Assembly: GCA_965243625.1 (NCBI GenBank)
Contig: CBDEVI010000002.1
Location: 321,396 to 385,395 of the forward strand
Origin: Chloroflexota bacterium
GTDB lineage: Bacteria > Chloroflexota > UBA11872
Direction of reading: 5' to 3'
Length of the DNA: 64,000 nt
In this document: positions 1 to 64,000 of the stretch, one piece after another
How positions within the stretch are numbered: the stretch's first letter is position 1
Layout of the letters: every line of letters begins with the position of its first letter
Position numbers and translations under genes: made by a program
The notes under the pieces: model-generated
The model's input: the letters and a program-made list of their open reading frames with translations, nothing else
What the model was told of the DNA's origin: nothing
Databases searched by the model: none

Positions 1-161
1 CGGATCGGTGAATGCCGTGCCGGGGCGCTCTAGGAGCTCGCGCCGCTCGTGCCGGATGGCGTCATCACGCAGCCAGAGCGCTGTGTCGAAGTAGCGGAGA
101 TAGCTGTCTTTGATCTCCCCGTACAGTTCAGAAGGCCCGACTCGGCTGCGTGGCTGGTCGG

Positions 162-3100
162 TCATTCTGATCGTCCCGACTGCTGTAGCCGCGACCACAA
201 GCCAGCCGCAATCCCAGGCGGCACGTTGGAGTAGCGCTGCGTCCCATCATTGAACCGACGCGGCGGTGAGCCGCTGCACAGCATGGCGACGCGCTCGTAC
301 AGGCCGGGTAGTTGCGCGCCCAGCCGTACGGCCAACTCGCACCGCTTGGGTTCGTAGGCCACCAGCGGGACTCCAGTCCTCAGCGACTCCAGGTGCTTGA
401 CCAGGTGCACGGTTCCAAGGCGAGCCGTAGCTCGGCTATTCGTGGTAGGTGGGACAAAAGCGTAGGTGCGCGGAAAGGAGTCCGTACGGTAGGCGCCTGG
501 CATCGTCGATTGATCTGTAGGTGCCCAACGCCCGGTCGTGATATCGAACCTTTCAACGTCACCATCCGGCAGATGCCACTTAGAGAGTACGTCGAGAAGC
601 TCTGTGATGGGCGGTAAACCGGTCAGGAGCCGCGCGGCAGCATCCTCGACCGAATGCACCGCGAAGCCAAGTGCATTGGTCGCTGACTCGGTGACGTAGG
701 CGCGCTCCTGATGTCGGAGCCCTCGTACCACGACCTGCGTTGGGGCACCGTGGACCTCTTCGCGTGCGAGCGAGCCTCCAAGAGCCTTAACGCTCGCCTT
801 CAGCCGGTCCAATAGCCGCCGGGATCGGAACCCTGCCAGGACGGCGGTGTCACGGTCTGGCAGTCCGACCAAGACTGGAGGTCCGACCGCCCAACGCTCC
901 ACTCTGAGAGTGGTGCGGTTGAGCTTCAATTCGATATGGCCAAGTCCTGCAAGTGTCCGAGCGAACTCGGATGCGAACCACGGCCGATCGTCGGCATTTC
1001 GGGCGAGCGCAACAAACGATGCCCATGTGCCTTCGTTGAGCAGGGATATGGCATTTAGCAAGGTATCCAGGTCCACCAGTGACTCATTGTCGATTGCTTC
1101 CACTACGACCTGCGGCAAGCGTGAGATCGGGCTTTCGGAGGCTTTTGAGACTACGCGGGCGCGAGCCGACTTAGGTTTTCGGGTCGGGCCGTGCCACCGA
1201 ACGAGCCCGCAGTGCTTGCAGCTTCCGCGCCTGCGACGCTTCTCGTTGGCCACACCCATTCCAAGGTCCCAATGATGCGCACCACCATCGAAGCATGGAG
1301 GTGCCAACCCGCTCCGTGCCCGCGAACTTCGGATCGGCGGCTCCTCCAACTCGTCCTTGTGATCGGCGTGATCTAGGTGGGTTGGCGGTAGTGGACCGAT
1401 CTGCTCGGGCTTACTGTCGAGTTCCACAAATCCGCCAGCCACCATGGGTCCCGTGGAAGCGGCGGTGCTATCGACGGCGGAAATGGCAGCCCAACGAGAG
1501 TCTTCATGAATCGGACGCCGCAAGCTCTTGATGGGGTCAGGAGGACCCGCTGTTTCGGCTGAACGAAGGCGAAGCGTCGATGACGCTATGGAGCGGGGGG
1601 ATCGTCGTGCTGACTTGTCGAGTTCATAGACTGCAACTCGATACTCACCCGGCGGAACCTCATGTTCCCGCAGCTGGACGACCCCCGACCTCAGGAATTG
1701 CCCTAGAGGCACCTCTGCTGCTTCCTGTTGAATTGGGTGCAGCACGGCGCAGATCGTTTTCTCAGTTCCCACCGAAAACGAAACTTCTGGCGGGAGTGCT
1801 GCGTGCCACGTGTTGCGCCTGGGAAGTGCGAGTCCTCCCGCGAAAGCGATGGCGGCCGACGCGCTTGGAATGAGCGGCTGTAAGTCGTCGGATGCGACAT
1901 CCGGGGCAGCCATAAGCGCTACACCTCGAATGAGCGTCCACCCTTCTGGGCAACCGATCATCGATTGCGCGTCGAACCTCTTCCATCCGGGCCGCGCGCA
2001 CTGCCGCACAAACTCCAGGACATTTCGTTCAAGCCTTGGGCGAACCAACAGTGTGTGACTCGCCGCGAGCGAGGCCCGATCAACTTCGACATGCCACTGC
2101 TGCCCTTGGTCAAAGGCGAGGATCACAATCTGCCTGGCGCGTCGCGCAAGCTCTGTCCGGCCTTCGCGATCTCGTAGCGTCATATTCGCAAGCAGCACAT
2201 CCGCCATGGAGATGCGGTCGCTCTCATCGAATTCGCCCCAGCCATCCAGGCCGGAGTCGATCAGTGTGACCGCGTTGTTGCACAGCTTGAGGGCTGCCTG
2301 GGTGGCCCCATCCGCGCCCGCACCAAGCGCGAGGCTTCTGTTGAGTCGGCTATCGGAGATGCGGACACGAAGATCCAAGTCGAGCCGCGGCCTGGGATGT
2401 GATCGAACACTTGCGACCAACCTGATCGGGACTCGTCTGAGCCCCTGAGCATCGTTCTGTGCGACCACTCCATCCCATGACTCGAGTTCATGGCAGGCAA
2501 CGGCGGCTATTCGCTCGCGCACATCACCGGGTGATCGCCAAAGATGGCGGAGCGAAACGGAGACGCTTGACCGCGCGATCCACTCATCGAGCAGTCCAAC
2601 CATCTCGCTCACCGGAAATGACCCAGAAGCCAACTCGTAGTGGGCAAAGAGTTCTGGAAGACGTCGGCGATCCTCTTCTCGGATGAGTGCCTGTGAGATC
2701 GGGATACTGACGTGCACTCGCCTGTCGAATGCAAAGGCCGTGGGCCAGCCTAGTCGTCCGTCTTCGTCGGTCAGCAGCTTGTTCAGAGCGTCCCAGAAGA
2801 TGTGTGACTGGTCCGCGAAGCCGCGTTGGATTTCCCTTTTACGCCGCTTGTTCCCCGCGACTCCTAGTGCCTGAGCTAGCCGCGCGTAGTAGTTCGCCTG
2901 ACTGAACTGCTCGTCACTCGCCATTGACGACGCGACTAGCGCGAAGAATGCCAGCAGTCCCAAGAATGGCGGTGGACCACTTTGGCCGCTTCGTATCCAC
3001 CGGTCGAGGCTCCGGGTGTGGATGTAGAAGGTCTGGTAGCCCGAGTCTGCCGCCATGAGGGTTCGGCCCACGGCCTCACTAAACGCCGCTTGAGGGTCCG

Positions 3101-3242
3101 AGATTTGCTCGTAGACTTGCGCAGCTATGCTCTCAAGCTTGCTCTTATCTAAGTCCAGGTAAAGCGGTCGATTGCGCCACTGACCCTCAAGATAGTGATT
3201 TGCGATCGCGTCGTTCCATGTTTGGTAATCGGTCGCACCCAC
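162..3242 (-). CDS. Large hypothetical protein of 1026 aa. No Walker motifs. One C-x2-C (CKHC) element. Possibly defence- or island-associated.
   Basis: Single uninterrupted ORF in a high-GC context with coding-like composition. No recognisable catalytic motif could be assigned by eye. It sits immediately beside the repeat/IS-rich accessory region. Confidence 0.55.
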   Translation of the reverse strand: MGATDYQTWNDAIANHYLEGQWRNRPLYLDLDKSKLESIAAQVYEQISDPQAAFSEAVGRTLMAADSGYQTFYIHTRSLDRWIRSGQSGPPPFLGLLAFFALVASSMASDEQFSQANYYARLAQALGVAGNKRRKREIQRGFADQSHIFWDALNKLLTDEDGRLGWPTAFAFDRRVHVSIPISQALIREEDRRRLPELFAHYELASGSFPVSEMVGLLDEWIARSSVSVSLRHLWRSPGDVRERIAAVACHELESWDGVVAQNDAQGLRRVPIRLVASVRSHPRPRLDLDLRVRISDSRLNRSLALGAGADGATQAALKLCNNAVTLIDSGLDGWGEFDESDRISMADVLLANMTLRDREGRTELARRARQIVILAFDQGQQWHVEVDRASLAASHTLLVRPRLERNVLEFVRQCARPGWKRFDAQSMIGCPEGWTLIRGVALMAAPDVASDDLQPLIPSASAAIAFAGGLALPRRNTWHAALPPEVSFSVGTEKTICAVLHPIQQEAAEVPLGQFLRSGVVQLREHEVPPGEYRVAVYELDKSARRSPRSIASSTLRLRSAETAGPPDPIKSLRRPIHEDSRWAAISAVDSTAASTGPMVAGGFVELDSKPEQIGPLPPTHLDHADHKDELEEPPIRSSRARSGLAPPCFDGGAHHWDLGMGVANEKRRRRGSCKHCGLVRWHGPTRKPKSARARVVSKASESPISRLPQVVVEAIDNESLVDLDTLLNAISLLNEGTWASFVALARNADDRPWFASEFARTLAGLGHIELKLNRTTLRVERWAVGPPVLVGLPDRDTAVLAGFRSRRLLDRLKASVKALGGSLAREEVHGAPTQVVVRGLRHQERAYVTESATNALGFAVHSVEDAAARLLTGLPPITELLDVLSKWHLPDGDVERFDITTGRWAPTDQSTMPGAYRTDSFPRTYAFVPPTTNSRATARLGTVHLVKHLESLRTGVPLVAYEPKRCELAVRLGAQLPGLYERVAMLCSGSPPRRFNDGTQRYSNVPPGIAAGLWSRLQQSGRSE

Positions 3243-4610
3243 GAACTTCCTCCTCGTCGGAGTTGCCCGAATCTCGAAAGCTCACGACGGATGTTGGAGC
3301 GTTTTGCCCGCCTAGCTGTAGTTCCTACTCACTCTCATTGACTCCGCTAGGGCCACTCTGTTCAAGGAGAGTTCGTTCGACGGCTCCATCTAAGGAGGAC
3401 CTCTTCGCATATCGTAGCGTTCGGCCGACAATCGGCGGCGGCTGGTTGCTGGTCCAACGGATCGCAGCTGAGGACTGGTGGGTGGCCCGAGCGACGGTAA
3501 TAGCGATTTGCCGGCCGCGTGGAATCCTCGACTGCCGGCGGGATTTGCGCCGCTGTCTACCGGTGCACGTGCCGAGCACCATCGACGGAGTCGGGTGACT
3601 GGGAGGCGGGGGCGGCATAGGACTGCCTAGAGATTTGGGCCGCCCTGGTCGGTGATCGACGCGAGTGGGCAGCACCTCGGTTGCCGCCGCAGCGCCGCTT
3701 TCGACCCGCGAGGCGGCAGCATATTCGCGATGCGCGAGATCACCCGCCAAGTCGGTGCAATTCGAGGTCAAGCTATTGGGCGTAGCCCGCCGGCGGCGGC
3801 AATCACCTGAAACCTCGCTTGCCGGCTACTTAGCCCGCGCCGGGAATGGCCATAGGCATCGGCATGTACGGTGCTCTTGATTGCGCCTCGCTCTGGGCTA
3901 GCGCCGAGATTCTTCCTACTAGGGCCCCGGCATGGTGGCGTTCATCGGGCGAGTTGTTGTCTCGTCTGCGGCCCATCACCTCGACGTCAAGAGCCTGCTG
4001 ACCTACGCCATCGCCGGGTCTGCCCAAGGGCCCGATGTGCGACCGATGCGCGTCCGCGACGGTTGCCACAGGGAGCGATGGCTGTGTTGTAGACGGCGAC
4101 TACCAATCCATCCCCGAGGGGTACTAGCCCCCCGCTTCGCCCGCCTCTTGATTCCTCGCTTTACGGACTTGCGCAGCGATCTGGCCCTCTACCTCCGCAA
4201 CTACCACCACGACTGCGCCCGCACCGAGCGCAGGACTCGAAGACCCGCTCGCGTCCAGGAATTGGGTGCCGCCAAAACGCGACCGGAGCGGCCGTCGAGA
4301 CGAGGACGACCCGTCGCAATACCTCGGAAAGAGCACGAGCAAGTGGCACGCGCAGCGCCGGTGGGCGCCCAGCTAGAGGCGTGAGGAGGACTCGAACCGC
4401 CAAGCTTTGACCAAGGCCCGCCGTACGCAGACCAGGTGGGGTGGTTGCGCGGCTTCGCTGTGTGGCCCATGGCGTGGCATGCAGGCAGCCCCCGTCTGGT
4501 CTGAGGATTACGGAAAACTTGCTCGGCATCACGGAATCCAGACGGTTGAATGGACAAGAGAGTCCACTCAGCCCCTCTCGTCGAGCCAGGAGCACTAGGC
4601 AGCGTAGTCG

Positions 4611-5066
4611 ATGCCGGGACACCTCCCTGCTAAGTCCGGCCCCGGGCGCCGACCGCGGGCGGACTGGGAACGACGAGTGGAGCACGCGATTCGCCACCTG
4701 CGGAGCGCGTGGGATCTCCAGGACAACTCTCTGTGCCGACTTGCTTCGGTTCAGGACCGGGCTTCTCGCTCATACCGCGGGCGACCGGGCGCTGACGCGC
4801 TGGCCCTCCGCGATCTAGTTGAGGAGGCGGTCAGGCTGGCCGGCGATCTCCTAGCGCCCCCATACGAGACGTTTCTTCGCCGTTGGGTGGCAACGGGCAA
4901 TATCGCGGCCGTGGCGCGCGAGATGGGCAAGGACCGCTCGCACCTGTCGCGGGACTATCGACCGAGGGTTGTCATGGTCGTCACCGAAGTGTTCATGAGT
5001 CTCACGGGCAATGGTGAGCGCCGTAGGCGGAGGACGCTCCCGAGCCCTGCCCAGCGCGTCCATTAG
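4611..5066 (+). CDS. Small HTH protein, resembling sigma-70 region-4 / ECF-sigma C-terminal domain (copy 1 of a duplicated unit). The true start is probably internal, a GTG near 4680.
   Basis: Motif ...ALALRDLVEEAV...YETFLRRWVATGNIAAVAREMGKDRSHLSR... is a typical HTH. A paralogue at ~88% aa identity lies at 16097-16600 in the same position relative to the structured repeat. Confidence 0.4.
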   Translation: MPGHLPAKSGPGRRPRADWERRVEHAIRHLRSAWDLQDNSLCRLASVQDRASRSYRGRPGADALALRDLVEEAVRLAGDLLAPPYETFLRRWVATGNIAAVAREMGKDRSHLSRDYRPRVVMVVTEVFMSLTGNGERRRRRTLPSPAQRVH

Positions 5067-5307
5067 GGTCCGTCGCCGGCTAGGCATCGTCCCATTGCTC
5101 GGGAGCGGTAGGTCCTGACTGCACCCCAGTAACTCGATCAGCGACTCGACCGCGTCTTAGTGTCCCGCTGCAGAGCGACCCATCAATTGTGTGCGACGCC
5201 TCCAGGATCGATTCCCCTACAGCCGCCGCGCGAGACCTTGGTCGGAGCAGTGCTTTGGCGGTGGAGTAGGCGCCCACCGTAGGAACGTGGCTCGCAAATG
5301 GAAGTAC

Positions 5308-5500
5308 AATTAGGGGCGTATTGGACGCAGATTTCAAAAAAGAGCGACAGCAAGCCTTCAGGGCTAGCGCGACCGGGAAATCGGTGTCGCAAACCTGTTA
5401 GAGCGCGAATCTCGGCGAGTTTCGGACTTTGCGTGCTTCCAAGCTGGAAGCTGCGGATTCGAGTCCCATCCTCTGCTCCTAGTTCGGTCCAATCAGCCGA
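5308..5500 (+). repeat. Structured ~180-nt repeat, copy A (GGGGCGTATTGGACGCAGATTTC...GGATTCGAGTCCC). tRNA-like T-arm. Candidate ncRNA or integration (att) target.
   Basis: Near-identical to copies at 10048-10200 and 16868-17030. Internal hairpins (GCGACCGG/CGGTGTCGC, CTCGgCGAG) and a TTCGAG T-loop-like motif are conserved. Confidence 0.5.
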
Positions 5501-6317
5501 CTCTTGCCTACTCACGACATCTAGCCTTCCTTCCGTTCCTCCAACGCCCGCGCAACGCTTGGTTCACGGTCGCGCAACGCCGTGGTGCACCGGGCGACTT
5601 GCAGTTGTACGCGCAATCAGGGCACCGTCGCGGCATCGCTGGCCAGCACCATGCCCTACTATCTGCCGACGTCACTGGGCAGGGCAGTTTCCCGGAGGAC
5701 GTCCGCCTCAATCGAGAGAACTTGGTGCGGTTCAGGGCGTTCCCGGGCGGCGAACCGATCGTCGGCGAATTCACGCTTGAGGGCATCCTGCGGTGTTAGC
5801 CGCACCTGCAGCATCTACGGTGGCAGGCCAGTCCACTAGGCTTGCGAGCGTCAGGACAATTGAGTCCGTTTCAGAATCGCCATTGACGATTCACGTCGCT
5901 CAGGCGAGACCCGAGCAGGTTGATTGAAACTCCGGCGTCGAGTCGATACGGAACGCAGTGTGGGAGCAGTGTCCAGGGATCGCGTTGTCTGACAGCAGAG
6001 GGCGGTGCCTCGATTCCACTTTCTTATTTGATACCTACGAAATGACCGCTGCACCGGTCCGTGTGGAGAGCCCAGACTGCTGCCAGCTGTCGCGTCAGTT
6101 CGCGTAGTTTGCACTGTCCTGTCGCAGACGTTCATGTTCCCCGCGTCATGCAGTGTTGCCCAATACAAGGTCGCAACCGACCGGGTCGAGATGAGTGGCG
6201 ATGCGTCGGGTGTTGCCGCGACTAGGTTACGGATAGATACGAATCTGGGCCAAGCCTTGCCCGCGACAAGTAGGCTGTGTCACCATTTCGCGATCCAGCG
6301 TATCTTGTTCGACGGGA

Positions 6318-6590
6318 GTGGAGAATCGAATGAAGTTCAAAGAGGTCGTTTCAGCGAGTGACTGGAAGCATCGACCGCAGCGGTCACGGCGCATTAACCC
6401 TGAGATTCGCGAGATTGTCAGCCGCCTGGATAAGACATCGGGTGGGGAATGGGTGGTCATCAGCCTCACGGAGCAGGAGAAGAAACGCCAGCCCACGATT
6501 CGCGGCCGGATCCAATCGGCGGCAGCACAGATGGGCTTCAACGTAAGGTTTGAGATGCGGGCGGGTGACTTGGGCGTACAGAAGGCGTAG
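6318..6590 (+). CDS. Hypothetical small protein (~86 aa from ATG 6330) in a lower-GC patch.
   Basis: GGAG sits 9 nt upstream of ATG at 6330. The local GC drop (5850-6600) suggests foreign origin. No homology recognised. Confidence 0.3.
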   Translation: MENRMKFKEVVSASDWKHRPQRSRRINPEIREIVSRLDKTSGGEWVVISLTEQEKKRQPTIRGRIQSAAAQMGFNVRFEMRAGDLGVQKA

Positions 6591-7101
6591 GCCACCGTCG
6601 GCGGCGATTGGTCGTCGCAGTTAGACACGGTGTCAGGTCAGGGCTCGCACAGCGTTTAGCAGAGCGGATTCGAAACGGTCGAGCTTGCGTAATTCCATCG
6701 GGCTGTGGGTGCTCGGGTGTTTGCCCCTGGGGACTGGCGCACCTTGGGCTCGTGAAGTGGACGTTGCATGCCGGTGTGACCAAGGCGGTAAAGGCGTCGA
6801 GCTGGGGTGCTGCTATTGCTCGAACGGCTTCCGGCCGGGATGCAGGCTCAAGGGCAAGAACTTAGCTGGCGCCGGCGGGGAGCTCTATCGCCGGCGACGG
6901 GTGGACGATCGTTCGGCAGATTGCCGGGTCTTCGGCCAAGATCGCGTCGACCCGCCGAGCGCTACCAATCTCGCCGACTCCCGGAGTGCACTCCTTCTGT
7001 GGGTGAAGCCCTCGTGGCCGTTGCGAATGTGCGGAGTACCGACCACATGGCAGCAGCAATGCGGGAGGGCGAGGCAGGGCCGGCAGAAGCACCGGCTGAC
7101 T

Positions 7102-7305
7102 TTACGGACGATCACCTAGCGTAGTTGCACCACATCCATGAAGCGATGGGTGCCGAGCGCTCGGGGGATTCGGGCCTGGCGCAACGGCCACGAGGTCGGC
7201 AATGTCGTAGGCCGGGTAGTCCGGGGGCAGCCAGTCCCGCAAATCCGGGGGCAGCCGCAGGGTCTGGTTGGGCTCGTAGGGGCGGAAGGTCGTCGGCATG
7301 GGCAA
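7102..7305 (-). pseudogene. IS1182-family (IS5 superfamily) transposase, N-terminal fragment.
   Basis: Translation MPMPTTFRPYEPNQTLRLPPDLRDWLPPDYPAYDIADLV matches the conserved IS1182 N-terminus (Y-x-PNQ-x-LLP...L-x-DWLPED). The ORF terminates after 67 aa and the downstream frames are degenerate. Confidence 0.55.
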
Positions 7306-7410
7306 TCTGCTCAGTCAACGGCTTGACCGATGATCCCCTGTTTCTACGGCGCAGACTCCTAGGTCGGCGAAACAGCGCCGACCGCCTGTCCAAAGGCATA
7401 TGACAGAATT

Positions 7411-7881
7411 CTATTTTGCGCAGAATTCACTAACAGATGCGTAGACAATAACGCCGGTAAACAAGACTGAATAGATAGCTGGTAGCGCCTTCTCGACGTG
7501 GGTCAACTTCCAATATCTGTTGCTCTTGACACCCGTGGATAGCGGGTCCCACTCATCCGTAAAAAACGCAAATTCCAGCTTTGTCTCCAATTCGTGCAGC
7601 ACTCTAAACTTATTGCTGTTAAGCTGCTTATAGGATTGGATGATGACAACCCATGCACCAGACAAGCAAAGCCCGATTATGCCAATCACCAAAAGGACTA
7701 TAAATTCTGACACTTGTCCACTCCCGAACCTAAGTAGTGCGGCGATGAATACTATTAGTCCTGTAAGTAGACCAGCAAATAATCGGTTAGCCGAATCACG
7801 TCGTTGACTCACACGGTCAGCAAGCTCTGAGTGAAGTTTGTAAATCTCTAAGAGTTGATTCTGTGAGGAATCAGCCACCAT
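7411..7881 (-). CDS. Small membrane protein of 156 aa with 2-3 TM helices (SLATT-like pore/effector candidate). Translationally coupled to the upstream TIR-like gene.
   Basis: Hydrophobic segments LFAGLLTGLIVFIAALL, FIVLLVIGIIGLCLSGAWVVII and AIYSVLFTGVIVYASV. The start overlaps the TIR gene stop (TAATG). Low GC (~45%) against a ~68% background. Confidence 0.6.
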   Translation of the reverse strand: MVADSSQNQLLEIYKLHSELADRVSQRRDSANRLFAGLLTGLIVFIAALLRFGSGQVSEFIVLLVIGIIGLCLSGAWVVIIQSYKQLNSNKFRVLHELETKLEFAFFTDEWDPLSTGVKSNRYWKLTHVEKALPAIYSVLFTGVIVYASVSEFCAK

Positions 7882-8294
7882 TAGCTTCCAAGTCTACGAA
7901 TTGCCCCGACAATACTCTCGGTATTCCAGCCCACGATTTCATCGGCCGCTTCCTGTACTCGTTGTGAAATCCGCTTATTCCCCCATGGTCTGATAGCCAA
8001 GATCGGTTTTGGATCACTAAAGTCATTCTGGGCAATATCGATTTCCTTATCGATCCACTTGCTATACGACGCGTATACGCCAGCCAAGACGACGATAACA
8101 TGGCAAGGGCGCATGTGGTTCCATATGGCGGCTTCCAGCTCTTTGTCGGTTCCGCTAGTATGAACGGGGTCATCTTTGGGTACTGAGTAGTCGATATAGC
8201 TAAAATAGTTGCGATTGTCGAGGAGGTTCAGAAGGCCTTCGCGCGCGTCTGAATAGTTCCATGAATGGCTAATGAACAGATTGTAGGTCTTCAT
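7881..8294 (-). CDS. TIR-like domain protein (DUF1863 / ThsB-like), 137 aa.
   Basis: N-terminal MKTYNLFISHSWNYSD... and overall alpha/beta pattern typical of prokaryotic TIR-like DUF1863. Perfect AGGAGG RBS upstream. Low-GC islet. Confidence 0.75.
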   Translation of the reverse strand: MKTYNLFISHSWNYSDAREGLLNLLDNRNYFSYIDYSVPKDDPVHTSGTDKELEAAIWNHMRPCHVIVVLAGVYASYSKWIDKEIDIAQNDFSDPKPILAIRPWGNKRISQRVQEAADEIVGWNTESIVGAIRRLGS

Positions 8295-8412
8295 CCGAAT
8301 ATGCCTCCTGGCGTGGTGAGCGAGACGAGGAGCGCTCGCTTGGTTTGCGAGGTCTAATGTATACCGTACAGAATGCTAACACACCGCTACGCGAAACCGC
8401 CGAACGTCTAGG

Positions 8413-9600
8413 AAACCTTTGAACAACTGGGGCATTTGAGCACCAGGGCGCTTGGGCGGGGGCGGGATCGCTGCCTGGGGCGACGCGCTGGCTCGATCCG
8501 CCATGTCAACCTACCGCGAGGGTGTGATCGTCCCCGCGCGGGGCGCAGTGCGCCCGCTTAGGCCGGTGCGGTCCGTTCCGCCAGCAGCAGATTGGCGAAC
8601 CCGAACAACAGTCACAGCCGGGTGCGGTTCTTGGCCAAGCCCCGATACCGCACCTGCCCGTAGCCGAAGTGCCGCTTCACATACAGGAACGGATGCTCCA
8701 CCTTCGCCCGGATGGAAGCCTTGCGCTGCTCCGCCTCAGCGGCGGCGCTGCCGGGCGGCAAGCGCCGCCGCTTCCCCCGGCGTAACGCCACCTGCTAGTC
8801 GATCGCCCGCCCCCGATGCTCCGGACGCCGGGCGACCCCCTCGTACCCCGCATCGCCCCACACACGCGTCTCGGCGCCGTGCAGGAGCTGTGGCACTTGC
8901 GTGATATCCGCCATGTTGGCCGCCGTCGTCGCCACGCGGTGCACCAGGCCCGTCTCGGCGTCCACTCCGATGTGCGCCTTCATGCCGAAATACCACTGCT
9001 GGCCCTTCTTCACCTGATGCATCTCGGGGTCCCGCGCCTGCGCGCGGTTCTTCGTCGACGCCGGCGCGTCGAGGATCGTCGCGTCCACGATGGTCCCTTC
9101 GCGCAGCCGCAGGCCCTGCGACGCCAAGTGCTGCGTGATCTCCGCCAGCAGCCCCGCGCCCAGGTCGTGCCGTTCCAGCAGGTGCCGAAAATGGAGGATG
9201 GTGGTCTCATCGGGCCGCGGGTCCCGCGCGGTCAGCCCCACAAACCGCTGCACCGCCACGCTGTCGTAGAGTGCGTCTTCCATCGCCGGGTCGCTCAGGT
9301 TGTAGAACAACTGCACGCAGTGAATCCGCAGCATCACGGCCAGCGGGTAGGGCGACCGCCCGCACGCGCCCGCGGGGTAGACCGGGCGGATGCGCGATTC
9401 CAGCCGCGCCCACGGCAGCAGCGATGCCATGCGCTGGAGAAAGCGCTCCCGCCGCGTCTGGCGCGGCTGGCCGTCATACTCCACGTCGGCAAATGAGCGT
9501 TGCGGCAACATCAGGGCCCTCACCGGCTATCGGTCGCCCCTGAGCATAGGCCCTGCCCACGGGCCGCGACCCGCGACTAAATCAGAGGTTTCCTAGGGCC
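8413..9600 (-). mobile_element. IS5-family insertion sequence of ~1.19 kb with ~15-bp terminal inverted repeats. The transposase is inactivated.
   Basis: Inverted-repeat cores CTAGGAAACCTTTGA (8413-8427) and CTAGGAAACCTCTGA (reverse strand, 9582-9596), one mismatch. Internal DDE transposase reading frame. Confidence 0.65.
8480..9523 (-). pseudogene. IS5-family DDE transposase disrupted by in-frame stops.
   Basis: Translation carries ...GRAID*QVALRRGKRRRLP... with TAG in place of the conserved Trp, and ...VEHPFLYVKRHFGYGQVRYRGLAKNRTRL*LLFGFANLL.... These are conserved IS5 C-terminal motifs interrupted by stops. Confidence 0.65.
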
Positions 9601-10047
9601 GATCACGTCGACCGGCAACGCACATAACCGGCACCTGCGCGCCGAGGGCGCCAGACACGACTGCCACCCGCCGCGAGCGCCAGCCCGGATGGACGGCGGG
9701 CTCAGGAGGATGCGCGGGACACCGGTGTGCGGCGGCTCCCGACGCCATCAACCCGAGCCGCTTCACGGGGACACTCCCGGCGAAGCACGGACATGCGGCA
9801 GACCCTTTGGCGATCTGAAGAAACTTGAGTGACAAGCCGTCGCCACAGCGCTCCGGTTCGTCCATCTCTTCCCGCCCCGGAGCGCGGTTGCCGCGGCCGC
9901 GCCTGGTGCGAACGCGGCCGCTTGGCCGCCGGTCCTCCATAGCAGTTGTCTTGAGTGGCCCTCGTGCGAGCCGGGTCACGCAGGCGGTGGAGAGGTCGCT
10001 TGCGGACGCCCTCCTTGGAGAAATGACGCTCGCGCAAAGGGCGTACA

Positions 10048-10200
10048 ATTGGGTGCGTATTGGACGCAGATTTCACAAAAGAGCGAGAGCAAGCCTTCAG
10101 GGCCAGCGCGGCCGGGAAAACGGTGTCGCAAACCTGTTAGAGCGTGAATTTCGGCGAGTTTCGGACTTTGCGTGCTTCCAAGCACGATGTGCCCTGCTGG
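10048..10200 (+). repeat. Structured repeat copy B (5' part only; T-arm absent).
   Basis: ~90% identical to copies A and C over ~150 nt, then diverges at ...TTCCAAGC. Confidence 0.5.
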
Positions 10201-10443
10201 CAGGCCGATCGGTCAGGTAGCAATTAAATCACCAGTCTTCTGATTGCAGTAGCCCTGGAAAGCCCCCGTCTTTGGTCGCTGCGGATTGGCGCTGCTTCGG
10301 CGCAGTGTCAACCGCGGGCCTCCAGCCCTATGCAGTTTGGCACCGGCCTTGGCCACTAGAGTACTCGAACGACTCGGAGTTCCGCTTCACCTAAACGCAG
10401 AATCTCGGCTCCTATCTACCTCCTAGGCTCACGAGAAGAAGAT

Positions 10444-13400
10444 CTAGGCAGTCTTCTGACTAATGCACACCACCTGGGCTCGGGCTAGATCGCGGAACAT
10501 GTCTGCCGTGGAAGGTTGGCAGGTGAAGACTAGAATCTGATTTGTCCTCGATAGCTCTGCGAAAGCCTGGACGGTCATCCGGGATCGCCCTGGGTCAAAG
10601 TTGACGAGCGCCTCGTCGACCACGACCGGAAGGCCTTGAGCGTGTTCACCAAACTCCCGAATCAGGCCGAAGCGTAAAGCAAGATATAGCTGTTCTCTAG
10701 TTCCCCGGCTCAACTGTTGTGGATGCTTGTTCCCGCCCCGGGAGTCGGTCACCACAATCGTTTGCTCTCCAATGGGCGCAAAGAGACGCCTATATCGTTG
10801 ACCGGTGACACTCGAAAAAAACTCCTGAGCGTGACGGATAACGCTTGGCTGGCGTTCCTGTTCGAACTTTTGCCTTGTCCTTTCAAGAAGCGTCTCGGCA
10901 ATAGTGAGCTGGGACCACTCGCGCGCGTACTCTCGCAACTGCTCTAACAGGATGCTACGGCGAATGCGTAGAGCCGATGATTCCTCTTCGTCCGTCAGTT
11001 GCATCAGCGCGTTGTCGATGCCACCCCGTTCTTCTCGCAACGCGTTGCACCGGTCGTCTATTTCCGCTCGCTGCTCTGACAACCGAACAGACTCCCCGCT
11101 GAGCTGACTGGGGTCAGATCCTTCCAGGGACTTTCGAAAGGCTGCCAACCTTTCGAAGGGGCCGCAGAGACGCTCCAAGCTACGTAGGTGCTCGTCCCGC
11201 TGCCGTTCTAGCTGCACTCGTTCGAGGTGCTGTCGCGCCCGGCGGCGAAACTCCTCGGGATCGACCGTGCCGCCGGACACCAATAGAGTTGAGAGTTCCT
11301 GCTCCACCGCCTGCAAACGCTGCTCCTGCCGTTCCACTTGACGCCGGTAATCTTCTGCCGACTCTTTGGCCTGCTCCCGCCGGAAGCGCATTTCTAGCGC
11401 GTCGTCCAGTCTTTGAATGAGCTCGTCGGCCACGGCTGCCAGTTGCCGCTGGTCATCCGGATTTAGCTGCAGGTTGTGCGTCATGGCCAACGATTCCACC
11501 TGATTGCGGAACTCGGCGATGTCGCGCTCAATGGCCGCTACCCGTTCGCGCATCCGGCGGGCTTCGTTCAGTGAGACACGGGTCGCGTCGATGCGGGCCA
11601 GAAAGCTTGTCATCGTGTCTGCCGTCAATGATTCATCCAGGTCGCGCTCCCGCAGCCATTGCTGCCACTCCCGTTTAGCTTCCCGTGCGGAGACCTTGGC
11701 AGCTTCGTATTCCTTGGTCGCGGCTTCGACCAGCAGCTCTTGCGACTTCTCTCGACGGGATGTTTCTTCAACCCGGGCCCTTACACCCGTCCATGTGTTC
11801 AGCGCGGTTCGCGCCGATTCCAGATCCGCTTCTAACAACTCCAGCGCGGCAGTGTTCGGCTGATCTGTGTGGCCCAGAGCTGCTGTCAACTGCATCAGCG
11901 ATTGCAGACGTTTTTCTGCAGCCGCTTCCGCGTCGCTAGTCTGTCGCTCGAGCTCAGTGGTCATGGGTGCCGGAATAGCGATCGGGGACGCCCTTGCCGA
12001 CAAGTAAAGGATGGCCACCGTGGTCAGCAGAGCCAACCCGCTGGCGATGCCCAGGGGTAAAGCTCCTTCACCAAGTAACACCGCGACTACGATTAGGGCG
12101 GCACCGACCAGTCCCAGCAGAACAAGCAAGAGCGAATTGGGACTTTTGGCGGTCTGAGCAGCTAATTCTCGACTGCTCGCCAACGTGTTGAGCTGGCGCA
12201 GCAGGTTCTCGTGGTTCTGTCGCTCCCTCTCATATTCGTCGAGCTGCCCCCTGGCTGCACGCAAGGCATTGCTGCGCTCCGTCAGCGTGGCAGAGTCAAG
12301 CGGAGGGGGCTCTAGGGGCATGTCCTCTCGCGCTTGTTGCACTTCCGCTTGGTGGCTCTGCAGCACTCGCCGCTCTTGGTCAAACACGACTCTCGCTTGT
12401 TGGAAGCGTTCGCGACGCTCAGCTATCTGCTGCTTCAATCGGTCGGCCTGACTTCGGACGACTATTGACGTGTCCAGGGCCACTACGTCTCCTTCGTCCC
12501 ACCCATGGCCGACTTCTGCCAGCCCTTCCGATAGGTCGGCTTCGAGCCTCCGTAGCTCCGACTTCCGCTCCGGCAAGTCTCGGACGGAGCTATCGAAACT
12601 GCTTCGGGCGCGGCGAATACCCTCGACAATCCCCGCATCGTCTAAGAGGGCTTCGTCGTGAATGGCGACTGAGGCGGATTCCTTTGTTTGCTGGAGCTGA
12701 CTGCGCCCTTCTTCGAGGTCCTTCCTTGCTTGCCTAGCCTGGTCCTCGAAGCTTTCGAGGCGCGTAGCGGCGTTTTCCGGAAAATGCTCGAACCGAGGCA
12801 TGCCGCTGAGCCGCGATTCGCAATTGGTTAGCGCGACCCAGCTCTCCCAGCCGTCGAGAAGCTTGTCGATTTCGGACCGGCGAGAGTCTAGCCGCAGGAG
12901 TCTGTCTTTGGCGGATTCAAGTTCCTTGCCTATCTCAAGCCTGCGAACATTGAGTTGCCCGAATCGGTCCGCATTTCCCTCGACCGCCTTCAGTTGGCGG
13001 TCTACGTCCCTCAGTGCGTTCAGCAGCTTCGGCAAAGCCTGAAGGCTGCCCCTGCGCTTATAGATGCTGCCTTTCCGCTCGAGAAGTGACTTCTCAAGTC
13101 GGGCCATTCCGGGAACACCCTGGCCGGCGCTATAGATGCTGGAGCCCTGCAATGCGGCCGCCTCATTAAGTTCATCAAGACTAAAGGTGAAAACGGTCTT
13201 GAAGAACTCGGGTGTGGCGGGGCCTACCAACTGGCGCAATTGAGTCTCGGCGTTAGCCGTGGGACCAGTTGGGGCAGTGACCTGCAAGCCGCCACGCGCA
13301 CCGGAATACCGCTCAACAACGTATGACCCATTGACGTCGTCGGATAGTGTGATCCGGCCTCCGTGGCGCCCCCCAGTGAGTGGTGGGAAGTGGCTGTTGA

Positions 13401-13563
13401 ACCTAGTCGGGAAGCCGAAGAGAATTGCCCGAATGAATGCCAAGAGGGTGCTCTTGCCGGCCTCGTTCGGACCGTAGAGAACTGTGACCGATCCTTGCAT
13501 CGGCCCAATGGTCTTGTGGTGGAAGTGGCCAAATCCATCGACATACAACTCGTGTAGCCTCAT
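10444..13563 (-). CDS. yhaN: SbcC-like AAA ATPase with long coiled coil and an internal pair of TM helices (YhaN / COG4717-like).
   Basis: N-terminal Walker A GPNEAGKST. C-terminal signature/Walker B/D-loop (...VVVDEALVNFD...). Central hydrophobic LLLVLLGLVGAALIVVAVLLG...LALLTTVAILYL. 4-nt overlap with the upstream phosphoesterase gene. Confidence 0.7.
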   Translation of the reverse strand: MRLHELYVDGFGHFHHKTIGPMQGSVTVLYGPNEAGKSTLLAFIRAILFGFPTRFNSHFPPLTGGRHGGRITLSDDVNGSYVVERYSGARGGLQVTAPTGPTANAETQLRQLVGPATPEFFKTVFTFSLDELNEAAALQGSSIYSAGQGVPGMARLEKSLLERKGSIYKRRGSLQALPKLLNALRDVDRQLKAVEGNADRFGQLNVRRLEIGKELESAKDRLLRLDSRRSEIDKLLDGWESWVALTNCESRLSGMPRFEHFPENAATRLESFEDQARQARKDLEEGRSQLQQTKESASVAIHDEALLDDAGIVEGIRRARSSFDSSVRDLPERKSELRRLEADLSEGLAEVGHGWDEGDVVALDTSIVVRSQADRLKQQIAERRERFQQARVVFDQERRVLQSHQAEVQQAREDMPLEPPPLDSATLTERSNALRAARGQLDEYERERQNHENLLRQLNTLASSRELAAQTAKSPNSLLLVLLGLVGAALIVVAVLLGEGALPLGIASGLALLTTVAILYLSARASPIAIPAPMTTELERQTSDAEAAAEKRLQSLMQLTAALGHTDQPNTAALELLEADLESARTALNTWTGVRARVEETSRREKSQELLVEAATKEYEAAKVSAREAKREWQQWLRERDLDESLTADTMTSFLARIDATRVSLNEARRMRERVAAIERDIAEFRNQVESLAMTHNLQLNPDDQRQLAAVADELIQRLDDALEMRFRREQAKESAEDYRRQVERQEQRLQAVEQELSTLLVSGGTVDPEEFRRRARQHLERVQLERQRDEHLRSLERLCGPFERLAAFRKSLEGSDPSQLSGESVRLSEQRAEIDDRCNALREERGGIDNALMQLTDEEESSALRIRRSILLEQLREYAREWSQLTIAETLLERTRQKFEQERQPSVIRHAQEFFSSVTGQRYRRLFAPIGEQTIVVTDSRGGNKHPQQLSRGTREQLYLALRFGLIREFGEHAQGLPVVVDEALVNFDPGRSRMTVQAFAELSRTNQILVFTCQPSTADMFRDLARAQVVCISQKTA

Positions 13564-14870
13564 GCCTCATCCTCGTCGTCCACCAGAGCAGCGAGGCATT
13601 CGTCCTCAGCGGCAGCAAGCAGGTTTCGGAGTTCGCCGTCCGACGGCAATAGTTCCCTCAGGTACGGACTGGCGTTCGACTTGAGATACAACTCCCGCAG
13701 CAACTCCCTTAGCTCGGCTAAGGCGCTAGGGCTCGCCTGCATTTCGCTTGCAAGCCGAACGAGGTCGCCGGTGAAGTCTTCTTGCCGGGTCACCAGTTCT
13801 CGGTCTACCGACGATGCGGTACCTACTTGAATCCGCTCACACCACAGCCAGGGCTCGACACTTGCGTGAAGTTCGTTGAGTTGCTCAATGATGGCGTTCA
13901 CGTTCTCCGGCTGGCGCAGGAATCGGTGCATTGGTCCGCGACCTGTCAGTCTTAGCCGGAGAACAACTGAGTGACCCGCGGCCGCCTGAATCGCGGCATT
14001 GGTCAACTCGTCAATAGCGTCCAATACCTGATGCTCTGTGTCCAACCCAGAAATATCTGATTCCCGGGTGTCCCAACGGACGACATCCGTAGTGCGGAAT
14101 TCCAGTCGTGTCACGCGGTCTTGGTCGATCTCCACAAGGTATACACCGTGCGCACCTCGCTCGTTGGCGTGACGACCCTGAGGGTTCCCGGGGTAGACGA
14201 CAGCTGGATTCGTTTGCCTCAGTACCTGCCGAGTGTGGACGTGGCCCAATGCCCAATAGTCGATGTCGGTGCCTGTGAGGTCGTCAACGGAGCAAGGCGA
14301 GTAGGAATCGTGGTTGGGGTTTCCGCCGACGTTTGCGTGTAGCAAGCCAATGTTGAGGCCGTCGCCCCGCTTGGCCCCGCGAAAGAGCGGCGAAAGGTCT
14401 TGGCGCACCTCTCGCCGAGGGAAGCTGATCCCGTACACCATCGCTCGTTCCGGATCTTCAGAAAATACAGGTGCACCTGTCATCTCCGAGCCGAAGCGAA
14501 CGCACCCCGTCGGTAGTGCCAACTGTGCTTCCCAACCATCTAACGGGTCGTGGTTCCCGTGGCAGATGAAGGAACGGATCCCGGCCGCGTCCAGTTGCCG
14601 CAGACCCGCAACGAATCTCAACTGTGCACGCAGGCTGCGGTCCGCTCCGTCATAGATATCGCCCGCTATCAGCAGCGCGTCGACTTGCTCGCGAATGCAC
14701 AGACCTACGATGTTCTCGTAGGCGGCAAAGGTTGCACGGTGCAGCGTTTCACTGACAAGTTCGGGTGCTTCGCTTCGAAGGCCGAGGAGTGGGCTGTCTA
14801 GATGCAAGTCTGCGGCGTGTACGAAGCGAATCCCTGGCATACCTATCAACTCGAACGCTCCGGCCCGCAC
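13560..14870 (-). CDS. yhaO: SbcD/Mre11-like calcineurin-type metallophosphoesterase (YhaO-like).
   Basis: Motifs FVHAADLHLD, GDIYD, GNHD, GHVH. Operonic with the SbcC-like ATPase. Confidence 0.75.
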   Translation of the reverse strand: MRAGAFELIGMPGIRFVHAADLHLDSPLLGLRSEAPELVSETLHRATFAAYENIVGLCIREQVDALLIAGDIYDGADRSLRAQLRFVAGLRQLDAAGIRSFICHGNHDPLDGWEAQLALPTGCVRFGSEMTGAPVFSEDPERAMVYGISFPRREVRQDLSPLFRGAKRGDGLNIGLLHANVGGNPNHDSYSPCSVDDLTGTDIDYWALGHVHTRQVLRQTNPAVVYPGNPQGRHANERGAHGVYLVEIDQDRVTRLEFRTTDVVRWDTRESDISGLDTEHQVLDAIDELTNAAIQAAAGHSVVLRLRLTGRGPMHRFLRQPENVNAIIEQLNELHASVEPWLWCERIQVGTASSVDRELVTRQEDFTGDLVRLASEMQASPSALAELRELLRELYLKSNASPYLRELLPSDGELRNLLAAAEDECLAALVDDEDEA

Positions 14871-15152
14871 AGATTACCCGGAGAGAGGGCTGCTTGACGG
14901 GCATGAGGCGTGCAGCTTTCCCTCTCGGCTAGAAATACCGTCCAGGTCGTCCCCGTGGGCTGCACGGCCACGTCCAGCTGGGCCTTCGCCACATCGATCC
15001 CCACCGTCACGTTCGCTGGTGCCGCCATTGGTACCCTCCGGCAACGCTAGCGACGCGTCCTGCCTTGCCGATGCGGGCTCGTGCTCACGGCCCGGCAACT
15101 GTTCGCTCTCCGGGCCAGCCTGCGGGCGGGACGACCCTGCTGTGTAGCGGTC

Positions 15153-15374
15153 TCATACGACCAAGATGTGATCGGTCTGTCCCGGCCCGTTCCCTGTGAC
15201 CTTGGACAATCCAAGGCGCCGGGAACATACAAGGTGTGAGACAGGGCTGACGGGTGGGAGGCCGCCCAACGAGCCGTGGGAACGCCGCCGGTTGAAGCAC
15301 CGCAGCCAGCCGACGAGCGCCCGCGTGCGGTGCGCGCTGGTGGGGAAGGTGAAGGCATGCGCCCACGTGCGCAA
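15153..15374 (-). pseudogene. IS3/IS481-family transposase (rve integrase core), C-terminal remnant.
   Basis: ...WLRCFNRRRSHGSLGGLPPVS... matches the conserved Y/F-N-x-x-R-P-H-x-x-L-G-G-x-x-P tail of rve-domain transposases. Upstream frames are degenerate. Confidence 0.45.
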
Positions 15375-16096
15375 CAGGACTAGGACAAAGCGTTCAGACT
15401 CGTCGTAGGTGCGGGGTGTGTAGTGTCGGGTGCGCCGGTGCCGTAGGCCGCGTGCCGTGCAGCGCCGGCACGCAACTCGCCAGGTGCATCGTCAAGAGAT
15501 CACAATGCTGGCAAAGGACCCTTCGTTCGGTGGTCACAGGCTGGATCGTCAGTCTGGGTCCTGTCTGGGCACTTGCGGCGCCTATGGGTGGCTGATCTTG
15601 GGCAAGAGGCCCGGCCACGCTGGATGTTTGACCTCTGGCAAGTTTCTCGGCAGGACGCCGATGGCACACGATCGTGCGCAGAGCCTTCACGAGGCACTCT
15701 GTAGCTGTGGGGCGGTCGTGGTGTGCGCCACAAACTGAGGAGGTCCAGCCCAGGCCGTCACGAGCAACAGTGGATAGAAGAATCGTCCGGCAACACCCGA
15801 GACGCTAGGAGCATTGGCGTCGTGCGGCTTTCAGTTGCGCCCTTGCCTCCGCTCGAAGTGACGGTCCTCCGGTGCCTCCGCCATCCGCCCTGCCTAGGCT
15901 CTCTAGGACCGAAACTCGGGCGTTTTGCTCGGCCTGTCCACTCAGAAGAGATCCAATAGCAATCATCTCGCACGCACTGTCCGCTGACGACGAAGCGTGA
16001 GTAGCGACCGGCGGCCAGCAGAGATGGTCCGATCAGTCAGAGAACTACGGAAACCTTGCTAGCCATCGCCACGGTAGGTTCGTTGAATGGACAAGG

Positions 16097-16600
16097 GTGT
16101 CCAGTCGATCAAACTCTTTCGTCGAAGGGCGCGAACCATTGGCGTCCGCGCTTGGACACACCGCAGGGTCAGGCCCCGGGCGCCGGCCTCGGGCAGACTG
16201 GGAACGACGAGTGGAGCACGCGATTCGCCACCTGCGGAGCGCTTGGGATCTCCAGGACAACTCCCTTTGCCGGATTGCCGCAGTGCAGGAACGCGCATCT
16301 CACGTCTACCGCGGGCGACCGGGCGCTGAAGCGCTGGCCCTCCGCGATCTAGTCGAGGAGGCGGTCAGTCTGGCCCGCGATCTTCTAGCGACCCCATACG
16401 AGACATTTCTTCGCCGTTGGGTGGCGACGGGCAATATCGCGGCCGTGGCGCGCGAGATGGGCAAGGACCGCTCGCACTTGTCGCGGGACTATCGACCCAG
16501 GGTTGTCATGGTGGTGACCGACGTGTTCATGAGTCTCACGGGCAATGGTGACCGCGGGAGCCGCAAGACGCGCCGGAGCCGGGCGCATCGCGTCCGATAG
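16097..16600 (+). CDS. Small HTH protein (copy 2 of the duplicated unit). The true start is probably internal.
   Basis: Paralogue of the 4611-5066 ORF. Sits in the same position upstream of structured repeat copy C. Confidence 0.4.
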   Translation: MSSRSNSFVEGREPLASALGHTAGSGPGRRPRADWERRVEHAIRHLRSAWDLQDNSLCRIAAVQERASHVYRGRPGAEALALRDLVEEAVSLARDLLATPYETFLRRWVATGNIAAVAREMGKDRSHLSRDYRPRVVMVVTDVFMSLTGNGDRGSRKTRRSRAHRVR

Positions 16601-16867
16601 GGTCTGTCGCCGGACTGAAATCGCCCGCGTTGCCCAGAAGCGGTCGGCCCTGACTGCGCCCCGATAACTCGATCAGCGACTCGGCCGCGCCTCAGTGAGC
16701 CGCTGCAGATCGCCCCATGAACTGTGCACGCCGCCTCCGGAGCCATTTCTGCTACAGCCGCAGTGCGAGACCTCGGTTGGAGCAGTGCTTCGGCGGCGGA
16801 GGACGAGTCGCCCCGTAGGCGCCCTCCGTAGGAACGTGGCTCGCGAATAAGAGTACAATTGGGGGCG

Positions 16868-17030
16868 TATTGGACGCAGATTTCACAAAAGAGCGACAGC
16901 AAGCCTTCAGGGCTAGCGCGACCGGGAAATCGGTGTCGCAAACCTGTTAGAGCGCGAATCTCGGCGAGTTTCGGACTTTGCGTGCTTCCAAGCTGGATGT
17001 CGCGGGTTCGAGCCCCGTCCCCCGCTCCTA
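16868..17030 (+). repeat. Structured repeat copy C, the most complete copy. 5' GGGGGCG..., with a 3' tRNA-like T-arm GCGGGTTCGAGCCCCGT followed by CCCCCGCTCC.
   Basis: Sequence identity to copies A and B. T-loop-like TTCGAGC flanked by a 5-bp stem. 5' and 3' ends can pair as an acceptor-like stem (GGGGCG / CGCUCC with G-U). Confidence 0.5.
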
Positions 17031-17338
17031 ACGGAAGTGGATTGGCGAAATCGGCCAGGCTGCGGCGCTTCGCGATGGCTTGGCGGCTCCGTGCCGGGCT
17101 ACTCAGGTGTCTGGGAGTCGCAGTACCTGTTCAGCGCCCGCTGCGACGGCTAATCGCGTGTCCGGTCTGTGCTAAAAGTGGTTTCGGCGACCTCAATTGA
17201 GGTTGCCCTGACGGTGAAACTCCGACGTTTCCGCAGAACACGCCGGCTCGTCTACGCCAACGCGGCGCTGGCGATCTGGTTCGTCCATAGCTGAATCCGC
17301 CTGTTGATCCTGGCGTCCATGATCGCTCTAGCAGGAGG

Positions 17339-18271
17339 GTGCGTACGGTGAAAGGACCTTTGGCAGCCGTCTGGGAGATTCCAGAGCCGCTGTCGGTTCA
17401 TCCCGTCCAGGTGGACGACGACACCGTGATCATGCTGCGACGCCACGGAAACCCAGAGGGCCCCAGGCTCGTGCTGAGCCACGGCAACGGCCTTGCCATT
17501 GACCTCTACTATGCGTTTTGGTCGCTTCTGAGCCGCGATTTCGACTTATTTGTCCACGACTTGCGGAATCACGGTTGGAACAACGTCGGCGACCAGGCGG
17601 ACCACTGCGTCGGCACATTTGCACGAGACCACGACCGCATTCGTGAGGCGATCGGCCGTCGCTATGGCGAGAAACCGACCGTTGGCGTGTTTCACTCCAT
17701 TTCAGCCCTGGCGTGCCTTCATGCGCCGTCGCGGGGAGACGGCTACTCGGCCGTGGTGCTTTTCGCCCCGCCCCTCTGCAACCGTGGCTCCAAGTACCGG
17801 GCGTTCGAATCGCGGGCCAAGGGCACAGCCGACATGCTCAGGCGCAGGACACAATGGTTCCGGTCCAGGGAAGAGCTGGCGGAGCTTCATACCTATTTGC
17901 CCTATTTTCAGCGGGCCGTTCCGGGAGTCTTCGAGCTTGTGGCCAGAACGACCCTCAAGGCGTCGGCGACCGGCCGGGGGTTCGAGCTCCGGTGTCCCGC
18001 CGAGTTCGAGGCGCAGATCTGGGACCATGCCTCGACGTATGCGGTGACCGTCGATTTCGGCGCCATGAGGTGTCCCGTCAAGACCGTAGCCGCAGACCCC
18101 GCGCAGGACCCGAGCGCCCCGTCGTTCGACTACGGGGACGCGGACGTCGACCATGAGTTCATTCCCGACACGACGCACTTCTTGCAACTCGAAAAACCGC
18201 AGGAGTGCGCGGTGGCCGTGCGGCGGTTTCTGACGCAGGTGGGGGGCCTGGAGAATCCATTGTTCCCGTGA
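17339..18271 (+). CDS. Alpha/beta-fold hydrolase.
   Basis: HGNG...D...H arrangement and length typical of alpha/beta hydrolases. Coding-like GC3. Confidence 0.65.
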   Translation: MRTVKGPLAAVWEIPEPLSVHPVQVDDDTVIMLRRHGNPEGPRLVLSHGNGLAIDLYYAFWSLLSRDFDLFVHDLRNHGWNNVGDQADHCVGTFARDHDRIREAIGRRYGEKPTVGVFHSISALACLHAPSRGDGYSAVVLFAPPLCNRGSKYRAFESRAKGTADMLRRRTQWFRSREELAELHTYLPYFQRAVPGVFELVARTTLKASATGRGFELRCPAEFEAQIWDHASTYAVTVDFGAMRCPVKTVAADPAQDPSAPSFDYGDADVDHEFIPDTTHFLQLEKPQECAVAVRRFLTQVGGLENPLFP

Positions 18272-18833
18272 GAGCCACTTCCCGCACTTCGTAGCTACGG
18301 ACGCCCTATGACCGAGGAAGGAACCCCGGAATTGAATTGCCTACTCCGACGCAACCCACAGGTCATTTGGGCGCATGGCCTCAGCAAATGCGGACGTCTC
18401 GCCCGGCAAACGGAAGTACTCGCCGTTCAATTGACGCTAATCGGCGTGCAACCGGACGCGTCAAGCCGGATGAGTTGCCCAGGTGCGTCCGCTGCCGGGC
18501 ACGGGACGACGACCAATCGGCCGTTGCCGCGGCTCGGACGACTGCACCGCGTCGACCGCGAACCGGACCAAGACTTACCGAGAAAGCGCCGACAATCCGG
18601 CAAGGTTGACGTGGTCCGAATGCTCGGCCCCAGTCTCTTGAGGTCACATGCACTCGCCGGCGCGGATATGAGCCTCCTCCGAGGGAACACCTGGCCGAAT
18701 GGAAAGACCGGCTCGGTGGCGCAACAGCCTGCTACGATCGCGCGCCGTGGAGGCGCCGCCCGCGGCGCATGCATCGCGGACAGTTCCCTGAAAGTCGACG
18801 AGTGCTGGCGAACGCTCGGATGAACACCGCAGA

Positions 18834-21800
18834 GTGACCTCCATGCGCGCACGTCTGAACCTGGCGGCGATCATTGCCGCCGTCGCTCTTGTGGCGATGG
18901 TGTTGGCGGCTTGCGGCGACGAAGTTCCACCCGCCCCGGAGCCGACGCCGACGGCCATCGCCACGCCCGTGGCCGTCGCACCAACGCCGACGCCAGAACC
19001 GACGCCCACGGCGGTCGTCACGCGCGAGGCCGTCGCGCCCACGGCCACGCCAACGCCGGTTCCCGCCACGCCGACCCCGATCCCACAGCCCACGGCCACG
19101 CCGACGCCGGAACCCACGCCGACACCGGCCCCGCAGCCCACGCCGACTCCAACACCTGAACCAACGGCCACGCCGACGCCAGAACCCACACCAACACCGA
19201 CGCCGGAGCCCACGCCGACCCCGACGCCCGAACCGACACCCACGCCCACGCCGGAGCCCACGCCAACTCCCGAACCGACGCCCGCGGTTGCCCTGCCATC
19301 CGACCCCGACGCGCCGCTGGCCTTCGATCCCAGCGTGGTGCGGGGCACCTTGAGCAACGGCCTCGTCTACTACATTCGGCACAACGAGGAGCCGCGCGAT
19401 CGGGCGCACCTATCGCTGATCGTGAAGGCCGGCTCGATCCTTGAAGAAGAAGATCAGCGCGGGCTGGCGCACTTCGTCGAGCACATGGCGTTCAACGGCA
19501 CCGAGCGTTTCGCCAAGCAGGAAATCGTCGAATACCTGGAGTCCATCGGCAGCAACTTTGGCCCTGACGTGAACGCGTCAACGGGATTCGACGTCACCCG
19601 CTATTTCGTCGAGATTCCGACCGACGATCCGGAGATTCTGGAGAAGGCGTTTCAGATTCTCAGCGAGTGGGCCTTCGCCATCGCGTTCGCGCCGGACGAA
19701 GTGGAGCTCGAGCGCGGCGTGATCCTGGAAGAGTGGCGCTTGTTTCGGGGGTTCGGCGCGCGGTTCCAGAACAACTGGTTTCCGCTGATCTTCGGCGACT
19801 CTCGCTACAACGAGCGGGACCCGATCGGCCTGCCGGAAGTCTTCGAAAACGCTCCTCCACAGCGGCTGGTGGACTTCTACCAGACGTGGTATCGGCCTGA
19901 CCTGATGGCCGTCATCGCCGTGGGCGACTTCGACACCGAGGCGATTGAAGCCAAGGTGCGGCAATACTTTGCTCCGCCGCCGGAGGGCGAGGCGGGCCAG
20001 GCGGCCGCCGCCATCGGACCGCCGACCGATCGGCCGCGCTATGGCGTGCCCGAGCACGACGAGCCGCGGGTGAATGTGTTCAGCGACCCCGAGGCGCCCG
20101 GCACCCAGATGTTCCTGGTGCGAAAGCTCCCACCCGAGTCGGGCGACGACCTGGCGGCGCTGCGGCGCATCGTGGTGGAGCGCCTGGCGTTCATGATGCT
20201 CAATGCCCGGCTATTCGAACGCGGACAGGTTGATGATCCTCCATATCTAGGGGCCAATGCCCTGCGGGGAGGATTCATCCAGCCGGTGGACCTGGTGCAG
20301 TTCGCGGCCTGGGTGGAGCAGGACGGCGTCGAGGCCGGGTTCGCGGCGCTGCTCGAGGAGACGCAGCGCGCACGACAGCACGGGTTTACCGAGAGCGAAT
20401 TGTCGCGCGAGAAGTCCAACCTGCTGAGCGAAATTGAGCGTGTCTACAAAGAGCGGGATCAGCGGGAGTCGGTCAATCTCTCGCAGGAATACGCGGACCA
20501 CTTTTTGAACGGGACTCCGGTTCCCGGCATCGAGGTTGAGTGGGCCTTCTACCAGGCGCTGCTGCCCGAAATTTCGCTGGCGGATGTCGACGCCGTGGCC
20601 GCGACCTGGAGCGAGCCCGGAGATACGGTGCTCCTGGTGATGCGACCCGAAGGCAGCGGCGACAAGTCGGACGAGGACTTGGAAACCGAGCTGCAGGCAA
20701 AACTCGCCGCAGCCGACACGCTGGAGGTCGAGCCCTACGAGGACGAGGTGGCCGACGTGCCGCTCATGGCCACCATCCCGACGCCGGGCAGCATCACCGC
20801 TGAAGAAGCCATCGAGTCCATCGACGCCGTCAAGTGGACGCTGTCCAACGGGATCACCGTGATCGCCAAGCAGACCGACTTCAAGAATGACGAAATTGTG
20901 TTTAGCGCCTTCAGTCCGGGCGGACACTCGCTGGTGGACGACGCCGACCACGTCTCCGCAACCTACGCCGCGCAACTGGCCAGCGGGAGCGGCGTAGGTC
21001 CGCACGACAACGTAGCCCTGGACAAGCTGCTCGCCGGCAAGCGGGTCTCGGTGTCGCCCTACATCAGCGAGCTATACGAGGGCTTCAATGGCAGCTCGTC
21101 GCCGGAAGACATCGAAACGCTGTTTCAGCTGATCAATCTCTATGCCACCGCGCCCAGGCTGGACCCGGTGTACTTTTCGAACTTCGAGACCAGCCTGCGG
21201 ACTACCGCCGAGACGCGCGCCGACCAACCGGACGCGGTGTTCTCCGACACCCTGAACACGGCGTTTAGTCAGAATCATTTCCGCCGGCGGCCACTCACGC
21301 TCGAGTTGCTGGACGAGCTCAGCCTGGAACGCGCCGAAGCTGTCTACGCCGACCGGTTCGCGGACCTGGGTGACGCCACCTTCGTGTTCGTTGGCGCCTT
21401 TGACTGGGACACCCTGCGATCGCTGACGGAGTCCTACCTGGCCAGTCTGCCGACCACCGGGCGCGTCGAGCAGTGGCGCGATGTGGGGGTCGAGCGACCG
21501 TCCGGGCTGGAGGAGCACGTTGTCCGCATCGGCATCGAACCTCGGAGCCGGACGGCGGTGGTGTTCGCCGGCGACATGGAATGGAGCCGTCAGGAGGCGC
21601 TCACGCTCACGTTGGTAGGCGAGATGCTCCAAATCCGTCTGCGCGAGAGTTTGCGAGAGGCGCTCGGCGGCACCTACAGCGTCGGCGCCATCACCAGGGC
21701 CACCCGGTTTCCGGAACCCGAGTTCTTGTTCTATGTGATCTTCGGCAGCGACCCCGCGCGGGCGGACGAGCTCTTTGACGCAATCTTCGAGGAAATCGCC

Positions 21801-22067
21801 TGGCTGCGCGACGGCGGCGAGCAGGACTACCTGGAAACGGCCAAGGAGCTGCTGCGCACGCCCCGCGAGGAGCAGCTGCGCGACAACAGCTTCTGGCGTG
21901 GCCAGATCCAGGCCGTCGTGCAGCGGGATGGGGAATTCTCAGGGATCCTCGACTTCGAGGAACGGCTGGACGCCGTGACCTTGGAGCAGGTCGCAGCCGC
22001 AGCTCGGCTCTACCTCCCCGATGACCGCTACCTGCGCGTGCTGCTGCTCCCCGAAGAGGACGGCTAG
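18834..22067 (+). CDS. M16-family zinc peptidase (insulinase/pitrilysin-like) lipoprotein with a Thr/Pro-rich linker, 1077 aa.
   Basis: Lipoprotein signal ...VLAACGDE. ~100-aa (PTPEPTPT)n linker. Inverzincin HFVEHMAF (HxxEH). Tandem active and inactive M16 domains. Confidence 0.85.
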
Positions 22068-22105
22068 CCCGCGAGCCTTGTCAAGTCTCCCCAGCTGGCA
22101 CGAGT

Positions 22106-23167
22106 TCAGTCGAACTCGCTCAGACGTACCGTGCGGACTTCCTCGCTGCTTCTGACGGCGGCGAAGGCGATCTTGATCGACTTCAGGTTGTCGCGGCCGG
22201 AGGTCAGCGGCTCGCGGCCTTCCGTGACCGCCGTCATCATCTCGGCCATGCTGCCGCCGAAGGCGTCCGGGAACCACCGGCCCTCGATCGGGAAACGCAC
22301 ACGGCGGTCGGGCGCATCCTTGCGGGAGACCTCTACCCACTTCTGGGTACCCACGATCGAACCCTCCACCCCATCCAGGTACCAGGTGTCGGCGTGAGCC
22401 GCCGGACTGGGCACGATGTTGTTGAAATGCTCGGTGCAGAGCAGGTCGCCGCTGTCGAAATGCATCAGCAGCGAGTGACACAGGGGTGAGACAGCAAGCT
22501 GCCCCGGGACTCGGCTGGTCGTGCAGCTCACGGCGTCGGGCGATCGCCCCGTGAAGTAGCGAGCCAGGTCGATGTAGTGGACGCCGTGGTCCACGACATT
22601 GAAGTCCTGCAGCTGGCGCCACCAGCGGTCCGGATGGTCCTGCCAGGACCGCCGCACGTGGGCCACGCTGTAGAGCGGGCCGCAGACGCCGCGGTCGAGC
22701 AGCACCTTTATGGCCTGATGGGCCGGCGCCCAGCGGGCCTGCTGGTTCACCATCAGCGGCATGCCCGCCCGCTCGACGCCGCGGACCATGTGCTGAGCGG
22801 AGGCCCAATCCATGGCGAGCGGCTTCTGCGAAAGAATCGGCTTGCCCGCCGCCGCGATCTCAAGGAGAACCTCGGAACGCACATTGGCGTGCACGGCCAG
22901 GTCCACCACCTCGACCGCTGGATCGTCCAACAGCGTGGCGAGGCTCGTGCTTCCACGCGGGATGCGCCAGCGGCTGCAGGTTGATTCGACCGCTTGGGCA
23001 TCAATGTCCTTGCAGGCGACGACGTCGTATCCGAAGTCGCGGTAGGCGGGCAGGTGGGCGGAATTGGCGATGTCGCCGCAGCCCACGAGGCCGATCTTGA
23101 GCCGCTGCCCGATGGGTGGCTTGGGTGCGTAGTCTTTGGGCTTCAGGTCAAGCTCATCGAGGCGCAT
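22106..23167 (-). CDS. Gfo/Idh/MocA-family NAD(P)-dependent oxidoreductase.
   Basis: N-terminal Rossmann motif KIGLVGCGDIANSAHLPAY with family-typical spacing. Confidence 0.8.
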   Translation of the reverse strand: MRLDELDLKPKDYAPKPPIGQRLKIGLVGCGDIANSAHLPAYRDFGYDVVACKDIDAQAVESTCSRWRIPRGSTSLATLLDDPAVEVVDLAVHANVRSEVLLEIAAAGKPILSQKPLAMDWASAQHMVRGVERAGMPLMVNQQARWAPAHQAIKVLLDRGVCGPLYSVAHVRRSWQDHPDRWWRQLQDFNVVDHGVHYIDLARYFTGRSPDAVSCTTSRVPGQLAVSPLCHSLLMHFDSGDLLCTEHFNNIVPSPAAHADTWYLDGVEGSIVGTQKWVEVSRKDAPDRRVRFPIEGRWFPDAFGGSMAEMMTAVTEGREPLTSGRDNLKSIKIAFAAVRSSEEVRTVRLSEFD

Positions 23168-23459
23168 ACCAAGCCCCCGTCAGGTGAGGCGCAACCCTGC
23201 ACACGGTGCCGCGCCGCCGGGTCGGGCAGCAAATCCGATGTGGCGAGGACGGGTCAAGACCGTGATTGCGGGCGAGACTCCGGCAGTCGCGCCGTGGCAT
23301 TCGAAGTGCCCGGCGCCAGCCGGCGGCGGCTCCCCGGTAAATTGCATGCACCCGATCGAAGAAAAGGCCGGCGCGCAGTGCAGTTTCACTCCCCAGCCGC
23401 GCGCCCATAAGCCATAATCAGGCATCCGCACACTCGTCTTTCAACGAGGCAGGGATCCC

Positions 23460-24593
23460 ATGGCAACGCCATCCTCCAGCGTGGCGCAGGTTCCGCGGCT
23501 CACCACCGAGCAGATCGCCCAGTTCAAGCGCGACGGCTTCCTGGTCTTGCCGGCAGTGCTCGACCTCGAGCTCTGCCGCCAAACCCGCGAGCAGATGTGG
23601 GAGCTGATCGCCGAGCACCGACCCAGCATGAAGCGGGACGACCCCGCGACCTGGCTGCCCTTCTCCGACGAGGAGCGGGAAGGCTACAAGCGTCCCGAGG
23701 GCGGCGGCGACCCGTACTTCGGCGGCGGCGGCCACCGGCTCTACATTCGCAACGGCGCCGAAGAGCTGCTGCTCGACCTGGCGCCCCGTGCCATGTTCGA
23801 CATCGCGGAGCAGTTGCTCGGCGACGGTGAGGTCATTTGGCCGAACGGCCTCGACGAGACCAATACCACCATCGGACCGGCGCTCTTGACCGAGGACCAC
23901 ATCACCAGCATGGAGGTCCATCTGGGTCCGGAGTCCGACAAGTGGCTCGGCAAGGCCACGCGCAAGACCGAGCAGCTGCGCCTGCCCAAGACCGGTCCCG
24001 TGTGGGCGACCGCCCAGGGATCGCGCGGTCTCTATTGCACGCTGCCCAACAGTCCGGGCGGCCGGGTCAACAAGTACCCGTACGCCAAGGTCCAGCCGAG
24101 CGCCAGGTATCCCTCGGCTCACGCGGCGGAGGGCATGTACGAAAGCCGGCGGCGGCTCCAGATCGCGGCCTACTTCGACGACCTGCCGCTTGGGGCCGGC
24201 GGCCTCCACCTGTGGCCCGGCAGCCATCAGCGGATTTGGGACCGGTGGTCCGCGATGCACCGCGGCGACATCCCGTCCAACGACGACTGGCTGAGCCTGC
24301 GGCATTCCGCGGGCAAGTTCGACGGCTACGTCACGCCGCCGATCTCGGAGATCAAGGAAGACACGCCGGTCGTGGACACCCACGGACCCTGCGGCTCGGT
24401 GGTCCTCTGGCACGCCAACATGCTGCACATGGCGGGGCAGAACACGAGCAGCGACATCATCCGTCAGGCCACGATCTACGCCTACGACAAGACCGAGGAG
24501 TCCCTCCCGGACGAGCAGGCGTTGGCCTACCCGGACGGCGACCTCTGGCGCGACTGGTCCGACGAGCTGCGCGCGACTGAAACGGCGAGCTAG
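23460..24593 (+). CDS. Phytanoyl-CoA dioxygenase (PhyH)-family Fe(II)/2OG oxygenase.
   Basis: N-terminal LTTEQIAQFKRDGFLVL is typical of PhyH. His/Asp residues downstream. Confidence 0.65.
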   Translation: MATPSSSVAQVPRLTTEQIAQFKRDGFLVLPAVLDLELCRQTREQMWELIAEHRPSMKRDDPATWLPFSDEEREGYKRPEGGGDPYFGGGGHRLYIRNGAEELLLDLAPRAMFDIAEQLLGDGEVIWPNGLDETNTTIGPALLTEDHITSMEVHLGPESDKWLGKATRKTEQLRLPKTGPVWATAQGSRGLYCTLPNSPGGRVNKYPYAKVQPSARYPSAHAAEGMYESRRRLQIAAYFDDLPLGAGGLHLWPGSHQRIWDRWSAMHRGDIPSNDDWLSLRHSAGKFDGYVTPPISEIKEDTPVVDTHGPCGSVVLWHANMLHMAGQNTSSDIIRQATIYAYDKTEESLPDEQALAYPDGDLWRDWSDELRATETAS

Positions 24594-24609
24594 AGACCTA
24601 TCGACGTGA

Positions 24610-24643
24610 GCACGCAGGCCACCAAACTCGGTGGCCTGCGTGC
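24610..24643 (+). terminator. Perfect 14-bp-stem hairpin immediately after the PhyH gene. Candidate intrinsic terminator.
   Basis: GCACGCAGGCCACC-AAACTC-GGTGGCCTGCGTGC lies 17 nt after the stop. No U-tract, which is common in high-GC genomes. Confidence 0.4.
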
Positions 24644-24743
24644 CGCGCGGTGGTCCGGCAGCCCATGACGGTCAAGACGTTTCTGGGCGATGGCAGACTC
24701 TCGTGAGCGGGAAGGCTAGAGGGATCGGGCGAGGGGCACTCTG

Positions 24744-25175
24744 ATGGAAAACCTGCTAGTCGTGCTCGTCCCGGTTGTAGTCGCCGTAGTTGTATGGGCA
24801 TTGAACGAATCCAGCAGGCGACGTTGGGAAATGTACAAGAGAAAGGAAGATCGATACACTAGTCTGATCCAAAACTTAGAGGGATTCAGTGTCCGATCAA
24901 TCACCGGTGAAGACGCGTTGCACTCACTTCGATCTGAATTCATCAAACAACTGGCATACGGATGGCTATATCTTCCTGACGATTTGATTCGAAAAGGCTA
25001 TGAATTCCTTGACACTGTGCGAGTTGGTGCCAATGAATCTGATCAAGAAAAGAATCGAGTACTCGGCGAATTCGTGGCGCTAATGCGCAATGATCTATAC
25101 GGCAGGAGATTGCTATTGTGGAAAAAAACGAAATTGGTAGGCAAGGACTATCGGCATCTCAAGAGCATCAACTAG
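24744..25175 (+). CDS. Hypothetical protein, 143 aa, with an N-terminal TM helix. Low-GC orphan gene.
   Basis: ~45% GC ORF embedded in ~68% GC DNA. N-terminal LLVVLVPVVVAVVVWAL. No recognisable domain. Confidence 0.45.
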   Translation: MENLLVVLVPVVVAVVVWALNESSRRRWEMYKRKEDRYTSLIQNLEGFSVRSITGEDALHSLRSEFIKQLAYGWLYLPDDLIRKGYEFLDTVRVGANESDQEKNRVLGEFVALMRNDLYGRRLLLWKKTKLVGKDYRHLKSIN

Positions 25176-25218
25176 ATTTCCAGTGCGTCCAGCACGACGG
25201 CCCTTGGATCAATAGCCC

Positions 25219-27060
25219 GTGACGGTCACGACCTTTCTGGGAGACGACGGCCCCGGGCAACGTCCGGCCCATGCCACTCGCCCGGTGGTCATGGGCCGAC
25301 GCGGCGTCGTCACGTCGGGTCACTATCTGGCCACGGCCGCGGGCTTCCGCATCATGGAGCAGGGCGGCAACGCCATCGACGCCGCCGCGGCGATGTGCTT
25401 CTGCCTCAACCTGCTCGAGCCCCAGAGCAACGGGCTGGCCGGCGAGGTGCCGACGCTCATCTACTCGGCGCGCGAGCGCAAGGCATACGCGCTCAGCGGC
25501 ATGGGCTGGTCGGCGCGGGCGTTCAGCATCGACTGGTGCCGCGAGCACGGCATCGATCTCATCCCCGGCGACGGCTATCTGCCGGCCTGCGTGCCCGCCG
25601 TGGTCGGAACCTGGACCGCGGCCTTGGCCCGCTTTGGAACCCTCAGTTTCGCCGAGGTCGCGCAGCCCGCCATAGAGCTCGCCGAGCACGGCTTTCCCGT
25701 CTACCCAGGCCTCCGCGACAGCCTGGCCGGTAACGAAGCCAAGTACACCGAGTTTTACCCCAGCACCGGCGAGGTCTACTTGCCGTCGGGACGGGCGCCC
25801 GAGGTCGGCGACCTGCTTCGCAATCCCGCCTGGGCCGAGACCTTGCGCATCCTTTGCCGCGCCGAGCAGGCCGCTGCCGGACGCGGGCGCGTGGCCGGCA
25901 TCGAGGCCGCGCGCGACGCCTTCTACAAGGGCGAGATCGCCGAGCGCATCATCGACTTCATCACGGCCAACCCGGTCGAAGACGCCAGCGGCTCGGCGCA
26001 CGCGGGCCTGCTCACCTATGAGGACTTCGCCGAGTGGGAGGCGGACTTCGAGGAGCCCGTCAGCCTGAACTACCACGGCCTGGAGGTTTCCAAGTGCTCG
26101 AGTTGGACCCAGGGCCCGGTATTCGTGCAACAGCTGTCGCTGCTGCAGGGGTTCGACCTGGCGGCGATGGGCCACAACTCGGCGGACTACCTGCACACGG
26201 TGATCGAGTGCTCCAAGCTGGCCTTCGCCGACCGCGAGGCCCACTACGGCGACCCGCGCTTTGACGACGTGCCGTTCGACCGGCTGTTATCCGAGGACTA
26301 CGCCGCTCAACGCCGCTCGCTGGTCGGCGAGCGCGCGTCCCTGGAGATGCGGCCCGGTGATCTCGGGAACGGCATGCCGACATACGCCACCATCGACGTG
26401 GCCGAGGACAACCGCCAGGCCTTGCAGCTCGAGGCTCGCGAAGTCCGGGACCTGGGCCTCGGCCACGCGCACCTGGGCGACACCACTCACCTGGACGCCG
26501 TGGACGCCGAGGGCAACATGGTCGCGGCAACCCCGAGCGGCGGATGGTTGGGCACCTCGCCGGTGATTCGCGGGCTGGGGTTTCCACTGGGCACGCGCGG
26601 CCAGATGTTCTACCTGAATCCGGCGCGGCCCAATGCCCTGGCCCCGCGCAAGCGACCCCGCGCCACCCTCACGCCGTCGCTCGTCACTCGCGACGGCGAG
26701 CCCTACATGGTCTTCGGCACGCCGGGCGGCGACGGCCAGGACCAATGGACGCTGCAATTCTTCCTCAACCACGTCCATTTCGGCATGAGCCTGCAAGAAG
26801 CGCTGGACGCGCCCACAGTGCACTCGGTGCACTTCCCGTCGTCGTTCTACCCGCGCCAGGCCTATCCGGGTCGCGTGGTGGCCGAAGGCCGCATCGACAC
26901 CAAGGTCGTCGCCGAATTGGAGCGCCGCGGCCACGAAATCGAACTGACAAACGGCTGGGCCAACGGCAAGCCCATGGCGATCCAATTCGGAGGCCCCGAC
27001 GGCGTCATCGCCGGAGCGGTATCCGCCAAAGGCGCCATCGGCTACGCGCTTGGGTGGTGA
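25219..27060 (+). CDS. ggt: Gamma-glutamyltransferase family protein.
   Basis: Nucleophile motif GDTTHLDAVD...GGW and overall length/arrangement of the Ntn-hydrolase GGT family. Confidence 0.8.
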   Translation: MTVTTFLGDDGPGQRPAHATRPVVMGRRGVVTSGHYLATAAGFRIMEQGGNAIDAAAAMCFCLNLLEPQSNGLAGEVPTLIYSARERKAYALSGMGWSARAFSIDWCREHGIDLIPGDGYLPACVPAVVGTWTAALARFGTLSFAEVAQPAIELAEHGFPVYPGLRDSLAGNEAKYTEFYPSTGEVYLPSGRAPEVGDLLRNPAWAETLRILCRAEQAAAGRGRVAGIEAARDAFYKGEIAERIIDFITANPVEDASGSAHAGLLTYEDFAEWEADFEEPVSLNYHGLEVSKCSSWTQGPVFVQQLSLLQGFDLAAMGHNSADYLHTVIECSKLAFADREAHYGDPRFDDVPFDRLLSEDYAAQRRSLVGERASLEMRPGDLGNGMPTYATIDVAEDNRQALQLEAREVRDLGLGHAHLGDTTHLDAVDAEGNMVAATPSGGWLGTSPVIRGLGFPLGTRGQMFYLNPARPNALAPRKRPRATLTPSLVTRDGEPYMVFGTPGGDGQDQWTLQFFLNHVHFGMSLQEALDAPTVHSVHFPSSFYPRQAYPGRVVAEGRIDTKVVAELERRGHEIELTNGWANGKPMAIQFGGPDGVIAGAVSAKGAIGYALGW

Positions 27061-27115
27061 CCGCTCTGAACGTTTGGTGTAGGGGCGGGTCTCAGACCCG
27101 CCCGTTCCGCGCGGC

Positions 27116-27904
27116 CTAGGCTCTCGCCCTCCGCGCGGCAGTGAGCAACGCCAACAGCCGGTCGCGCGCCGCGTGCTGCATTGCCACCCGCGTCGATAGC
27201 TCGATCTGCCCCGGCGTCTCGGTGGTCATGCCGGACCGCATGCCGAGTGAGTACAGATAGAACGGCAGCGGCCAGTCGCCGTCTTCCATGTACTCCTGAA
27301 ACGCTTCGTCCCGTGATCGGTCCTCGCCCACGGAGATCAGGCCGCCCGAGACGGGCGTCTCGTCCACCTCCGACTTGCCGGTGACCGGCCCGCGCTCGGC
27401 CACGGCCTCAACGATCTCCGGATGCCACGCGCGGTCCTCGAGGAACGCGTAGACGTAGAACCCGTCCTCCTCCGGGTCCTCGTGAGCGTCAATGAAGGCG
27501 TCGAACGCGTCGTGCTCGATCATCGCGCGCAGCACCCGTACCTCCGGCACCTCGTCGCTGTCGTAGGTCCGATTGATGTCGATGCCCTCCGCGTTCTCGC
27601 GGGTTCCCAGCGCGCAGCCGGTGGGGTTCAGGCAAGGGAAGACGCTAAAGGAAATGCCCGGGTGGTCGGCCCAGCGGCGCTGTTCGAGAAACTCGAGCAC
27701 GGAGACGAACCCCGCGGGTTCGTCTCCGTGGACACCGCCAAACAACCCCACGCGCGCAAGCGTCGGCCCCTGCGGGTCGATGTCCACGCGCAGCAGATCG
27801 ATGCCCAGCTCGTCGACCGGATGTCGGGTCAGCGTGAGTCGCGGACCGTCGCACGCCGCGACCACCCGCGCCACGATCTCGTCATAGCTGGCTGGCGGTT
27901 GCAT
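27116..27904 (-). CDS. Succinylglutamate desuccinylase/aspartoacylase (AstE/AspA) family zinc hydrolase.
   Basis: GGVHGDEPAG zinc-binding motif near the N-terminus. Confidence 0.7.
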   Translation of the reverse strand: MQPPASYDEIVARVVAACDGPRLTLTRHPVDELGIDLLRVDIDPQGPTLARVGLFGGVHGDEPAGFVSVLEFLEQRRWADHPGISFSVFPCLNPTGCALGTRENAEGIDINRTYDSDEVPEVRVLRAMIEHDAFDAFIDAHEDPEEDGFYVYAFLEDRAWHPEIVEAVAERGPVTGKSEVDETPVSGGLISVGEDRSRDEAFQEYMEDGDWPLPFYLYSLGMRSGMTTETPGQIELSTRVAMQHAARDRLLALLTAARRARA

Positions 27905-28099
27905 GAGCTCCTACTGAACGCCTTCCGCCTGCAAGGCGAAGGTCGGGATGGGGGTCGGCGGCTTCGTAGCCTACCTGCTGCGCGGGCGAGACTTCGGTCA
28001 CAAATCCGCCATTTCGGGAGCCTTGGCACGGTTCGTGGTCGGCCTGCCTCGTTCGTGGCGATCCCGTCGGCAGGCTCTGTCGGACCACCGCCCAGTTCC

Positions 28100-28290
28100 G
28101 TCATTCCCGCGAAGGCGGGAATCCACCTTGCCTCCCGCAACGCGTGGCGCAGGGGCAACCTTCGTGGGACTCGACCGGTGGCCCGCGCTGCGTGCAGCGT
28201 GGGACCGGCCGCAGTCGAGTCTCCCAGGCTGCGCGCAGCCTGGGCCACCGGGCCGTCGGTCATTCCGGCGAAAGCCGGAATCCAGTCCGG
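28100..28290. repeat. Composite REP-like cluster: GTCATTCCCGCGAAGGCGGGAATCC, the CCCGCGCTGCGTGCAGCGTGGGACCGG palindrome, and GTCATTCCGGCGAAAGCCGGAATCC.
   Basis: Imperfect palindromes identical in family to units at 53950, 56965, 60514, 59560, 60390, 63560. Confidence 0.7.
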
Positions 28291-28353
28291 TCTACCTGTG
28301 CCTGCCCAAGTGTCCCCCGCGCATCTCTCGCTTGCCCCTGGTCTGCGGAGGTC

Positions 28354-29151
28354 CTAACAAGTCTCCGGCTGCGTGAGCCCGAATCCCGCCCCCTGCGGGT
28401 CCAGCAGGTAGGCGATGCGGCCCACCATGGCGATGTCCTTCGGCGGCAGGGCCACCCGCCCACCGGCAGCCGTCACCCGCGCAACTGCCGCGTCCAGATC
28501 CTCAATCTGAAAATAGACGCTCCAGTGCGCCGGCACGCCCCGGTCGCGCAGGTGCTCCGGCATGGCCATGATTCCGGACGCGCCGACGCCGCCGGACAAG
28601 AGGATGGTGTACGCACCCCCCTCCGCCATCGTCATCGTCTCGGACTCCATGCCCAGCAGCTCCGTGTAGAACGCGGTGGCGGCGTCGGGATCTCCGGCCA
28701 GAAGCTCGCACCAGTGGATCGTGTTCGGCTCGGATTTCACGCCCGCGCCGATGTGCCCCTTCGCCTGCCAGAACGCCACGTGCGCGCCCGCGGGATCGCT
28801 GATGATGCTCATGCGGCCCGCCTCGAAGACGTCGAACGGCGGCGCGCCCACCGCTCCCCCCAGTTCAGGCACCCGCGCCGCGATGGCGTCCACGTCGTCA
28901 ACCGCCAGGTGGATCATCCAGTGCGGCGGAATGCCCGCCTGGCGCTGGTCCTCCGGCTGCTCATACATGCCGCCCACGAACGCGCCGTCCACCATCGCCA
29001 TCGTGTAGAAGACGTTGCCGCTCTCGTCCATGGGATTGTCCTGGCATTCCCACCCGAACAAGTCCGCATAGAACGCCTTGGCCGCCGCCTGATCGGTGGT
29101 CGCCAGATCGACCCAGCACGGGGCGCCTTGCGAGTGGCTGCTGATCTTCAT
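28354..29151 (-). CDS. VOC/glyoxalase-family protein with two tandem domains.
   Basis: Two repeated betaalphabetabetabeta modules with H/E metal-ligand positions (HWMIHL..., HWSVYF...). Confidence 0.65.
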   Translation of the reverse strand: MKISSHSQGAPCWVDLATTDQAAAKAFYADLFGWECQDNPMDESGNVFYTMAMVDGAFVGGMYEQPEDQRQAGIPPHWMIHLAVDDVDAIAARVPELGGAVGAPPFDVFEAGRMSIISDPAGAHVAFWQAKGHIGAGVKSEPNTIHWCELLAGDPDAATAFYTELLGMESETMTMAEGGAYTILLSGGVGASGIMAMPEHLRDRGVPAHWSVYFQIEDLDAAVARVTAAGGRVALPPKDIAMVGRIAYLLDPQGAGFGLTQPETC

Positions 29152-29217
29152 CGACAGTCCCTAAGGCCTTTCAATTGGAGGGCTCTGCAGCGTATTGATT
29201 GAGAACACGCCGAGGCC

Positions 29218-29958
29218 ATGCTGGCCAAGCAACACGCGGGAGCGGCTCGGGCGGAGAATAGCCCAGATCCTGGTTGGTCCGCTCGACGACGAATCAAACC
29301 TCACTGGGGGCCTGCGAATCTCCCACTCGCCCATCAAGTAGTTGCCAGAATAGGCAGAATTAATCCCATATTAGCGGCACATTCCGCATCTTTCGATCGA
29401 GTGCGGCCCGGCACCAATATGCTACGATCCCAAGGATGCTGCCATGGAGTCGTAAGGTTCGCTCCCGAATGGTCGCGCGCTAACTTGGAAGGCCAGCAAA
29501 TCGACTCGTCGGTAAATGCTCAAGCCGTTCGATTGCAGGATGGTTTGAGGCGACTGACGCTTGCCATTGTCGAAGGACTCCAGCAGCAATTGTCTCCGTA
29601 TAAAATCGATGCCGTGGAATACACGATTCTCGGGGTTTGTCTTGCCGCTGGTCCAATTACGATCAAAGATCTACAGTCGAAGGTTCCGATTGACTACACG
29701 CAAATAAGTCGCACGACATCTAGACTCGAGGACAAGGGTCTCATGGCAAAGGCGCACCTCGCGGATGATCGGCGCGTCGTGAGAGTTGAGGTGACGGAAA
29801 AGGGCAGGGAGCTAATGCCGGAGCTCATGCAGAGCGCTTTGAGGTTCTACAAGGGTCTTGTTGGCGACATTAGCCAAGCGGAACTCGCGGCATGCACGGC
29901 CGTCATGCAGAAGCTGTCAACGCCAGGCGAGGCGGCAGAATCTGGTGGAACCCGGTGA
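29218..29958 (+). CDS. MarR-family transcriptional regulator. Start uncertain, probably internal. Lower-GC region.
   Basis: Winged-helix MarR core ...YTILGVCLAAGPITIKDLQSKVPIDYTQISRTTSRLEDKGLMAKAHLADDRRVVRVEVTEKGREL. Confidence 0.6.
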   Translation: MLAKQHAGAARAENSPDPGWSARRRIKPHWGPANLPLAHQVVARIGRINPILAAHSASFDRVRPGTNMLRSQGCCHGVVRFAPEWSRANLEGQQIDSSVNAQAVRLQDGLRRLTLAIVEGLQQQLSPYKIDAVEYTILGVCLAAGPITIKDLQSKVPIDYTQISRTTSRLEDKGLMAKAHLADDRRVVRVEVTEKGRELMPELMQSALRFYKGLVGDISQAELAACTAVMQKLSTPGEAAESGGTR

Positions 29959-29966
29959 ACGACGAG

Positions 29967-30443
29967 ATGCAAGGCGAGGTGTTGCAGGCGCAGATCGGTC
30001 ATCTGCAGGAAAATATCATCAGCGTGGTGCACATGATGTACCGTGGAATCGAAGCAGAGTTGGCACAAGACCGACTCGCAGTCGGCGTCTACTCGGTGCT
30101 TGCTGCATGCTTCATCAACGAACCAATCACGGTTTCGGAAGTCCAGAAACATGTCGCGCTGGATACCGGACGGATAAGCCGGATCGTGACCAACCTCGAA
30201 GAGAGAAACTTCGTACGAAAGACACGCCTTCAAGCCGACCGACGGATGGTATCGATTGTAATGACAGACGAAGGTCGCGATATCGCGGCACGCGTCATGG
30301 GCAAAATAGATTCATTCTATGTTTCGACCATGGGTCGAATCACTGACGATGAACTGACGCATCTAATCGCGTTTATCGAAAAGATGCTGGCGAACGCCGA
30401 TCGTGTTCGCCATGAGATGAGCGAAGAAGCCGCGCGAGCATAG
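29967..30443 (+). CDS. MarR-family transcriptional regulator, second tandem copy.
   Basis: ...VYSVLAACFINEPITVSEVQKHVALDTGRISRIVTNLEERNFVRKTRLQADRRMVSIVMTDEGRDIA. Start trimmed to the Met that avoids overlap with the upstream paralogue. Confidence 0.65.
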   Translation: MQGEVLQAQIGHLQENIISVVHMMYRGIEAELAQDRLAVGVYSVLAACFINEPITVSEVQKHVALDTGRISRIVTNLEERNFVRKTRLQADRRMVSIVMTDEGRDIAARVMGKIDSFYVSTMGRITDDELTHLIAFIEKMLANADRVRHEMSEEAARA

Positions 30444-30564
30444 CTGCTTGGCCCTAGGCGCGATCGGGTCAGCGGCCGCTGCGGAGCGACCGGCTGGCGA
30501 TTGGGCCGAAGCGATCGGCCGCGAACGTCTCGTGTTTCGGCCTGCTCGAATCTCGCGGGGGCCC

Positions 30565-30966
30565 CTACCAGATGGTCTCGATGTGTGGCGAGGCCGTCAG
30601 GGTCGCATCCCGGCTAACAACCGGGGCATCCAATGCTGCCGCCTCCGCCGCGATGAGCCGGTCGTGCATTTCCGGGATCTCCGGATAACGATCAAGCCGC
30701 TCAAGTTTGTCTCGACCCAAGTCCGACAGCTCGATGCCGTCCGCGGAGTCCAATGCCTCCAGGAAACGAGAGGGAGCGAAGGCCTGGCCTAACTTGACCG
30801 ACAGGTAGTACGACTCGGCCACGGCAATAGCGGGAACGACAATGGTGGCGTTGCCCGTCTCAGCCAGTCGGAATACCGCGGTAGCGGCGGCGGATAGACG
30901 TTCAGGCGATTTGAGATACCACCACAGGGCATGGGTGTCGACGACGGCTCGAAAGTGACCGTTCAT
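30565..30966 (-). CDS. vapC: PIN-domain toxin, VapC family.
   Basis: N-terminal VVDTHALWWYL, and acidic residues spaced as in PIN. Overlaps the upstream antitoxin gene by 4 nt. Confidence 0.75.
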   Translation of the reverse strand: MNGHFRAVVDTHALWWYLKSPERLSAAATAVFRLAETGNATIVVPAIAVAESYYLSVKLGQAFAPSRFLEALDSADGIELSDLGRDKLERLDRYPEIPEMHDRLIAAEAAALDAPVVSRDATLTASPHIETIW

Positions 30967-31247
30967 CTCCGCTCAGATGCCCCCGATTCCGGCAAACGAG
31001 GCTCCCAGACCGACTTGATCTCTTGGAAATCCTCGTAGGTTGCGTCGGGAAGGTCGGCCAGGGCGCCCCGCAGCGAAGCCAGTGACGGTTTCTCTCCCGG
31101 AAGCTGCGGGACGGAAACCAGCTTGGCGCAGGGTTCCCCGCGGCGGGTGATCACGACCTCGGAGTCGGCATCGAGTTCCTTGAGGATCTCGCTGATCCTC
31201 GCCTTGAACTCCCTGATGCCGAATGTAGTCACGGAGCTTGCCGACAT
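30963..31247 (-). CDS. Phd/YefM-type antitoxin.
   Basis: FGIREFKARISEILKELDADSEVVITRRGEPCAKLVSV matches the Phd/YefM fold. Operonic with the PIN toxin. Confidence 0.7.
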   Translation of the reverse strand: MSASSVTTFGIREFKARISEILKELDADSEVVITRRGEPCAKLVSVPQLPGEKPSLASLRGALADLPDATYEDFQEIKSVWEPRLPESGASERR

Positions 31248-31393
31248 GTGGTTATCTTAGTTATGCGAAGTGACCACATTGTACCGCTTTGGCGCCGGCC
31301 TGAAGCGAGCCGACCCCAATATCCGCTGTGCGCGAATCACGGCGGCCGGGTCGTCCCGACGCAAGCTAGATTCGCGGGACGACCGGGTTTCTG

Positions 31394-31828
31394 CTAGCCG
31401 GCCTCGGCCTTGGCTTCGCTCAGCAGCTGGTGCCCCACGATGCCCAGCAGCACCGGCAGCGTGACGTCGATGACGATCCACAGCAGCTCCGAGCTGTGCG
31501 CCGGATCGGCGAACTGCACGCCAAACCAGTTCCACAGCAGCGCCAGGAGGAATGGAACGGAGAAGTAGAACAGGATGTTCGCTTCCAGGTACTCCCGGGT
31601 CACCGTCTGGTCGGTCAGGCCGGCGCACACGCTGCGCTTGCGCAGGAACGTCACAACCACCGTGAGCGCCACGGCAATCACCTGCAGCGGGTTCATGACG
31701 CTCCACGCGGCGAGCGAGGCGTCCTCCCAGGTCGGGTCGTAAAACCGCGTGACGAGGAAGTGGATGGCCACCATGGCCCCCACGCCAAACAGGTAGACGG
31801 CGATGAGCCGCTTCAGGTTTGCCGCCAT
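31394..31828 (-). CDS. Hypothetical 4-TM membrane protein.
   Basis: Four hydrophobic helices. Competes with an overlapping Arg/Pro-rich frame (31257-31844) judged spurious. Confidence 0.5.
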   Translation of the reverse strand: MAANLKRLIAVYLFGVGAMVAIHFLVTRFYDPTWEDASLAAWSVMNPLQVIAVALTVVVTFLRKRSVCAGLTDQTVTREYLEANILFYFSVPFLLALLWNWFGVQFADPAHSSELLWIVIDVTLPVLLGIVGHQLLSEAKAEAG

Positions 31829-32040
31829 GAGTCCCTCCCGGCACCGTCGGTGCCCCTATACGGCGGCGGACGCACCGCCCCGCGCTTCAGCCCGCTCGGG
31901 ATTCTTGCACAAGGAGAGACGGCGGCTCATGGGCGGGTGCACCGGGTCCGCCAATTCCGCGGTGGCGGGGAGCGGAAGTCCATCCCGGCGCCAATGGGCC
32001 AGAGTACTCTGGTGGACAAAGTGATTGACCTGACCTACCG

Positions 32041-32652
32041 TTGTCCCGTGGTGCCGCCGGGATGCCCCGCATGAACGTCTCTCGAACCGATGCCCAAGCT
32101 GCCTTGCAGGAAGTGGATTCCGCCACGAGTCAAAGCCGGACGCACCTCGGATATCAATTCGCGAGCCTGGCGCTTCTGGTCTGGGGAGCGCTCTGGATCA
32201 TTGCCGGCATGATCGGCGCGATCTGGCCCAACGCCGCCGGCGCCGGCTGGATTGGCATCGACGTGGTCGGTACGGTCGCTATGGGCTACCTGGTCGTGCG
32301 GCATGCCCGGCGCTTCGCCGGCGACGGAGCGTCCGGCGTCTTCAGACCATCCGCCCAGGCCATCCGCTTTGGTGTGACCGCAGCCGTTCTGGTCGGATTT
32401 GCAGCCATGACGGCTCTCATCTTCGGTCCTGCCTCGGCCACCGAGATCATGGCCTTCATTACCGTTGTGATAGCGGCCATCTACATGGTCATCGGCTTGT
32501 GGACCGGCCTCCGCCTATTTGTGCTCGGCGCGGTGCTGGCCGCACTGGTCGTCAGCGCCTTTCTCATCGCTCCGGTCCAGCTCCCGCTGATCGTTTCTCT
32601 TCTCGGGGGCAGCGCGCTGGTATTGGGCGGCCTTTGGATGCGCTGGGCCTAG
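32041..32652 (+). CDS. Hypothetical multi-TM membrane protein.
   Basis: Five to six predicted TM helices. Directly followed by a wHTH regulator. Confidence 0.55.
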   Translation: MSRGAAGMPRMNVSRTDAQAALQEVDSATSQSRTHLGYQFASLALLVWGALWIIAGMIGAIWPNAAGAGWIGIDVVGTVAMGYLVVRHARRFAGDGASGVFRPSAQAIRFGVTAAVLVGFAAMTALIFGPASATEIMAFITVVIAAIYMVIGLWTGLRLFVLGAVLAALVVSAFLIAPVQLPLIVSLLGGSALVLGGLWMRWA

Positions 32653-32958
32653 GTGGACGCGCCGAACGAGGTCATCCACCAGTCCACGCGACTCCGCGTC
32701 ATGGCCGCCCTGCACGCCTTGCCACGGCGTCAGCTGTTGGGATTCGTGCCGCTTCGGCGAATCACCGGCGCCACCGACGGCAATCTGGGCTCGCATCTGA
32801 CCACCCTGGAGAAGGCGGGTTACGTGAAGATCGCCAAGGACTTTGTCGGACGCCGGCCGCGCACCCGCGTCGGGATCACGGCGCGAGGACGGCGCGCCTT
32901 CGAAGACCATGTCCGCTTCTTGCGCGCCATCCTGGACGGTGACGCGGACGACTCCTGA
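32653..32958 (+). CDS. Winged-helix transcriptional regulator (probable GTG start).
   Basis: STRLRVMAAL...LGSHLTTLEKAGYV...RTRVGITARGRRAFEDHVRFL wHTH pattern. Confidence 0.55.
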   Translation: MDAPNEVIHQSTRLRVMAALHALPRRQLLGFVPLRRITGATDGNLGSHLTTLEKAGYVKIAKDFVGRRPRTRVGITARGRRAFEDHVRFLRAILDGDADDS

Positions 32959-32999
32959 CGGCGATCGGCCTATCGCCGGTCAGCCTCGCGGCGCCCTAC

Positions 33000-33506
33000 T
33001 CAGATCCCCGCGTCGATCGGCTCGCCCGGCAGGTCGCCGTTCAGCAGCGGCGGAAGCACAGCCGCAAGCCGACCCGGAACGAACGTCTCGCACGATTGCT
33101 GCAGCTCGGCAAGGGACCACCAGCGATGCTCGCGGAACTCTTCGAGCTCCGGCCCTTCCATGTGGCTCGGCGTGGTTCGGATCTGATCGGTGCGCGCCAG
33201 GAAATAGCGCTCGCGCCAGTCATACCAACGTCCGTGCCACTGGCCCACATGCCGTCGATGCCAGACGCAGGGGCCCACGCTGATGTTGCGAATGCCCGTC
33301 TCCTCGGCGCACTCGCGTCTGGCGGCCTGTTCGGCGGTCTCGCCCGGTTCGATCAATCCGCCGGGCATGTGCCAGAACGACTCCGGGCCGTGGTCGCGGC
33401 CCACGGTGACCGTCGCCAGGATCAGCAGCACGCGGTCACGGGGATCGAGCAGAATCACCCGCGCCGTCGGTCGTACGAATGGGTCGTCACGGTCGCCCAG
33501 AGGCAT
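33000..33506 (-). CDS. NUDIX hydrolase.
   Basis: Nudix box GGLIEPGETAEQAARRECAEETG. Confidence 0.8.
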   Translation of the reverse strand: MPLGDRDDPFVRPTARVILLDPRDRVLLILATVTVGRDHGPESFWHMPGGLIEPGETAEQAARRECAEETGIRNISVGPCVWHRRHVGQWHGRWYDWRERYFLARTDQIRTTPSHMEGPELEEFREHRWWSLAELQQSCETFVPGRLAAVLPPLLNGDLPGEPIDAGI

Positions 33507-33583
33507 GGCGCGGGAAATCGGCCCTTAGTTTGTCAACGCGCGGGCGCGCGGAACGTCGGACATTGCAGGCTGGTCGGCGACGT

Positions 33584-33814
33584 TCACCGCCGCTCGCGCT
33601 CAGCCCGAATCATCGCAGCCGGTGATTCGGAGAGTTGCAGGCGCTCCCGCGCGGCGATGCGCGCCAACACCTCCTCAACCGGCCGAACTGACAGGACCTG
33701 CTCCAGTACGCGGAGTACGAAGTCCGAGAGGCTCATTCCGGCGCGGGCGGCGCGGGCCTTGGCCTCGCGATGCACCGCGTCAGGGACGCTCCGGATTTGA
33801 ATCGTCTTTGGCAT
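33584..33814 (-). CDS. Ribbon-helix-helix antitoxin-like protein (FitA/VapB-like) with no adjacent toxin.
   Basis: MPKTIQIRSVPDAVHREAKARAARAGMSLSDFVLRVL is a typical RHH N-terminus. The gene downstream on the same strand is the NUDIX gene. Confidence 0.5.
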   Translation of the reverse strand: MPKTIQIRSVPDAVHREAKARAARAGMSLSDFVLRVLEQVLSVRPVEEVLARIAARERLQLSESPAAMIRAERERR

Positions 33815-33959
33815 GTTGCCGACGGTACCCCACATTCGCCGCATGCGACGTGCTCGATTCTGGCTGGCCGTTCCGCGGCCCCGCCCTGCCGGCTGCTTGA
33901 CAGGCCTCGATGCCGCCGGAAATACTCCGCGCCAACTGAATACCCAAACACCGTTCGTT

Positions 33960-34125
33960 CAGGTGCCCACCTAGGGAGAATAGGGAAGGCGGTGAGAATC
34001 CGCCGCGGTTGCGCCACTGTAAGCGGGATTTTGGAGCCGGAACCCACTGTCGACCGTCAGATGGGAAGGGCCCGGCAGACCACCTAAGCCCGTAAGCCAG
34101 GAGACCTGCCTGAGCGAGAGGTGAC
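33960..34125 (+). promoter_or_regulatory. Cobalamin (AdoCbl) riboswitch upstream of the B12 transporter/salvage operon.
   Basis: Conserved elements GGGAAGG, GGTGAGAATCC, GCCACTG and B12-box AAGCCAGGAGACCTGCC in the canonical order. Confidence 0.75.
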
Positions 34126-34219
34126 CACTCTCCGCCATAGAGAGGGTCCTCGCGGTCAGGTCGTTGCACCTGGCACACGGAAGCCCAGGTCTCCAGCGGA
34201 GAGCCGCTGGAGGTGAGGC

Positions 34220-35299
34220 GTGCTCGGGGCCGCGCGACTGACGTCGCTGCGCAACTATCGCCAGGCTGGAATCTCAATCCGCCTCGTCGCTGGCGGCGCC
34301 GTGCTCGCGGCGCTCGTGCTTGCGGCGGCCCTGGTTTCGCTCAGTCTGGGGCCGGTCGACATCCCGGTCGACCACGTGGCGTCCATCGTGCTCTCGTTTG
34401 TTGGGATCGAGTTCGCCGACGTCGGCCGCACCGAGCACCTCGTCATCGAGCAAATCCGGCTGCCGCGAATCCTGGTGGGTGCCGTGGTCGGCATGGCGCT
34501 GGCGGTAGCCGGCGCCACCATGCAGGGACTGTTTCGCAACCCGATGGCCGACCCCGGCATCATCGGGGTTTCCGCCGGCGGCGCCCTCGGCGCGGTGGTT
34601 GCGATTGCCACCGGCGCGACGGGCCTCTTCTTCTTGGCCCTGCCGACCTTCGCCTTCGTTGGCGCCCTTGCCGCCACGTTTCTCGTCTACGGCATCGCAG
34701 CCGTCGGCGGCCATTTCTCCATGGCCACCCTGTTGCTGGCCGGCATCGCCGTGAATGCATTCCTCGGCGCGATCGTCTCCACGATCATCATCGTCCTGCC
34801 GGACAACGAAGCGCTGCGGGAAATTCTGTTCTGGCTCGCGGGCGGTCTCGACTCGCGCGTCTGGGAACACGTGCATATCTCGGCGCCGCTGATTCTCGTC
34901 GCCACCGCCGTCATCCTTCTGGCCGCTCGCGACCTCAATCTGCTGATGCTGGGCGACGACGAGGCGCGCGCCATGGGGGTTCGAGTCGGCCTGACGCGCG
35001 CCATGCTGCTCGCCGCCTCGGCGCTGGCAACCGGTGCGGCCGTGGCCGTCAGCGGGACCATCGCCTTCGTGGGCCTGGTGACGCCCCACATCCTGCGGCT
35101 GGTGCTGGGCCCCGATCACCGGGTGCTGATTCCGCTCAGCGCCATTGCCGGAGCGGTCTTCGTGATCGTTGCCGACACCGTCGCTCGGACCATCGTCCAG
35201 CCCGCGGAGTTTCGAGTCGGCGTGCTCACGGCCTTCGTCGGCGCGCCGTTCTTCGTCCTTCTGCTGATTCGCAACAAACGTCAGGCGCAGGCGCTGTGA
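34220..35299 (+). CDS. btuC: FecCD-family ABC permease, BtuC-like (cobalamin/siderophore).
   Basis: 9-10 TM helices. FecCD signature region ...GLVTPHILRLVLGPDHRVLIPLSA.... Sits downstream of the B12 riboswitch. Confidence 0.8.
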   Translation: MLGAARLTSLRNYRQAGISIRLVAGGAVLAALVLAAALVSLSLGPVDIPVDHVASIVLSFVGIEFADVGRTEHLVIEQIRLPRILVGAVVGMALAVAGATMQGLFRNPMADPGIIGVSAGGALGAVVAIATGATGLFFLALPTFAFVGALAATFLVYGIAAVGGHFSMATLLLAGIAVNAFLGAIVSTIIIVLPDNEALREILFWLAGGLDSRVWEHVHISAPLILVATAVILLAARDLNLLMLGDDEARAMGVRVGLTRAMLLAASALATGAAVAVSGTIAFVGLVTPHILRLVLGPDHRVLIPLSAIAGAVFVIVADTVARTIVQPAEFRVGVLTAFVGAPFFVLLLIRNKRQAQAL

Positions 35300-35437
35300 C
35301 GCGCAAGCAACGGAGGGGTCGCCACTTGCCATCCCTCTAGCCACTCACCTTCCCGTGTCCACCTATGCCGTGAATCGGCATCGCCCCGAGGTTGACCCAA
35401 CGAAGGGGTCGGCCCACCGAAAGGACTGCCCGTAGAC

Positions 35438-36643
35438 ATGCCACGACTTCGCACCCTCGCCGTGCTGCCCCTAGTCCTCATAGCTCTCGCCCTGGCTCTG
35501 GCGGCCTGCGGTCCAGACCCGGAAACGTCGTCAGCAACTGAAGCGGCTGTGGCGACTACCCCGGCGCCGACCGCGGAGCCGACTGCCGCGCCAACCCCGA
35601 CGCAGACCGCGGCGCCAACCGCCGCGCCGACCCCTACCCAGACGGCAACGCCGACGCTCGAGGCAACCGCTGAGCCCACCCCGACCGAGGACTCGATGGC
35701 GCTGTCGCCGGAGGTCAGGCAGGCATTCGCGAGCGTTCGCGGCATCGTCGACCCCACCAACTTCAGCTGGCCTCGAGAAGTCGAGGGGCTCAACGGCGTG
35801 TTCAGCATCCCGTTCAAGCCGCTGCGCATCATCACGGCCTCGGTTGGGCACGATGAAATGACCCTGGCCCTCGTCCCGCTGGACCGGCTCGTGGCGGTCG
35901 GCAGCTCCTCCCAGAACGCCACCTACTCCAACGTCGCCCACTTGCTGCAGGACAAGACCCAGATTTCCCGCGACCCCGAGACGATCATTGCCGAAGCGCC
36001 CGACATCGTCGTCACCAGCCCATTCTTCTCAGCCGACGGCGTCGAAGCCCTCTCGAAGGCCGGCGTGCTGGTGATCCAGACCGAGCTGAAGCACGACCCG
36101 GAGGCCCGCATCAACAACATCCTCCTGATGGGATACATCTTTGGCGAAGAAGAGCGAGCCGTGGAGTTCGCCACCGAGGTTCGCGACCGGTATGAGTCCC
36201 TCATCGCCGTAACCGGCGCCGTCGAATCCCGCCCGCGCGTGCTCGCGCTCACCCAGTACTCCGACAGCCTGTGGGTGGCCGGGGCCGATTCCACCGAAGG
36301 CGGCGTCATCGAAGCGGCGGGCGGACTGAATGCGGCGGCCGACGCCGGGGTCGAGGGCAACCAGACCACCAGCCTCGAAGGCGTGATCGCCATGAATCCT
36401 GAGATCATCGTGATCGCCCAGCCCAGGGAGTTTGGAGCCGAGGAATTCAGGCAGAGCCTCTTCGACAATGAGGCGCTGGCCGAGCTTCCGGCAATCAAGA
36501 ACGAGGCAGTCCACATCGTCGAGGGCAAGCATTTCACCACGCTTTCGTATTGGAATATCCGGGGAGCCGAGGATCTGGCGCGGCTCTTGTGGCCCGAGGA
36601 CTTCGCCGATTCCGAGAGCCCACCCTTTAGTCTGGCGGAATAG
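35438..36643 (+). CDS. btuF: ABC substrate-binding lipoprotein, BtuF/FhuD class, with an Ala/Pro/Thr-rich linker.
   Basis: Lipobox LALAACG. (APTPTQTA)n linker. Class III periplasmic-binding-protein fold pattern. Confidence 0.75.
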   Translation: MPRLRTLAVLPLVLIALALALAACGPDPETSSATEAAVATTPAPTAEPTAAPTPTQTAAPTAAPTPTQTATPTLEATAEPTPTEDSMALSPEVRQAFASVRGIVDPTNFSWPREVEGLNGVFSIPFKPLRIITASVGHDEMTLALVPLDRLVAVGSSSQNATYSNVAHLLQDKTQISRDPETIIAEAPDIVVTSPFFSADGVEALSKAGVLVIQTELKHDPEARINNILLMGYIFGEEERAVEFATEVRDRYESLIAVTGAVESRPRVLALTQYSDSLWVAGADSTEGGVIEAAGGLNAAADAGVEGNQTTSLEGVIAMNPEIIVIAQPREFGAEEFRQSLFDNEALAELPAIKNEAVHIVEGKHFTTLSYWNIRGAEDLARLLWPEDFADSESPPFSLAE

Positions 36644-36646
36644 CCC

Positions 36647-37549
36647 ATGACCCGAGTTGCACCATCCACGTCGCTCCGCGCCGACGATCTGAGCTTTCAA
36701 GTCGAAGCCAGGTCGCTCTTGGAGCGGGTGAACGTGAACGCGGATCAGGGTCAGTTGGTCGGCGTCATCGGACCGAATGGCGCGGGGAAGTCCACGCTTC
36801 TCCGCGCCATGGCGGGTGTCCTTCGTCCGTGCGAAGGCCAAGTTTGGCTCGAGGGCGCGGACCTGGCGTCACTCTCGGCCAAGGAGGCAGCGGCCAAGCT
36901 GGCGCTTGTGCCGCAGCTCGCCCCCTACGCCCATGGCTTCACGGTGCGCGAGCTCGTGCTCATGGGGCGCTATCCCCATCTGGGCCGATTTCAGATCGAG
37001 GGTCCGGCCGACGACGACATCGCTCGCGAGGCCATGCGCTTGACCGAAACCGAGGAATTCGAGGCACGGTCGCTGGACACGCTGTCGGGCGGCGAGCGCC
37101 AGCGCGTTTTCGTTTCGCGAGCCTTGGCACAGCAGCCCCGCGTGCTCTTGCTGGATGAGCCGACTGCAAACCTGGACGTGTTGCACAAGCTGCGCGTGCT
37201 GGATTTGGTCCGTCGGTTGGTGGACGACGGGCTGACCGCAGTTGCCGCCATCCACGACCTCAGCATGGCGGCGCGATACTGCGATCGCTTGATCCTGCTC
37301 GCTTCCGGCCGGGTGCTTGCCGAAGGAACCCCGGAGGAGGTGCTGGCGCCGGAGATCATCGAATCCGCGTTCGGCGTTGAGTCGGCCGTCTACCGCGATC
37401 CCGTCACGGGATCGCTGGCAATCAGCGTGATCGGTCCGTCCGGACGTAACGGTGCACCGCCCCCAGCCGCCGGCGCCAACGGCCAGAGCGACCGTGACGA
37501 CGTTCCGGCCGACGCTGTCGCACCGAGCGCGACTGCAGGCCGAACATGA
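36647..37549 (+). CDS. btuD: ABC transporter ATP-binding protein, BtuD/FecE-like.
   Basis: Walker A GPNGAGKST. Signature LSGGERQR. Walker B LLLDEPT. Stop overlaps the cobO start. Confidence 0.8.
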   Translation: MTRVAPSTSLRADDLSFQVEARSLLERVNVNADQGQLVGVIGPNGAGKSTLLRAMAGVLRPCEGQVWLEGADLASLSAKEAAAKLALVPQLAPYAHGFTVRELVLMGRYPHLGRFQIEGPADDDIAREAMRLTETEEFEARSLDTLSGGERQRVFVSRALAQQPRVLLLDEPTANLDVLHKLRVLDLVRRLVDDGLTAVAAIHDLSMAARYCDRLILLASGRVLAEGTPEEVLAPEIIESAFGVESAVYRDPVTGSLAISVIGPSGRNGAPPPAAGANGQSDRDDVPADAVAPSATAGRT

Positions 37550-38121
37550 GCGGCCGCGATCCGCATACGCCGCCCGTCGAGGTTGCCAAGACCCGTCGCA
37601 AACGCCACGGGCTGGTGATCGTCAACACGGGCGAAGGCAAGGGCAAGACCACGGCGGCCCTTGGGGTGATCTTTCGCGCCTGGGGACGGGACTTCAAGAT
37701 CCGGATGTTCCAGTTCATCAAGCACACCGGCGCCACGTTTGGCGAACACCGCGCGGCCATGCGGCTCGAAATCCCCATCGAGGCGCTTGGCGACGGGTTC
37801 ACCTGGCTCTCCAAGGACATGGATCGCACCCAGGCCCTGGCCGTGGAGCAGTGGGGGCGTTGCAAGGAAGCCATCCTGGAGGGTGAGGAAGACATCATCG
37901 TGCTCGATGAGTTCACCTACGCCATGCACTACGGATGGGTGCCGGTGGCCGACGTCGTGGACACCCTCGAGCAGCGACCGGCGCGCATGCACGTCATCAT
38001 CACGGGGCGTTATGCGCCGCAGGAGCTGATCGACTGCGCCGACCTCGTGACCGAAATGCGGATGATCAAGCACCCGTACCGCGAGCAGGGCATCCGCGCC
38101 CAGCAGGGGATTGAGTTCTAG
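37546..38121 (+). CDS. cobO: Cob(I)yrinic acid a,c-diamide / corrinoid adenosyltransferase (CobO/BtuR/CobA).
   Basis: P-loop VNTGEGKGKTTAALG and family-typical length. Confidence 0.85.
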   Translation: MSGRDPHTPPVEVAKTRRKRHGLVIVNTGEGKGKTTAALGVIFRAWGRDFKIRMFQFIKHTGATFGEHRAAMRLEIPIEALGDGFTWLSKDMDRTQALAVEQWGRCKEAILEGEEDIIVLDEFTYAMHYGWVPVADVVDTLEQRPARMHVIITGRYAPQELIDCADLVTEMRMIKHPYREQGIRAQQGIEF

Positions 38122-38123
38122 CA

Positions 38124-39185
38124 GTGACGCTCGGCGGCGTCGTCGGCAACGTCCGTCCCGCTGACCGTCGGGCGCGGCGGGCGGCACGACAGCGCCAGCA
38201 GCGACTCACCAAGCCCCCGGGCAGCCTGGGACGGCTGGAGGACCTGTCGGTCCAGCTGGCGGGCATCTTTGGAACCGACCGGCCAACCGTGCAGGGCGCC
38301 ACCGTCATCGTGGCGGCCGCCGATCACGGGGTGGTGGCGCAGGGCGTCACCGGCTATCCCCAGGCGGTGACGGCCCAGATGGTGCGCAACTTTCTGGCCG
38401 GCGGCGCGGCCATCAACGTCATGGCCCGGAACCGCGGTGTGAATCTCGTCATCGTCGACGCCGGCGTGGCCGCCCCGCTGCCCGAACACCCCGATCTCCA
38501 AGTCGTCGCGCCGGGGCGGGGCACGGCTGACATCACGCAGGGCCCGGCCATGACGCGCGCTCAGGCGGAAGCCTGCATTCAGGCCGGCGCCGACCTCGCC
38601 GTGGCAGCCGCCGAGCAAGGAGCAGCCATCATCGGCACGGGAGACATGGGGATCGGCAACACCACGTCCGCCAGCGCCATCACCGCCGCCGTGACCCGCG
38701 CGACTCCCACAAAAACGACGGGGCGCGGCACGGGACGCACCGACCCCGAGCTGGCGCACAAGATTGCCTGCGTCGAGCGCGGCCTGGACGTGAATCAACC
38801 GGACCCGGCCGATGGATTGGACGTGCTCACCAAGGTCGGCGGCTTCGAGATCGGCGTGCTGGCGGGTGTGGCGCTTGGCGGGGCGCTGTCCCGGCGAGCG
38901 GTGGTGCTGGACGGATTTGTATCCGGCGCCGCGGCCCTCATCGCGCACAGCCTCTGCCCCACCGTCCGCGACTACCTCATCGCCGGCCACGTCTCGTCCG
39001 AGCCCGGCCACCGCATCGCCCTGGAGCACATGAAGCTCCAGCCGCTGCTCGATCTCGGCATGCGGCTCGGCGAGGGCACCGGCGCGCTGCTGGCGGCGGG
39101 AGTGGTCGAGGTCGCCGCCGCCTGCCTGAGCGACATGGCCACCTTCGACGAGGCCGGCGTGTCCGACCGCGAGCCGGCGCACTGA
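38124..39185 (+). CDS. cobT: Nicotinate-nucleotide--dimethylbenzimidazole phosphoribosyltransferase.
   Basis: ...KPPGSLGRLEDL...AADHGV... signature of CobT. Confidence 0.85.
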   Translation: MTLGGVVGNVRPADRRARRAARQRQQRLTKPPGSLGRLEDLSVQLAGIFGTDRPTVQGATVIVAAADHGVVAQGVTGYPQAVTAQMVRNFLAGGAAINVMARNRGVNLVIVDAGVAAPLPEHPDLQVVAPGRGTADITQGPAMTRAQAEACIQAGADLAVAAAEQGAAIIGTGDMGIGNTTSASAITAAVTRATPTKTTGRGTGRTDPELAHKIACVERGLDVNQPDPADGLDVLTKVGGFEIGVLAGVALGGALSRRAVVLDGFVSGAAALIAHSLCPTVRDYLIAGHVSSEPGHRIALEHMKLQPLLDLGMRLGEGTGALLAAGVVEVAAACLSDMATFDEAGVSDREPAH

Positions 39186-39189
39186 ACCA

Positions 39190-39942
39190 ATGCGGAACCT
39201 GCGGCTCGCCATTGGATTCTTGACGGTGCTGCCGTTCGCGCCGAGTCATGCGGGACCCATGGGGCCGGCCCGCGCCTGGTTCCCGCTCGTCGGCCTCGGA
39301 CTTGGCGGGATCCTGGCCGGGCTGGACCTGGCGGCCCGGCAAGTGCTGCCGCTGCCGGCGGTGGGCGCGCTGCTGGTCGCGGCCTTGCTGGCCCTGACGC
39401 GGGCCATCCACACCGAGGGATTCTTGGATACGTGCGACGGCGTGCTCGGCGGACGCGACCGCGAGGCGCGGTTGGAGATCCTGCGCGACTCCCGCGTCGG
39501 CGCATTCGCCGTGGTTGGCGGGGCGAGCCTGCTGCTGCTCAAGTGGACTCTCGTGATGGGAATCCCCGAAGCGGAACGCATCAGCCTCCTGGTGCTCTTT
39601 CCCTGCCTGTCGCGCTGGGGCATGGTGGCCACCATGGGCGTGTTTCCCTATGCCCGAGCCCAGGGCCTCGGCACGGCATTCCAGTCCGGCGCCAACTGGC
39701 GTCAGCTCGTGATTGCCCTCGCGACCGCCGCACTGGCCGGTTGGTTGCTGCTCGGCATTGCTGGAATCCTTCTTCTGGGGATCGCTACGGTATTCGCGCT
39801 GGGTCTCGGCTGGTGGTTCACGCGCCTGCTCGGCGGCATGACCGGGGACACCTACGGCGCCACCAACGAGGTGGGGGAAGTGGTGGTTCTGCTGCTGGGA
39901 CTCAGCGTGGCGCCGGCGCTGGTCGACGCCCCATTCTGGTAG
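39190..39942 (+). CDS. cobS: Adenosylcobinamide-GDP ribazoletransferase (cobalamin synthase).
   Basis: N-terminal LRLAIGFLTVLP and 6-TM topology. Confidence 0.85.
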   Translation: MRNLRLAIGFLTVLPFAPSHAGPMGPARAWFPLVGLGLGGILAGLDLAARQVLPLPAVGALLVAALLALTRAIHTEGFLDTCDGVLGGRDREARLEILRDSRVGAFAVVGGASLLLLKWTLVMGIPEAERISLLVLFPCLSRWGMVATMGVFPYARAQGLGTAFQSGANWRQLVIALATAALAGWLLLGIAGILLLGIATVFALGLGWWFTRLLGGMTGDTYGATNEVGEVVVLLLGLSVAPALVDAPFW

Positions 39943-39989
39943 ATGCCGCGGGCAGCAATCGGCGCCCGCGGGCGTCCATAGGAGGAGCA

Positions 39990-40625
39990 ATGGGTCACTG
40001 GTATCTCGTGCGTCACGGTGAAACCGACTGGAACCTCACCGAGCGGATTCAAGGCCAGGTGGACACGCCCCTCAACGCCACCGGCAGGCGCCAGGTGAGC
40101 CACTTGGCGCGGCGGCTGGCAGATGTTCGCATCGACGCGATTTACAGCAGCGATCTTGCGCGGACCCACGAGACTGCCCGAATCATCGCGGCGGACCGTG
40201 ACATCGCGATTGCCACCGATCCCGACCTGCGCGAGTTTTCGTTCGGCGAGTGGGAGGGCCTAACGTCGGACGAGATCGAGGCGCTGCAACCGGGCGCAAT
40301 GGCCGAGCGGATCAGCGCCGGTAATGAGGCATTCTCCGCGCCGGGCGGCGAGAACACCTGGCAGGTGCTGGAGCGCGTGAGGGGCTTCTGCGAACGCACC
40401 GCCCAGCGCCACGACCCGTCGGACGACATTCTCGTCGTGGCCCACGGGGGATCGATTCGCGCCCTCGCCGTGGCCTTGCTGGACCTGGCGGCCACCGACT
40501 TCTGGCGCTTTCGGATTCATTGCGCCAGCCTGGCCATCATCCGGAATCACTCCGACGGACGCACGCTCGTTCGGTGGAACGACATCAGCCACTTGCCTGC
40601 CGAGGACCGTGACACGCCGGTATGA
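39990..40625 (+). CDS. cobC: Histidine-phosphatase family, alpha-ribazole phosphatase (CobC-like).
   Basis: RHGETDWN catalytic motif. Sits in the cob operon. Confidence 0.75.
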   Translation: MGHWYLVRHGETDWNLTERIQGQVDTPLNATGRRQVSHLARRLADVRIDAIYSSDLARTHETARIIAADRDIAIATDPDLREFSFGEWEGLTSDEIEALQPGAMAERISAGNEAFSAPGGENTWQVLERVRGFCERTAQRHDPSDDILVVAHGGSIRALAVALLDLAATDFWRFRIHCASLAIIRNHSDGRTLVRWNDISHLPAEDRDTPV

Positions 40626-41176
40626 GCAAACGGCTGACCCTGGTGCTGGGCGGCGTGCGCGCCGGCAAGAGCCGCCACGCCCAAACGCTGGCGCGGGCCG
40701 GACAGCGCGTGCTGGTAGTGGCGACGGCGGAGGCCGGCGACGCGGAGATGGCCTCCCGCATCCAGGCCCATCGCGCGGAGCGGCCGGCCGACTGGGACAC
40801 GCTGGAGGAGCCGCTCGACCTGGCAACGGCCCTGGCCCTGCGCCCGCCGGACTACGACACCGTGCTTGTCGATTGCCTGACTCTCTGGGTCAGCAATCTG
40901 TTGCTAAAGGACCACGACGCCGGACAGACCCGCCCGGACACCTCGGCTGAAGCAAGGCGCCTGCTCCGGCTCTACGAAAAGGGCGACGCCTCGTGGATCG
41001 TCGTGAGCAACGAGGTCGGCCTCGGCGTCATCCCAGCAAATGAGATGGCGCGCGCCTACGCCGACGAATTGGGACGGGTCAACCAGGTCTTCGCCGCCGC
41101 GGCGGACGACGTGATTCTGATGGTTGCCGGGGTGCCGGTGAACCTCAAGGCCCTGAGCGGGGACGGCACCGGGTAG
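40622..41176 (+). CDS. cobU: Bifunctional adenosylcobinamide kinase / adenosylcobinamide-phosphate guanylyltransferase.
   Basis: P-loop LVLGGVRAGKS. Confidence 0.85.
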   Translation: MSKRLTLVLGGVRAGKSRHAQTLARAGQRVLVVATAEAGDAEMASRIQAHRAERPADWDTLEEPLDLATALALRPPDYDTVLVDCLTLWVSNLLLKDHDAGQTRPDTSAEARRLLRLYEKGDASWIVVSNEVGLGVIPANEMARAYADELGRVNQVFAAAADDVILMVAGVPVNLKALSGDGTG

Positions 41177-41191
41177 TCGTACCCCGCCAAG

Positions 41192-42130
41192 CTACGAGCT
41201 TCGGTGCGTGGCGTTGTCGTCGCCGGTCGTCACGCCGCCGCCGACCACGCGGCAGTCATGCACCGCGACCAGGCCCGAGAGGCGCGTCCATGCCTGGTGT
41301 GCAGCCCAACTGATTCGTTCGGCGTCGTCCGCAAAGAGCAACCCCAGCACGGTGCCGCTGTGCGCCACGTTGACGCCAAGCGCTCCGGCGGCTTGCGCCA
41401 GGTCGAGCACCGACGCGAGCTGCGGCTTGGGGAGCACCGCCTGGTTCGCCAGGCTGCTCAGGGTTGCGCCCTCGCCGATGAGCCGCGCGTCTCCGTCGGC
41501 CAATCCGGCTGTGATGAGGTCCAGGGCCTCGCGAAACCGCGCGGCGTGGGATCGAAGCTCGGCGCGTCGGTCCACCGCGTTGAATGCCTGGGTATCGATC
41601 TCGTCGGCGAACTCCAGGGCGAGGATGCGCATCGCGGGCGGCTGGCCCAGCATCCGCGCAATGCGGCCGCCAAGATGATCGAAGAGCGCAATGCCGGGCA
41701 GCATCACGCCGTCGCTTGGCTCCACAGCCAGCGCCAGGTCGGCCTGTTCCCGCGGCGAAGTCGCCGTGCCCAAAGCCGCCGCCGTCGCGCCAATGGCCGC
41801 CGCCACGTCGGCCGTGCTGCTCGCCATGCCCTTGGCCCGCGGCAGCGAGGTCTCCAAGCTCAGGCGAGCGTCCAGGTCGCGACGCCCCAGGAATTCCAGC
41901 GTCAACGCCACGGCCCGGCGGGCCTTGGGGGCGCTTGCCGGTCCGTCGACTAACCCCGTGCCCTCCGACAGCTCAACCGTCGCCGTCGAGCCCATATCGA
42001 TCGGGCAGGTCACCATCACGGTCGTGCCGTCTAACTCGCCCTGGGCCAGCTCGCCGCAGGTGCCCGGCGCCCAGGCTGTGCCGCGCGCGACAACGCCTTC
42101 GGCCAGAAGGGTGTCAACGGACGAGGTCAC
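41192..42130 (-). CDS. pduX: GHMP-family L-threonine kinase (PduX-like) for the aminopropanol-phosphate arm of B12 synthesis.
   Basis: GHMP motif PRAKGMASSTADVAAAIGA. Adjacent to cobQ, cobD and cbiB. Confidence 0.7.
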   Translation of the reverse strand: MTSSVDTLLAEGVVARGTAWAPGTCGELAQGELDGTTVMVTCPIDMGSTATVELSEGTGLVDGPASAPKARRAVALTLEFLGRRDLDARLSLETSLPRAKGMASSTADVAAAIGATAAALGTATSPREQADLALAVEPSDGVMLPGIALFDHLGGRIARMLGQPPAMRILALEFADEIDTQAFNAVDRRAELRSHAARFREALDLITAGLADGDARLIGEGATLSSLANQAVLPKPQLASVLDLAQAAGALGVNVAHSGTVLGLLFADDAERISWAAHQAWTRLSGLVAVHDCRVVGGGVTTGDDNATHRSS

Positions 42131-43653
42131 GGCTCGAGACCCGTCAGGCCGTAGATCAACCCCATGTCGAGGTGCTCCCGCACCAGCGATGCCAGCTTGT
42201 CGTACTCGGCGTTCGGCTCGATGTCGTCATGGCCGGTCGGCAGGCCGAGCCCGCGCCGGGCGCCGGCGCACGCCAGAATCGAGCGCCGCACCTCGCGGTT
42301 GTGAAACAGGCCGTGCAGATAGGTGCCCAGCGTCAGCCCCTCGGCATCCACCGCCCCATCCGCGAAGTCGACGCGCCGCCGGGACCGTTCCTCCACCACA
42401 AAGGGACTCGAACCATCCACCGCTGTGGTCACCCCCATGTGGATTTCGTAGGCGGTGACTTGCGCGCCGCTGCACCGGCTCAGCAGCCCCTGGCTCCCGG
42501 CGACTCGCGCTTCGACCTGATGCGTCGCCTTGTCCCGTCGAAACGTCGTGGTGGCCGGCAGCAGCCCCAGCCCCTGCGTCTCGGCAACTCGGGATTCAAC
42601 CGAGTCCGGGTCCAGGAGCCACTCGCCGAGCATCTGGTAGCCCGCGCAGATGCCGATCACCGGCGCCCCGCCGCGACGGGCCCTCGTGATGCGCTCGGCC
42701 AGGCCCCGCTCACGCAACCAGCCAAGATCGGCGACCGTGGTCTTGCTCCCGGGAATGACCACCAAGTCCGGCTCGCCGAACTCGCTCGCCCGCGCCACCA
42801 ATCGCACCCGCACGCCCGGCTCGTGACGCAACGGGTCGAAGTCGTCGAAATTGGCGATGTGCGGGAGCCGCATCACCGCAATGTCGATTGTTGCCTCGTC
42901 GTCAGTCGCCGGATCGGCCGCGAGGCCGACCGAATCCTCCTCCGGAATGTGAATGTCCGTGAAGTAGGGCACCACGCCCACCACCGGCGCGCCGGTTCGC
43001 TCCCTCAGGAACTCCAGGCCCGAGTCGAGCAGCGAGGGATCGCCGCGAAACTTGTTGATCACGTGCCCGCCGACGAGCGCCCGCTCCTCCGGCTCCAACA
43101 GCTCCATCGTCCCGACAAGCTGGGCGAAGATCCCGCCGCGATCGATGTCGCCCACCAGCAGCACCGGCGCCTGGGCGTGGAGCGCGACCCGCATGTTGAC
43201 GATGTCGTGCTGCTTGAGGTTGATTTCCGCGGGGCTCCCGGCGCCCTCGATCACCACAACGTCGAACTCTGCTCGCAGCCGATCGAGCGCCGCCGTCACC
43301 GTCGACCACATCTCGGGCTTCAGCTGCTGGTACTCGCGGGCCGAGGCCGCGGCCTGCGGCCGGCCCAGCAGCACCACCTGGGAGCGGCGGTCGCCCTCCG
43401 GCTTGAGCAGGATGGGGTTCATGTCCACGCTCGGGGCCACCAGCGCCGCCGCGGCCTGCACTGCCTGCGAGCGGCCAATCTCGCCCCCATCGGGCGTGGC
43501 GTAGGAGTTCAGGGACATGTTCTGCGCCTTGAAGGGCGCAACCTGAAATCCGTCCTGGGCGAAGATGCGGCACAAGGCCGTCGCCACGACCGACTTGCCG
43601 GCATGCGACGACGTGCCTTGAACCATCAGAACTTTGGCGCGGCGGCTACCCAT
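42127..43653 (-). CDS. cobQ: Cobyric acid synthase. Start trimmed to MGSRRAKVLMVQGT.
   Basis: N-terminal LMVQGTSSHAGKS and C-terminal GATase-1 domain (GICAGYQMLG). Confidence 0.8.
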   Translation of the reverse strand: MGSRRAKVLMVQGTSSHAGKSVVATALCRIFAQDGFQVAPFKAQNMSLNSYATPDGGEIGRSQAVQAAAALVAPSVDMNPILLKPEGDRRSQVVLLGRPQAAASAREYQQLKPEMWSTVTAALDRLRAEFDVVVIEGAGSPAEINLKQHDIVNMRVALHAQAPVLLVGDIDRGGIFAQLVGTMELLEPEERALVGGHVINKFRGDPSLLDSGLEFLRERTGAPVVGVVPYFTDIHIPEEDSVGLAADPATDDEATIDIAVMRLPHIANFDDFDPLRHEPGVRVRLVARASEFGEPDLVVIPGSKTTVADLGWLRERGLAERITRARRGGAPVIGICAGYQMLGEWLLDPDSVESRVAETQGLGLLPATTTFRRDKATHQVEARVAGSQGLLSRCSGAQVTAYEIHMGVTTAVDGSSPFVVEERSRRRVDFADGAVDAEGLTLGTYLHGLFHNREVRRSILACAGARRGLGLPTGHDDIEPNAEYDKLASLVREHLDMGLIYGLTGLEP

Positions 43654-44704
43654 GCGCCAGCACCTCCCGCAGCGCCGCCACGAGCCGAGCGCACTCCTCG
43701 GGTCGGCGCACGGCGATGCGAATGAAATCGCCCAGGCCAAACGACGTGCAGTCCCTCACCAGGATTCGCCGACGCAGCAGCGCGCGGCGTACGCCGGTCG
43801 CATTGCCCACTCGCACCAGCATGAAGTTGGCGGCCGAGGGAACCGCCGGCACGCCCACGGCGGCAAGCTGCGCCTCGAGGTAGGCCTTGGCTTCCGCAAT
43901 GACTTCGCGAGCCGCGGCCACGTGCGCCTCGTCCGCGAGCGCGGCAAGACCCACCGCCTGCGCCACGCCATTCACGCTCCACGACGGCTGAAGCCGACGG
44001 GTGGCCGCAACGACCGCCGGCGGCGCCGCCATGTAGCCCAGGCGCACGCCGGTCAGCGCATGGTCCTTGGTCATCGAGCGCAACAGCGCCACGTTGCCGC
44101 ATTGCAGCAGCGGCAGCGTGTCCCACCCCGCGTCCGCCAGCGGCACGTAGGAGGTGTCCAGCACCAGCAGCCCGTCCGGGCCCACGGCCACGCACAGCCG
44201 CTCCACGGATTCACGATCCAGGTAGACCCCGGTGGGATTGTTCGGATTGCACAGAAACACCATCGGCGGACGCTTCGCCACGATAGTCTCGACCGCCGCG
44301 TCCATGGACCACGCAAAACCGTCGGCTGCGGCAGCCCGCACAGACTCGATCTCTGCCCCGGCAAGTGCCGCCGCCGCTTGGTATTCCCCAAACGTCGGCG
44401 CGAAAACCAGGCAGCGCGCGCCGGGCCGCAGATGCGCCCGTGCCAGCAGGTGGATCAGCTCCGTCGATCCGTTGCCAACCAGTAGCTGATCGACGCCGAC
44501 GCCAAGTCTGTCGGCCAACGCCTCACGCAGGTCCAGGCAGTCGCGATCGGGATAGGCCGAGAGGTCCGCCTCGGCCGCGGCCTGCCGCACCCGAGGCGAC
44601 GGTCCCAACGGATTGATGTTGGAGCTAAAGTCGAGCACCTGGTCACGCGTCAGGTTCGCGGCGCGCAACTCGGCGGTGTCGAATCCCCCGTGCACCGTGG
44701 ACAT
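43646..44704 (-). CDS. cobD: L-threonine-O-3-phosphate decarboxylase (class I/II aminotransferase fold). Start trimmed to MSTVHGG.
   Basis: HGG start, PLP-fold aminotransferase pattern, operon context. Confidence 0.75.
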   Translation of the reverse strand: MSTVHGGFDTAELRAANLTRDQVLDFSSNINPLGPSPRVRQAAAEADLSAYPDRDCLDLREALADRLGVGVDQLLVGNGSTELIHLLARAHLRPGARCLVFAPTFGEYQAAAALAGAEIESVRAAAADGFAWSMDAAVETIVAKRPPMVFLCNPNNPTGVYLDRESVERLCVAVGPDGLLVLDTSYVPLADAGWDTLPLLQCGNVALLRSMTKDHALTGVRLGYMAAPPAVVAATRRLQPSWSVNGVAQAVGLAALADEAHVAAAREVIAEAKAYLEAQLAAVGVPAVPSAANFMLVRVGNATGVRRALLRRRILVRDCTSFGLGDFIRIAVRRPEECARLVAALREVLAHG

Positions 44705-44723
44705 GTTGGGTGGCGGCGTCCAG

Positions 44724-45680
44724 TCAACCGGTGATCGCGTGGCGGGCGGCCAGCACGCCCAGCGAAACGACGACGGCAAGCGCCGCCGTCCGATTGACAA
44801 TCGTCACTGCGCGGCCGATGTCGGCAGACTCCGGGTCGCGGAACCCATCGCCCAATCGGTAGTGCCCCGGCTTCTCCAAGCAAACTCCCAGCAGCCCCGC
44901 CATCGCGCTCATGGTCAATCCCGCATTTGGGCTGGCCGTCGTGCCGCCATCGCGCCGCATTGTGCGCCAGGCGCGGCCCACTGGAAGGCGCGCCAGCCGA
45001 CCACTCGCCAGCAGCAGCAATGCGCTCAATCGGGCGGGAATCAGATTCGTCAGGTCGTCCAGCCGAGCGGCGGCCTTGCCCAGGTACTCGGTCGTCCCGC
45101 GGTAGCCCACCATGCTGTCCATGGTGTTCAGCGCCCGATAGGCGATGGCGCCCGGCACGCCGAACAACGCGAATGCGATCCAGGGCCCCACGAAGCTGTC
45201 GGTGGAATTCTCTGCAACCGACTCGATTGCCGCCGCGGCCACCAGCGGCGGGGTAAGCCCGGCGGCATCGCGGCTGACCAGGCTGCGCAGGCTCTCCCGC
45301 GCGGCCTTCAGCCGACCTTCGACCAGCGCCTGCCTCGTCTGGTGCGCTGCCGCCGTCAACCCAGTCACCGCGAACGCCGTTCGCAGCACCACGGCCCCGA
45401 CGATCAGGTACGCAAGCGGATGTATGGCGGCCAGCGCAGCCAAACCGAACCACGCAGCGGCGCCCGCACCGCCCACGACTGCGACCACCATGACGCAGCC
45501 ATACGCAAAGGCGCCGACCGGCTGCTGCGGAGCGACTCGTCGCAGCGCCCCCGTGACCCTGCCGATCCAGACGACTGGGTGCCATGCGTTGGGCGGTTCC
45601 GGCAGCAGCAGGTCCAGCAACACGGCGGCCAAAAGGACCGCCGCGTCCCAGATCAAATTGTCCGGCCACGGTGAGAGCAT
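44724..45680 (-). CDS. cbiB: Adenosylcobinamide-phosphate synthase (CbiB/CobD membrane protein).
   Basis: Multi-TM; ...VGYRGTTEYLGKAAARLDD... CbiB signature. Confidence 0.8.
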   Translation of the reverse strand: MLSPWPDNLIWDAAVLLAAVLLDLLLPEPPNAWHPVVWIGRVTGALRRVAPQQPVGAFAYGCVMVVAVVGGAGAAAWFGLAALAAIHPLAYLIVGAVVLRTAFAVTGLTAAAHQTRQALVEGRLKAARESLRSLVSRDAAGLTPPLVAAAAIESVAENSTDSFVGPWIAFALFGVPGAIAYRALNTMDSMVGYRGTTEYLGKAAARLDDLTNLIPARLSALLLLASGRLARLPVGRAWRTMRRDGGTTASPNAGLTMSAMAGLLGVCLEKPGHYRLGDGFRDPESADIGRAVTIVNRTAALAVVVSLGVLAARHAITG

Positions 45681-45844
45681 GGTGCTGCGTCACTCTACGC
45701 TGGCGCCCGGGAAGCGGTTCGCGCTGCCGACGGTCGCTGCCTCGCCGGCAACGACATTTCCCGATGAACCCGTCGCAATTCCGAGCGCCGAGGGAACGAT
45801 TCGCCCGCTGGCGGCGTAATCTCTTCCGAGGGAATCTCAAGATC

Positions 45845-48800
45845 ATGGGCCAAGACGGCATGCAGGCGCGCGACATCGCTCGTGGACGCCGCCGCTTGGC
45901 GTGGATCGCTGCGCTCTTCGCGGTTGCCCTTGTCCTGGCCGTCGCTGAGGCGGCGACGCCCGCCTTCCGCCCGTCGGCAGCGGCGCTGGACTGCGAGGGC
46001 GTGGTCCTGGTCGACGGTTGCCTGTTCACCATCACGGGCGGCGACACCATCGATCCCAACGACGGCTTCGCCGTGACCAACGGCGGCGGCGTGCCGCTGT
46101 GGGAATTCGTCCGCGACCGCGACCTCCAGGCTCTCGGCTATCCCATCAGCCAGCGCTGGGTCAGCGGCGCGTTCACCCTCCAGGCATTTCAGAAGGCCAT
46201 CCTGCAGTGGGACCCCGGCAAGTCCCGTATGAACTACTACAACACCCTCGACGTGCTGGCGAACCGGTACCCCGAGGTCATGCTCCCGAACGTCCCGCCC
46301 CACCAGGTGCTCGACGCCGATCGCGGGGCCGACTTCGCCACCATCACCCGCAACCACCTGGCGCTGCTGGACCAGAACGCGGCGATCAAGGAGCGGTTTC
46401 TCGGCGAGCCCGACTGGCTGAATCTCTACGGCTTGCCGATTCGCTACGAGGAGCGGGAGGTCGACGGGAATCCCCAAGGCCTCCAGCTGCTGCGCGCCCA
46501 GCGCACCGTCTTCCTGGTCTGGAACGTACCCGCGCCCGGGACCACGGTCGGCCGCGTAAACCTGCAGAACGTGCCGGACAAGGTCAAGCGGCTCAGCAAC
46601 GTGATCATTCCGGATGCGGCCAAGGCGCCGGTTGCGCGGCACGAGGTCGCGGGCCTGCCTGTCTTTACGCTCACGCCGCCGTCGCCTGGGAGCGCCCAGG
46701 CCACGGCGTCCGGCGCGCGATTCATTGCCATCAGCAGCGGCGACTACCACACCTGCGCGCTGCGGGCCGACGGCGAGCCCGTGTGTTGGGGCGTTCAGGA
46801 CGGCGCCCAGCAGCCCGGCTTTGGGCAGGTTGGCTTCGGCCAGTCCGATCCGCCTGACGGTGAGCGGTTTGCGGCCATCGACGCCGGCGGACAGCACACC
46901 TGCGCCTTGCGCCAGGACGGGACCGCGGTCTGCTGGGGACGCGACAACTGGGGCCAGGCCTCGCCGCCTGACGGCGAACGCTTCGTGTCCGTCAGCAGCG
47001 GCGGCGCGCACACCTGCGGTCTCCGCGAAGACGGGACCGCGGTGTGCTGGGGAAGCGATCAATCCGGCGAGGCCACACCTCCGGAAGGCGAGCGTTTCAC
47101 CGTCGTCAGCAGCGGCTCGGGCCACACGTGCGGGCTGCGCGCGGACGGCACTCCCGTTTGCTGGGGGCCCGAGCCGTACTGGGACGGCCACACGGGATGG
47201 GAGGCGCCTCCGGAGGTTCCGCTGCTCGTGGTGGACAGCGCCTATGGCTACACCTGCGGCATCGAGCTCGATGGCTCGCCGATCTGCTGGGGCGCTCGAT
47301 CCGATGTCGTCTATGGCGATCAGTATCCGCGCAGCTACCAGCGCCTCACCGACATCAGCGGACGCGCCAGCGCCGGACAGGGCGGCTGCGGCCTGTGGAC
47401 CAACGGCACGGCAGTGTGCTGGGGCTGGGTCGATCCACCGCCGGAGCGCCAACAATTCACCGCCATCAGCAGCGGTCGGGAACACACCTGCGGCATTCGC
47501 CGCGATGACGGGGCGCTGGTGTGCTGGGGCAGCGATGAATTTGGCCAGTCGTCGCCGCCCGGGGGCGAGCGTTTCCAGGGACCCGAGGAATTCCCATCCA
47601 AGCTGGCCAGCCCCGATGTTCCGCTGGAGTCGATCAGCAGCGGTGGCGTGCATGCCTGTGGCATCGACGCCGGCGGCACTGCCTGGTGCTGGGGCGACGA
47701 TGGCTACGGCCGGTCATCGCCCCCGCCCGGCGACAAGTTCTCCTCGCTCAGCAGCGGTTGGGCGCATACCTGCGGCGTGCGCCTGGACGGCAGCATCGCG
47801 TGCTGGGGCGAAGATGACTTCGGCCAGGCGGCGCCGCCCGCCGGCGGAGGATTCACCGCCGTCAGCAGCGGATCGAACCATACCTGCGCCCTGCGGGCCG
47901 ACGGCGTCGTCGTCTGTTGGGGCAGCGACCGGGTCGATCAGACCTCGGTCCCCGAAGGCGAGCGATTCACCGCCATCAGCAGCGGCTGGTCTCACACGTG
48001 CGGCCTGCGAGCCGACGGCGCCGCCGTCTGCTGGGGCAGCGACCTGTTTGGCCGCGCCACTCCCCCGGCGGGTGAGACGTTCATGGCCATCAGCGGCGGC
48101 TGGGTGCACACCTGCGGGCTGCGGCCCGACGGCACGGCGGTGTGCTGGGGCGACGACGACGAGGGCCAGGCCTCGCCGCCCGCCGGCGAGCGATTCGTCG
48201 CCATCAGCGCCAACGCCTCCCACACCTGCGGCCTGCGAGCGGACGGCACGCCCATTTGCTGGGGAGCGATCCAATATTTCTTCGGCTACGCCCAGGACCC
48301 CGGCCAAGCGTCCCCGCCGCCCGGCGAACGCTTCGTCGCCATCAGCAGCGGCTTTCAATTCACCTGCGGACTCCGGCAGGACGGGTCTCACCGGTGCTGG
48401 CGCTTCGGCCCCGGCACGGAGATCTCCGAAGGCCTGAGCACCCGCGGCTTCGAGGCGGTCAGCGGTCAGGTGCTCACGTCGATCAGCAACGGCCATCGCT
48501 TCACCTGCGCGCTCGACGCCGCCGGCGCCCCCGTGTGCTGGGGCATGGACGACTACGGCCAGGCGTCGCCGCCGGCCAATGAGCGATTCGTGGCCCTCAG
48601 CAGCGGGGAGCGGCACGTCTGCGCCCTGCGGTCCAATGGCACGCCCGTTTGCTGGGGCGACCCGTCGAGCGGCCGAACGACGGCGCCATCCGGCGAGAGC
48701 CTCACAGCTCTTAGCAGCGGCTTTGCGCACACGTGCGGCTTGCGGGCGGACGGAACGCCGGTCTGCTGGGGCTGGAACGGGCAGGGCCAGGCGTCGCCGC

Positions 48801-51800
48801 CGAGCGGTGAACGGCTGGTCGCCATCAGCAGCGGACACGTGCACACGTGCGGCCTGCGCGGGGACGGCGCGGCGGTTTGCTGGGGGGAGAACGACGACGG
48901 CCAGGCATCACCGCCGGAGGGCGCGAATTTCGCCGCGATCAGCAGCGGGGCCAACCACACCTGCGCCCTGAACGTCGATGGCAGCCCGTTTTGTTGGGGC
49001 GACGAGGACGACGCGGTTGCCCGCGCGCCGACCGTCGATCAATACCACTCGATCGACAGCACCGCCGGCTACGCCTGCGGCCTCCGGTCGGACGGCACGC
49101 TGGTGTGCTGGGGTAAGAATGCCTTGGGAGCCCCTCCCGGCGTGAAGCTCACGGCCATCAGCCTGGGATATGTGCACAACTGTGGCCTGCGCCAGGACGG
49201 CCGCCCGGTTTGCTGGGGCGATGGCTACGAGACCCCCGTGGCCTCGGCCGCGCGCTCGACCTACCAGATCATCAGCGAGCAGCGGGTTCTCGCGGTCAGC
49301 GGCGGCTACGGCCACAGCTGCGCCCTGCGCGAGGATGGCCGCCCGGTGTGCTGGTCGCTCAGGGGCGCCTACCCCAACCTGAGCGGCGAGCTCTCGGTGC
49401 CGTATGGCGAGCAGTTCACCACGCTTGACAGCGGCGGCGGTCACACCTGCGCCCTGCGCGACGACGGCACGGCCGTGTGCTGGGGCTCCGACGAGGCCGG
49501 CAAGTCGACGCCGCCGGAAGGCGACCGCTTCACCGCGGTGAGCAGCGGGTTTTCGCACACGTGCGGCCTACGCCGGGACGGCGCCGCCGTCTGCTGGGGC
49601 AGCGATGAGGACGGTCAGTCGTCGCCCCCGGAAGGCGAGCGATTCGTCGCCATCAGCAGCGGTCTGGGTCTCTACAAGGCGCATACGTGTGCCCTGCGCG
49701 AGGACGGATCGGCCGTCTGCTGGGGCGCCAACGACCGGGACCAGGCTTCGCCGCCGCCCGACGAACGCTTCATGGCCATCGCCAGCGGCGCCCTGCACAC
49801 TTGCGCGCTGCGTCTGGACGGCACGGCGGTCTGTTGGGGTTTCGATTGGGACCGCCAGGCCTCGCCGCCGGCGGGGCTCACCTTCACCGCCATCGCCAGC
49901 GGTCGCGCCCATACGTGCGCCATCCGCGCCGACGACCAGACGGCCGTCTGCTGGGGATCCAACCGCGACCACATCTACGACTACCAGGGCCAGGCCCGGC
50001 CACCCTACGGCGAGACTTTTTCCGCCATCAGCGCCGGCCAGGACCAGACGTGCGGCGTGCGCGCCGACGACTCGACCCTGATCTGCTGGGGCGAGGGACC
50101 GGGGCATCGCTCCGGATATCCCAAGGAGAAGCCCTTCGACGACGTCAGCGGCGAATCGTTGGCGTCGATCAGCGCCGGCGACGGCCACATCTGCGGCCTG
50201 CGTGACGATGGATTCGCCGTTTGCTGGGGTGACAACGAATTCGGTGAGGCCAATCCGCCGCCGGAGACGTACAGCGCCATCAGCGCCGGGGACGACCACA
50301 CCTGTGCCCTGCGGGCGTCCGACGGGCAGGCCATCTGCTGGGGCAGCAATCGCACCCTGGATGGCAAGTTCGCCGGCTATCGCGATCAGGCGTTGGCGCC
50401 CTACGGCGTGTCATTCGTCGCCATCGCCAGCGGTGCCTTGCACACTTGCGCCCTCGAGGCCGATGGCCAGATCCACTGTTGGGGCGGGTGGTTCGACGAC
50501 GCGGAGCCGCCGGCGGGCGAGCGATTCACGACCATCGCGAGCGGCGGCGAGAACACCTGCGCGCTGCGTCACGACGGCTCGGCGCTGTGCTGGAGCGATG
50601 GCTATCGACTCTGGGAGTCGACGCCGGCGCACGAGCGCTTCGTGGCGATTGGCATGGGGCAGTCGCACGCGTGCGGCATCCGCGGCGACGGCTCGACGGT
50701 GTGCTGGGGCGGCTCCCGACGAGGCCAATCGATTGCGCCCGAGGATGAGCGTCTGGTCGCGGTGTCCGGCGGCCACTCCCACACCTGCGGGCTGCGGCCC
50801 GACGGCACGGCCGTGTGCTGGGGCATTAACTACGAGCCGTCGTATGGGGCCTGGTACGGCCAGGCCACGCCGCCAGACGGCATGCGGTTCGCGGCGATCA
50901 GCGCCACGGCCCACTACACCTGCGGCCTGCGCCAGGACGGCTCACCCCACTGCTGGGGCGAGGGCTTTGACACCCCCGAACCGGCGCGCACGACCTATGC
51001 AGACATCGCCAACGAGACCTTTGTGGCCATCAGCGCCGGCTCCGGGTACACGTGCGCCCTGCGTCCGGACGAAACTACGGTCTGCTGGGGGAATCAGCCA
51101 CCGGACCCGGAGGCGGCGGGAAGATGGGGCGACTACGGGCGCGAATGGCCGCCGGAGGGCGAGCGGTTCACCGCCATCAGCACCGGGACGTCGCACACCT
51201 GCGGCCTTCGAGCGGATGGCACGACGGTCTGCTGGGGAGACAACACCAACGCCAGGACGTTCCCCACCAGAGACGAGCGGTTCGTGGAGGTGAGCAGCGG
51301 AAGCAGTCATACGTGCGGTCGCCGCAGCGACGGAACCGTCGCATGCTGGGGCTGGGTGAGCCACGTGTCCGGAACGTTCATCGTTCCGCCGCCCGATTCC
51401 GCCGAGCGGTTCGCGGCAGTCGACTGCGGCACGTTCCACGTCTGCGCGCTGCGCCAGGATAGGACGCCGGTCTGCTGGGGCGACAACGAAGACGGCGAGG
51501 CGACGCCGCCCGCGGGCGAGCGGTTTGCCGCGATCAGTGGCGGCTCCAACCACACCTGCGCCCTCCGACTCGATGGCTCACCGGTCTGCTGGGGCAGCGA
51601 CGAATACGCCAAGGCGTCGCCACCCGAGGGCGAACGCTTCACCGCGATCAGCAGCGGCTCCAGCCACACGTGTGCCCTGCGCGCGGACGGCGCCGCCATC
51701 TGCTGGGGCGCGGCGCTGGGCGACACCTACATTCTGTCTGGACGCACGTACGAAGTCGGCTTTGGCCAGTCGGCGCCGCCCCCGGACGAGCGCTTCACGT

Positions 51801-51889
51801 CCATCAGCAGCGGCTCCTCGCACACCTGCGGCCTGCGATTCGACGGAAGGGTCGTTTGCTGGGGCCAGGGGTACACGGAAGCCGGCTAG
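45845..51889 (+). CDS. Giant secreted/membrane-anchored RCC1-repeat (beta-propeller) protein of ~2000 aa. Signal-anchor plus ~250-aa N-domain plus >30 RCC1-like blades.
   Basis: N-terminal LAWIAALFAVALVLAVA. Reiterated [S-S-G-x-x-H-T-C-G/A-L-R-x-D-G-T-x-V-C-W-G-x-x-x-x-G-Q-x-x-P-P-x-G-E-R-F] units visible at both protein and DNA level. The start was moved to the ATG at 45845 to avoid overlap with cbiB. Confidence 0.8.
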   Translation: MGQDGMQARDIARGRRRLAWIAALFAVALVLAVAEAATPAFRPSAAALDCEGVVLVDGCLFTITGGDTIDPNDGFAVTNGGGVPLWEFVRDRDLQALGYPISQRWVSGAFTLQAFQKAILQWDPGKSRMNYYNTLDVLANRYPEVMLPNVPPHQVLDADRGADFATITRNHLALLDQNAAIKERFLGEPDWLNLYGLPIRYEEREVDGNPQGLQLLRAQRTVFLVWNVPAPGTTVGRVNLQNVPDKVKRLSNVIIPDAAKAPVARHEVAGLPVFTLTPPSPGSAQATASGARFIAISSGDYHTCALRADGEPVCWGVQDGAQQPGFGQVGFGQSDPPDGERFAAIDAGGQHTCALRQDGTAVCWGRDNWGQASPPDGERFVSVSSGGAHTCGLREDGTAVCWGSDQSGEATPPEGERFTVVSSGSGHTCGLRADGTPVCWGPEPYWDGHTGWEAPPEVPLLVVDSAYGYTCGIELDGSPICWGARSDVVYGDQYPRSYQRLTDISGRASAGQGGCGLWTNGTAVCWGWVDPPPERQQFTAISSGREHTCGIRRDDGALVCWGSDEFGQSSPPGGERFQGPEEFPSKLASPDVPLESISSGGVHACGIDAGGTAWCWGDDGYGRSSPPPGDKFSSLSSGWAHTCGVRLDGSIACWGEDDFGQAAPPAGGGFTAVSSGSNHTCALRADGVVVCWGSDRVDQTSVPEGERFTAISSGWSHTCGLRADGAAVCWGSDLFGRATPPAGETFMAISGGWVHTCGLRPDGTAVCWGDDDEGQASPPAGERFVAISANASHTCGLRADGTPICWGAIQYFFGYAQDPGQASPPPGERFVAISSGFQFTCGLRQDGSHRCWRFGPGTEISEGLSTRGFEAVSGQVLTSISNGHRFTCALDAAGAPVCWGMDDYGQASPPANERFVALSSGERHVCALRSNGTPVCWGDPSSGRTTAPSGESLTALSSGFAHTCGLRADGTPVCWGWNGQGQASPPSGERLVAISSGHVHTCGLRGDGAAVCWGENDDGQASPPEGANFAAISSGANHTCALNVDGSPFCWGDEDDAVARAPTVDQYHSIDSTAGYACGLRSDGTLVCWGKNALGAPPGVKLTAISLGYVHNCGLRQDGRPVCWGDGYETPVASAARSTYQIISEQRVLAVSGGYGHSCALREDGRPVCWSLRGAYPNLSGELSVPYGEQFTTLDSGGGHTCALRDDGTAVCWGSDEAGKSTPPEGDRFTAVSSGFSHTCGLRRDGAAVCWGSDEDGQSSPPEGERFVAISSGLGLYKAHTCALREDGSAVCWGANDRDQASPPPDERFMAIASGALHTCALRLDGTAVCWGFDWDRQASPPAGLTFTAIASGRAHTCAIRADDQTAVCWGSNRDHIYDYQGQARPPYGETFSAISAGQDQTCGVRADDSTLICWGEGPGHRSGYPKEKPFDDVSGESLASISAGDGHICGLRDDGFAVCWGDNEFGEANPPPETYSAISAGDDHTCALRASDGQAICWGSNRTLDGKFAGYRDQALAPYGVSFVAIASGALHTCALEADGQIHCWGGWFDDAEPPAGERFTTIASGGENTCALRHDGSALCWSDGYRLWESTPAHERFVAIGMGQSHACGIRGDGSTVCWGGSRRGQSIAPEDERLVAVSGGHSHTCGLRPDGTAVCWGINYEPSYGAWYGQATPPDGMRFAAISATAHYTCGLRQDGSPHCWGEGFDTPEPARTTYADIANETFVAISAGSGYTCALRPDETTVCWGNQPPDPEAAGRWGDYGREWPPEGERFTAISTGTSHTCGLRADGTTVCWGDNTNARTFPTRDERFVEVSSGSSHTCGRRSDGTVACWGWVSHVSGTFIVPPPDSAERFAAVDCGTFHVCALRQDRTPVCWGDNEDGEATPPAGERFAAISGGSNHTCALRLDGSPVCWGSDEYAKASPPEGERFTAISSGSSHTCALRADGAAICWGAALGDTYILSGRTYEVGFGQSAPPPDERFTSISSGSSHTCGLRFDGRVVCWGQGYTEAG

Positions 51890-51994
51890 GTGTTTCCGGC
51901 GTCCCGCCCGCATCTAATGCGATGCCCCTTACCATCGAAGGGCTCGCGCGACCGACTGGTTGCGCCTCTGGAAGCTTGAGCAAAACTCGCACCC

Positions 51995-52834
51995 ATGCTT
52001 GAAGAGCATCGAAACGCCAACCGGTCCAACTGGGACTCGCGCGTTCCGGTGCACCTGGTTTCGGAGTTCTACGGCGTCGAGGATTTCGTCTCGGGTGCTC
52101 GGCCGCTCACCCAGGCGGTCGAGTTCGATCACGCGCACATTGGCGACGTGCAGGGGCTCTCGCTGCTTCACGTGCAGTGCCACATCGGTCTCGACACGCT
52201 GTCGTGGGCGCGGCTTGGCGCCACGGTCACCGGCGTCGACTTCTCCGCGCGCTCGATCGAAGCGGCACGCGACATCAGCCGACGCAGCGGCGTTCCTGGT
52301 CGCTTCGTCCTGGCAGACGTCCACGAGGCGCCCGAAGTCCTCCGCGAGACGTTCGACATTGTCTATGCGAGCGAGGGCGTGCTCTGCTGGCTGCCCTCGG
52401 TGGCGGCCTGGGCGCGCGTCGTCCGACGGTTCACGCGTCCCGGCGGGACCTTCTACATCCGCGACGGACATCCCCTCTGGCACGCGCTCGACCAGGAACG
52501 CTCCGACGGACTGCTGGTGCTGACGGAGCCGTACTTCGAGGCCGGGGCCGTCCGGTACGACGAACCTGGCACCTACACCGGGGACGACGCGGAGATTCGC
52601 CACACCACGACCTACCAGTGGAGCCACAGCCTGGGTGAGATCGTGAGCGCGATCGCCGCCCAGGGCTTCCGCATCGAGTCGCTGCAGGAGTTTCCGTTCG
52701 GGGGCTACCAGGCGCTGCCCGAAATGGTCCAGGGCGACGACGGCTGGTGGCGCCTGCCGGACCGACCCGAGCGGCTGCCGTCGCTCTTTGGACTCAAGGC
52801 CACGCTGCCCTCCGACGCCGAGCCGGCGGAGTGA
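51995..52834 (+). CDS. Class I SAM-dependent methyltransferase.
   Basis: Motif-I-like VTGVDFSARSIEAARD and post-I acidic loop. Confidence 0.65.
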   Translation: MLEEHRNANRSNWDSRVPVHLVSEFYGVEDFVSGARPLTQAVEFDHAHIGDVQGLSLLHVQCHIGLDTLSWARLGATVTGVDFSARSIEAARDISRRSGVPGRFVLADVHEAPEVLRETFDIVYASEGVLCWLPSVAAWARVVRRFTRPGGTFYIRDGHPLWHALDQERSDGLLVLTEPYFEAGAVRYDEPGTYTGDDAEIRHTTTYQWSHSLGEIVSAIAAQGFRIESLQEFPFGGYQALPEMVQGDDGWWRLPDRPERLPSLFGLKATLPSDAEPAE

Positions 52835-52844
52835 CGGGGCGGCT

Positions 52845-52945
52845 TTTCTGTAATTCCGAGCGCCCTATCTGTCATTCCGAGCGCAGCGAGGAATCTAAGG
52901 CGCGGAAAGAAGGCACAGTGTCAATCGATTCCTCACGACGCGTGG
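52845..52945. repeat. REP-like units of the GTCATTCCGAGCGCAGCGAGGAATC family (tandem partial + full + inverted half).
   Basis: Same family at 59495-59522 and 63409-63505. Confidence 0.7.
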
Positions 52946-52974
52946 GCGTCCGTGCCTGATCCACCGGAGTCCAG

Positions 52975-53727
52975 TTGACTGCACCCGCCGACCTCCTCAA
53001 CCTTCACCTCGCCGCCCTGTTCACCCGGGACGAGCAGGGAAACCTCGTCGCCACCAACGACCCCGAGCCCGACCGGGTCGCCGCTCCGCGCCTCTACCTT
53101 GGTCGAAGCACCGAAGGCACCGTGCTGCGCTTCCGACGCGGCATGGACGAGTCAACCCGAGCCGCCCTGCGCGACCTGGCGGCCCCGGACTTGACCCCAA
53201 ACGATCCCAACCGCGAGCCGGTGAACAAAGCGGCCATGTTGGACCTGCTCGCTGCCGAGCAACCGATCCAAAACATCTACTTCGGCCCGGCGTTCAGCTT
53301 CCCCGGTGCAGAAGCCGTCACGAATACCTTCCGTCAATCCGGCGAAGGCCGGAATCCAGATCCGAGCACCGCCGACGTCATCGAAATCTCCCGCTCCACC
53401 ACCCACCAGCTCAGCCCCGAGTTCGCCTGGCTGGCCGACGAGCTGACGGTCCGCGACCCCGTCATGGCTGTGGTCGTCGACGGCCTCGCGGTCTCCGTGT
53501 GCTTCAGCGCCCGCGCCACCCCCGCCGCCTCCGAAGCCGGCGTCGAGACCCTCCCCGAGCACCGCGGCCGCCGCTACGCCGGGGCCGTCACCGCGGCCTG
53601 GGCGGACGCGGTGCAGCGCCAGGGACGCATCCCCCTCTACAGCACCTCGTGGACCAACCACGCCTCCCGCCGCGTCGCCGCCCGCCTGGGCCTCATCCAA
53701 TACGCCACCGACTTCCACATCACGTAA
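52975..53727 (+). CDS. GNAT-family N-acetyltransferase-like protein carrying an in-frame REP-unit insertion.
   Basis: C-terminal GNAT core ...HRGRRYAGAVTAAWADAVQRQGRIPLYSTSWTNHASRRVAARLGL. Residues ...FRQSGEGRNPDPS... are encoded by GTCAATCCGGCGAAGGCCGGAATCC at 53335-53360. Confidence 0.55.
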   Translation: MTAPADLLNLHLAALFTRDEQGNLVATNDPEPDRVAAPRLYLGRSTEGTVLRFRRGMDESTRAALRDLAAPDLTPNDPNREPVNKAAMLDLLAAEQPIQNIYFGPAFSFPGAEAVTNTFRQSGEGRNPDPSTADVIEISRSTTHQLSPEFAWLADELTVRDPVMAVVVDGLAVSVCFSARATPAASEAGVETLPEHRGRRYAGAVTAAWADAVQRQGRIPLYSTSWTNHASRRVAARLGLIQYATDFHIT

Positions 53728-53894
53728 GCAAGCTTTACGTGGATTCCGTCCCTTTGAAATGGGACGTCCGAAGCAGTCTGTAGGGGCGTCCCTTGTGGGC
53801 GCCCGCTCCGCCGGCGACGAGGGCAGCCACAAGGGCCGCCCCTACACGGACCCGTCGTCCGCTGCTGCGCCGCCGCGCAGCTTTCTGTTAGTCC

Positions 53895-53980
53895 CACGTC
53901 CGACTCCCTCTCCCACGGGGAGAGAGCTGGGGTGAGGGGTTCCGCGCCGTCATTCCGGCGCACGCCGGAATCCAGGCCCC
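53895..53980. repeat. Composite REP cluster: CCCTCACCCCAGCTCTCTCCCCGTGGGAGAGGG family (inverted orientation) plus GTCATTCCGGCGCACGCCGGAATCC.
   Basis: Family matches at 58085, 59415, 60545 and 28103, 56965, 60514. Confidence 0.7.
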
Positions 53981-54331
53981 GTCATAAACCAAGCGTGGTG
54001 TTTTCCTGCTCAAGCCGGGCTCGGAACCGTTCATTCTCACGGCTGGAGCCGCGCAGAATGCGCGAGCCCCAGCGGCCGCCAAACCTGGAAGCCGGGGGCT
54101 TTTATACACGTTCGGGCTTTAACTTCGACTCCGAAATACGAGTCCTGCGGCACAGCCCCTACGGTGCAGAGCGCGTCGGATGGGCGCGTCTCAGTCCGAA
54201 GCGGCTCCGGCCTTCACGGCCACTCGCTCGACCAATGACTCGATCGATTCCTTTGACCGCCCGGCAACTATCTTGCTTTGCACAAATGTCCAATAGTTCA
54301 GTTCGCGAACAAACATGGATTCATGAGAAGT

Positions 54332-55111
54332 CTATCGTTCACGAACCCCAGACGGCAGAAGTGGTCGGACGCCAGAATCTGACAGTGATGGCCTGATAGC
54401 TACGTTCGGGGCCAATGGAAGCCACCACTCGACGTTCGGAATCGCAAGTTGCGATGAATCGTAGAAACGAGGGAGCACAATCGGATTGCTACCAATCACA
54501 AACTCATATTGAAGACCAGAATTCGCAGTAATGCAAAGCTCAGACTCGTTGATGATCTCAAGTGTCCTTCCAAACATGCGCAGGGAGTCAGCCCTAGCAT
54601 TCTGGACCATTTCTGGACTATGCAAATCCGCATATTCTGAGGGGGTCACCGATTCTCCAGTTTCCGATTCGTGCCTGGCTATAGTCTCCGCAATAATGTT
54701 CTCGTCTACGCTGTCAGGCAATGAGTCAAGAGCATCTGGTGTGCGTTTGATCTGTGTATAGTAGAAAATGTCCAAGAACTCCTTTTCTTCGACTTTGAGT
54801 TTCGGAACATTCTTTGACAGGGATGATTCGACTATACGATTCAGTATCGGTGACACTCTGTCTTCTATGTAGGCAAGGAACCGCTCGACCCGATAGTCTC
54901 TGCCACCGTCAAAGGTATTCTGGCTGTAAAGATGAGTTTCTGCAAAGACATTCTTTGGCGTAGTCCAAAAGATTCCTTTGCATGGATGATCTTTCATGAA
55001 TACATAGAGCTTGCCATTGTCGTCCGTGAAGCGTCGCAAGATCACTTCCGGTACATAGTGCTGGCGTTTTCGCTCGTCCGCTTTCGGATTGGAGGGCAGT
55101 GTGCCATTCAC
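54332..55111 (-). CDS. DUF4238-domain protein, low GC.
   Basis: N-terminal QHYVPEVILRRF is the DUF4238 hallmark (HYVPxxxLRxF). ~45% GC. Start codon overlaps the stop of the upstream restriction-modification gene. Confidence 0.75.
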   Translation of the reverse strand: MNGTLPSNPKADERKRQHYVPEVILRRFTDDNGKLYVFMKDHPCKGIFWTTPKNVFAETHLYSQNTFDGGRDYRVERFLAYIEDRVSPILNRIVESSLSKNVPKLKVEEKEFLDIFYYTQIKRTPDALDSLPDSVDENIIAETIARHESETGESVTPSEYADLHSPEMVQNARADSLRMFGRTLEIINESELCITANSGLQYEFVIGSNPIVLPRFYDSSQLAIPNVEWWLPLAPNVAIRPSLSDSGVRPLLPSGVRER

Positions 55112-55112
55112 C

Positions 55113-58031
55113 TTAGAACGACCTCGTCAGATTGAGTTCCAACAGCGCCCGCAGGGCGTCTTCGTCGGAGATGTCGGCGGGCCAGCCGTAGGCGGCGGCT
55201 ACGGCGGTGTCTAGGGTGGCGTGGGCGTTGGCGAGCCATTGGGGGCGCTGGTTGTAGAGGTTGGTGAGGGTGCGTTTCTTGAGCTGCTCCAGGTCGGCGC
55301 CGGCGGTGGGGACGGGGCGCTTGGGGTAGCCAGTGACGGGTTCGTCGATCCACTCCACCCAGTCGGGCGGGTTTAGCCAGTTGTCGCGCAGTTCGACCAG
55401 GCGGCGGGCGGCTTCGGCGATGGCGGCGGCGCGCGGGTCGTCCGCGTAGTCGGCGGCGGGGACGTCGGGCGTCAGGCCCTCGGGAAACGGGAACGTCGCG
55501 AAGGTGGTGGTGGGCGTGTAGCGCGGGTCGTTGCCCACGCCGAGCCAGGTTCCGAGCCGTAGAGACCACGCCTCGTGGAAGCGGCTGTGCAGGATGCCGA
55601 AGGTGGTGTCGTCGTCGCGGGCGGTGACGATGAGTTGCTGATCAGGGCAGACGCGGGAATCGAGCCAGACGAATAGTCGGTGTCTCGCGACCATTGGTGT
55701 AGCGATATAGCGAGAGAGGGTCCGAAAGGCTCGCCACATACCGGGTCTTGCCTCGCCGTAGCGCCACCAATAGCGGCGGTAGGCTTCGCGGCGGTTCCGC
55801 TGGCGCATCGGGTAGACGCGATCCTTCACCCAACGGAACGGCTCCTCGTAGAGCGCGGCGTCGGCTTCGCTGATTTCGGTGCCGAAGTCGATGATCCACT
55901 TGCCTGCTGAGCGGCCGGTGAGATCCTTCCCGTTGACCCAAGGCTTTAGTACGTCGGCATTGGATCGCCCGTTCGGATTGGCCGGCAGGCGGAGCCACTC
56001 GCGAGCCTTGTCGCCCGGGAGGTCAAACCGACCATTCTTGGTGGTACCCCTGAATGAGACATGGCGATTTGTCCCTAACTTTGCAGCCTCGACCAAACTG
56101 GATCTGTCCCCTGACAAATCAGAATTTATTCGAGTAGTTTCCTTCCCGTTGAGATAGCGAACCGCAGAAGTGTCCTTCTGCGTGAAGCAAACGAGCGAGA
56201 CTCGCACCGCCGCACCATCGACTACCCACGGTTCATCGGACCAGGCATCAGAAAGATCGGCCTCTCTGACAACGCTATCGAGCACAGCACGATTGGCACC
56301 GCCTCGAATTGAATTGGTGGCCACAAGGCCGGCGCGTTGGACTCGCCCGTCGGCCACGAGCCGCTGGGCCTTAGCGAACCAGAAGCACACCAGATCGGCG
56401 CCGCCCGGAACTCGGTCCTCATAAACCGTGCGCAGACATTCCGTATACGTGTTCCCAAGCACACTCCGCATTAGCTGGACACCGAGAAACGGCGGATTGC
56501 CGATCACCACGCCGGCGTCTGGCCAGTCCGGTTCCTTGCCGTCCTCGGTCAGCACCGCGTCGCGGCATTCGATGGTGTCGAGCGGCTGCAGGATGGGGTC
56601 GCGGGACTCGGCGAAGCCGTTGCGCAGCATCCACTGGATCTCGCCAATCCACACCGAAACGCGGGCCAGCTCGGCGGCGTAGGGGTTGATCTCGATGCCC
56701 TTGACGTTGGCGGGGCCGATGGTGGGGAATTGCCGCTCCAGTCCCAGCGACTGCGCTTCGAGCTGCACCTGGTGCTCCAGGTCCTTGAGCGCCTGGAGCG
56801 CCAGGTAGAGGAAGTTGCCCGAGCCGCAGGCGGGATCGAGCACGGTGAAGACGCGCAGGCGCTCTAGGAAGTCTTGCAGCAGCCGCTCGGCTCGGTCGCG
56901 GCGGCGTCTTTCTTCGGCGGCCGCGCTGGATCTCCCGCGTTGGAGATCCCCGGCGCGACTCACGGAAACTGGATTCCGGCCTTCGCCGGAATGACGGAGG
57001 CGGGCCGCCTCGGCGGAGCTCAATTCGGCGGCGATCAGGTCTTTGGCCGTCTGCCATTCGGCCAGCCACGGGCGGATGATGACCGGCTCTACGATGAGCA
57101 TAATCTTGTCGCGGTCGGTGTAGTGCGCGCCGAGCTGCGCGCGCTTGCCGGGGTCCAGTCCACGCTCGAATAGCGTGCCCAGGATGGACGGGTCGACCTC
57201 GGACCAGTCCAGCGCGCCCGCGTTGCGCACGGTCTCGATCTGGGCCCGGTCCAGCGGCAGGGCGGAGTCATCGTCGAAGAGCCCGCCGTCGAACCACGCC
57301 ACGGACTCGAAGCCGACGCGGCCGCCCGCGTGCATGGCCCCGAACAGGTCGCTGGCCAGGTCGGGAAAGTCGCGGGGTTGACTGATGGCGTGGTCGAGCA
57401 TGCGCGTGAACAGGTTGTTGGGCAGCAGGCCCACGTCCTCGGCGAACATGCAGAAGACCAGCCGGTTGACGAAGTGAGCCACGGCCTGCGGGTCGTGGCC
57501 GCGGTCCCGCAGCGATTGCGCCAGCGTGGCGAAGCGCTGCGCCGCACGCTCGGTGATGTCCTGCCGCGTCTCGTCGGGCCGCAACCGTTCGGGGTCGCTC
57601 AGCGCCCATTTGAGCAAGTTGCGGGTGGCCGGGTCGCGCAGGTCCTCCAGCCCGAACTCATGGGTTTCGCTGACGCTGTTGGTCCAGTTGGTGCGGATGC
57701 GGAAGCGCTGCAGGTCGCAGACGATGAGCAGCGGCGGGTTCTCCAGCGCCAGGGCGTATTGCCGCAGTTGCCGGAAGGCGGCGTCCAGGTTGGCGTGGGG
57801 GCCCTTGTACTCCCAGCCGAAGTGGCCGCGCTTCCAGACATCGGCCCAGCCGCCCTCGCCCGAGTCCTTCCGCGCGCCGCGCTCGAAGCAGTAGCTCTCG
57901 CCGGTGGGGTCGGCTTCGATCGGGGTGGGCTCGCCGAGCATGCGGCAGAGGTCGTTGAAGTGCGACTGCGCGGCCTGGCTTTCCCTGAGCTCGGAGGCCG
58001 ACCACTTGGCGATGAAGGCGTCGGGGGTCAT
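55113..58031 (-). CDS. MmeI-family type IIL/IIG restriction-modification enzyme (N-terminal PD-ExK endonuclease + gamma-class N6-adenine methyltransferase + target-recognition domain), 972 aa.
   Basis: N-terminus ...KWSASELRESQAAQSHFNDLCRMLG...WADVWKRGHFGWEYKGPHANLDAAFRQLRQYA matches the MmeI nuclease domain (D-x-EYK). Methyltransferase motif I DPACGSGNFL and motif IV NPPF (VIGNPPFLGV). Contains an in-frame REP insertion (...RLRHSGEGRNPVSVSRAGDLQRGRSS...). Confidence 0.8.
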   Translation of the reverse strand: MTPDAFIAKWSASELRESQAAQSHFNDLCRMLGEPTPIEADPTGESYCFERGARKDSGEGGWADVWKRGHFGWEYKGPHANLDAAFRQLRQYALALENPPLLIVCDLQRFRIRTNWTNSVSETHEFGLEDLRDPATRNLLKWALSDPERLRPDETRQDITERAAQRFATLAQSLRDRGHDPQAVAHFVNRLVFCMFAEDVGLLPNNLFTRMLDHAISQPRDFPDLASDLFGAMHAGGRVGFESVAWFDGGLFDDDSALPLDRAQIETVRNAGALDWSEVDPSILGTLFERGLDPGKRAQLGAHYTDRDKIMLIVEPVIIRPWLAEWQTAKDLIAAELSSAEAARLRHSGEGRNPVSVSRAGDLQRGRSSAAAEERRRRDRAERLLQDFLERLRVFTVLDPACGSGNFLYLALQALKDLEHQVQLEAQSLGLERQFPTIGPANVKGIEINPYAAELARVSVWIGEIQWMLRNGFAESRDPILQPLDTIECRDAVLTEDGKEPDWPDAGVVIGNPPFLGVQLMRSVLGNTYTECLRTVYEDRVPGGADLVCFWFAKAQRLVADGRVQRAGLVATNSIRGGANRAVLDSVVREADLSDAWSDEPWVVDGAAVRVSLVCFTQKDTSAVRYLNGKETTRINSDLSGDRSSLVEAAKLGTNRHVSFRGTTKNGRFDLPGDKAREWLRLPANPNGRSNADVLKPWVNGKDLTGRSAGKWIIDFGTEISEADAALYEEPFRWVKDRVYPMRQRNRREAYRRYWWRYGEARPGMWRAFRTLSRYIATPMVARHRLFVWLDSRVCPDQQLIVTARDDDTTFGILHSRFHEAWSLRLGTWLGVGNDPRYTPTTTFATFPFPEGLTPDVPAADYADDPRAAAIAEAARRLVELRDNWLNPPDWVEWIDEPVTGYPKRPVPTAGADLEQLKKRTLTNLYNQRPQWLANAHATLDTAVAAAYGWPADISDEDALRALLELNLTRSF

Positions 58032-58084
58032 GCAGTCATTGTGTCAGCCGTGCGCTGGCTCGGGGGAAGCTCGCTATGTGATTG

Positions 58085-58140
58085 GGAGCCGTTTTCCCCC
58101 TCACCCCAACCCTCTCCCACGGCGGGGAGAGGGGGCCGAA
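58085..58140. repeat. REP-like unit CCCCTCACCCCAACCCTCTCCCACGGCGGGGAGAGGGGGCC between the PIN-like and MmeI-like genes.
   Basis: Family matches at 53895, 59415, 60545. Confidence 0.7.
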
Positions 58141-58202
58141 ACTCCGCGGCCGACGCGAGCGGTCGGATCCCCAGCATTCTGTGTGCCGCTACTGAAAGAA
58201 GC

Positions 58203-59261
58203 TCAATCTTGACTTACCGATGTTGACAACACTTCAGGCTCTGGTCTGATTGGTGGGGTTCCTAGATGCATGTGTCCACTCAGGTTCACAAACGATCCTT
58301 GCACAGCACGTTCCGACCCGTCAGACAGCTCATTCAGTAGTACGACCTCCCCAGGCGTTAGATCGCAGAGCTTTCTTTCGTCCAGAAGGTAGCGACACGA
58401 GCCTGAGAAGCGGAAATCTAAAGCACTTGTCTTGTCAGCGCTTTCCCATACGTCCGTGACACCGAGGCGGACCTCAATTATCGAGGCCTGATCAGTCGTT
58501 AGCAGTGTCTGCTTGACTTGGCCGACCCGCTTCGGTCGGCAACCACTATTCGATGCCAATTCCTCAACGACTGAGCCGAGCGCCTCGTAGACGAAGGCAA
58601 ATACCAAGTTATCCGGCAAGGGCTCCATCTCACTCTTCAGTTCCGCCAGCAAAGATTCCATGGTGGGATGATAGGTCAGGCTCCGATCATCCGAGATCTC
58701 GCCGGCCTCGGCCTGCAACGTAGGATGCAGACTGCTCTTGTTGCGGTGACCACGAAAATCTGAGTCACTGGAAACAAAGACGACGTTGCATTTTGCGAGC
58801 AGATCCAAACACTGCTCCCAGATTTGGCAATCCGACCACTCGGCACTCTTGTGGCTGGGCGGTTGCTCGGATCGGTGTCGCAGCTCTGCACGCTGCCGCA
58901 CCTCATCCGCTTCGGGAACGACCACGGCGCCAAGGTCCTCTCCCCGGGCGAGCGATCTGGCGCGTGCCGCTATCGTCGCGTCGTCGGGCCCCTGCCAGCC
59001 ATTCACTACTCCTAGAAAGCGTCCCAGCCACTGCAAATGGCCGTCGATTGTCTTTCTCTTTCCCGCCGCGTGGTCGATTAGCTTCCGTTCACATTCCTGG
59101 GCGACAACTTCCGGCACGACCAGTTGCATCCCACGACGATAGAGATAGTGCTTGAGTGCTGAACCGCGTCCCGAAGTTAGGCCAGTCTCGTTGATAAGCG
59201 TACTGGAATCCAAGACCAGCACTTCTTTCGCTGTAACGCCCGCAAACTCTTCAGCGTGCAT
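58203..59261 (-). CDS. PIN-like domain protein (N-terminal PIN fold + uncharacterised C-terminal domain), 352 aa.
   Basis: N-terminal VLVLDSSTLI... with conserved acidic residues spaced as in PIN. Moderately lower GC. Same strand as, and immediately upstream of, the MmeI-like gene. Confidence 0.6.
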   Translation of the reverse strand: MHAEEFAGVTAKEVLVLDSSTLINETGLTSGRGSALKHYLYRRGMQLVVPEVVAQECERKLIDHAAGKRKTIDGHLQWLGRFLGVVNGWQGPDDATIAARARSLARGEDLGAVVVPEADEVRQRAELRHRSEQPPSHKSAEWSDCQIWEQCLDLLAKCNVVFVSSDSDFRGHRNKSSLHPTLQAEAGEISDDRSLTYHPTMESLLAELKSEMEPLPDNLVFAFVYEALGSVVEELASNSGCRPKRVGQVKQTLLTTDQASIIEVRLGVTDVWESADKTSALDFRFSGSCRYLLDERKLCDLTPGEVVLLNELSDGSERAVQGSFVNLSGHMHLGTPPIRPEPEVLSTSVSQD

Positions 59262-59390
59262 GGTCCGGTGATTCCTCCATCGACCCTGTGCAAGTCTAGC
59301 CCGGACTTCTTAAGAGGGCCTCAATTCGCTCGATCTCAGCGAACGCCCTATTCCTAGCTTGTCAGTTTCGGCGGCCGATAGAGTCCTGCC

Positions 59391-59700
59391 TTGGTGGGAA
59401 TGATGGGCCGGTCCATGCCCCTCACCCTAGCCCTCTCCCCGCGGGAGAGGAGACTGGATTGGGGCGATGGGCTGCACGTCGGAGGTTGCGAACTCTTGAT
59501 TCCTCGCTGCGCTCGGAATGACGGTTGGGGACCGCGTGCGTCGCGGGCCTCCCACGCTGCCCGCCGCGCGGGCCACCGGGCGTGGCACAACGGAGTTGTT
59601 GCCGTGCGCAACGCGGGCGGGCACAAGGCCCGCCCCTACGCGGGCACGCCGCGTCACCCCCGCCGCCGCGCGGGGTGTGGTTTCACTTGGCCCCCAAGGC
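59391..59700. repeat. Composite REP cluster with three families: the CCCTCACCCTAGCCCTCTCCCCGCGGGAGAGG family, the GATTCCTCGCTGCGCTCGGAATGAC family, and the CCCACGCTGCCCGCCGCGCGGGCCACCGGGC palindrome.
   Basis: Direct sequence identity to units elsewhere in the window. Spurious ORFs arise from the repeats. Confidence 0.7.
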
Positions 59701-60276
59701 CTTCTCCATCCGGTGCACGGCGGTTGATCCCGCCACTAGCCGCACGAGGTGGCCGTCCCAGGTTTTGGTGGTGGTGTAGCCGAGCCGCTGGTAGAGGCGG
59801 ATGGCGCCTTTGTTTTCGGTGATTACTCCCAGCGACATGGTGTGCTTGCCCATGGCGCGGGCCTTTGCTTCGGCGGCTTGCATCAGGGCGGTGCCGATGC
59901 CGAGGCCGCGGATCGACGGATCGACGGCCAGGGCCTCCACGATGAACTCGTCGGGCGCGACGCCCTCGGACAGCAAGAGCAGGTTGCCCAGCATGCGGAA
60001 GGCCCGCACGGGCGTGAAGCGCAAGAACAGGGCGGTCAGGCTCAGGTGAAAGAACTCGCGGCTGCCCGACCTAAACGTGAGGATGCCGGCGAAGCGTCCG
60101 TCGACCGTGGCCGAAAAGCAGCTGGTCGTGTCGACCGAGTCTCGGAACAGCCGGATCAGGTCGTCCGCGTGGCGGAAGCCGAGGCGGAACTTCTTGGCGA
60201 ACGCGCCATACGCCACCCGCAGGGCGTCGTCGACGAATTCGGCTTCGATGCCTTCAACGATCGCGACGTTTCCCAC
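59683..60276 (-). CDS. GNAT-family N-acetyltransferase (probable GTG start ~60276; the longer ORF runs into repeats).
   Basis: ...LAVDPSIRGLGIGTALMQAAEAKARAMGKHTMSLGVITENKGAIRLYQRLGY is the GNAT acetyl-CoA-binding core. Confidence 0.65.
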   Translation of the reverse strand: MGNVAIVEGIEAEFVDDALRVAYGAFAKKFRLGFRHADDLIRLFRDSVDTTSCFSATVDGRFAGILTFRSGSREFFHLSLTALFLRFTPVRAFRMLGNLLLLSEGVAPDEFIVEALAVDPSIRGLGIGTALMQAAEAKARAMGKHTMSLGVITENKGAIRLYQRLGYTTTKTWDGHLVRLVAGSTAVHRMEKALGAK

Positions 60277-60384
60277 GGTTGGTGTGTTTGCGCTCGACGG
60301 TGCTCGCAGCGCCCGTAGCGTAGGGCACCGGGCTGGGAGGCGTTCCGGCCGGCGCGCGTGGGGCTTGGCTCGTGCCGGCGGCGC

Positions 60385-60600
60385 TCCCACGCTGCCCGCA
60401 GCGTGGGCCACCGGGCCTCGGATCACCCTCATCCTCGCTCTCTCCCGTCAAGGAAGAGGGAATGAGCCCCAGTCGTCACCAGGCATCCGGCGTGCCTCCG
60501 GATTCGACCGGACTGGATTCCGGCTTCCGCCGGAATGACGGCGGGGAACCCCTCACCCCAACCCTCTCCCACAGTGGGGAAAGGGGGCCGGAGCCTGCCG
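60385..60600. repeat. Composite REP cluster: CCCACGCTGCCCGCAGCGTGGGCCACCGGGC + GGATTCCGGCTTCCGCCGGAATGAC + CCCTCACCCCAACCCTCTCCCACAGTGGGGAAAGGGGGCC.
   Basis: Three of the four repeat families occur side by side, as at 59391-59700. Confidence 0.7.
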
Positions 60601-60611
60601 GCGACACGGGC

Positions 60612-61646
60612 CTACGTGTACAGCCCAATCAGGCCTTGGCGGGTGGCGTAGCGGTCCAGGCGGTTGAAGACGGCGATGCCGCCGATGCCGCCGATAACCG
60701 CCGTGAGCGACAGGATTAGCAGTTCGGTCCAGACGGGAATCAGCGTCGGGGTGCCCAACAGCGTGTGGCGGATGGCGTCGAGGGCGTAGGTGTGGGGCAG
60801 GCCGTAGCTCAGCCAACGGACCTCGGCCGGCAGGACGCCTATGGGAAAGGCCGCGCCCGCCATGAGAAACAGGATGCCGTTGACCAATGCCGGCACGCGC
60901 CACTGCCGCAACAGCATTCCCGCGCCGGCCATGGCCAGTCCGATTCCGAAGAAGCCGATCAAGCTCAGCGCGATCGCCGGAATGCTGAGGAGGCTCACCG
61001 CTGGTAGTCCGCCCACCGAAATCAGCACCACGGCCAGGATCACCGCCGTCCACACGAGCATCTCGACCAGCTCGAAGAGCGTGAGGCCGACGACCGGCAC
61101 CCAGCGCGCCACGCGTGTGGTCCACAGGTGCGGCAGGACGCCGGTCTCGTTCGCGTGCCGCAGATAGCCTTGCGCGCCCAGCAGGGTCTGGTGGGCGACC
61201 TGCATGGCCATCCATCCCAGGGCGATGAACGCCACCACGTGCTCGCCGCCGCCGCTGGCCGCGAACCCTTCGCTGCCGAACGCCAGCTGCGCCAGCAGCA
61301 GCGGGAGGAGCACCACCGCGATGTTGACCAGGACGGCCAGCCAGCGGACCTTCTGCCGGCCGACTTGCTGCCATTCACTCAGAAACGAGGCCCACACCGC
61401 GGCCAGCGCGGGAGCGAGTCCCGGCGAATCGCGGCGCGTCAAAAGGCCTCCAGCAGCCCATGGCGGCGTGCGGCGCGTTCGAGTCGTGCAAACAACCGCC
61501 ATCCAACGGCGCCCAGGCCGAGCGTCATACCCAACAACACGGCCGAGGCCAGGTACGCCTGCGGCGCGTCGCCGAAGACCACCGCCGCCCGCAGCCCGCG
61601 GGCGATCCAGGTGAGCGGCAGCGCGTGTCCCACCGCCTGCGCCCAT
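60612..61646 (-). CDS. ABC-2-type transporter permease (start uncertain, probably internal).
   Basis: 6-TM ABC-2 topology. Operonic with the permease and ATPase upstream. Confidence 0.55.
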   Translation of the reverse strand: MGAGGGTRAAAHLDRPRAAGGGGLRRRAAGVPGLGRVVGYDARPGRRWMAVVCTTRTRRTPPWAAGGLLTRRDSPGLAPALAAVWASFLSEWQQVGRQKVRWLAVLVNIAVVLLPLLLAQLAFGSEGFAASGGGEHVVAFIALGWMAMQVAHQTLLGAQGYLRHANETGVLPHLWTTRVARWVPVVGLTLFELVEMLVWTAVILAVVLISVGGLPAVSLLSIPAIALSLIGFFGIGLAMAGAGMLLRQWRVPALVNGILFLMAGAAFPIGVLPAEVRWLSYGLPHTYALDAIRHTLLGTPTLIPVWTELLILSLTAVIGGIGGIAVFNRLDRYATRQGLIGLYT

Positions 61647-62365
61647 TCGGGGAGCACGGAGGTCGGATAGGCGATGCCGGCGAGGGTGGCCGAGGCCATC
61701 AGCAGGGCCGCGGCCAACATCCCGGCGTCCCGATAGCGAATGACGAATCCCACCAGCACGACGCCGACCGAGATGCTGGCGGTGGTACCCGTCAGCAGCA
61801 CCAGCACCAGCGCCAGCGGCGCGATCGACAGCTCGAAGCGAAAGAGCGCCAGCAGGGTCGCGAACGAGCCGATGCCGAACAAGGACTGGGCGAGGGCGCG
61901 GCCGGTGGCGTCGCCCGCCAGCAGCAGGATTCGCGGTGTCAGCGAGGCCCAGGCAACGCCCAGCGTGCCGAAGTGCCGTTCCATGGCGAGCGCGATCGAA
62001 ACGGACTGCATCGTCGTCAAGACCCAGGTGAAGACGACGATGCCGATGGCGGCGAAGGCGAGATAGTTGTCGGTGCCCGCCGCCGCGGCGAAGCGGGCGG
62101 CTTGCTGCTCATCCGGTCCGGCGAGTGCCCGAGCGCTGAGCACCACGGGCACGGTGAGCGTGAGCGACGCGAGCACGCCGATTTGCCAGAACCACCCCTC
62201 GCGCCACTGCATGCGCCAGGCCTTGGCGGCGACCGCGACGAACGCCGCCGCGTGCGCCGGCGCCCGGCGCCAGAGGTCAGACACGTTCGAATGGGCCTTC
62301 CAGGCGCACGCCGGTGAGCTTGATGAATGCGTCCTCGAGGGTGGCGTCGCGCAGGCGGGCGTCAT
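61439..62365 (-). CDS. ABC-2-type transporter permease.
   Basis: 6-TM hydrophobic profile. Overlaps the ATPase gene end. Confidence 0.6.
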   Translation of the reverse strand: MTPACATPPSRTHSSSSPACAWKAHSNVSDLWRRAPAHAAAFVAVAAKAWRMQWREGWFWQIGVLASLTLTVPVVLSARALAGPDEQQAARFAAAAGTDNYLAFAAIGIVVFTWVLTTMQSVSIALAMERHFGTLGVAWASLTPRILLLAGDATGRALAQSLFGIGSFATLLALFRFELSIAPLALVLVLLTGTTASISVGVVLVGFVIRYRDAGMLAAALLMASATLAGIAYPTSVLPEWAQAVGHALPLTWIARGLRAAVVFGDAPQAYLASAVLLGMTLGLGAVGWRLFARLERAARRHGLLEAF

Positions 62366-63332
62366 CGATGGTCACGCCGTCCGCGCGCAGCCGTTCGTCG
62401 AGGGCATGGGCCGTGCGCCAGCCGTCCGCCGCGCGCACCGCCGCCTCGATCGACCCGTCGTCCGCCGCGTCGCCCCACCACAGGGCCAGCTCTCCCAGGA
62501 CCGTCCGGGCGGCTTGCAGGTTGCCGCTGAGGCGCAGTTCGAGTCGCGGCTCCAGACCGGCTTCGCGAATCAGCTCCCGCGGGGCGCCCTCGGCCACCAG
62601 CGCGCCGCGGTGGATGATGCCGACGCGGTCACAGATCTCTTCCGCCTCGTGCATGCTGTGCGTGGTGAGCAAGACGGCTTTGCCCTCGCCGCTCAGCTCG
62701 CGAATCAGCCGGCGCGTCCCGCGCGCGGCGGCCGGATCCAACGCCGCGGTGGGCTCGTCCAGCATGAGCACCGGCGGGTCGTGGAGCAGCGTGCGGGCCA
62801 GGTTGAGGCGCTGCTTCATGCCCGTGCTGTAGGTCTCAACCAGCTGATCGGCGCGGTCCGACAGTCCCAGGTGGTCGAGCAGGCGCCTGGTGCGCTCGCG
62901 GATGGCCGATCCGGTCATGTATTCCATGCGCCCGAACAGCTCCAGGTTCTCGCGTCCGGTGAGCCGCCAGTAGAGCCCGCGCTCGCCGGCGAACATGACG
63001 CCGATGCTGCCGCGCACGTCGGCGCCCTGGCGCACGGTGTCGTAGCCGCAGACCAGCGCGGCGCCGCTTGTCGGCTCCAGCAGCGTGGAGAGCATCTTGA
63101 CGGTCGTCGTCTTGCCCGCGCCGTTCGGGCCGAGCAGGCCGTAGCACTCGCCCGCCGGAATCCGCAGGTTCAGATCGCGCACCGCCACAATCGGTTCGCC
63201 GGAGTCCTTGGGCGCTCGCCGCCGCACGATCTCCCAGGGACGGCTGCGGGGGACGCGCGGCTCGAAATGCTTGGTGAGCCCCTGCGTTTCGATCAGGTGC
63301 GTGGGTTCGCGCTCCATGCTGGTTACAGCCAA
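62277..63332 (-). CDS. ABC transporter ATP-binding protein (ABC-2 / DrrA-like exporter ATPase).
   Basis: Walker A LLGPNGAGKTTT. Signature STGMKQRL. Walker B VLMLDEPT. Confidence 0.8.
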   Translation of the reverse strand: MAVTSMEREPTHLIETQGLTKHFEPRVPRSRPWEIVRRRAPKDSGEPIVAVRDLNLRIPAGECYGLLGPNGAGKTTTVKMLSTLLEPTSGAALVCGYDTVRQGADVRGSIGVMFAGERGLYWRLTGRENLELFGRMEYMTGSAIRERTRRLLDHLGLSDRADQLVETYSTGMKQRLNLARTLLHDPPVLMLDEPTAALDPAAARGTRRLIRELSGEGKAVLLTTHSMHEAEEICDRVGIIHRGALVAEGAPRELIREAGLEPRLELRLSGNLQAARTVLGELALWWGDAADDGSIEAAVRAADGWRTAHALDERLRADGVTIDDARLRDATLEDAFIKLTGVRLEGPFERV

Positions 63333-63408
63333 CCGCGTCCGACGCCCGGCGTCAATCGAAGTCTGAGATTCCCGAGCCTAGGATGAAATGCAACGCTGGG
63401 CTGCCCCA

Positions 63409-63600
63409 TCTGTCACTCCGAGCGAAGCGAGGAGTCTCAGATCCACCACTCCGGCCGCGAGGTTGGACCCTCTAGATTCCTCACGTTCGTTCGGAATGAC
63501 ATGTCAAGCGCGGTGGCGCATGCCGCAGATCGGCTGGGAGATTCATCCGCGGCCGATCCCACGCTGCACGCAGCGCGGGCCACCGGGCATGGGCGCCCAC
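63409..63600. repeat. Composite REP cluster: GTCACTCCGAGCGAAGCGAGGAGTC, the GATTCCTCACGTTCGTTCGGAATGAC family, and the CCCACGCTGCACGCAGCGCGGGCCACCGGGC palindrome.
   Basis: Family identity with 52845-52945, 59495-59600, 28160-28250. Confidence 0.7.
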
Positions 63601-63628
63601 GAGGGACGCCGCTACACGATGGGGAGCG

Positions 63629-64000
63629 TCAATCGGCTGCGGCGGTGCTGGCAATGAGGCCCGGAATCTCGCCCAGCGCGTCGACCGATTCGCCCCGCCA
63701 TGAATCCTGTTCCGAATCCCTCGGAGCGGGCCTGCCCGGCGTCGTGATGAGAACGACCCGCATGCCGACGCGCTGCGCTCCGGTGAGCTCACCTTGCGCG
63801 CCGTCACCCACGTACATGCAGTCCGATGGGTCAACCCTCAGGCGCTCGCACGCGCGCGCGTAGATGGCGGGATCGGGCTTGGTCAGCCCCTCCGCGCAGG
63901 AAAACAGCGGCACGTCGATCGCGTCGGCGTACGGCGTTGCAGGCCATAGGAGCGGGACCTCTGGAATGCAGTTGCTGATGAGGGCTGTGCGGAGGCCCAG
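63629..64000 (-). CDS. HAD-superfamily hydrolase, partial (continues beyond the window end).
   Basis: C-terminal HAD motif region ...YVGDGAQGELTGAQRVGMRVVLI. Confidence 0.5.
   Translation of the reverse strand: MGLRTALISNCIPEVPLLWPATPYADAIDVPLFSCAEGLTKPDPAIYARACERLRVDPSDCMYVGDGAQGELTGAQRVGMRVVLITTPGRPAPRDSEQDSWRGESVDALGEIPGLIASTAAAD

Follow-up and report, generated by a model that had tools for sequence, protein, structure and literature searches.

The window analyzed, a stretch of 64 kb from a Chloroflexota bacterium, contains three copies of a direct repeat, A (5266-5481), B (10005-10220) and C (16815-17030), which are separated by intervals harboring unrelated defence-type cargo and IS elements (Table 1). 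All copies detected in the window reside at this locus. Two species-representative genomes were found to contain the unit, with one copy apiece.

For the DruF-like gene no Pfam match was obtained, and the leftmost islet, to which it belongs, extends past the window start. Between copies A and B, the ThsB-type TIR protein (Pfam ThsB_TIR, 7.9e-16; PADLOC ThsB, 1.4e-9) and the membrane protein (Pfam 8xMP, 6.7e-35) are encoded in a low-GC patch (46% GC at 7501-8000). The adjacent IS5-family element is 78-86% identical at the nucleotide level to copies in the related loci L008 and L010. The ATPase and phosphoesterase encoded between copies B and C matched Pfam AAA_27 (2.5e-19) and Metallophos (1.1e-11), respectively, while PADLOC gave only weak matches, to mad3 and LmuB. 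Related loci carry CBASS, toxin-antitoxin, AbiE, GmrSD and Replic_Relax genes as well as integrase fragments.

The integrase remnant behind copy A was recognized by its similarity to positions 6450-6860 of L004 (tblastx, 46% amino acid identity, E=5e-14), whose integrase gene matches Pfam Phage_integrase at 1e-32. The remnant alone did not give a Pfam match, and tblastn searches with three related integrases gave no match in the window. Since only this N-terminal stump exists in the window, we regard the islets as decayed and non-autonomous. L004 exhibits the same layout with a Phage_integrase pseudogene, and L008 contains a homologous integrase stump.

Table 1. Features of the locus (positions within the window).
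Feature	Position	Strand	Basis
DruF-like (Druantia) gene, cargo of leftmost islet	162-3242	-	PADLOC DruF2, E=2.6e-172, full length
HTH-A, 129-aa helical protein, putative right-end gene of islet X	4677-5066	+	Longest ORF from 4611; tblastn 86% to P0013
unit5-A, conserved non-coding 132 nt, putatively element-borne	5304-5435	+	98.5% to unit5-C; no coding signal
Displaced tRNA-Gly(UCC) 3' half, copy A	5436-5481	+	Aligned to intact L011 tRNA; T-stem mismatches
Tyrosine integrase N-terminal domain remnant (int2 type), putative left end of islet Y	5544-5871	+	tblastx to L004
ThsB-type TIR protein (7881-8294) and 8xMP membrane protein (7411-7881), islet Y cargo	7411-8294	-	Pfam, PADLOC
IS5-family insertion sequence (transposase 8795-9523)	8408-9600	-	Pfam DUF772, DDE_Tnp_1
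Copy B: unit5-B (10043-10174) and first ~16 nt of tRNA-Gly half (10175-10190), then truncated	10043-10190	+	Alignments; unit5 94.7%
SMC/AAA_27-type ATPase (10444-13563) and metallophosphoesterase (13560-14870), islet Z cargo	10444-14870	-	Pfam
IS3/IS481-type transposase remnant	15252-15449	-	Pfam rve_3, 3.3e-6, reverse-frame translation
HTH-C, 129-aa helical protein	16211-16600	+	Longest ORF from 16097; 90.7% to P0013
unit5-C, conserved non-coding 132 nt	16853-16984	+	-10-like TACAAT before it
Native tRNA-Gly(UCC) 3' half ending the array, CTTCCAA anticodon loop to discriminator T plus CC	16985-17028	+	Collinear with L011
Native tRNA-gene flank and alpha/beta-hydrolase gene (17339-18271)	17029-18532	+	85% nt identity to L011 9682-11191; Pfam Abhydrolase_6

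Repeat Copies and Adjoining Genes

The three copies reported by the first-pass annotation are real. Their shared core (16853-16984 in copy C) showed 98.5% identity between copies C and A, and 94.7% between C and B. Other details of that description were confirmed as well: copies A and C are embedded in homologous blocks of about 1 kb (4499-5481 and 16036-17030; 83% nucleotide identity) encoding two paralogous small HTH proteins of 129 aa (86% amino acid identity), the 3' segment of copy A is divergent (82.6% identity to C), and according to the alignment copy B is cut about 16-20 nt into this segment.

The HTH family comprises 54 unnamed proteins. An AF2 model of HTH-C was all-helical with a pLDDT of 66.5, and its best fold matches were sigma-70 region 4, every one with E>=0.9. 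In L002, L004 and L007, the HTH gene is located downstream of a different integrase tied to tRNA-Thr(GGU), indicating that the HTH module occurs in more than one element context.

Relationship to tRNA-Gly(UCC)

The last ~44 nt of the repeat unit correspond to positions 32-75 of tRNA-Gly(UCC), starting with the anticodon loop and ending with the discriminator base plus CC. They include the anticodon loop, the 3' strand of the anticodon stem, the variable loop, the T-arm and the 3' strand of the acceptor stem; the sequence GCGGGTTCGAGCCCCGT, previously called T-arm-like, is genuinely the T-arm of this tRNA. In copy C, the segment is 88.6% identical to an ARAGORN-called tRNA-Gly(tcc) of Arthrobacter. 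All three tRNA 3' halves lie on the + strand with the native flank to the right, and the similarity between the attachment sites continues for ~50 nt beyond the tRNA 3' end.

An intact, ARAGORN-called tRNA-Gly(tcc) was found at the orthologous place of L011 (9607-9681), the closest relative found. The window aligns to L011 from 16985 to 18532 (L011 9638-11191) at 85% nucleotide identity, with the left limit of this homology falling precisely on tRNA position 32, where the anticodon loop begins. Upstream of 16985, nothing in the window aligned to the tRNA region of L011, and the sequence preceding the intact tRNA-Gly of L011 contains neither unit5 nor the HTH gene. There, the tRNA is directly followed by the same flank and hydrolase gene and, 1.5 kb on, by an HTH fragment, unit5 and a degenerate tRNA half; synteny with the window is confined to the tRNA half, the flank and the hydrolase gene. 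Given the fragment, block and half after the hydrolase gene, L011 is not a clean empty site. The comparison with a related genome, which the first-pass annotation had proposed for defining such a site, thus disclosed an intact tRNA and a break at position 32, but in a locus possessing an HTH fragment and unit5 of its own.

By these alignments, the ~180-nt unit appears to consist of two parts of different origin, the last ~44 nt being derived from a tRNA gene and the preceding ~132 nt (unit5) probably being borne by an element. Identities of 98.5% between the unit5 copies but 82.6% between the tRNA halves of A and C fit arms that were carried by the element and joined to tRNA halves differing in origin. 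Together with the HTH gene, unit5 would accordingly be assigned to the inserted elements and not to their target.

An ordinary segmental duplication, or homologous recombination, of one block comprising the HTH gene, unit5 and the tRNA fragment could also have placed several copies in a variable region, with no need for repeated site-specific integration. The segments of A and C diverge very unevenly (ORF 89.5%, spacer 77%, unit5 98.5%, tRNA half 82.6%), however, which makes a single duplication an unlikely source. While the window lacks an intact integrase, contains IS elements that could drive rearrangements and harbors near-identical unit5 copies suggestive of gene conversion, an integrase stump is situated exactly behind the copy-A tRNA half, likewise in L004 and L008. 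Furthermore, the cargo of the intervals is unrelated and the break falls precisely at the anticodon loop. We therefore consider such an origin of the copies very improbable.

Folding of the Repeat Unit

Attempts were also made to detect a structured RNA. Searches of the whole window against Rfam 15 at gathering thresholds revealed only a cobalamin riboswitch away from the units, and at E<=10 the region 16700-17150 gave only a chance miRNA match outside the unit. Hence, the covariance scan of the unit suggested by the first-pass annotation did not identify a family at the units. ARAGORN called no tRNA or tmRNA in the 64-kb window. An intact tRNA-Gly is thus missing from the window, and the array extends past its left edge.

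The unit had been described as tRNA-like over its ~180 nt. This holds for the last ~44 nt, which are tRNA-derived, but not for the whole, for which ARAGORN and Rfam gave nothing. An RNA resembling tRNA or tmRNA, or a tRNA in split or permuted form, with an acceptor stem made by its two ends could account for the genuine T-arm and the acceptor 3' strand, and in the MFE fold of copies A and C GGGGCG indeed pairs with CGCUCC; this 6-bp alternative is missing from the lineage of L002 and L007. The pairing originally proposed, of a 5' GGGGGCG with a 3' CCCCCGC, cannot form, since these strings would match only if both ran in parallel. CCCCCGC actually pairs with GCGGGGG, the 5' end of the intact L011 tRNA; this string is absent from the unit and occurs, along with the D-arm and the anticodon-stem strand, only in that tRNA. 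Contradicted by ARAGORN, Rfam, the pairing orientation and the missing 5' strand, this candidate was rejected and has, in our estimation, practically no chance of being correct.

The minimum free energies of copies C and A did not differ from those of shuffled sequences (z-scores of +0.11 and -0.30), so that the label "structured" was not justified by folding energy. RNAalifold yielded a consensus of 25 pairs (95% paired) from eight sequences, which represent three lineages. Four pairs were changed on both sides, and several one-sided changes led to G-U pairs. The covariation score exceeded those of all 500 shuffles, a result which, by the tool's own warning, is not a probability, and the structure was derived from the same sequences; the covariation energy term in the consensus fold amounted to -1.09 kcal/mol only. 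The alternative envisaged by the first-pass annotation, a new ncRNA family in several copies that is inherited together with an HTH regulator, thus found no support, given the lack of an Rfam family and of a thermodynamic signal and the weak covariation among three lineages, but it retains a small probability. We take the repeats to be, in all likelihood, the right-hand ends of mobile islets and not a new structured RNA.

The 132-nt Block unit5

The block starts with an invariant palindrome, GCGT-N5-ACGC, and no coding signal was detected in it. In all comparisons it was more conserved than the adjacent spacer: copies A and C share 98.5% identity in unit5 and only 77% in the adjoining spacer (5067-5299), the other values being 92 versus 83% and 83 versus 68%. 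A -10-like TAnnnT hexamer in front of unit5 is kept in three lineages (TACAAT, TATAGT and TAAAAT). A -35 element is lacking, the promoter scan made no call at unit5, and an intrinsic terminator was not found by the scan, either. L004 is devoid of unit5, suggesting that the block is perhaps dispensable for recombination. A repeated arm-type motif common to unit5 and the downstream arm was not found. We infer that unit5 may serve as the element-side arm of the attachment site and/or as an operator-promoter region to which the HTH protein or the integrase binds.

Alternatively, unit5 could be the gene for an element-encoded small RNA or leader, transcribed on the + strand from the TACAAT box and reading into the displaced tRNA half when integrated. 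Such an RNA might regulate the element, e.g., by controlling how the integrase is expressed across the joined ends, perhaps in concert with the HTH protein. This reading is compatible with the islet model and bears on the function of unit5 only. The conservation of the non-coding block above its spacer, the retained hexamer and the consensus fold with its double-changed and G-U pairs and its score above all shuffles are what an RNA gene might display. On the other hand, z-scores of about zero, the small covariation energy term and the derivation of both score and structure from the same three lineages argue against it, as do the absence of a -35 element, promoter call, terminator and Rfam match and the existence of L004-type elements without unit5. 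Altogether, we deem an RNA gene at this site unlikely.

Discussion

We think it likely that what is seen here is the right-hand portion of an array in which at least three integrative islets, now decayed, lie in tandem in a tRNA-Gly(UCC) gene of this bacterium. The tandem-integration layout recognized by the first-pass annotation was borne out in essence by the intact tRNA-Gly(UCC) of L011, the break at the anticodon loop and the integrase remnant after copy A. Its target was misread as a ~180-nt structured-RNA gene, though; it is an ordinary tRNA-Gly(UCC) gene, represented by the last ~44 nt only.

According to this model, each islet would have been inserted by a tyrosine integrase, with strand exchange at some point within the shared tRNA-half segment. 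Homology breaks off where the anticodon loop begins. An islet would comprise, in this order, a tRNA 3' half, a short arm, the integrase, the cargo, the helical-protein gene, a ~250-nt spacer and the 132-nt unit5, which another tRNA 3' half adjoins directly. On the right, islets X, Y and Z would end in copies A, B and C, respectively. Behind copy C one would find the host's original tRNA 3' half and the native flank. Behind copy A, a tRNA half of older date would precede the integrase stump of islet Y, and copy B would have lost most of its tRNA half. Deletions and IS insertions may have eroded the integrases and one HTH gene; the IS5-family insertion probably removed that of islet Y. The intact tRNA-Gly would be expected left of the window. 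The order of the islet insertions, too, is one that we infer.

Stacked integration at a tRNA gene is a well-known growth route of defence-gene islands, and the present array is a known kind of structure. Like defence islands at integration hot spots, it contains genes for DruF and two pairs of proteins, a ThsB-type TIR protein plus a membrane protein and an SMC-like ATPase plus a phosphoesterase; at the related loci, genes of CBASS, AbiE, GmrSD and toxin-antitoxin systems are clustered. The label defence island, however, covers gene content and not mechanism, and is silent on the repeat. Compared with tRNA, tmRNA and tRNA-like RNAs, the last ~44 nt carry the 3' elements of tRNA-Gly(UCC), but the unit lacks the 5' acceptor strand, the D-arm and the 5' strand of the anticodon stem. 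The segment is therefore a gene fragment without a tRNA-like fold.

In tDNA islands, as collected by Islander, an element with a tyrosine integrase enters a tRNA gene, splitting the gene but also rebuilding it, and the 3' fragment that is displaced indicates where the island ends on the far side. Repeated insertion leads to arrays in which every island has a fragment of its own (Hudson, Lau and Williams 2015, PMC4383910). The + strand 3' tRNA fragments with the native flank to the right agree with this geometry, and the break at tRNA position 32 matches the "anticodon-centred" class of attachment sites (PMC4383910). Unlike those arrays, the present islets measure only 5-7 kb and no longer possess their integrases, the window does not include an intact tRNA, and the attachment-site similarity runs ~50 nt past the tRNA 3' end. 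Moreover, the islets would end in a conserved HTH gene followed by a 132-nt non-coding block for which no counterpart has been described. Tycheposons of Prochlorococcus are small cargo-carrying tyrosine-recombinase elements at tRNA genes, in which later integrations push older elements inward; their islands abound in incomplete tRNAs and pieces of integrases (Hackl et al., bioRxiv 10.1101/2020.12.28.424599). The likeness to the present locus is one of layout, with stacked tRNA-site elements, partial tRNAs and integrase fragments. The differences concern the phylum (here Chloroflexota), the cargo (defence-type versus nutrient-uptake in tycheposons) and the lack of replication or packaging genes in the window.

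A more far-reaching proposal is that unit5, the tRNA half and the ~50 nt of flank make up a compact cis-acting cassette. It would be a minimal attachment site moving integrase-less cargo in trans and, in addition, the source of a + strand regulatory RNA or an operator under an undescribed sigma-region-4-like HTH protein, both together defining a new family of defence-islet shuttles in Chloroflexota. The position of the L011 hydrolase gene, bounded by tRNA halves and the HTH-fragment/unit5 end, hints at such an attachment site. We regard this proposal as doubtful.

The analysis removes a false lead: what had been called a "tRNA-like structured repeat" consists of element DNA to which a piece of a tRNA-Gly gene is joined. 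It also documents, in poorly studied soil Chloroflexota, how a defence island grows in the classic manner, through integrations stacked at a tRNA gene. The piece left to explain is the 132-nt block with the 129-aa helical protein, which itself has no known relatives; the two recur as a pair at islet ends in several genomes. Should this pair truly be a portable cassette for attachment or regulation, islets of Chloroflexota would become easier to delimit and predict.

Repeat copies and the displaced tRNA-Gly(UCC) half

A repeat search of the window yielded three direct copies, A, B and C, which form the right-hand ends of the islets X, Y and Z, respectively, and two more repeat families shared by A and C upstream of these copies. 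When the window was searched by BLAST with the C block, 4499-5481 and 16036-17030 were found to be 83% identical over 1006 nt, and 10007-10190 matched 16820-17000 with 89%. For comparison of A with C, the C block was cut into segments. Identity amounted to 89.5% in the ORF, 77% in the spacer, 98.5% in unit5, the 132-nt non-coding core of the repeat, and 82.6% in the last 46 nt. In copy B, unit5 is preserved with 94.7% identity, and of the last segment no more than the initial ~16-20 nt are left. The 129-aa products of the A and C ORFs (HTH proteins) are 86% identical. The segment and protein identities and the BLAST alignments indicate that the copies and 1-kb blocks described in the first-pass annotation are real and no chance matches.

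The 3'-end of the repeat, CTTCCAAGCTGGATGTCGCGGGTTCGAGCCCCGTCCCCCGCTCC, comprises, in this order, an anticodon loop with the anticodon UCC, the 3' strand of the anticodon stem, the variable loop, the T-arm, the 3' strand of the acceptor stem, the discriminator U and CC. Within plasmid and phage collections, an Arthrobacter tRNA-Gly was the sole match to the repeat; the plasmid search matched nothing but the stretch of the tRNA half, at a locus where ARAGORN predicted tRNA-Gly(tcc) (88.6% over 44 nt). An intact tRNA-Gly(tcc) was also disclosed by ARAGORN on L011, the locus from the closest relative found, ~320 nt upstream of the closest homologue (89% aa) of the alpha/beta hydrolase gene that lies to the right of copy C. 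L011 9638-11191 and window 16985-18532 gave an 85% alignment whose starting point, tRNA position 32, is the base with which the anticodon loop opens; further upstream the sequences are unrelated. Because the alignment starts at this position, copy C ends in the native tRNA-Gly(UCC) 3' half followed by the native flank. Judged by these sequences, the 5' half of the gene is parted from the 3' half in copy C by inserted DNA. Approximately 50 nt past the tRNA 3' end are common to all copies and the native gene; therefore, the similarity between element and target runs past the tRNA.

On L011 (9607-11713), the intact tRNA-Gly is followed by the flank, the hydrolase gene, a truncated next ORF, a C-terminal HTH fragment, unit5 and a degenerate tRNA half. 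L011 and the window have no DNA in common apart from the 1.5-kb hydrolase segment, which looks as if it had been taken along in an imprecise excision and integrated again by way of the tRNA half. Hydrolase orthologues (80-82% aa) were also found in two other Chloroflexota genomes (L012, L013) among wholly different neighbours and with no tRNA; the surroundings of the hydrolase gene are therefore variable.

Other readings of the repeat

The first-pass annotation had taken the repeat for a novel structured, tRNA-like RNA closed by pairing of GGGGGCG with CCCCCGC. These two sequences are complementary in parallel orientation only; the proper partner, GCGGGGG, stands at the 5' end of the intact L011 tRNA. 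The MFE folds of copies A and C contain a 6-bp pairing, GGGGCG/CGCUCC, which is missing from the L002/L007 lineage, where the unit starts with TTGGCTGCG or TTGACTGCG. ARAGORN detected neither a tRNA nor a tmRNA in the window. A cobalamin riboswitch was the sole Rfam match in the window at gathering thresholds, and even at E<=10 nothing was found in the unit. On the strength of these results we rejected the whole unit as a tmRNA-like or tRNA-like molecule; it consists of element DNA and, attached to this, a fragment of a tRNA gene.

A small ORF in unit5 was dismissed, since substitutions showed no three-base periodicity and each frame has stops in at least one lineage. A permuted tRNA, in which the 5' half would follow the 3' half, was discarded as well: the CGCGACATCCAGCTT match found downstream in L004 repeats the stretch of anticodon stem, variable loop and T-stem in inverted orientation and is no tRNA 5' half. 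Partial origin of unit5 from a tRNA D-arm was not adopted either, the shared TAGAGCGC being of borderline chance probability. A search for MITE-like terminal inverted repeats gave only weak matches of 10-14 nt, which differed between the copies.

Integrase remnant and islet contents

The L004 region downstream of the tRNA half consists of an arm and an integrase pseudogene, which matches Pfam Phage_integrase at 1e-32. By tblastx, this region matched the sequence directly after copy A (46% aa identity, E=5e-14) and that directly after the copy of L008. The junction at copy A thus has the order unit5, tRNA half, arm, integrase stump, as predicted for a site at which two islets adjoin, the right end of the first against the left end of the second. 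This speaks for integrases as the agents that inserted the DNA between the copies. The earlier proposal of repeats delimiting islets at an RNA-gene target was supported in essence by the L011 tRNA-Gly, the break at position 32 and this stump. No further integrase remnants were detected in the window, and the islets are decayed. Their cargo is different in each interval between the copies (see table). Partner genes of the DruF-like protein would fall beyond the left edge of the window. In islet Y, the genes of the ThsB-type TIR and the '8xMP' octameric membrane protein overlap by one base and may constitute a two-gene TIR-plus-membrane-effector defence pair; this patch has a GC content of 46% vs ~62% for the genome.

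Features of the window and of the comparison loci
Sequence	Feature	Position	Strand	Remarks
Window	DruF-like protein (Druantia), full length	162-3242	-	Cargo of islet X (left of A); PADLOC 2.6e-172
Window	Copy A	5266-5481		
Window	Integrase remnant	5544-5871	+	
Window	ThsB-type TIR and 8xMP membrane protein	7411-8294	-	Cargo of islet Y (A to B)
Window	IS5-family element	~8408-9600		IS debris
Window	Copy B	10005-10220		
Window	AAA_27/SMC-like ATPase and metallophosphoesterase	10444-14870		Cargo of islet Z (B to C); weak PADLOC hits
Window	rve_3 remnant	15252-15449		IS debris
Window	Copy C	16815-17030		
Window	unit5 of copy C	16853-16984		
Window	Alpha/beta hydrolase gene	17339-18271		
Window	Cobalamin riboswitch	33944-34127	+	104 bits, E=5e-25; upstream of ORFs starting ~34213
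Window	Very long ORF	45584-51889	+	2101 aa
L002	Chain of decayed islets	8775-9925		Upstream of HTH gene
L002	tRNA-like stretch	~8775-8850		No ARAGORN call
L002	Integrase-like remnant	~9260-9440		
L002	tRNA-Thr(GGU) 3' half	~9575-9632		Begins at its anticodon loop
L004	Inverted copy of tRNA-half start	6405-6500		
L008	Inverted copy of tRNA-half start	10780-10866		
L008	Match to L004 integrase region	10843-11208		
L011	Intact tRNA-Gly(tcc)	9607-9681		
L011	C-terminal HTH fragment	11184-11293		
L011	unit5	11515-11644		
L011	Degenerate tRNA half	11645-11690		
L012, L013	Hydrolase orthologues	around 10001-10927		

The HTH protein and related loci

For the HTH protein, 54 relatives were found, all unnamed and nearly all from metagenome assemblies; searches of Pfam, NCBIfam, PHROG and PDB sequences gave no match, and JGI metagenomes contained no relative. 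Its AlphaFold model is all-helical (pLDDT 66.5), and the best fold matches, solely to sigma-70 region 4, were non-significant (E>=0.9). A pattern scan of GTDB species representatives recovered the unit in two Chloroflexota MAGs, one copy each; JGI metagenomes and IMG/VR held no copy of unit5.

Nine further loci were obtained through the HTH protein. In L002, L007 and L008, spacer, unit5 and tRNA-Gly half come after the HTH gene; the tRNA half is degenerate in L005 and L009; L004 is devoid of unit5, its tRNA half joining directly onto the stop of the ORF; and in L003 and L010 the HTH gene alone is left. Defence and mobility genes abound around these loci (CBASS, AbiEii, GmrSD, HEPN/NTase, PIN/Phd, Replic_Relax, IS5, integrase fragments). 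A second integrase type is located upstream of the HTH gene in L002, L004 and L007; it adjoins an intact tRNA-Thr(GGU) in L004 and, in L002, a tRNA-Thr 3' half with CCACACCATA repeats on either side. The HTH-unit5 module is thus not confined to a single element context, a caution for the simple islet model. The chain of decayed islets on L002 also holds an N-terminal fragment of the second-type integrase. In L004 and L008, the first bases of the tRNA half recur in inverted orientation (AAGCTGGATGTCGCG / CGCGACATCCAGCTT); the copy in L004 is a perfect 15 nt and lies 66 nt downstream, that in L008 measures 10 nt, and the inverted copy could serve for integrase binding or form a hairpin.

Possible function of unit5

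In every comparison unit5 was conserved above the adjacent spacer, though not consistently above the ORF. It starts with the invariant palindrome GCGT-N5-ACGC, an evident candidate for the site at which the HTH protein or the int2-type integrase might bind, and is preceded by a -10-like hexamer, TAnnnT, kept in three lineages. We prefer the reading that unit5 would be the arm which the element contributes to the attachment site and/or an operator-promoter region recognised by the HTH protein. No 8-mer was consistently common to unit5 and the downstream arm as an arm-type repeat, unlike the tRNA-Thr elements of L002 and L004 with their clear CCACACCATA arm repeats. Expression of unit5 as an RNA is a live alternative. 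On the RNAalifold structure, 95% of the cells are paired and four pairs show double changes, counted on a structure derived from the same eight sequences of three lineages; the covariation term of this consensus is only -1.09 kcal/mol, and the MFE z-scores of the units were +0.11 and -0.30.

Comparison with known tRNA-gene islands

In the layout formalised by Islander, a tRNA gene split by an island is made whole again by it, the fragment that is displaced shows where the island ends, and islands can stand in tandem; of the attachment sites in the Islander database, about half are anticodon-centred (PMC4383910). The array described here shares this layout and also resembles tycheposon-rich islands, in which later arrivals push older elements inward, leaving partial tRNAs and broken integrases (bioRxiv 10.1101/2020.12.28.424599). 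Of the hallmarks used by Islander, the displaced fragment is present, an integrase for each island is missing because the islets are decayed, and the empty site is found only in part, the L011 hydrolase gene being followed by the additional HTH fragment, unit5 and degenerate tRNA half. The array of the window thus belongs to an established type of structure, here in a phylum that has received little study.

Follow-up and report, generated by a model that had tools for sequence, protein, structure and literature searches.

Two small overlapping genes of low GC content lie between insertion sequences in the 64-kb stretch of DNA that we analyzed (the window), and they raise the question of whether they form an anti-phage defence system, and of which kind, or are simply carried along by mobile DNA. 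A sequence-only reading of the window had described them as a TIR-like gene and a gene for a small multi-TM protein in one operon, wedged between IS remnants. The following features, with the evidence for each in brackets, are relevant here:

7881..8294, minus strand: thsB-like gene for a 137-aa stand-alone TIR protein (ORF list, Pfam PF08937)
7411..7881, minus strand: putative effector gene for a 156-aa protein with three TM segments, 8xMP (PF24838; ORF list, Pfam)
7879..7883, minus strand: TAATG junction, TIR stop and 8xMP start (sequence)
8304..8309, minus strand: AGGAGG Shine-Dalgarno sequence, 9 nt upstream of the TIR ATG (sequence)
7300..8350, no strand: low-GC island (44-52% GC) with both genes (GC windows, GC3)
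8408..9596, minus strand: IS5-family element with both 15-nt terminal inverted repeats (repeats, NF033581, plasmid matches)
7189..7302, minus strand: remnant, about 38 codons long, from the N-terminus of a transposase of the IS1182 family (53% identical over 38 aa to an annotated member)

Both ORFs were present as the earlier description had them, on the minus strand. Base 7881 is common to the stop codon TAA of the TIR gene and the ATG of the 8xMP gene (1-nt overlap), and this shared base indicates that the two genes are translationally coupled, as had been claimed. The pair (7411-8294) has a GC content of 46.6%, compared to 65.2% for the whole window, which is close to the values of ~45% and ~68% given earlier for the pair and the genome. 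The GC content of 300-nt windows drops to 44-50% between 7300 and 8200, and the GC3 values of the two genes are 0.56 and 0.48 versus 0.65-0.89 in the neighbouring genes. We conclude that the module is foreign DNA, acquired by horizontal transfer. In the window it is surrounded by IS elements, an SbcCD-like pair and ORFs that matched no family. A tRNA or Rfam element marking an integration site was not found near the island. Separately, we considered a 148-nt direct repeat (5297-5444 and 10036-10183) as island borders or att sites and rejected it, because it belongs to a repeat family of ~1 kb with three copies, the third of which is located at 16036-17030.

The proposed bracketing of the module by IS elements was borne out, with IS5 on one side and the IS1182-like remnant on the other. 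The IS5 element lies 113 nt upstream of the TIR start and has inverted repeats of 15 nt (8408-8422 and 9582-9596) that are 93% complementary. Its transposase occupies a single frame (8609-9523, minus strand) broken by an in-frame TAG at 8795-8797 and scores 252 bits on NF033581 (cut-off 140), and plasmid matches to the element carry an IS5 family annotation; it is the complete but inactivated element with ~15-bp repeats that had been described. The IS1182 N-terminal fragment, just downstream of the 8xMP gene, is supported over ~38 residues only: residues 2-39 of ORF 7102-7305 align at 53% identity with residues 18-55 of the Streptomyces protein WP_327249257.1 (pairwise E 6e-12), which is annotated as an IS1182 family transposase, and searches of the fragment by Pfam, NCBIfam and tblastn gave no match. 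We read the island as putative defence cargo between IS elements and as a passenger in this genome.

We also considered that this passenger might be inert, that is, mobilised with the IS elements, cut off from its promoter by IS5 and unexpressed. The proximity of IS5 upstream and of the IS1182 remnant downstream, the un-ameliorated GC3 and the public annotation, which has only a truncated 100-aa version of the 8xMP gene, are consistent with this scenario. No promoter or terminator consensus was found around the operon with a promoter scan for the sigma-70-like type, and this result, combined with the IS5 element 113 nt upstream, suggests that the module may be silent here. However, the scan covered one promoter type only, neither ORF is shortened or has lost any of the residues that are invariant in its family, and neither the Shine-Dalgarno sequence nor the coupling junction is damaged. 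We therefore regard an inert module as unlikely in this particular genome.

The product of the upstream gene is, as judged by its sequence, a ThsB-class TIR protein with a predicted catalytic glutamate. It scores 58.7 bits on PF08937, the former DUF1863 (cut-off 21.2), and contains the FISHSW motif, so that its earlier assignment as a TIR-like protein was right; PADLOC ThsB models match it with E-values down to 1.4e-9. We searched for the catalytic Glu of TIR proteins and found it in a sequence alignment of 25 TIR proteins with 31 invariant columns, one of which is E84. This candidate catalytic residue lies within the motif SKWIDKEI and aligns, at the sequence level, with the catalytic Glu of PsTIR (E79; mutated as E79Q), BcThsB and EcTIR, and with the Glu of the W..EL motif in PDB 8btn. 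The protein shares 57% sequence identity with EcTIR from E. coli 328, a type IV Thoeris enzyme, and has no detectable similarity to the type II ThsB of B. amyloliquefaciens Y2 (BLASTP E 1.3). The AF2 model (pLDDT 85) matched nucleoside/CMP N-glycosidases on top of the PDB list, and also the B. cereus TIR, EcThsB and MTH538.

The downstream gene encodes the small multi-TM partner that had been predicted to share an operon with the TIR gene, with three hydrophobic segments at residues ~34-52, 56-82 and 132-152. The 156-aa protein scores 120.3 bits on PF24838 (cut-off 30), covering positions 1-134 of the 136 positions of the model, and the same family was matched by all 26 aligned homologues. Their alignment has 27 invariant columns. 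The share of positions conserved to at least 90% is 70% in the N-terminal helix and 46% in the linker between TM2 and TM3, compared to 11-18% in the TM helices, and these two soluble parts together hold 12 K/R residues. An AF2 model of the monomer (pLDDT 82.6) has three long helices. A putative oligomeric state is taken only from the Pfam name 8xMP ('octameric membrane protein').

The label TIR-SLATT, under which the pair had been introduced, did not hold for this partner: the protein scored 13 bits on NCBIfam SLATT_1 (cut-off 41), none of the 26 family members matched a SLATT Pfam family (E <= 1), and hhalign against a bona fide SLATT/DUF4231 protein, encoded in an adjacent operon of a related locus (L065), gave a probability of 0.1%. 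Likewise, the DUF2270 domain of ThsF (PF10028) had no match in the 26 members (E <= 1). Among the families SIR2, SLOG, Macro, caspase, DUF2270, DUF6650, SLATT, CMP-hydrolase, ion-channel and HIT there was no match to the protein, which hit PF24838 only, and it belongs to none of the validated Thoeris effector families (ThsA, ThsC-ThsL). Profile searches found no recognisable nucleotide- or ligand-binding domain in it, a sequence search of the PDB found no relative, and a literature search for 8xMP, PF24838 or 'octameric membrane protein' returned nothing relevant.

Is the pair a stable unit elsewhere? In 80 genomic loci chosen only by encoding a close 8xMP relative, this TIR gene was located directly upstream on the same strand in 65, usually with a 4-nt ATGA overlap at the junction. 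Conversely, six of seven close relatives of the TIR protein adjoin 8xMP (PF24838) and the seventh adjoins a caspase gene. The membrane gene is thus conserved beside TIR homologues, which the sequence-only reading had named as a test. The distances of TIR and 8xMP proteins correlate with a Mantel r of 0.32, a value that none of 2000 permutations reached. The genes neighbouring the related loci encode a BREX BrxC-like protein, N6/N4 methyltransferases, Eco57I-type restriction-modification, AbiEii and AAA_21 ATPases, along with a second Thoeris system, relaxase/TrwB and IS elements, and the pair always has a lower GC content than its host. The two genes are thus kept together as an operon in many phyla, and related loci carry defence and mobile genes nearby. 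A TIR-8xMP fusion was absent from the 150 best family representatives, the sole fusion being one with an AAA_21 ATPase, and no relatives were found in the viral contigs of IMG/VR. The remaining 15 of the 80 loci have 8xMP without a TIR gene, some of them within BREX-like clusters, which suggests that 8xMP may have other partners.

The small size of the overlapping genes, their GC content, always below that of the host, and their location beside IS elements, relaxases and mobile genes would also be compatible with a toxin-antitoxin or addiction role in keeping mobile DNA stable, in which a holin-like 8xMP toxin would be restrained by the TIR-like protein and phages would not be sensed. A few members of the 8xMP family do have weak, sub-threshold matches to holins. 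However, at least 25 homologues conserve both the catalytic Glu, which is invariant, and all of the ThsB motifs, which points to an enzyme and not to a protein that only binds; the 15 loci that lack a TIR gene would not tolerate a toxin without its guard, and the same TIRs serve effectors that do not resemble toxins, such as the caspase. Hence, we consider an addiction pair very improbable.

The distribution of the close relatives raised one further possibility, namely a role in host association rather than defence, for example the release of a nucleotide made by the TIR protein through an 8xMP channel in sponge-associated communities. The relatives cluster in MAGs from at least nine phyla, many of them from bin sets or lineages of sponge symbionts, in a list biased by narrow search patterns and by the genomes that are represented, and four different genomes of one assembly each carry one copy of the pair. 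Against such a role, members of the TIR clade are also part of proven or typical Thoeris systems in E. coli and Halarsenatibacter, and the pair is flanked by genes for defence and mobility rather than for symbiosis. We find this explanation hardly credible.

We compared the pair with the known types of Thoeris system. The sequence-only reading had likened it to type II Thoeris. The general logic of a Thoeris-like TIR combined with a membrane effector stood up to the analysis, while type II as the closest relative did not: in type II, ThsB is paired with a TM-Macro effector that responds to His-ADPR and disrupts the membrane, but the effector in the window has no Macro domain, the TIR protein matches the type II ThsB with an E-value of only 1.3, and its nearest characterised relative is the type IV enzyme EcTIR. 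Type IV combines ThsB with the caspase-like ThsE and uses N7-cADPR. The two systems share a similar TIR protein (57% identity) with the conserved Glu, but differ in their effectors, a soluble arginine-specific protease in type IV and a 156-aa membrane protein here; no caspase gene was found in the region of the window. A Halarsenatibacter TIR with 66% identity adjoins a Peptidase_C14 gene, which is the type IV configuration. Types V (ThsF, DUF2270, three TM segments) and VII (ThsH, SLATT) also have a small multi-TM effector beside ThsB; for their effectors, ring or filament oligomers are predicted, in which a cADPR isomer would occupy positively charged pockets on the cytoplasmic side. The logic that we propose for the pair is the same, but 8xMP has no sequence relationship to ThsF or SLATT, and the TIRs of verified type V systems fall in other clusters.

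The closest counterpart is a class that has already been listed. Yirmiya et al. (bioRxiv 10.64898/2025.12.03.692087, December 2025; Table S1, Fig. 1C) reported at least 100 'TIR + 3TM' operons as a putative Thoeris type. This class is a bioinformatic prediction outside the set chosen for their experiments, in which half of the assayed systems gave no defence, and they name no Pfam family, signal or mechanism for '3TM'. Compared with the listed 3TM-associated TIRs (clusters 2734565194 and 2556961318), the TIR protein of the window has 44-63% identity, and one entry of their list agrees at every position (128/128 aa, 100%) with the TIR of a related locus (L055) in which the TIR gene lies upstream of an 8xMP gene. 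Because of this identity and this neighbour we equate the '3TM' partner with 8xMP. Both are two-gene operons and we noted no structural difference between them. The module of TIR and 8xMP is therefore real, but it is a member of a predicted Thoeris type and not a new kind of system.

On these grounds we propose, with a probability of about 0.6, that the module is a two-gene Thoeris-type anti-phage signalling system in which a signal made by the TIR protein would act on 8xMP as the membrane effector. Upon phage infection, the TIR protein would convert NAD+ into an isomer of cyclic ADP-ribose. The favoured product is N7-cADPR, because EcTIR, the nearest characterised enzyme, makes it: the infection-induced metabolite of EcTIR was purified as N7-cADPR and activates the caspase in trans (Rousset et al., bioRxiv 10.1101/2024.10.24.620036). 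Canonical cADPR, which type VII and VIII Thoeris systems make with TIRs belonging to the same cluster, is the second candidate. The signal would then diffuse to 8xMP, which we assume from its Pfam name to be a homo-oligomer, and would bind on the cytoplasmic side, where the N-terminal helix and the TM2-TM3 linker would make up a conserved surface rich in K/R. Binding would open or rearrange the 8xMP assembly, so that the integrity of the membrane would be lost and the infection aborted. This mechanism, which we infer, is the most likely one, and the identity of the signal, N7-cADPR or another, is extrapolated from EcTIR.

The sequence-only reading had suggested direct coupling between the TIR and the TM protein or a toxin/immunity pair. 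A diffusible signal appears more likely than either, because the TIRs of this clade are swapped among effectors: they are paired with 8xMP (the 3TM effectors), caspase, SLATT and CMP-hydrolase proteins, and arrays such as TIR-SLATT-TIR-8xMP (L065) and TIR-caspase-TIR-8xMP (L079) exist. The same observation bears on a model with reversed roles, in which the TIR protein would be the executioner that depletes NAD+ and 8xMP a membrane sensor, anchor or regulator that activates it by contact. Many bacterial TIRs are indeed NADase effectors (in CBASS, Pycsar, pAgo and AVAST contexts), 8xMP lacks a recognisable ligand-binding domain, and the tight coupling of the genes would be compatible with a stoichiometric complex. 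However, a specific interface between the two proteins is hard to square with the exchange of the TIR clade among unrelated effectors, the Mantel correlation is only 0.32, and the nearest characterised relatives (57-66% identity) are producers of signals that act in trans on a separate effector. We consider reversed roles improbable.

A bolder form of the signalling model is that 8xMP is the receptor-effector of an uncharacterised Thoeris type, which would be given the next free type number and either senses N7-cADPR via a ligand site unlike those of the known effectors (caspase, SLOG, Macro, SLATT, DUF2270) or responds to a TIR product beyond the five known signals, and that the module constitutes one tight low-GC clade spread over at least nine phyla, with many sponge symbionts among its hosts. 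We rate this as unlikely. If tests validated the two-gene signalling system, the validated Thoeris types would gain one whose membrane effector is very small (~150 aa), and 8xMP, with no recognisable nucleotide-binding domain, would read a cADPR-type signal in a new manner. The kinship of the TIR protein and EcTIR would also make the pair a convenient system for asking whether one signal serves unrelated effectors (caspase and 8xMP), or whether small changes in the TIR protein alter the chemistry of its product. For the window itself, the analysis provides a corrected annotation, in which the 8xMP gene encodes 156 aa and not 100 aa.

The pair consists of two ORFs, joined as the sequence-only reading had claimed:

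7881-8294, minus strand: TIR gene (Gene 1), 137 aa
7411-7881, minus strand: 8xMP gene (Gene 2), 156 aa

The TIR gene ends in TAA and the 8xMP gene begins with ATG, base 7881 being common to both (TAATG); 9 nt before the TIR ATG there is an AGGAGG. Also as claimed, the pair is low in GC within high-GC surroundings, at 46.6% against 65.2% for the window, with 300-nt windows dropping to 44-50% within 7300-8200. GC3 is 0.56 and 0.48 for the pair versus 0.65-0.89 in genes nearby, and the pair is therefore clearly foreign, its composition not having drifted toward that of the host. Across related loci, module GC was below that of the surroundings in all 60 with usable flanks (mean 48.5% versus 60.0%; the gap exceeds 5 points in 53), and the module copies are merely 65-70% identical as DNA. 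The low GC is therefore persistent and not simply a mark of recent transfer. A scan for sigma-70-like promoters upstream of the operon found none; a rival account holds that the module copy in the source genome is silent. The public 8xMP gene call in this genome (P0006, 100 aa) begins at an internal GTG, codon 57, and omits the conserved N-terminal helix and TM1, while the 156-aa ORF is backed by all 25 homologues of alignment A1.

The TIR protein matches Pfam ThsB_TIR (PF08937, formerly DUF1863) with 58.7 bits, as well as PADLOC ThsB models, and has thousands of homologues, the best of which share 60-76% identity with it and have about 136 aa. An alignment of 25 homologues has 31 invariant columns, F7, H10, S11, W12, and E84 among them; E84 falls within the motif SKWIDKEI. 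All characterised ThsBs that could be placed in the alignment have their glutamate in the E84 column, PsTIR, BcThsB, and EcTIR among them, and in Pseudomonas PsTIR the E79Q substitution abolishes defence. The catalytic glutamate sought for this protein thus has a candidate, E84, identified by sequence alignment. In a rival reading the TIR carrying it would itself be an NADase executioner. The AF2 model (pLDDT 85) matched nucleoside/CMP N-glycosidases best in the PDB, and also a B. cereus TIR protein, ThsB proteins, and MTH538.

The 8xMP protein matches the full Pfam 8xMP model (PF24838, 'octameric membrane protein family') with 120 bits. It has three hydrophobic segments, and the AF2 model (pLDDT 82.6) shows three long helices; an oligomeric state is putative, from the Pfam family name. 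At E ≤ 1e-3 the family comprises 3127 representatives of 50%-identity clusters, nearly all of them stand-alone proteins of about 150 aa. Most of the conservation falls in the predicted cytoplasmic parts: 70% of positions in the N-terminal helix and 46% in the TM2-TM3 linker are at least 90% conserved, as against 11-18% in the TM helices, and the soluble parts hold 12 Lys/Arg residues. The SLATT label first given to this protein had to be dropped: NCBIfam SLATT_1 scored 13 bits (cut-off 41), no Pfam SLATT or DUF2270 model was matched at E ≤ 1 by any of 26 family members, and hhalign against a genuine SLATT/DUF4231 protein of a neighbouring operon gave 0.1% probability.

We scanned one genome per species with the 8xMP protein alone, which yielded 173 relatives, and fetched the best 80. 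In 65 of the 80, the gene immediately upstream, on the same strand, encodes a family TIR, and the two genes usually overlap by 4 nt (ATGA). Of seven close TIR relatives looked up independently, six adjoin a gene with a precomputed PF24838 match and one adjoins a caspase gene; the membrane protein gene is thus conserved beside TIR homologues. TIR and 8xMP distances are modestly but significantly correlated (Mantel r = 0.32, reached in 0 of 2000 permutations), which fits co-inheritance plus some partner shuffling. A rival interpretation takes the pair as a toxin-antitoxin module. Neighbours in the related loci include BrxC-like proteins, DNA methyltransferases, Eco57I-type enzymes, AbiEii, AAA_21 ATPases, relaxase/TrwB, and many transposases. 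Some loci hold tandem arrays: TIR, SLATT/DUF4231, TIR, 8xMP (L065, 4500-6456) and TIR, Peptidase_C14 caspase, TIR, 8xMP (L079, 4054-6450).

Just downstream of 8xMP, thirteen loci carry a second ThsB_TIR gene, divergent in sequence and convergent in orientation (about 135 aa, motif IFVSFEYDRDNDLKN); some of these loci have no upstream TIR. The product of the second gene shares about 30% identity with the Pseudomonas type IV TIR. Examples are:

L004, 6494-6898, minus strand: second divergent ThsB_TIR
L021, 6501-6908, minus strand: second divergent ThsB_TIR
L006, 6552-6917, minus strand: second divergent ThsB_TIR

There are also 8xMP genes with no TIR, which follow a BrxC-like gene and immediately precede an AAA_21/AAA_15 ATPase (L034, 5986-7671; L044, 2539-7656). 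One 859-aa protein (P0248) is a fusion of 8xMP with an AAA_21/SMC_N ATPase. Other sensors may therefore use 8xMP too.

Narrow search patterns, whose bias makes the result a lead rather than a statistic, found close relatives of the pair in MAGs from nine or more phyla (Chloroflexota/SAR202, Acidobacteriota, Latescibacterota, Cyanobacteria, Alpha- and Gammaproteobacteria, Spirochaetia, Bacteroidota/Rhodothermales, and Binatia). Many belong to sponge-symbiont bin sets or lineages, e.g. Ca. Poriferihabitaceae, and a further rival is that the module serves a host-association function. In ENA assembly ERZ25072076, four different Mb-scale contigs each have their own copy (L083, L084, L086, L088).

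A survey of TIR operons (Yirmiya et al., bioRxiv 10.64898/2025.12.03.692087) proposed 29 putative Thoeris types and verified types V to XI. In its Table S1, at least 100 TIRs have '3TM' as 'putative associated effector'; the label is absent from the main text, which speaks only of 'additional putative effectors' in Fig. 1C, and no 3TM system was selected for testing. The 15 Table S1 rows of 3TM-linked TIRs that we compared share a family with the window TIR (44-63% identity). Among them, ga0242689_13051122 shows 100% identity across 128 residues with the L055 TIR, and in L055 an 8xMP gene follows that TIR; in this case at least, the '3TM' effector is therefore the Pfam 8xMP family. The window pair thereby falls, by sequence, into a predicted, putative Thoeris configuration that was already known. 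The Thoeris-like logic first proposed was right, and the likeness to type II was not: similarity to type II ThsB was undetectable, and the closest characterised enzyme is the type IV TIR of E. coli 328, EcTIR (57% identity), whose infected-cell lysate yielded purified N7-cADPR (Rousset et al., bioRxiv 10.1101/2024.10.24.620036).

The analysis establishes the anatomy of the pair, its candidate catalytic residue, the conservation of the operon, and its defence and mobile context; the later steps of the mechanism are inferred. The TIR would make a diffusible NAD+-derived signal; 8xMP would bind it through a conserved, basic surface on the cytoplasmic side and then breach the membrane, by analogy with ThsF and ThsH. 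We put this signal-gated model at roughly 60%. Direct TIR-8xMP contact, raised initially, is less likely than a diffusible signal, because the TIR clade is swapped among caspase, SLATT, CMP hydrolase, and 8xMP partners and because the type IV TIR product acts in trans. For the diffusible signal, the nearest neighbour EcTIR makes N7-cADPR the leading candidate, at somewhat less than even odds; canonical cADPR is the alternative, since same-cluster TIRs of types VII and VIII make it.

The IS bracketing described from sequence held up on both sides. Upstream lies:

8408-8422 and 9582-9596: terminal inverted repeats (15 nt each) of an IS5-family element

This element is 113 nt upstream of the operon, and its transposase (252 bits on NF033581) is in a single frame but has an in-frame TAG at 8795-8797. 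Downstream, the ORF at 7102-7305 was unrecognised by HMM searches or tblastn; a weak DNA match pointed to an annotated Streptomyces IS1182-family transposase, to whose residues 18-55 its residues 2-39 are 53% identical. A perfect 16-nt inverted repeat (7010-7025/7180-7195, 154-nt spacer) begins precisely where this similarity ends.

A repeat of about 1 kb has full copies at 4499-5481 and 16036-17030 (83% identical) and a 184-nt partial copy at 10007-10190; partial copies flank the island region and are not island-specific. The full copies contain paralogous ORFs at 4611-5066 (151 aa; no Pfam match) and 16097-16600 (167 aa). The 1026-aa ORF at 162-3242 (minus strand), also without a Pfam match, belongs to the left part of the window, where GC is lower (about 61%), and adjoins the island. 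An SbcCD/YhaON-like pair (10444-14870, minus strand) has about 59% GC, below the rest of the window:

13560-14870, minus strand: calcineurin-like phosphoesterase, 436 aa, overlapping the ATPase gene
10444-13563, minus strand: AAA_27/SMC-like ATPase, 1039 aa, with weak PADLOC matches to mad3 and LmuB

The 64 kb hold no tRNA genes, and the sole Rfam match is a cobalamin riboswitch at 33944-34127, plus strand (RF00174, 104 bits).

Follow-up and report, generated by a model that had tools for sequence, protein, structure and literature searches.

The MmeI-family (type IIL) restriction-modification gene on the minus strand at positions 55113-58031 of the window, i.e. the entire 64,000-nt stretch of Chloroflexota DNA that was analysed, contains a 57-nt in-frame segment that is probably a tolerated selfish-repeat insertion, consisting of a CGTC-1 REP/dRS3/NTS hairpin and a 26-nt tail, in a permissive loop of the encoded enzyme. 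The insertion (positions 56943-56999, minus strand) comprises 19 codons, corresponding to residues 345-363 (LRHSGEGRNPVSVSRAGDL), and was delimited by codon alignment with uninserted positional orthologues that have the same synteny as the window. Between common anchors, two of these orthologues (L001 and L002) have 186 nt where the window has 243 nt, and their flanks match codon for codon, with AAR up to the junction and QRGR..AA.EE.RRRD after it. Since the insert measures 57 nt, the reading frame is kept. An earlier note on this DNA had described a frame-preserving intrusion of a dispersed repeat just N-terminal to methyltransferase motif I, and this description is borne out by the codon-level junctions, the length of 57 nt and the presence of six copies of the repeat in 64 kb. 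Methyltransferase motif X precedes the insert, motif I is situated 36 residues downstream of it, and the insert is smaller than the 25-30 residues that had been estimated.

The host ORF is intact and encodes 972 aa. Its assignment is based on Pfam, a PDB match, conserved motifs and dN/dS values. The domains MmeI_N (1e-14), MmeI_hel (2e-12) and MmeI_Mtase (3e-31) all scored above the Pfam cut-offs, with MmeI_TRD (21.6 bits) and MmeI_C (22.0 bits) remaining below the 27-bit cut-off, and the MmeI structure 5HR4 was matched with E=7e-40. Residues D64, E74 and K76 align to the PD-ExK nuclease motif of MmeI (D-x(n)-E-x-K), and the translation further contains motif I, DPACGSGNFL (residues 399-408; 56808-56837, minus strand), and the NPPF motif as GNPPF (residues 511-515), all three being invariant or near-invariant in 81 homologues. 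The same degree of conservation is seen for the motif-X-like sequence GAHYTD (residues 301-306; 57114-57131, minus strand), which aligns to GAHYTS of MmeI and marks the upstream end of the predicted helical hairpin in which the insert is located. When compared to seven orthologues, the gene has dN/dS values of 0.22-0.26, and values of 0.10-0.27 were obtained for the 300-nt segments on either side of the insert, ratios which indicate that both flanks are under purifying selection. The surroundings of the gene are variable and of the defence type, and include PIN, DUF4238 and toxin-antitoxin genes.

The insert is composed of two parts. The unit CGTCATTCCGGCGAAGGCCGGAATCCAG (56969-56996, minus strand) has the structure CGTC-ATTCCGGC-GAAG-GCCGGAAT-CCA(G), folds as an 8-bp hairpin, and encodes RHSGEGRNP, a part of the 19 added residues, which are hydrophilic and rich in Gly and Pro. 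The 26-nt tail (TTTCCGTGAGTCGCGCCGGGGATCTC; 56943-56968, minus strand) is unique, with no second copy in the window at up to three mismatches. The possibility that it is an inverted copy of adjacent host sequence, formed by fold-back synthesis, was discarded, as the score was matched by 5-10% of controls (p about 0.05-0.1). The hairpin stretch GTCATTCCGGCGAAGGCCGGAATCC and the second palindrome GGGGATCTCCAACGCGGGAGATCC that had been noticed before are both present exactly (56971-56995 and 56928-56951, minus strand), and within the ORF they read in frame as ...RLRHSGEGRNPVSVSRAGDLQRGRSSAAAEE.... The second palindrome had been taken for a part of the repeat family. Its 5' arm belongs to the insert tail, but its 3' arm consists of ancestral host codons (QRGR): the right half (CAACGCGGGAG...) codes for Q-R-G and is also found in uninserted orthologues, of which L001 has CGGCAACGCGGGAGGGCC at this position. 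No other copy was detected in the window or in 89 related loci, and the palindrome is therefore not a member of the repeat family.

The label 'MITE' does not fit the insert either. MITEs are elements of 70-300 bp with terminal inverted repeats of 15-30 bp and a target-site duplication, whereas the 57-nt insert has an internal 8-bp hairpin as its sole inverted repeat, no terminal inverted repeats, and no flanking target-site duplication in the window allele. It is better described as a single REP-type hairpin with a unique tail. A weak two-copy 14-nt direct repeat was found by TRF across the right insert junction, and it was rejected as a target-site duplication because both copies are on one side of the insert. 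Phase variation of the gene, which had also been proposed, is not supported, given the lack of a homopolymer or simple-repeat tract and insertion lengths that are multiples of three: a homopolymer of 7 nt or longer does not occur in the gene, the only simple repeat is (GC)4, and TRF reported just two weak two-copy rows.

By its structure and sequence the unit fits in the CGTC-1 REP/dRS3/NTS (SRM) family. CGTC-1 REPs, to which dRS3 of Neisseria and RPE-6 of Rickettsia correspond, are dispersed, and most of them lie in intergenic DNA where the adjacent genes are convergent or co-directional (Di Nocera et al. 2013, BMC Genomics 14:522; PMC3733652). Some are intragenic and in frame, coding for about 20-30 aa, and a location in flexible linkers was suggested for these; in Rickettsia such in-frame CGTC REPs are known as RPE-4 and RPE-6 (PMC3733652). 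The features used for classification in that paper, a CGTC tag, an 8-bp stem starting with A/T pairs, a 4-nt loop and an unpaired CCA tail, are all present in the unit. Ssn, a small GIY-YIG nuclease, has the NTS as its single-stranded DNA target (Chenal et al. 2025, Nat Commun 16:2388; PMC11893778), and the two mismatches between the unit and the published 28-nt NTS consensus CGTCATTCCCGCGMAVGCGGGAATCYRG amount to one compensatory flip of C:G to G:C. The unit also fits the published SRM pattern (PMC11893778), of which the regular expression alone is loose, with 3 matches in the window against 0.98 per shuffle. At gathering thresholds Rfam assigned no family to the repeats, a cobalamin riboswitch elsewhere being the single match.

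All six copies in the window match the NTS at three or fewer mismatches. Apart from the one in the MmeI-family gene, copies of the unit with at most two mismatches lie at 28100, 28259, 53333, 53949 and 60515, as compared to none in 100 dinucleotide shuffles. The first two form a pair of NTS-type units on the plus strand (28099-28126 and 28258-28285, together 28099-28285) between two minus-strand genes. Another is part of an intergenic composite on the plus strand (53918-53975), in which a B module (GGGAGAGAGCTGGGGTGAGGGG) and an NTS unit are joined in a B+A arrangement, and a further B module with an NTS unit is located between an ABC-2 permease gene and an acetyltransferase gene (60513-60570, minus strand). 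These four are intergenic, as the earlier note had stated for the family, but the copy at 53333, which it missed, is in frame inside a gene. A module search also detected a B module just 5' of the MmeI-family gene (58097-58118, minus strand), and additional copies of the unit are present in the related loci L002 and L082-L089. In an alignment of 17 copies, 95.6% of the cells are paired, and pair 10-19 occurs as G:C in eight copies, as C:G in seven and as A:T in one. The covariation score of this small set of related sequences was attained by none of 500 shuffles, and the pattern indicates that the hairpin stem is maintained by compensatory change among copies.

The alignment with MmeI-family orthologues that had been suggested as a check showed the segment to be lineage-specific. 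It is absent from 109 of the 120 closest homologues and from MmeI, and orthologues of many phyla are without it, so that its occurrence in unrelated taxa, which would have pointed to a chance similarity, was not observed. As judged from these comparisons the segment is an insertion and not ancestral, because MmeI has 4 residues at this place, most homologues lack the segment, and the junctions are defined at the codon level. The ten other homologues with extra sequence, all among the 31 closest, carry different in-frame mosaics of +26 to +62 aa at the same site. These mosaics are built of NTS, B and C modules that are intergenic too in the genomes concerned. Linker lengths among orthologues are +0, +19, +26, +29, +39, +49, +51, +57, +59 and +62 aa, with the 62-aa mosaic found in allele P0019. 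Alleles P0016 and P0022 have, inside the gene, the B+A arrangement of the 53918-53975 composite, and the window allele could have been derived from an allele of this type by deletion. In a local tree of residues 200-520, uninserted alleles nest among inserted ones. This tree is more informative than a whole-protein NJ tree, which was rejected for counting insertion events since it is scrambled by mosaicism in the TRD region, but it cannot count events, and the number of independent insertions may be anywhere from 1 to 3 or more. A 20-nt flank of the window allele was also used to scan metagenomes for empty or alternative alleles of the same strain, and the 30 matches obtained were unrelated and due to chance.

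When the in-gene units of intact alleles are read at the DNA level, all of them use one frame (RHS...NP), even though five of the six frames are open. This is not expected if the insertions are purely neutral, and it implies either that the encoded peptide is under selection or that orientation is biased. Full-length protein matches cannot reveal alleles that were broken by out-of-frame insertions, and this ascertainment bias accounts for a part of the 'always in frame' pattern.

In 120 homologues, the linker is the sole internal indel hot spot of more than 8 residues. The insert sits in a stretch between motifs X and I that is already poorly conserved, and a sliding window revealed a local dip in nucleotide identity at residues 326-375. 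AlphaFold predicts helices at residues 307-351 and 360-394, connected by a loop at 352-359 with pLDDT below 50, which would place the insertion point at the exposed tip of a long helical hairpin; because overall confidence in the model is low (mean pLDDT 64, pTM 0.42), this predicted position is derived from local secondary structure only. Sharp breaks in identity, indicative of mosaic breakpoints, were found near residues 500 and 800 and not at the insert, and since the linker shows a local dip only, a role of the insert as recombination breakpoint for domain shuffling was rejected.

A similar situation exists in an unrelated gene at a distance of 1.4 kb from the MmeI-family gene. The GNAT_acetyltran-like gene at 52975-53727 harbours the second in-frame copy of the unit (53332-53359, plus strand; identified by unit match and translation), which reads RQSGEGRNP. 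The GNAT segment is absent from distant homologues and from four close ones, but most close relatives have variable in-frame mosaics of +16 to +116 aa, and some of the alleles are frameshifted. Mosaics of this kind in an unrelated gene point to a genome-wide repeat process that is filtered by selection, and not to a mechanism specific for defence genes.

We propose that a dispersed stem-loop repeat of the CGTC-1 REP/dRS3/NTS ('Ssn-related motif') family, together with the 26-nt tail, entered the coding sequence and behaves as a selfish or neutral passenger rather than as a regulatory device. The enzyme would tolerate the insert, because the ORF is intact, the catalytic motifs are conserved and the dN/dS values of the flanks are low. 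Recurrent insertion or remodelling is suggested because ten other alleles have extra residues at the same codon and uninserted alleles are nested among inserted ones. The appearance of a hot spot may have two reasons. Only insertions in permissive loops would survive selection, and a resident repeat could recombine, undergo gene conversion or slip with the numerous copies in the genome and so be remodelled into different mosaics. The published candidate partner for movement of the repeat is the small GIY-YIG ssDNA nuclease Ssn.

The earlier note had further considered the insert as a means of linker diversification in a defence gene. Variation of linker length is indeed found (+0 to +62 aa), and one could imagine that the variable repeat-coded loop was selected because it alters cut distance, the spacing of domains or oligomerisation, for example, or helps to evade phage anti-restriction proteins. 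That the 31 closest homologues have at least nine different lengths at one codon would agree with such adaptation, as would the consistent use of a reading frame that yields a hydrophilic, loop-friendly peptide and the location in a variable defence-type region. The variation is not defence-specific, however: the acetyltransferase gene, which has no defence role, has similar and even larger mosaics. Moreover, the insertion is predicted to be at the tip of a hairpin and not between domains, the linker and the specificity-determining region (residues about 500-800) diversify independently of each other, and most family members in other phyla do without the insert. We therefore regard adaptive diversification as unlikely.

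An explanation at the DNA level, which we consider rather improbable, is that the sense-strand NTS hairpin serves as a target of an Ssn-type ssDNA nuclease or as a recombination signal, and in this way modulates horizontal replacement or recombination of the gene, in analogy to the role of NTS-gene-NTS arrangements in the transformation of Neisseria. The match to the NTS consensus and SRM pattern would fit this, the stem of the window copy is perfect, and cleavage of NTS by SsnA is strand-specific on ssDNA and lowers integration of NTS-bearing DNA (PMC11893778). In a different Chloroflexota MAG (L015), two NTS-like hairpins and a gene for a 94-aa single-domain GIY-YIG protein, a candidate Ssn, directly follow the MmeI homologue. 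Ssn itself is a single-domain GIY-YIG protein of about 94 aa (cd10448), and its gene is typically flanked by the repeats. On the other hand, crude searches (motif regex; tblastn with GIY-YIG probes) gave no Ssn-like gene in the window or the ten closest loci, and none of the best 120 matches of a protein search came from the 3,193,867-bp contig. The mosaic breakpoints of the gene do not coincide with the insert, and in published work NTS were rarely found inside genes (2%; PMC11893778). Stems are broken in three of the seven in-gene copies of relatives, as decaying passengers would show. Still less probable is regulation at the RNA level, in which an mRNA hairpin attenuates transcription or translation, or an RNase site uncouples the nuclease from the methyltransferase half. 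REPs can act as mRNA stabilisers and terminators (PMC3733652), and the RNA would form a stable, G+C-rich hairpin of 8 bp and, after it, a second stem (z-score -2.3 for the whole 91 nt). Nevertheless, the hairpin is not followed by a T-run, a terminator scan was blank at the insert, most orthologues do without the hairpin, and the ORF runs on in frame into conserved domains that are under selection.

If the insert is a tolerated selfish repeat, a phenomenon known from Rickettsia, palindromic repeats in frame in functional genes, extends to Chloroflexota and to a restriction-modification enzyme, and a link is made between the repeat and NTS/Ssn, a system of recent description for which few copies within genes had been reported. 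The two neighbouring genes offer natural allelic series at a single codon, with 0 to 62 and 0 to about 116 extra residues, which could be used for direct tests of how protein segments arise from selfish DNA and are remodelled by it. For annotation, peptides like RHSGEGRNP or PLPxGEGxGEG within enzymes of these MAGs can be identified as loops that derive from repeats and not as domain features. A far-reaching and speculative extension, to which we assign a low probability, is that CGTC-1/NTS hairpins and companion modules constitute in this Chloroflexota lineage a genome-wide system of translated enzyme loops that are rapidly remodelled by Ssn-type ssDNA nicking and recombination between copies. 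Such a mosaic-loop system would be a repeat-based generator of protein surface diversity, possibly selected in a host-associated community.

It is useful to compare the window gene and its repeats with known systems. The window protein resembles MmeI (PDB 5HR4) in its domain order, in the PD-ExK nuclease motif and in the gamma-class methyltransferase motifs X, I and IV. However, in the alignment about 4 residues of MmeI stand opposite some 52 of the window protein, where its subfamily has the predicted helical hairpin, and the 19 repeat-encoded residues would be added at the hairpin tip. The BIMEs of E. coli and the NIMEs of Neisseria are mosaic arrays of REP-type repeats and are extragenic. 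Short modules in variable arrays also occur here, including intergenic B+A composites, but the mosaics of the window type are translated as parts of enzymes. The RPE of Rickettsia were described as selfish palindromes in frame in functional genes, with a peptide compatible with the fold (Ogata et al. 2000, 2002), and RPE-1 as single elements of about 100-150 bp that are largely conserved between species (reviewed in PMC10969869). An in-frame repeat in an intact and conserved ORF is common to both cases, but the window unit is only 28 nt long and modular, and its copy number and composition are highly variable among close relatives. The tag, the 8-bp stem with A/T start, the 4-nt loop, the CCA tail and the dispersal are shared with CGTC-1 REPs. 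Unlike these, the units of the window type join B, C and nested D modules into mosaics inside genes, with maximum lengths of about 60 aa (MmeI-family gene) and about 116 aa (GNAT gene), and these mosaics differ among close relatives at one codon. With the NTS/Ssn system the correspondence extends to the Ssn-like gene and NTS-like hairpins beside the MmeI homologue of L015, and the 28-nt unit of the window departs from the NTS consensus by one compensatory stem flip only. Symbionts are reported to be over-represented among genomes rich in SRM (PMC11893778). Whereas 2% of the NTS in N. meningitidis are inside genes (PMC11893778), two of the six window copies are located in frame inside genes.

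The minus strand between 56700 and 57250 reads as the earlier note had described it. The 25-mer GTCATTCCGGCGAAGGCCGGAATCC is found exactly at 56971-56995 (minus strand), inside the open reading frame of the MmeI-family (type IIL) restriction-modification gene, and the peptide ...RLRHSGEGRNPVSVSRAGDLQRGRSSAAAEE... is encoded in frame, which confirms the presence of an in-frame repeat unit in this gene; the limits of the insertion that holds it are corrected to 56943-56999. Five more copies with at most two mismatches occur in the 64-kb window, at 28100, 28259, 53333, 53949 and 60515, the one at 53333 having been omitted from the earlier list, versus none in 100 dinucleotide-preserving shuffles. 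No extra segment is present at the insert site in 109 of the 120 best homologues (68-81% identity); the segment is thus an insertion, as was claimed, but its length is 19 residues instead of the 25-30 proposed. Its limits were set with ten positional orthologues that were fetched as DNA and share the gene neighborhood of the window (ABC transporter/acetyltransferase on one side, GNAT_acetyltran/methyltransferase on the other). Between the shared anchors LAEW...VLDPACG the span is 186 nt in two uninserted orthologues, compared to 243 nt in the window, and on both sides the codons can be matched one to one (A-A-R before and Q-R-G-R-x-x-A-A-x-E-E-x-R-R-R-D after the insert). The insert is therefore 57 nt long (CTCCGTCATTCCGGCGAAGGCCGGAATCCAGTTTCCGTGAGTCGCGCCGGGGATCTC, 56943-56999, minus strand, residues 345-363). 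With these limits, the right half of the second palindrome (CAACGCGGGAG...), which had been taken as part of the repeat, consists of ancestral host codons. Neither this palindrome nor the 26-nt insert tail has another copy in the window, and the arm pattern of the palindrome has no match in 89 loci, which argues against its being a repeat. In the window allele, neither a target-site duplication nor terminal inverted repeats were found.

The unit with its flanks, CGTC-ATTCCGGC-GAAG-GCCGGAAT-CCAG, fits the CGTC-1 family of REP sequences, with a CGTC tag, an 8-bp stem starting in A/T pairs, a 4-nt loop and a CCA tail. Among 17 copies, taken from the window and from related loci, 95.6% of the stem is paired, one position being G:C, C:G or A:T. 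Rfam has no family for the unit; at 33944-34127 (plus strand) the window contains a cobalamin riboswitch (RF00174, 104 bits). The unit also satisfies the published search pattern for Ssn-related motifs and matches the 28-nt Neisseria transformation sequence (NTS), CGTCATTCCCGCGMAVGCGGGAATCYRG, except for two mismatches that constitute one compensatory stem flip. The NTS is bound by SsnA, a 94-aa GIY-YIG nuclease whose cleavage, restricted to one strand, falls in the ssDNA upstream of the NTS, and the NTS was reported to be rarely intragenic (2%) (PMC11893778). In crude tests, neither the window nor the closest loci gave an Ssn-like gene. In another Chloroflexota MAG (locus L015, region 6890-7490), a homologue of the MmeI-family gene (70% identical) is followed by two NTS-like hairpins, one of which has a further hairpin nested within its loop, and then by a 94-aa single-domain GIY-YIG ORF (PF01541, 4e-16) that looks Ssn-like. 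This small-protein family is very large, with at least 7979 database matches and several clusters on many contigs.

The host gene (55113-58031, minus strand) encodes 972 amino acids, in which the Pfam domains MmeI_N, MmeI_hel and MmeI_Mtase pass their cut-offs and MmeI_TRD and MmeI_C fall slightly below theirs. Little or no variation occurs across 81 homologues at D64, E74 and K76 of the nuclease, in motif I (DPACGSGNFL, 399-408) or in GNPPF (511-515). The dN/dS ratio, calculated against seven orthologues, amounts to 0.22-0.26 over the complete gene and to 0.10-0.27 in the 300 nt flanking the insert on either side. We infer that the insert-bearing enzyme is active. A structure is available for a single relative, MmeI itself (5HR4, E=7e-40), to which residues 54-330 (MmeI 61-341) and 383-587 (MmeI 346-553) can be aligned, so that the host protein exceeds MmeI by some 48 residues at a stretch that is four residues long in MmeI. 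Overall confidence in the AlphaFold model is low (mean pLDDT 64, pTM 0.42), with a local prediction of a helix (307-351), a low-confidence loop (352-359) and a second helix (360-394); motif X (GAHYTD, 301-306) and motif I would then be separated by a helical hairpin that carries the insert at its tip. Among the 120 homologues this linker is the sole internal hot spot for indels of more than eight residues, and nucleotide identity shows a local dip there; these observations support a permissive, poorly constrained loop. Residues ~500-800 (distal methyltransferase and target recognition region, ~55632-56534, minus strand) drop from ~90% to 46-70% nucleotide identity to the positional orthologues before returning to ~85-94%, as if the specificity region had been exchanged like a cassette or had diversified. 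In other homologues, rearrangements away from the linker were seen: an interruption by ~1.25 kb near residue 940 (L028, Terriglobia) and a duplicated C-terminal fragment downstream of the gene (L072). In homologue P0070, the catalytic E-Y-K of the nuclease is immediately followed by an 8-aa insert, TPAPAKAG, perhaps an NTS-type hairpin translated in the IPAKAG frame.

The stop of the host gene overlaps the start of a DUF4238 gene (54332-55111, minus strand), and a PIN_12-domain gene (58203-59261, minus strand) lies on the other flank. In orthologous loci the slot carries different cargo (PIN/PhdYeFM pairs, IS481 and DDE transposases, HTH_3-Peptidase_M78, SLFN/AlbA_2) and is thus a variable island. 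Homologues with 61-80% protein identity, in two copies in some genomes, occur in MAGs of many phyla, among them Chloroflexota, Binatia, Latescibacterota, Acidimicrobiia, Vicinamibacterales, Gemmatimonadota, Alpha- and Gammaproteobacteria and Spirochaetia (loci L002-L081), which suggests extensive horizontal transfer inside one kind of community; the names of several of these MAGs, e.g. Candidatus Poriferisodalis, suggest sponge microbiomes. For both the MmeI-family and the GNAT gene, the nearest named relatives are Chloroflexota/Chloroflexi MAGs, and synteny with the window is kept in one of these (RHO3_bin_74, L002).

Insertions at the same codon are present in ten other homologues, all within the 31 closest (P0002, P0004, P0005, P0016, P0019, P0020, P0022, P0023, P0025 and P0031). 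Eight of them, read at the DNA level, measure +87, +147, +171, +117, +186, +117, +153 and +177 nt and are mosaics of four kinds of piece: the hairpin unit of the window, translated RHSxxxxNP; a second hairpin module, CTCCCTCTCCC...GGGAGAGGGCYGGGGTGAGGGG, translated LPLPxGEGxGEG; a third module, translated SGSSTQTPLP; and, in one allele, (GGTTCC)5. The latter array (P0005, locus L084) encodes SGSGSGSGSG in frame and is slippage-prone; the window allele lacks it. The modules are also frequent in intergenic DNA of the relatives' loci and of the window, where the second module and the unit form composites at 53918-53975 and 60513-70. In two loci (L085, L088), the acetyltransferase upstream of the MmeI homologue runs at its C-terminus into the second module (...SPLPTEGEG), so that the repeat provides its final codons and stop; the 249-aa length of the window acetyltransferase (59683-60432) is merely a start-codon artefact. 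Most inserted alleles have a common left junction, from which that of the window allele differs, and its right junction is that of the P0016 group. When the tree is built from residues 200-520, the uninserted P0003 and P0030 nest among inserted alleles, which may reflect one old, heavily remodelled insertion or three or more separate gains.

A second gene of the window is also affected. The GNAT_acetyltran-like gene (52975-53727, plus strand) contains an NTS-type unit at 53332-53359 (plus strand) that reads RQSGEGRNP in frame. Among 120 homologues the insert is absent in the distant ones (40-47% identity) and in four close ones; in most close relatives this site holds mosaics of +16 to +116 aa, built from the same modules as in the host gene, among them a unit that has a hairpin nested in it, translated EEPAPYSIRGGNP. 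P0158 and P0172 are frameshifted at the repeat array: they translate the unit in the two remaining frames (GPAKAGIQ, SFRRKRES) and what follows in frame +1 relative to the normal peptide. They are pseudogenes, or the hairpins led to assembly errors. Splitting at the array may account for several homologues of half length (139-196 aa). Thus, the insertion process is neither specific for restriction genes nor always frame-preserving.

The best-supported explanation is that a REP-type unit entered the host gene as a selfish or neutral element, survives because it is in frame and in a permissive loop, and is later remodelled via recombination with other copies. Pure neutrality leaves one observation unexplained: all in-gene units read at the DNA level in intact alleles are in the RHS...NP frame, even though five of the six frames are open. 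The earlier proposal that repeat intrusion diversifies a defence enzyme through a variable linker agrees with the in-frame insertion and the mosaics, but is weakened by the similar mosaics in the acetyltransferase gene and by residues 500-800, which diversify independently; its variant of phase variation is unsupported, since the host gene has no slippery tract. The earlier interpretation is supported in part. A DNA-level function of the in-gene unit, as Ssn target or in recombination, is possible but unsupported, as breakpoints are located elsewhere than the insert and stems have decayed in several in-gene copies of relatives; that the hairpin acts as an RNA terminator is unlikely.

The selfish or neutral insertion proposed here belongs to a known class, that of in-frame intragenic CGTC-type palindromic repeats. 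CGTC-1 corresponds to dRS3 of Neisseria and RPE-6 of Rickettsia conorii, the organism in which that study found intragenic CGTC repeats to be commonest, and CGTC REPs were recorded in five phyla that do not include the Chloroflexi (Di Nocera et al. 2013, PMC3733652). What is new is the phylum and the kind of host gene; the allelic series at a single codon is unusually rich.
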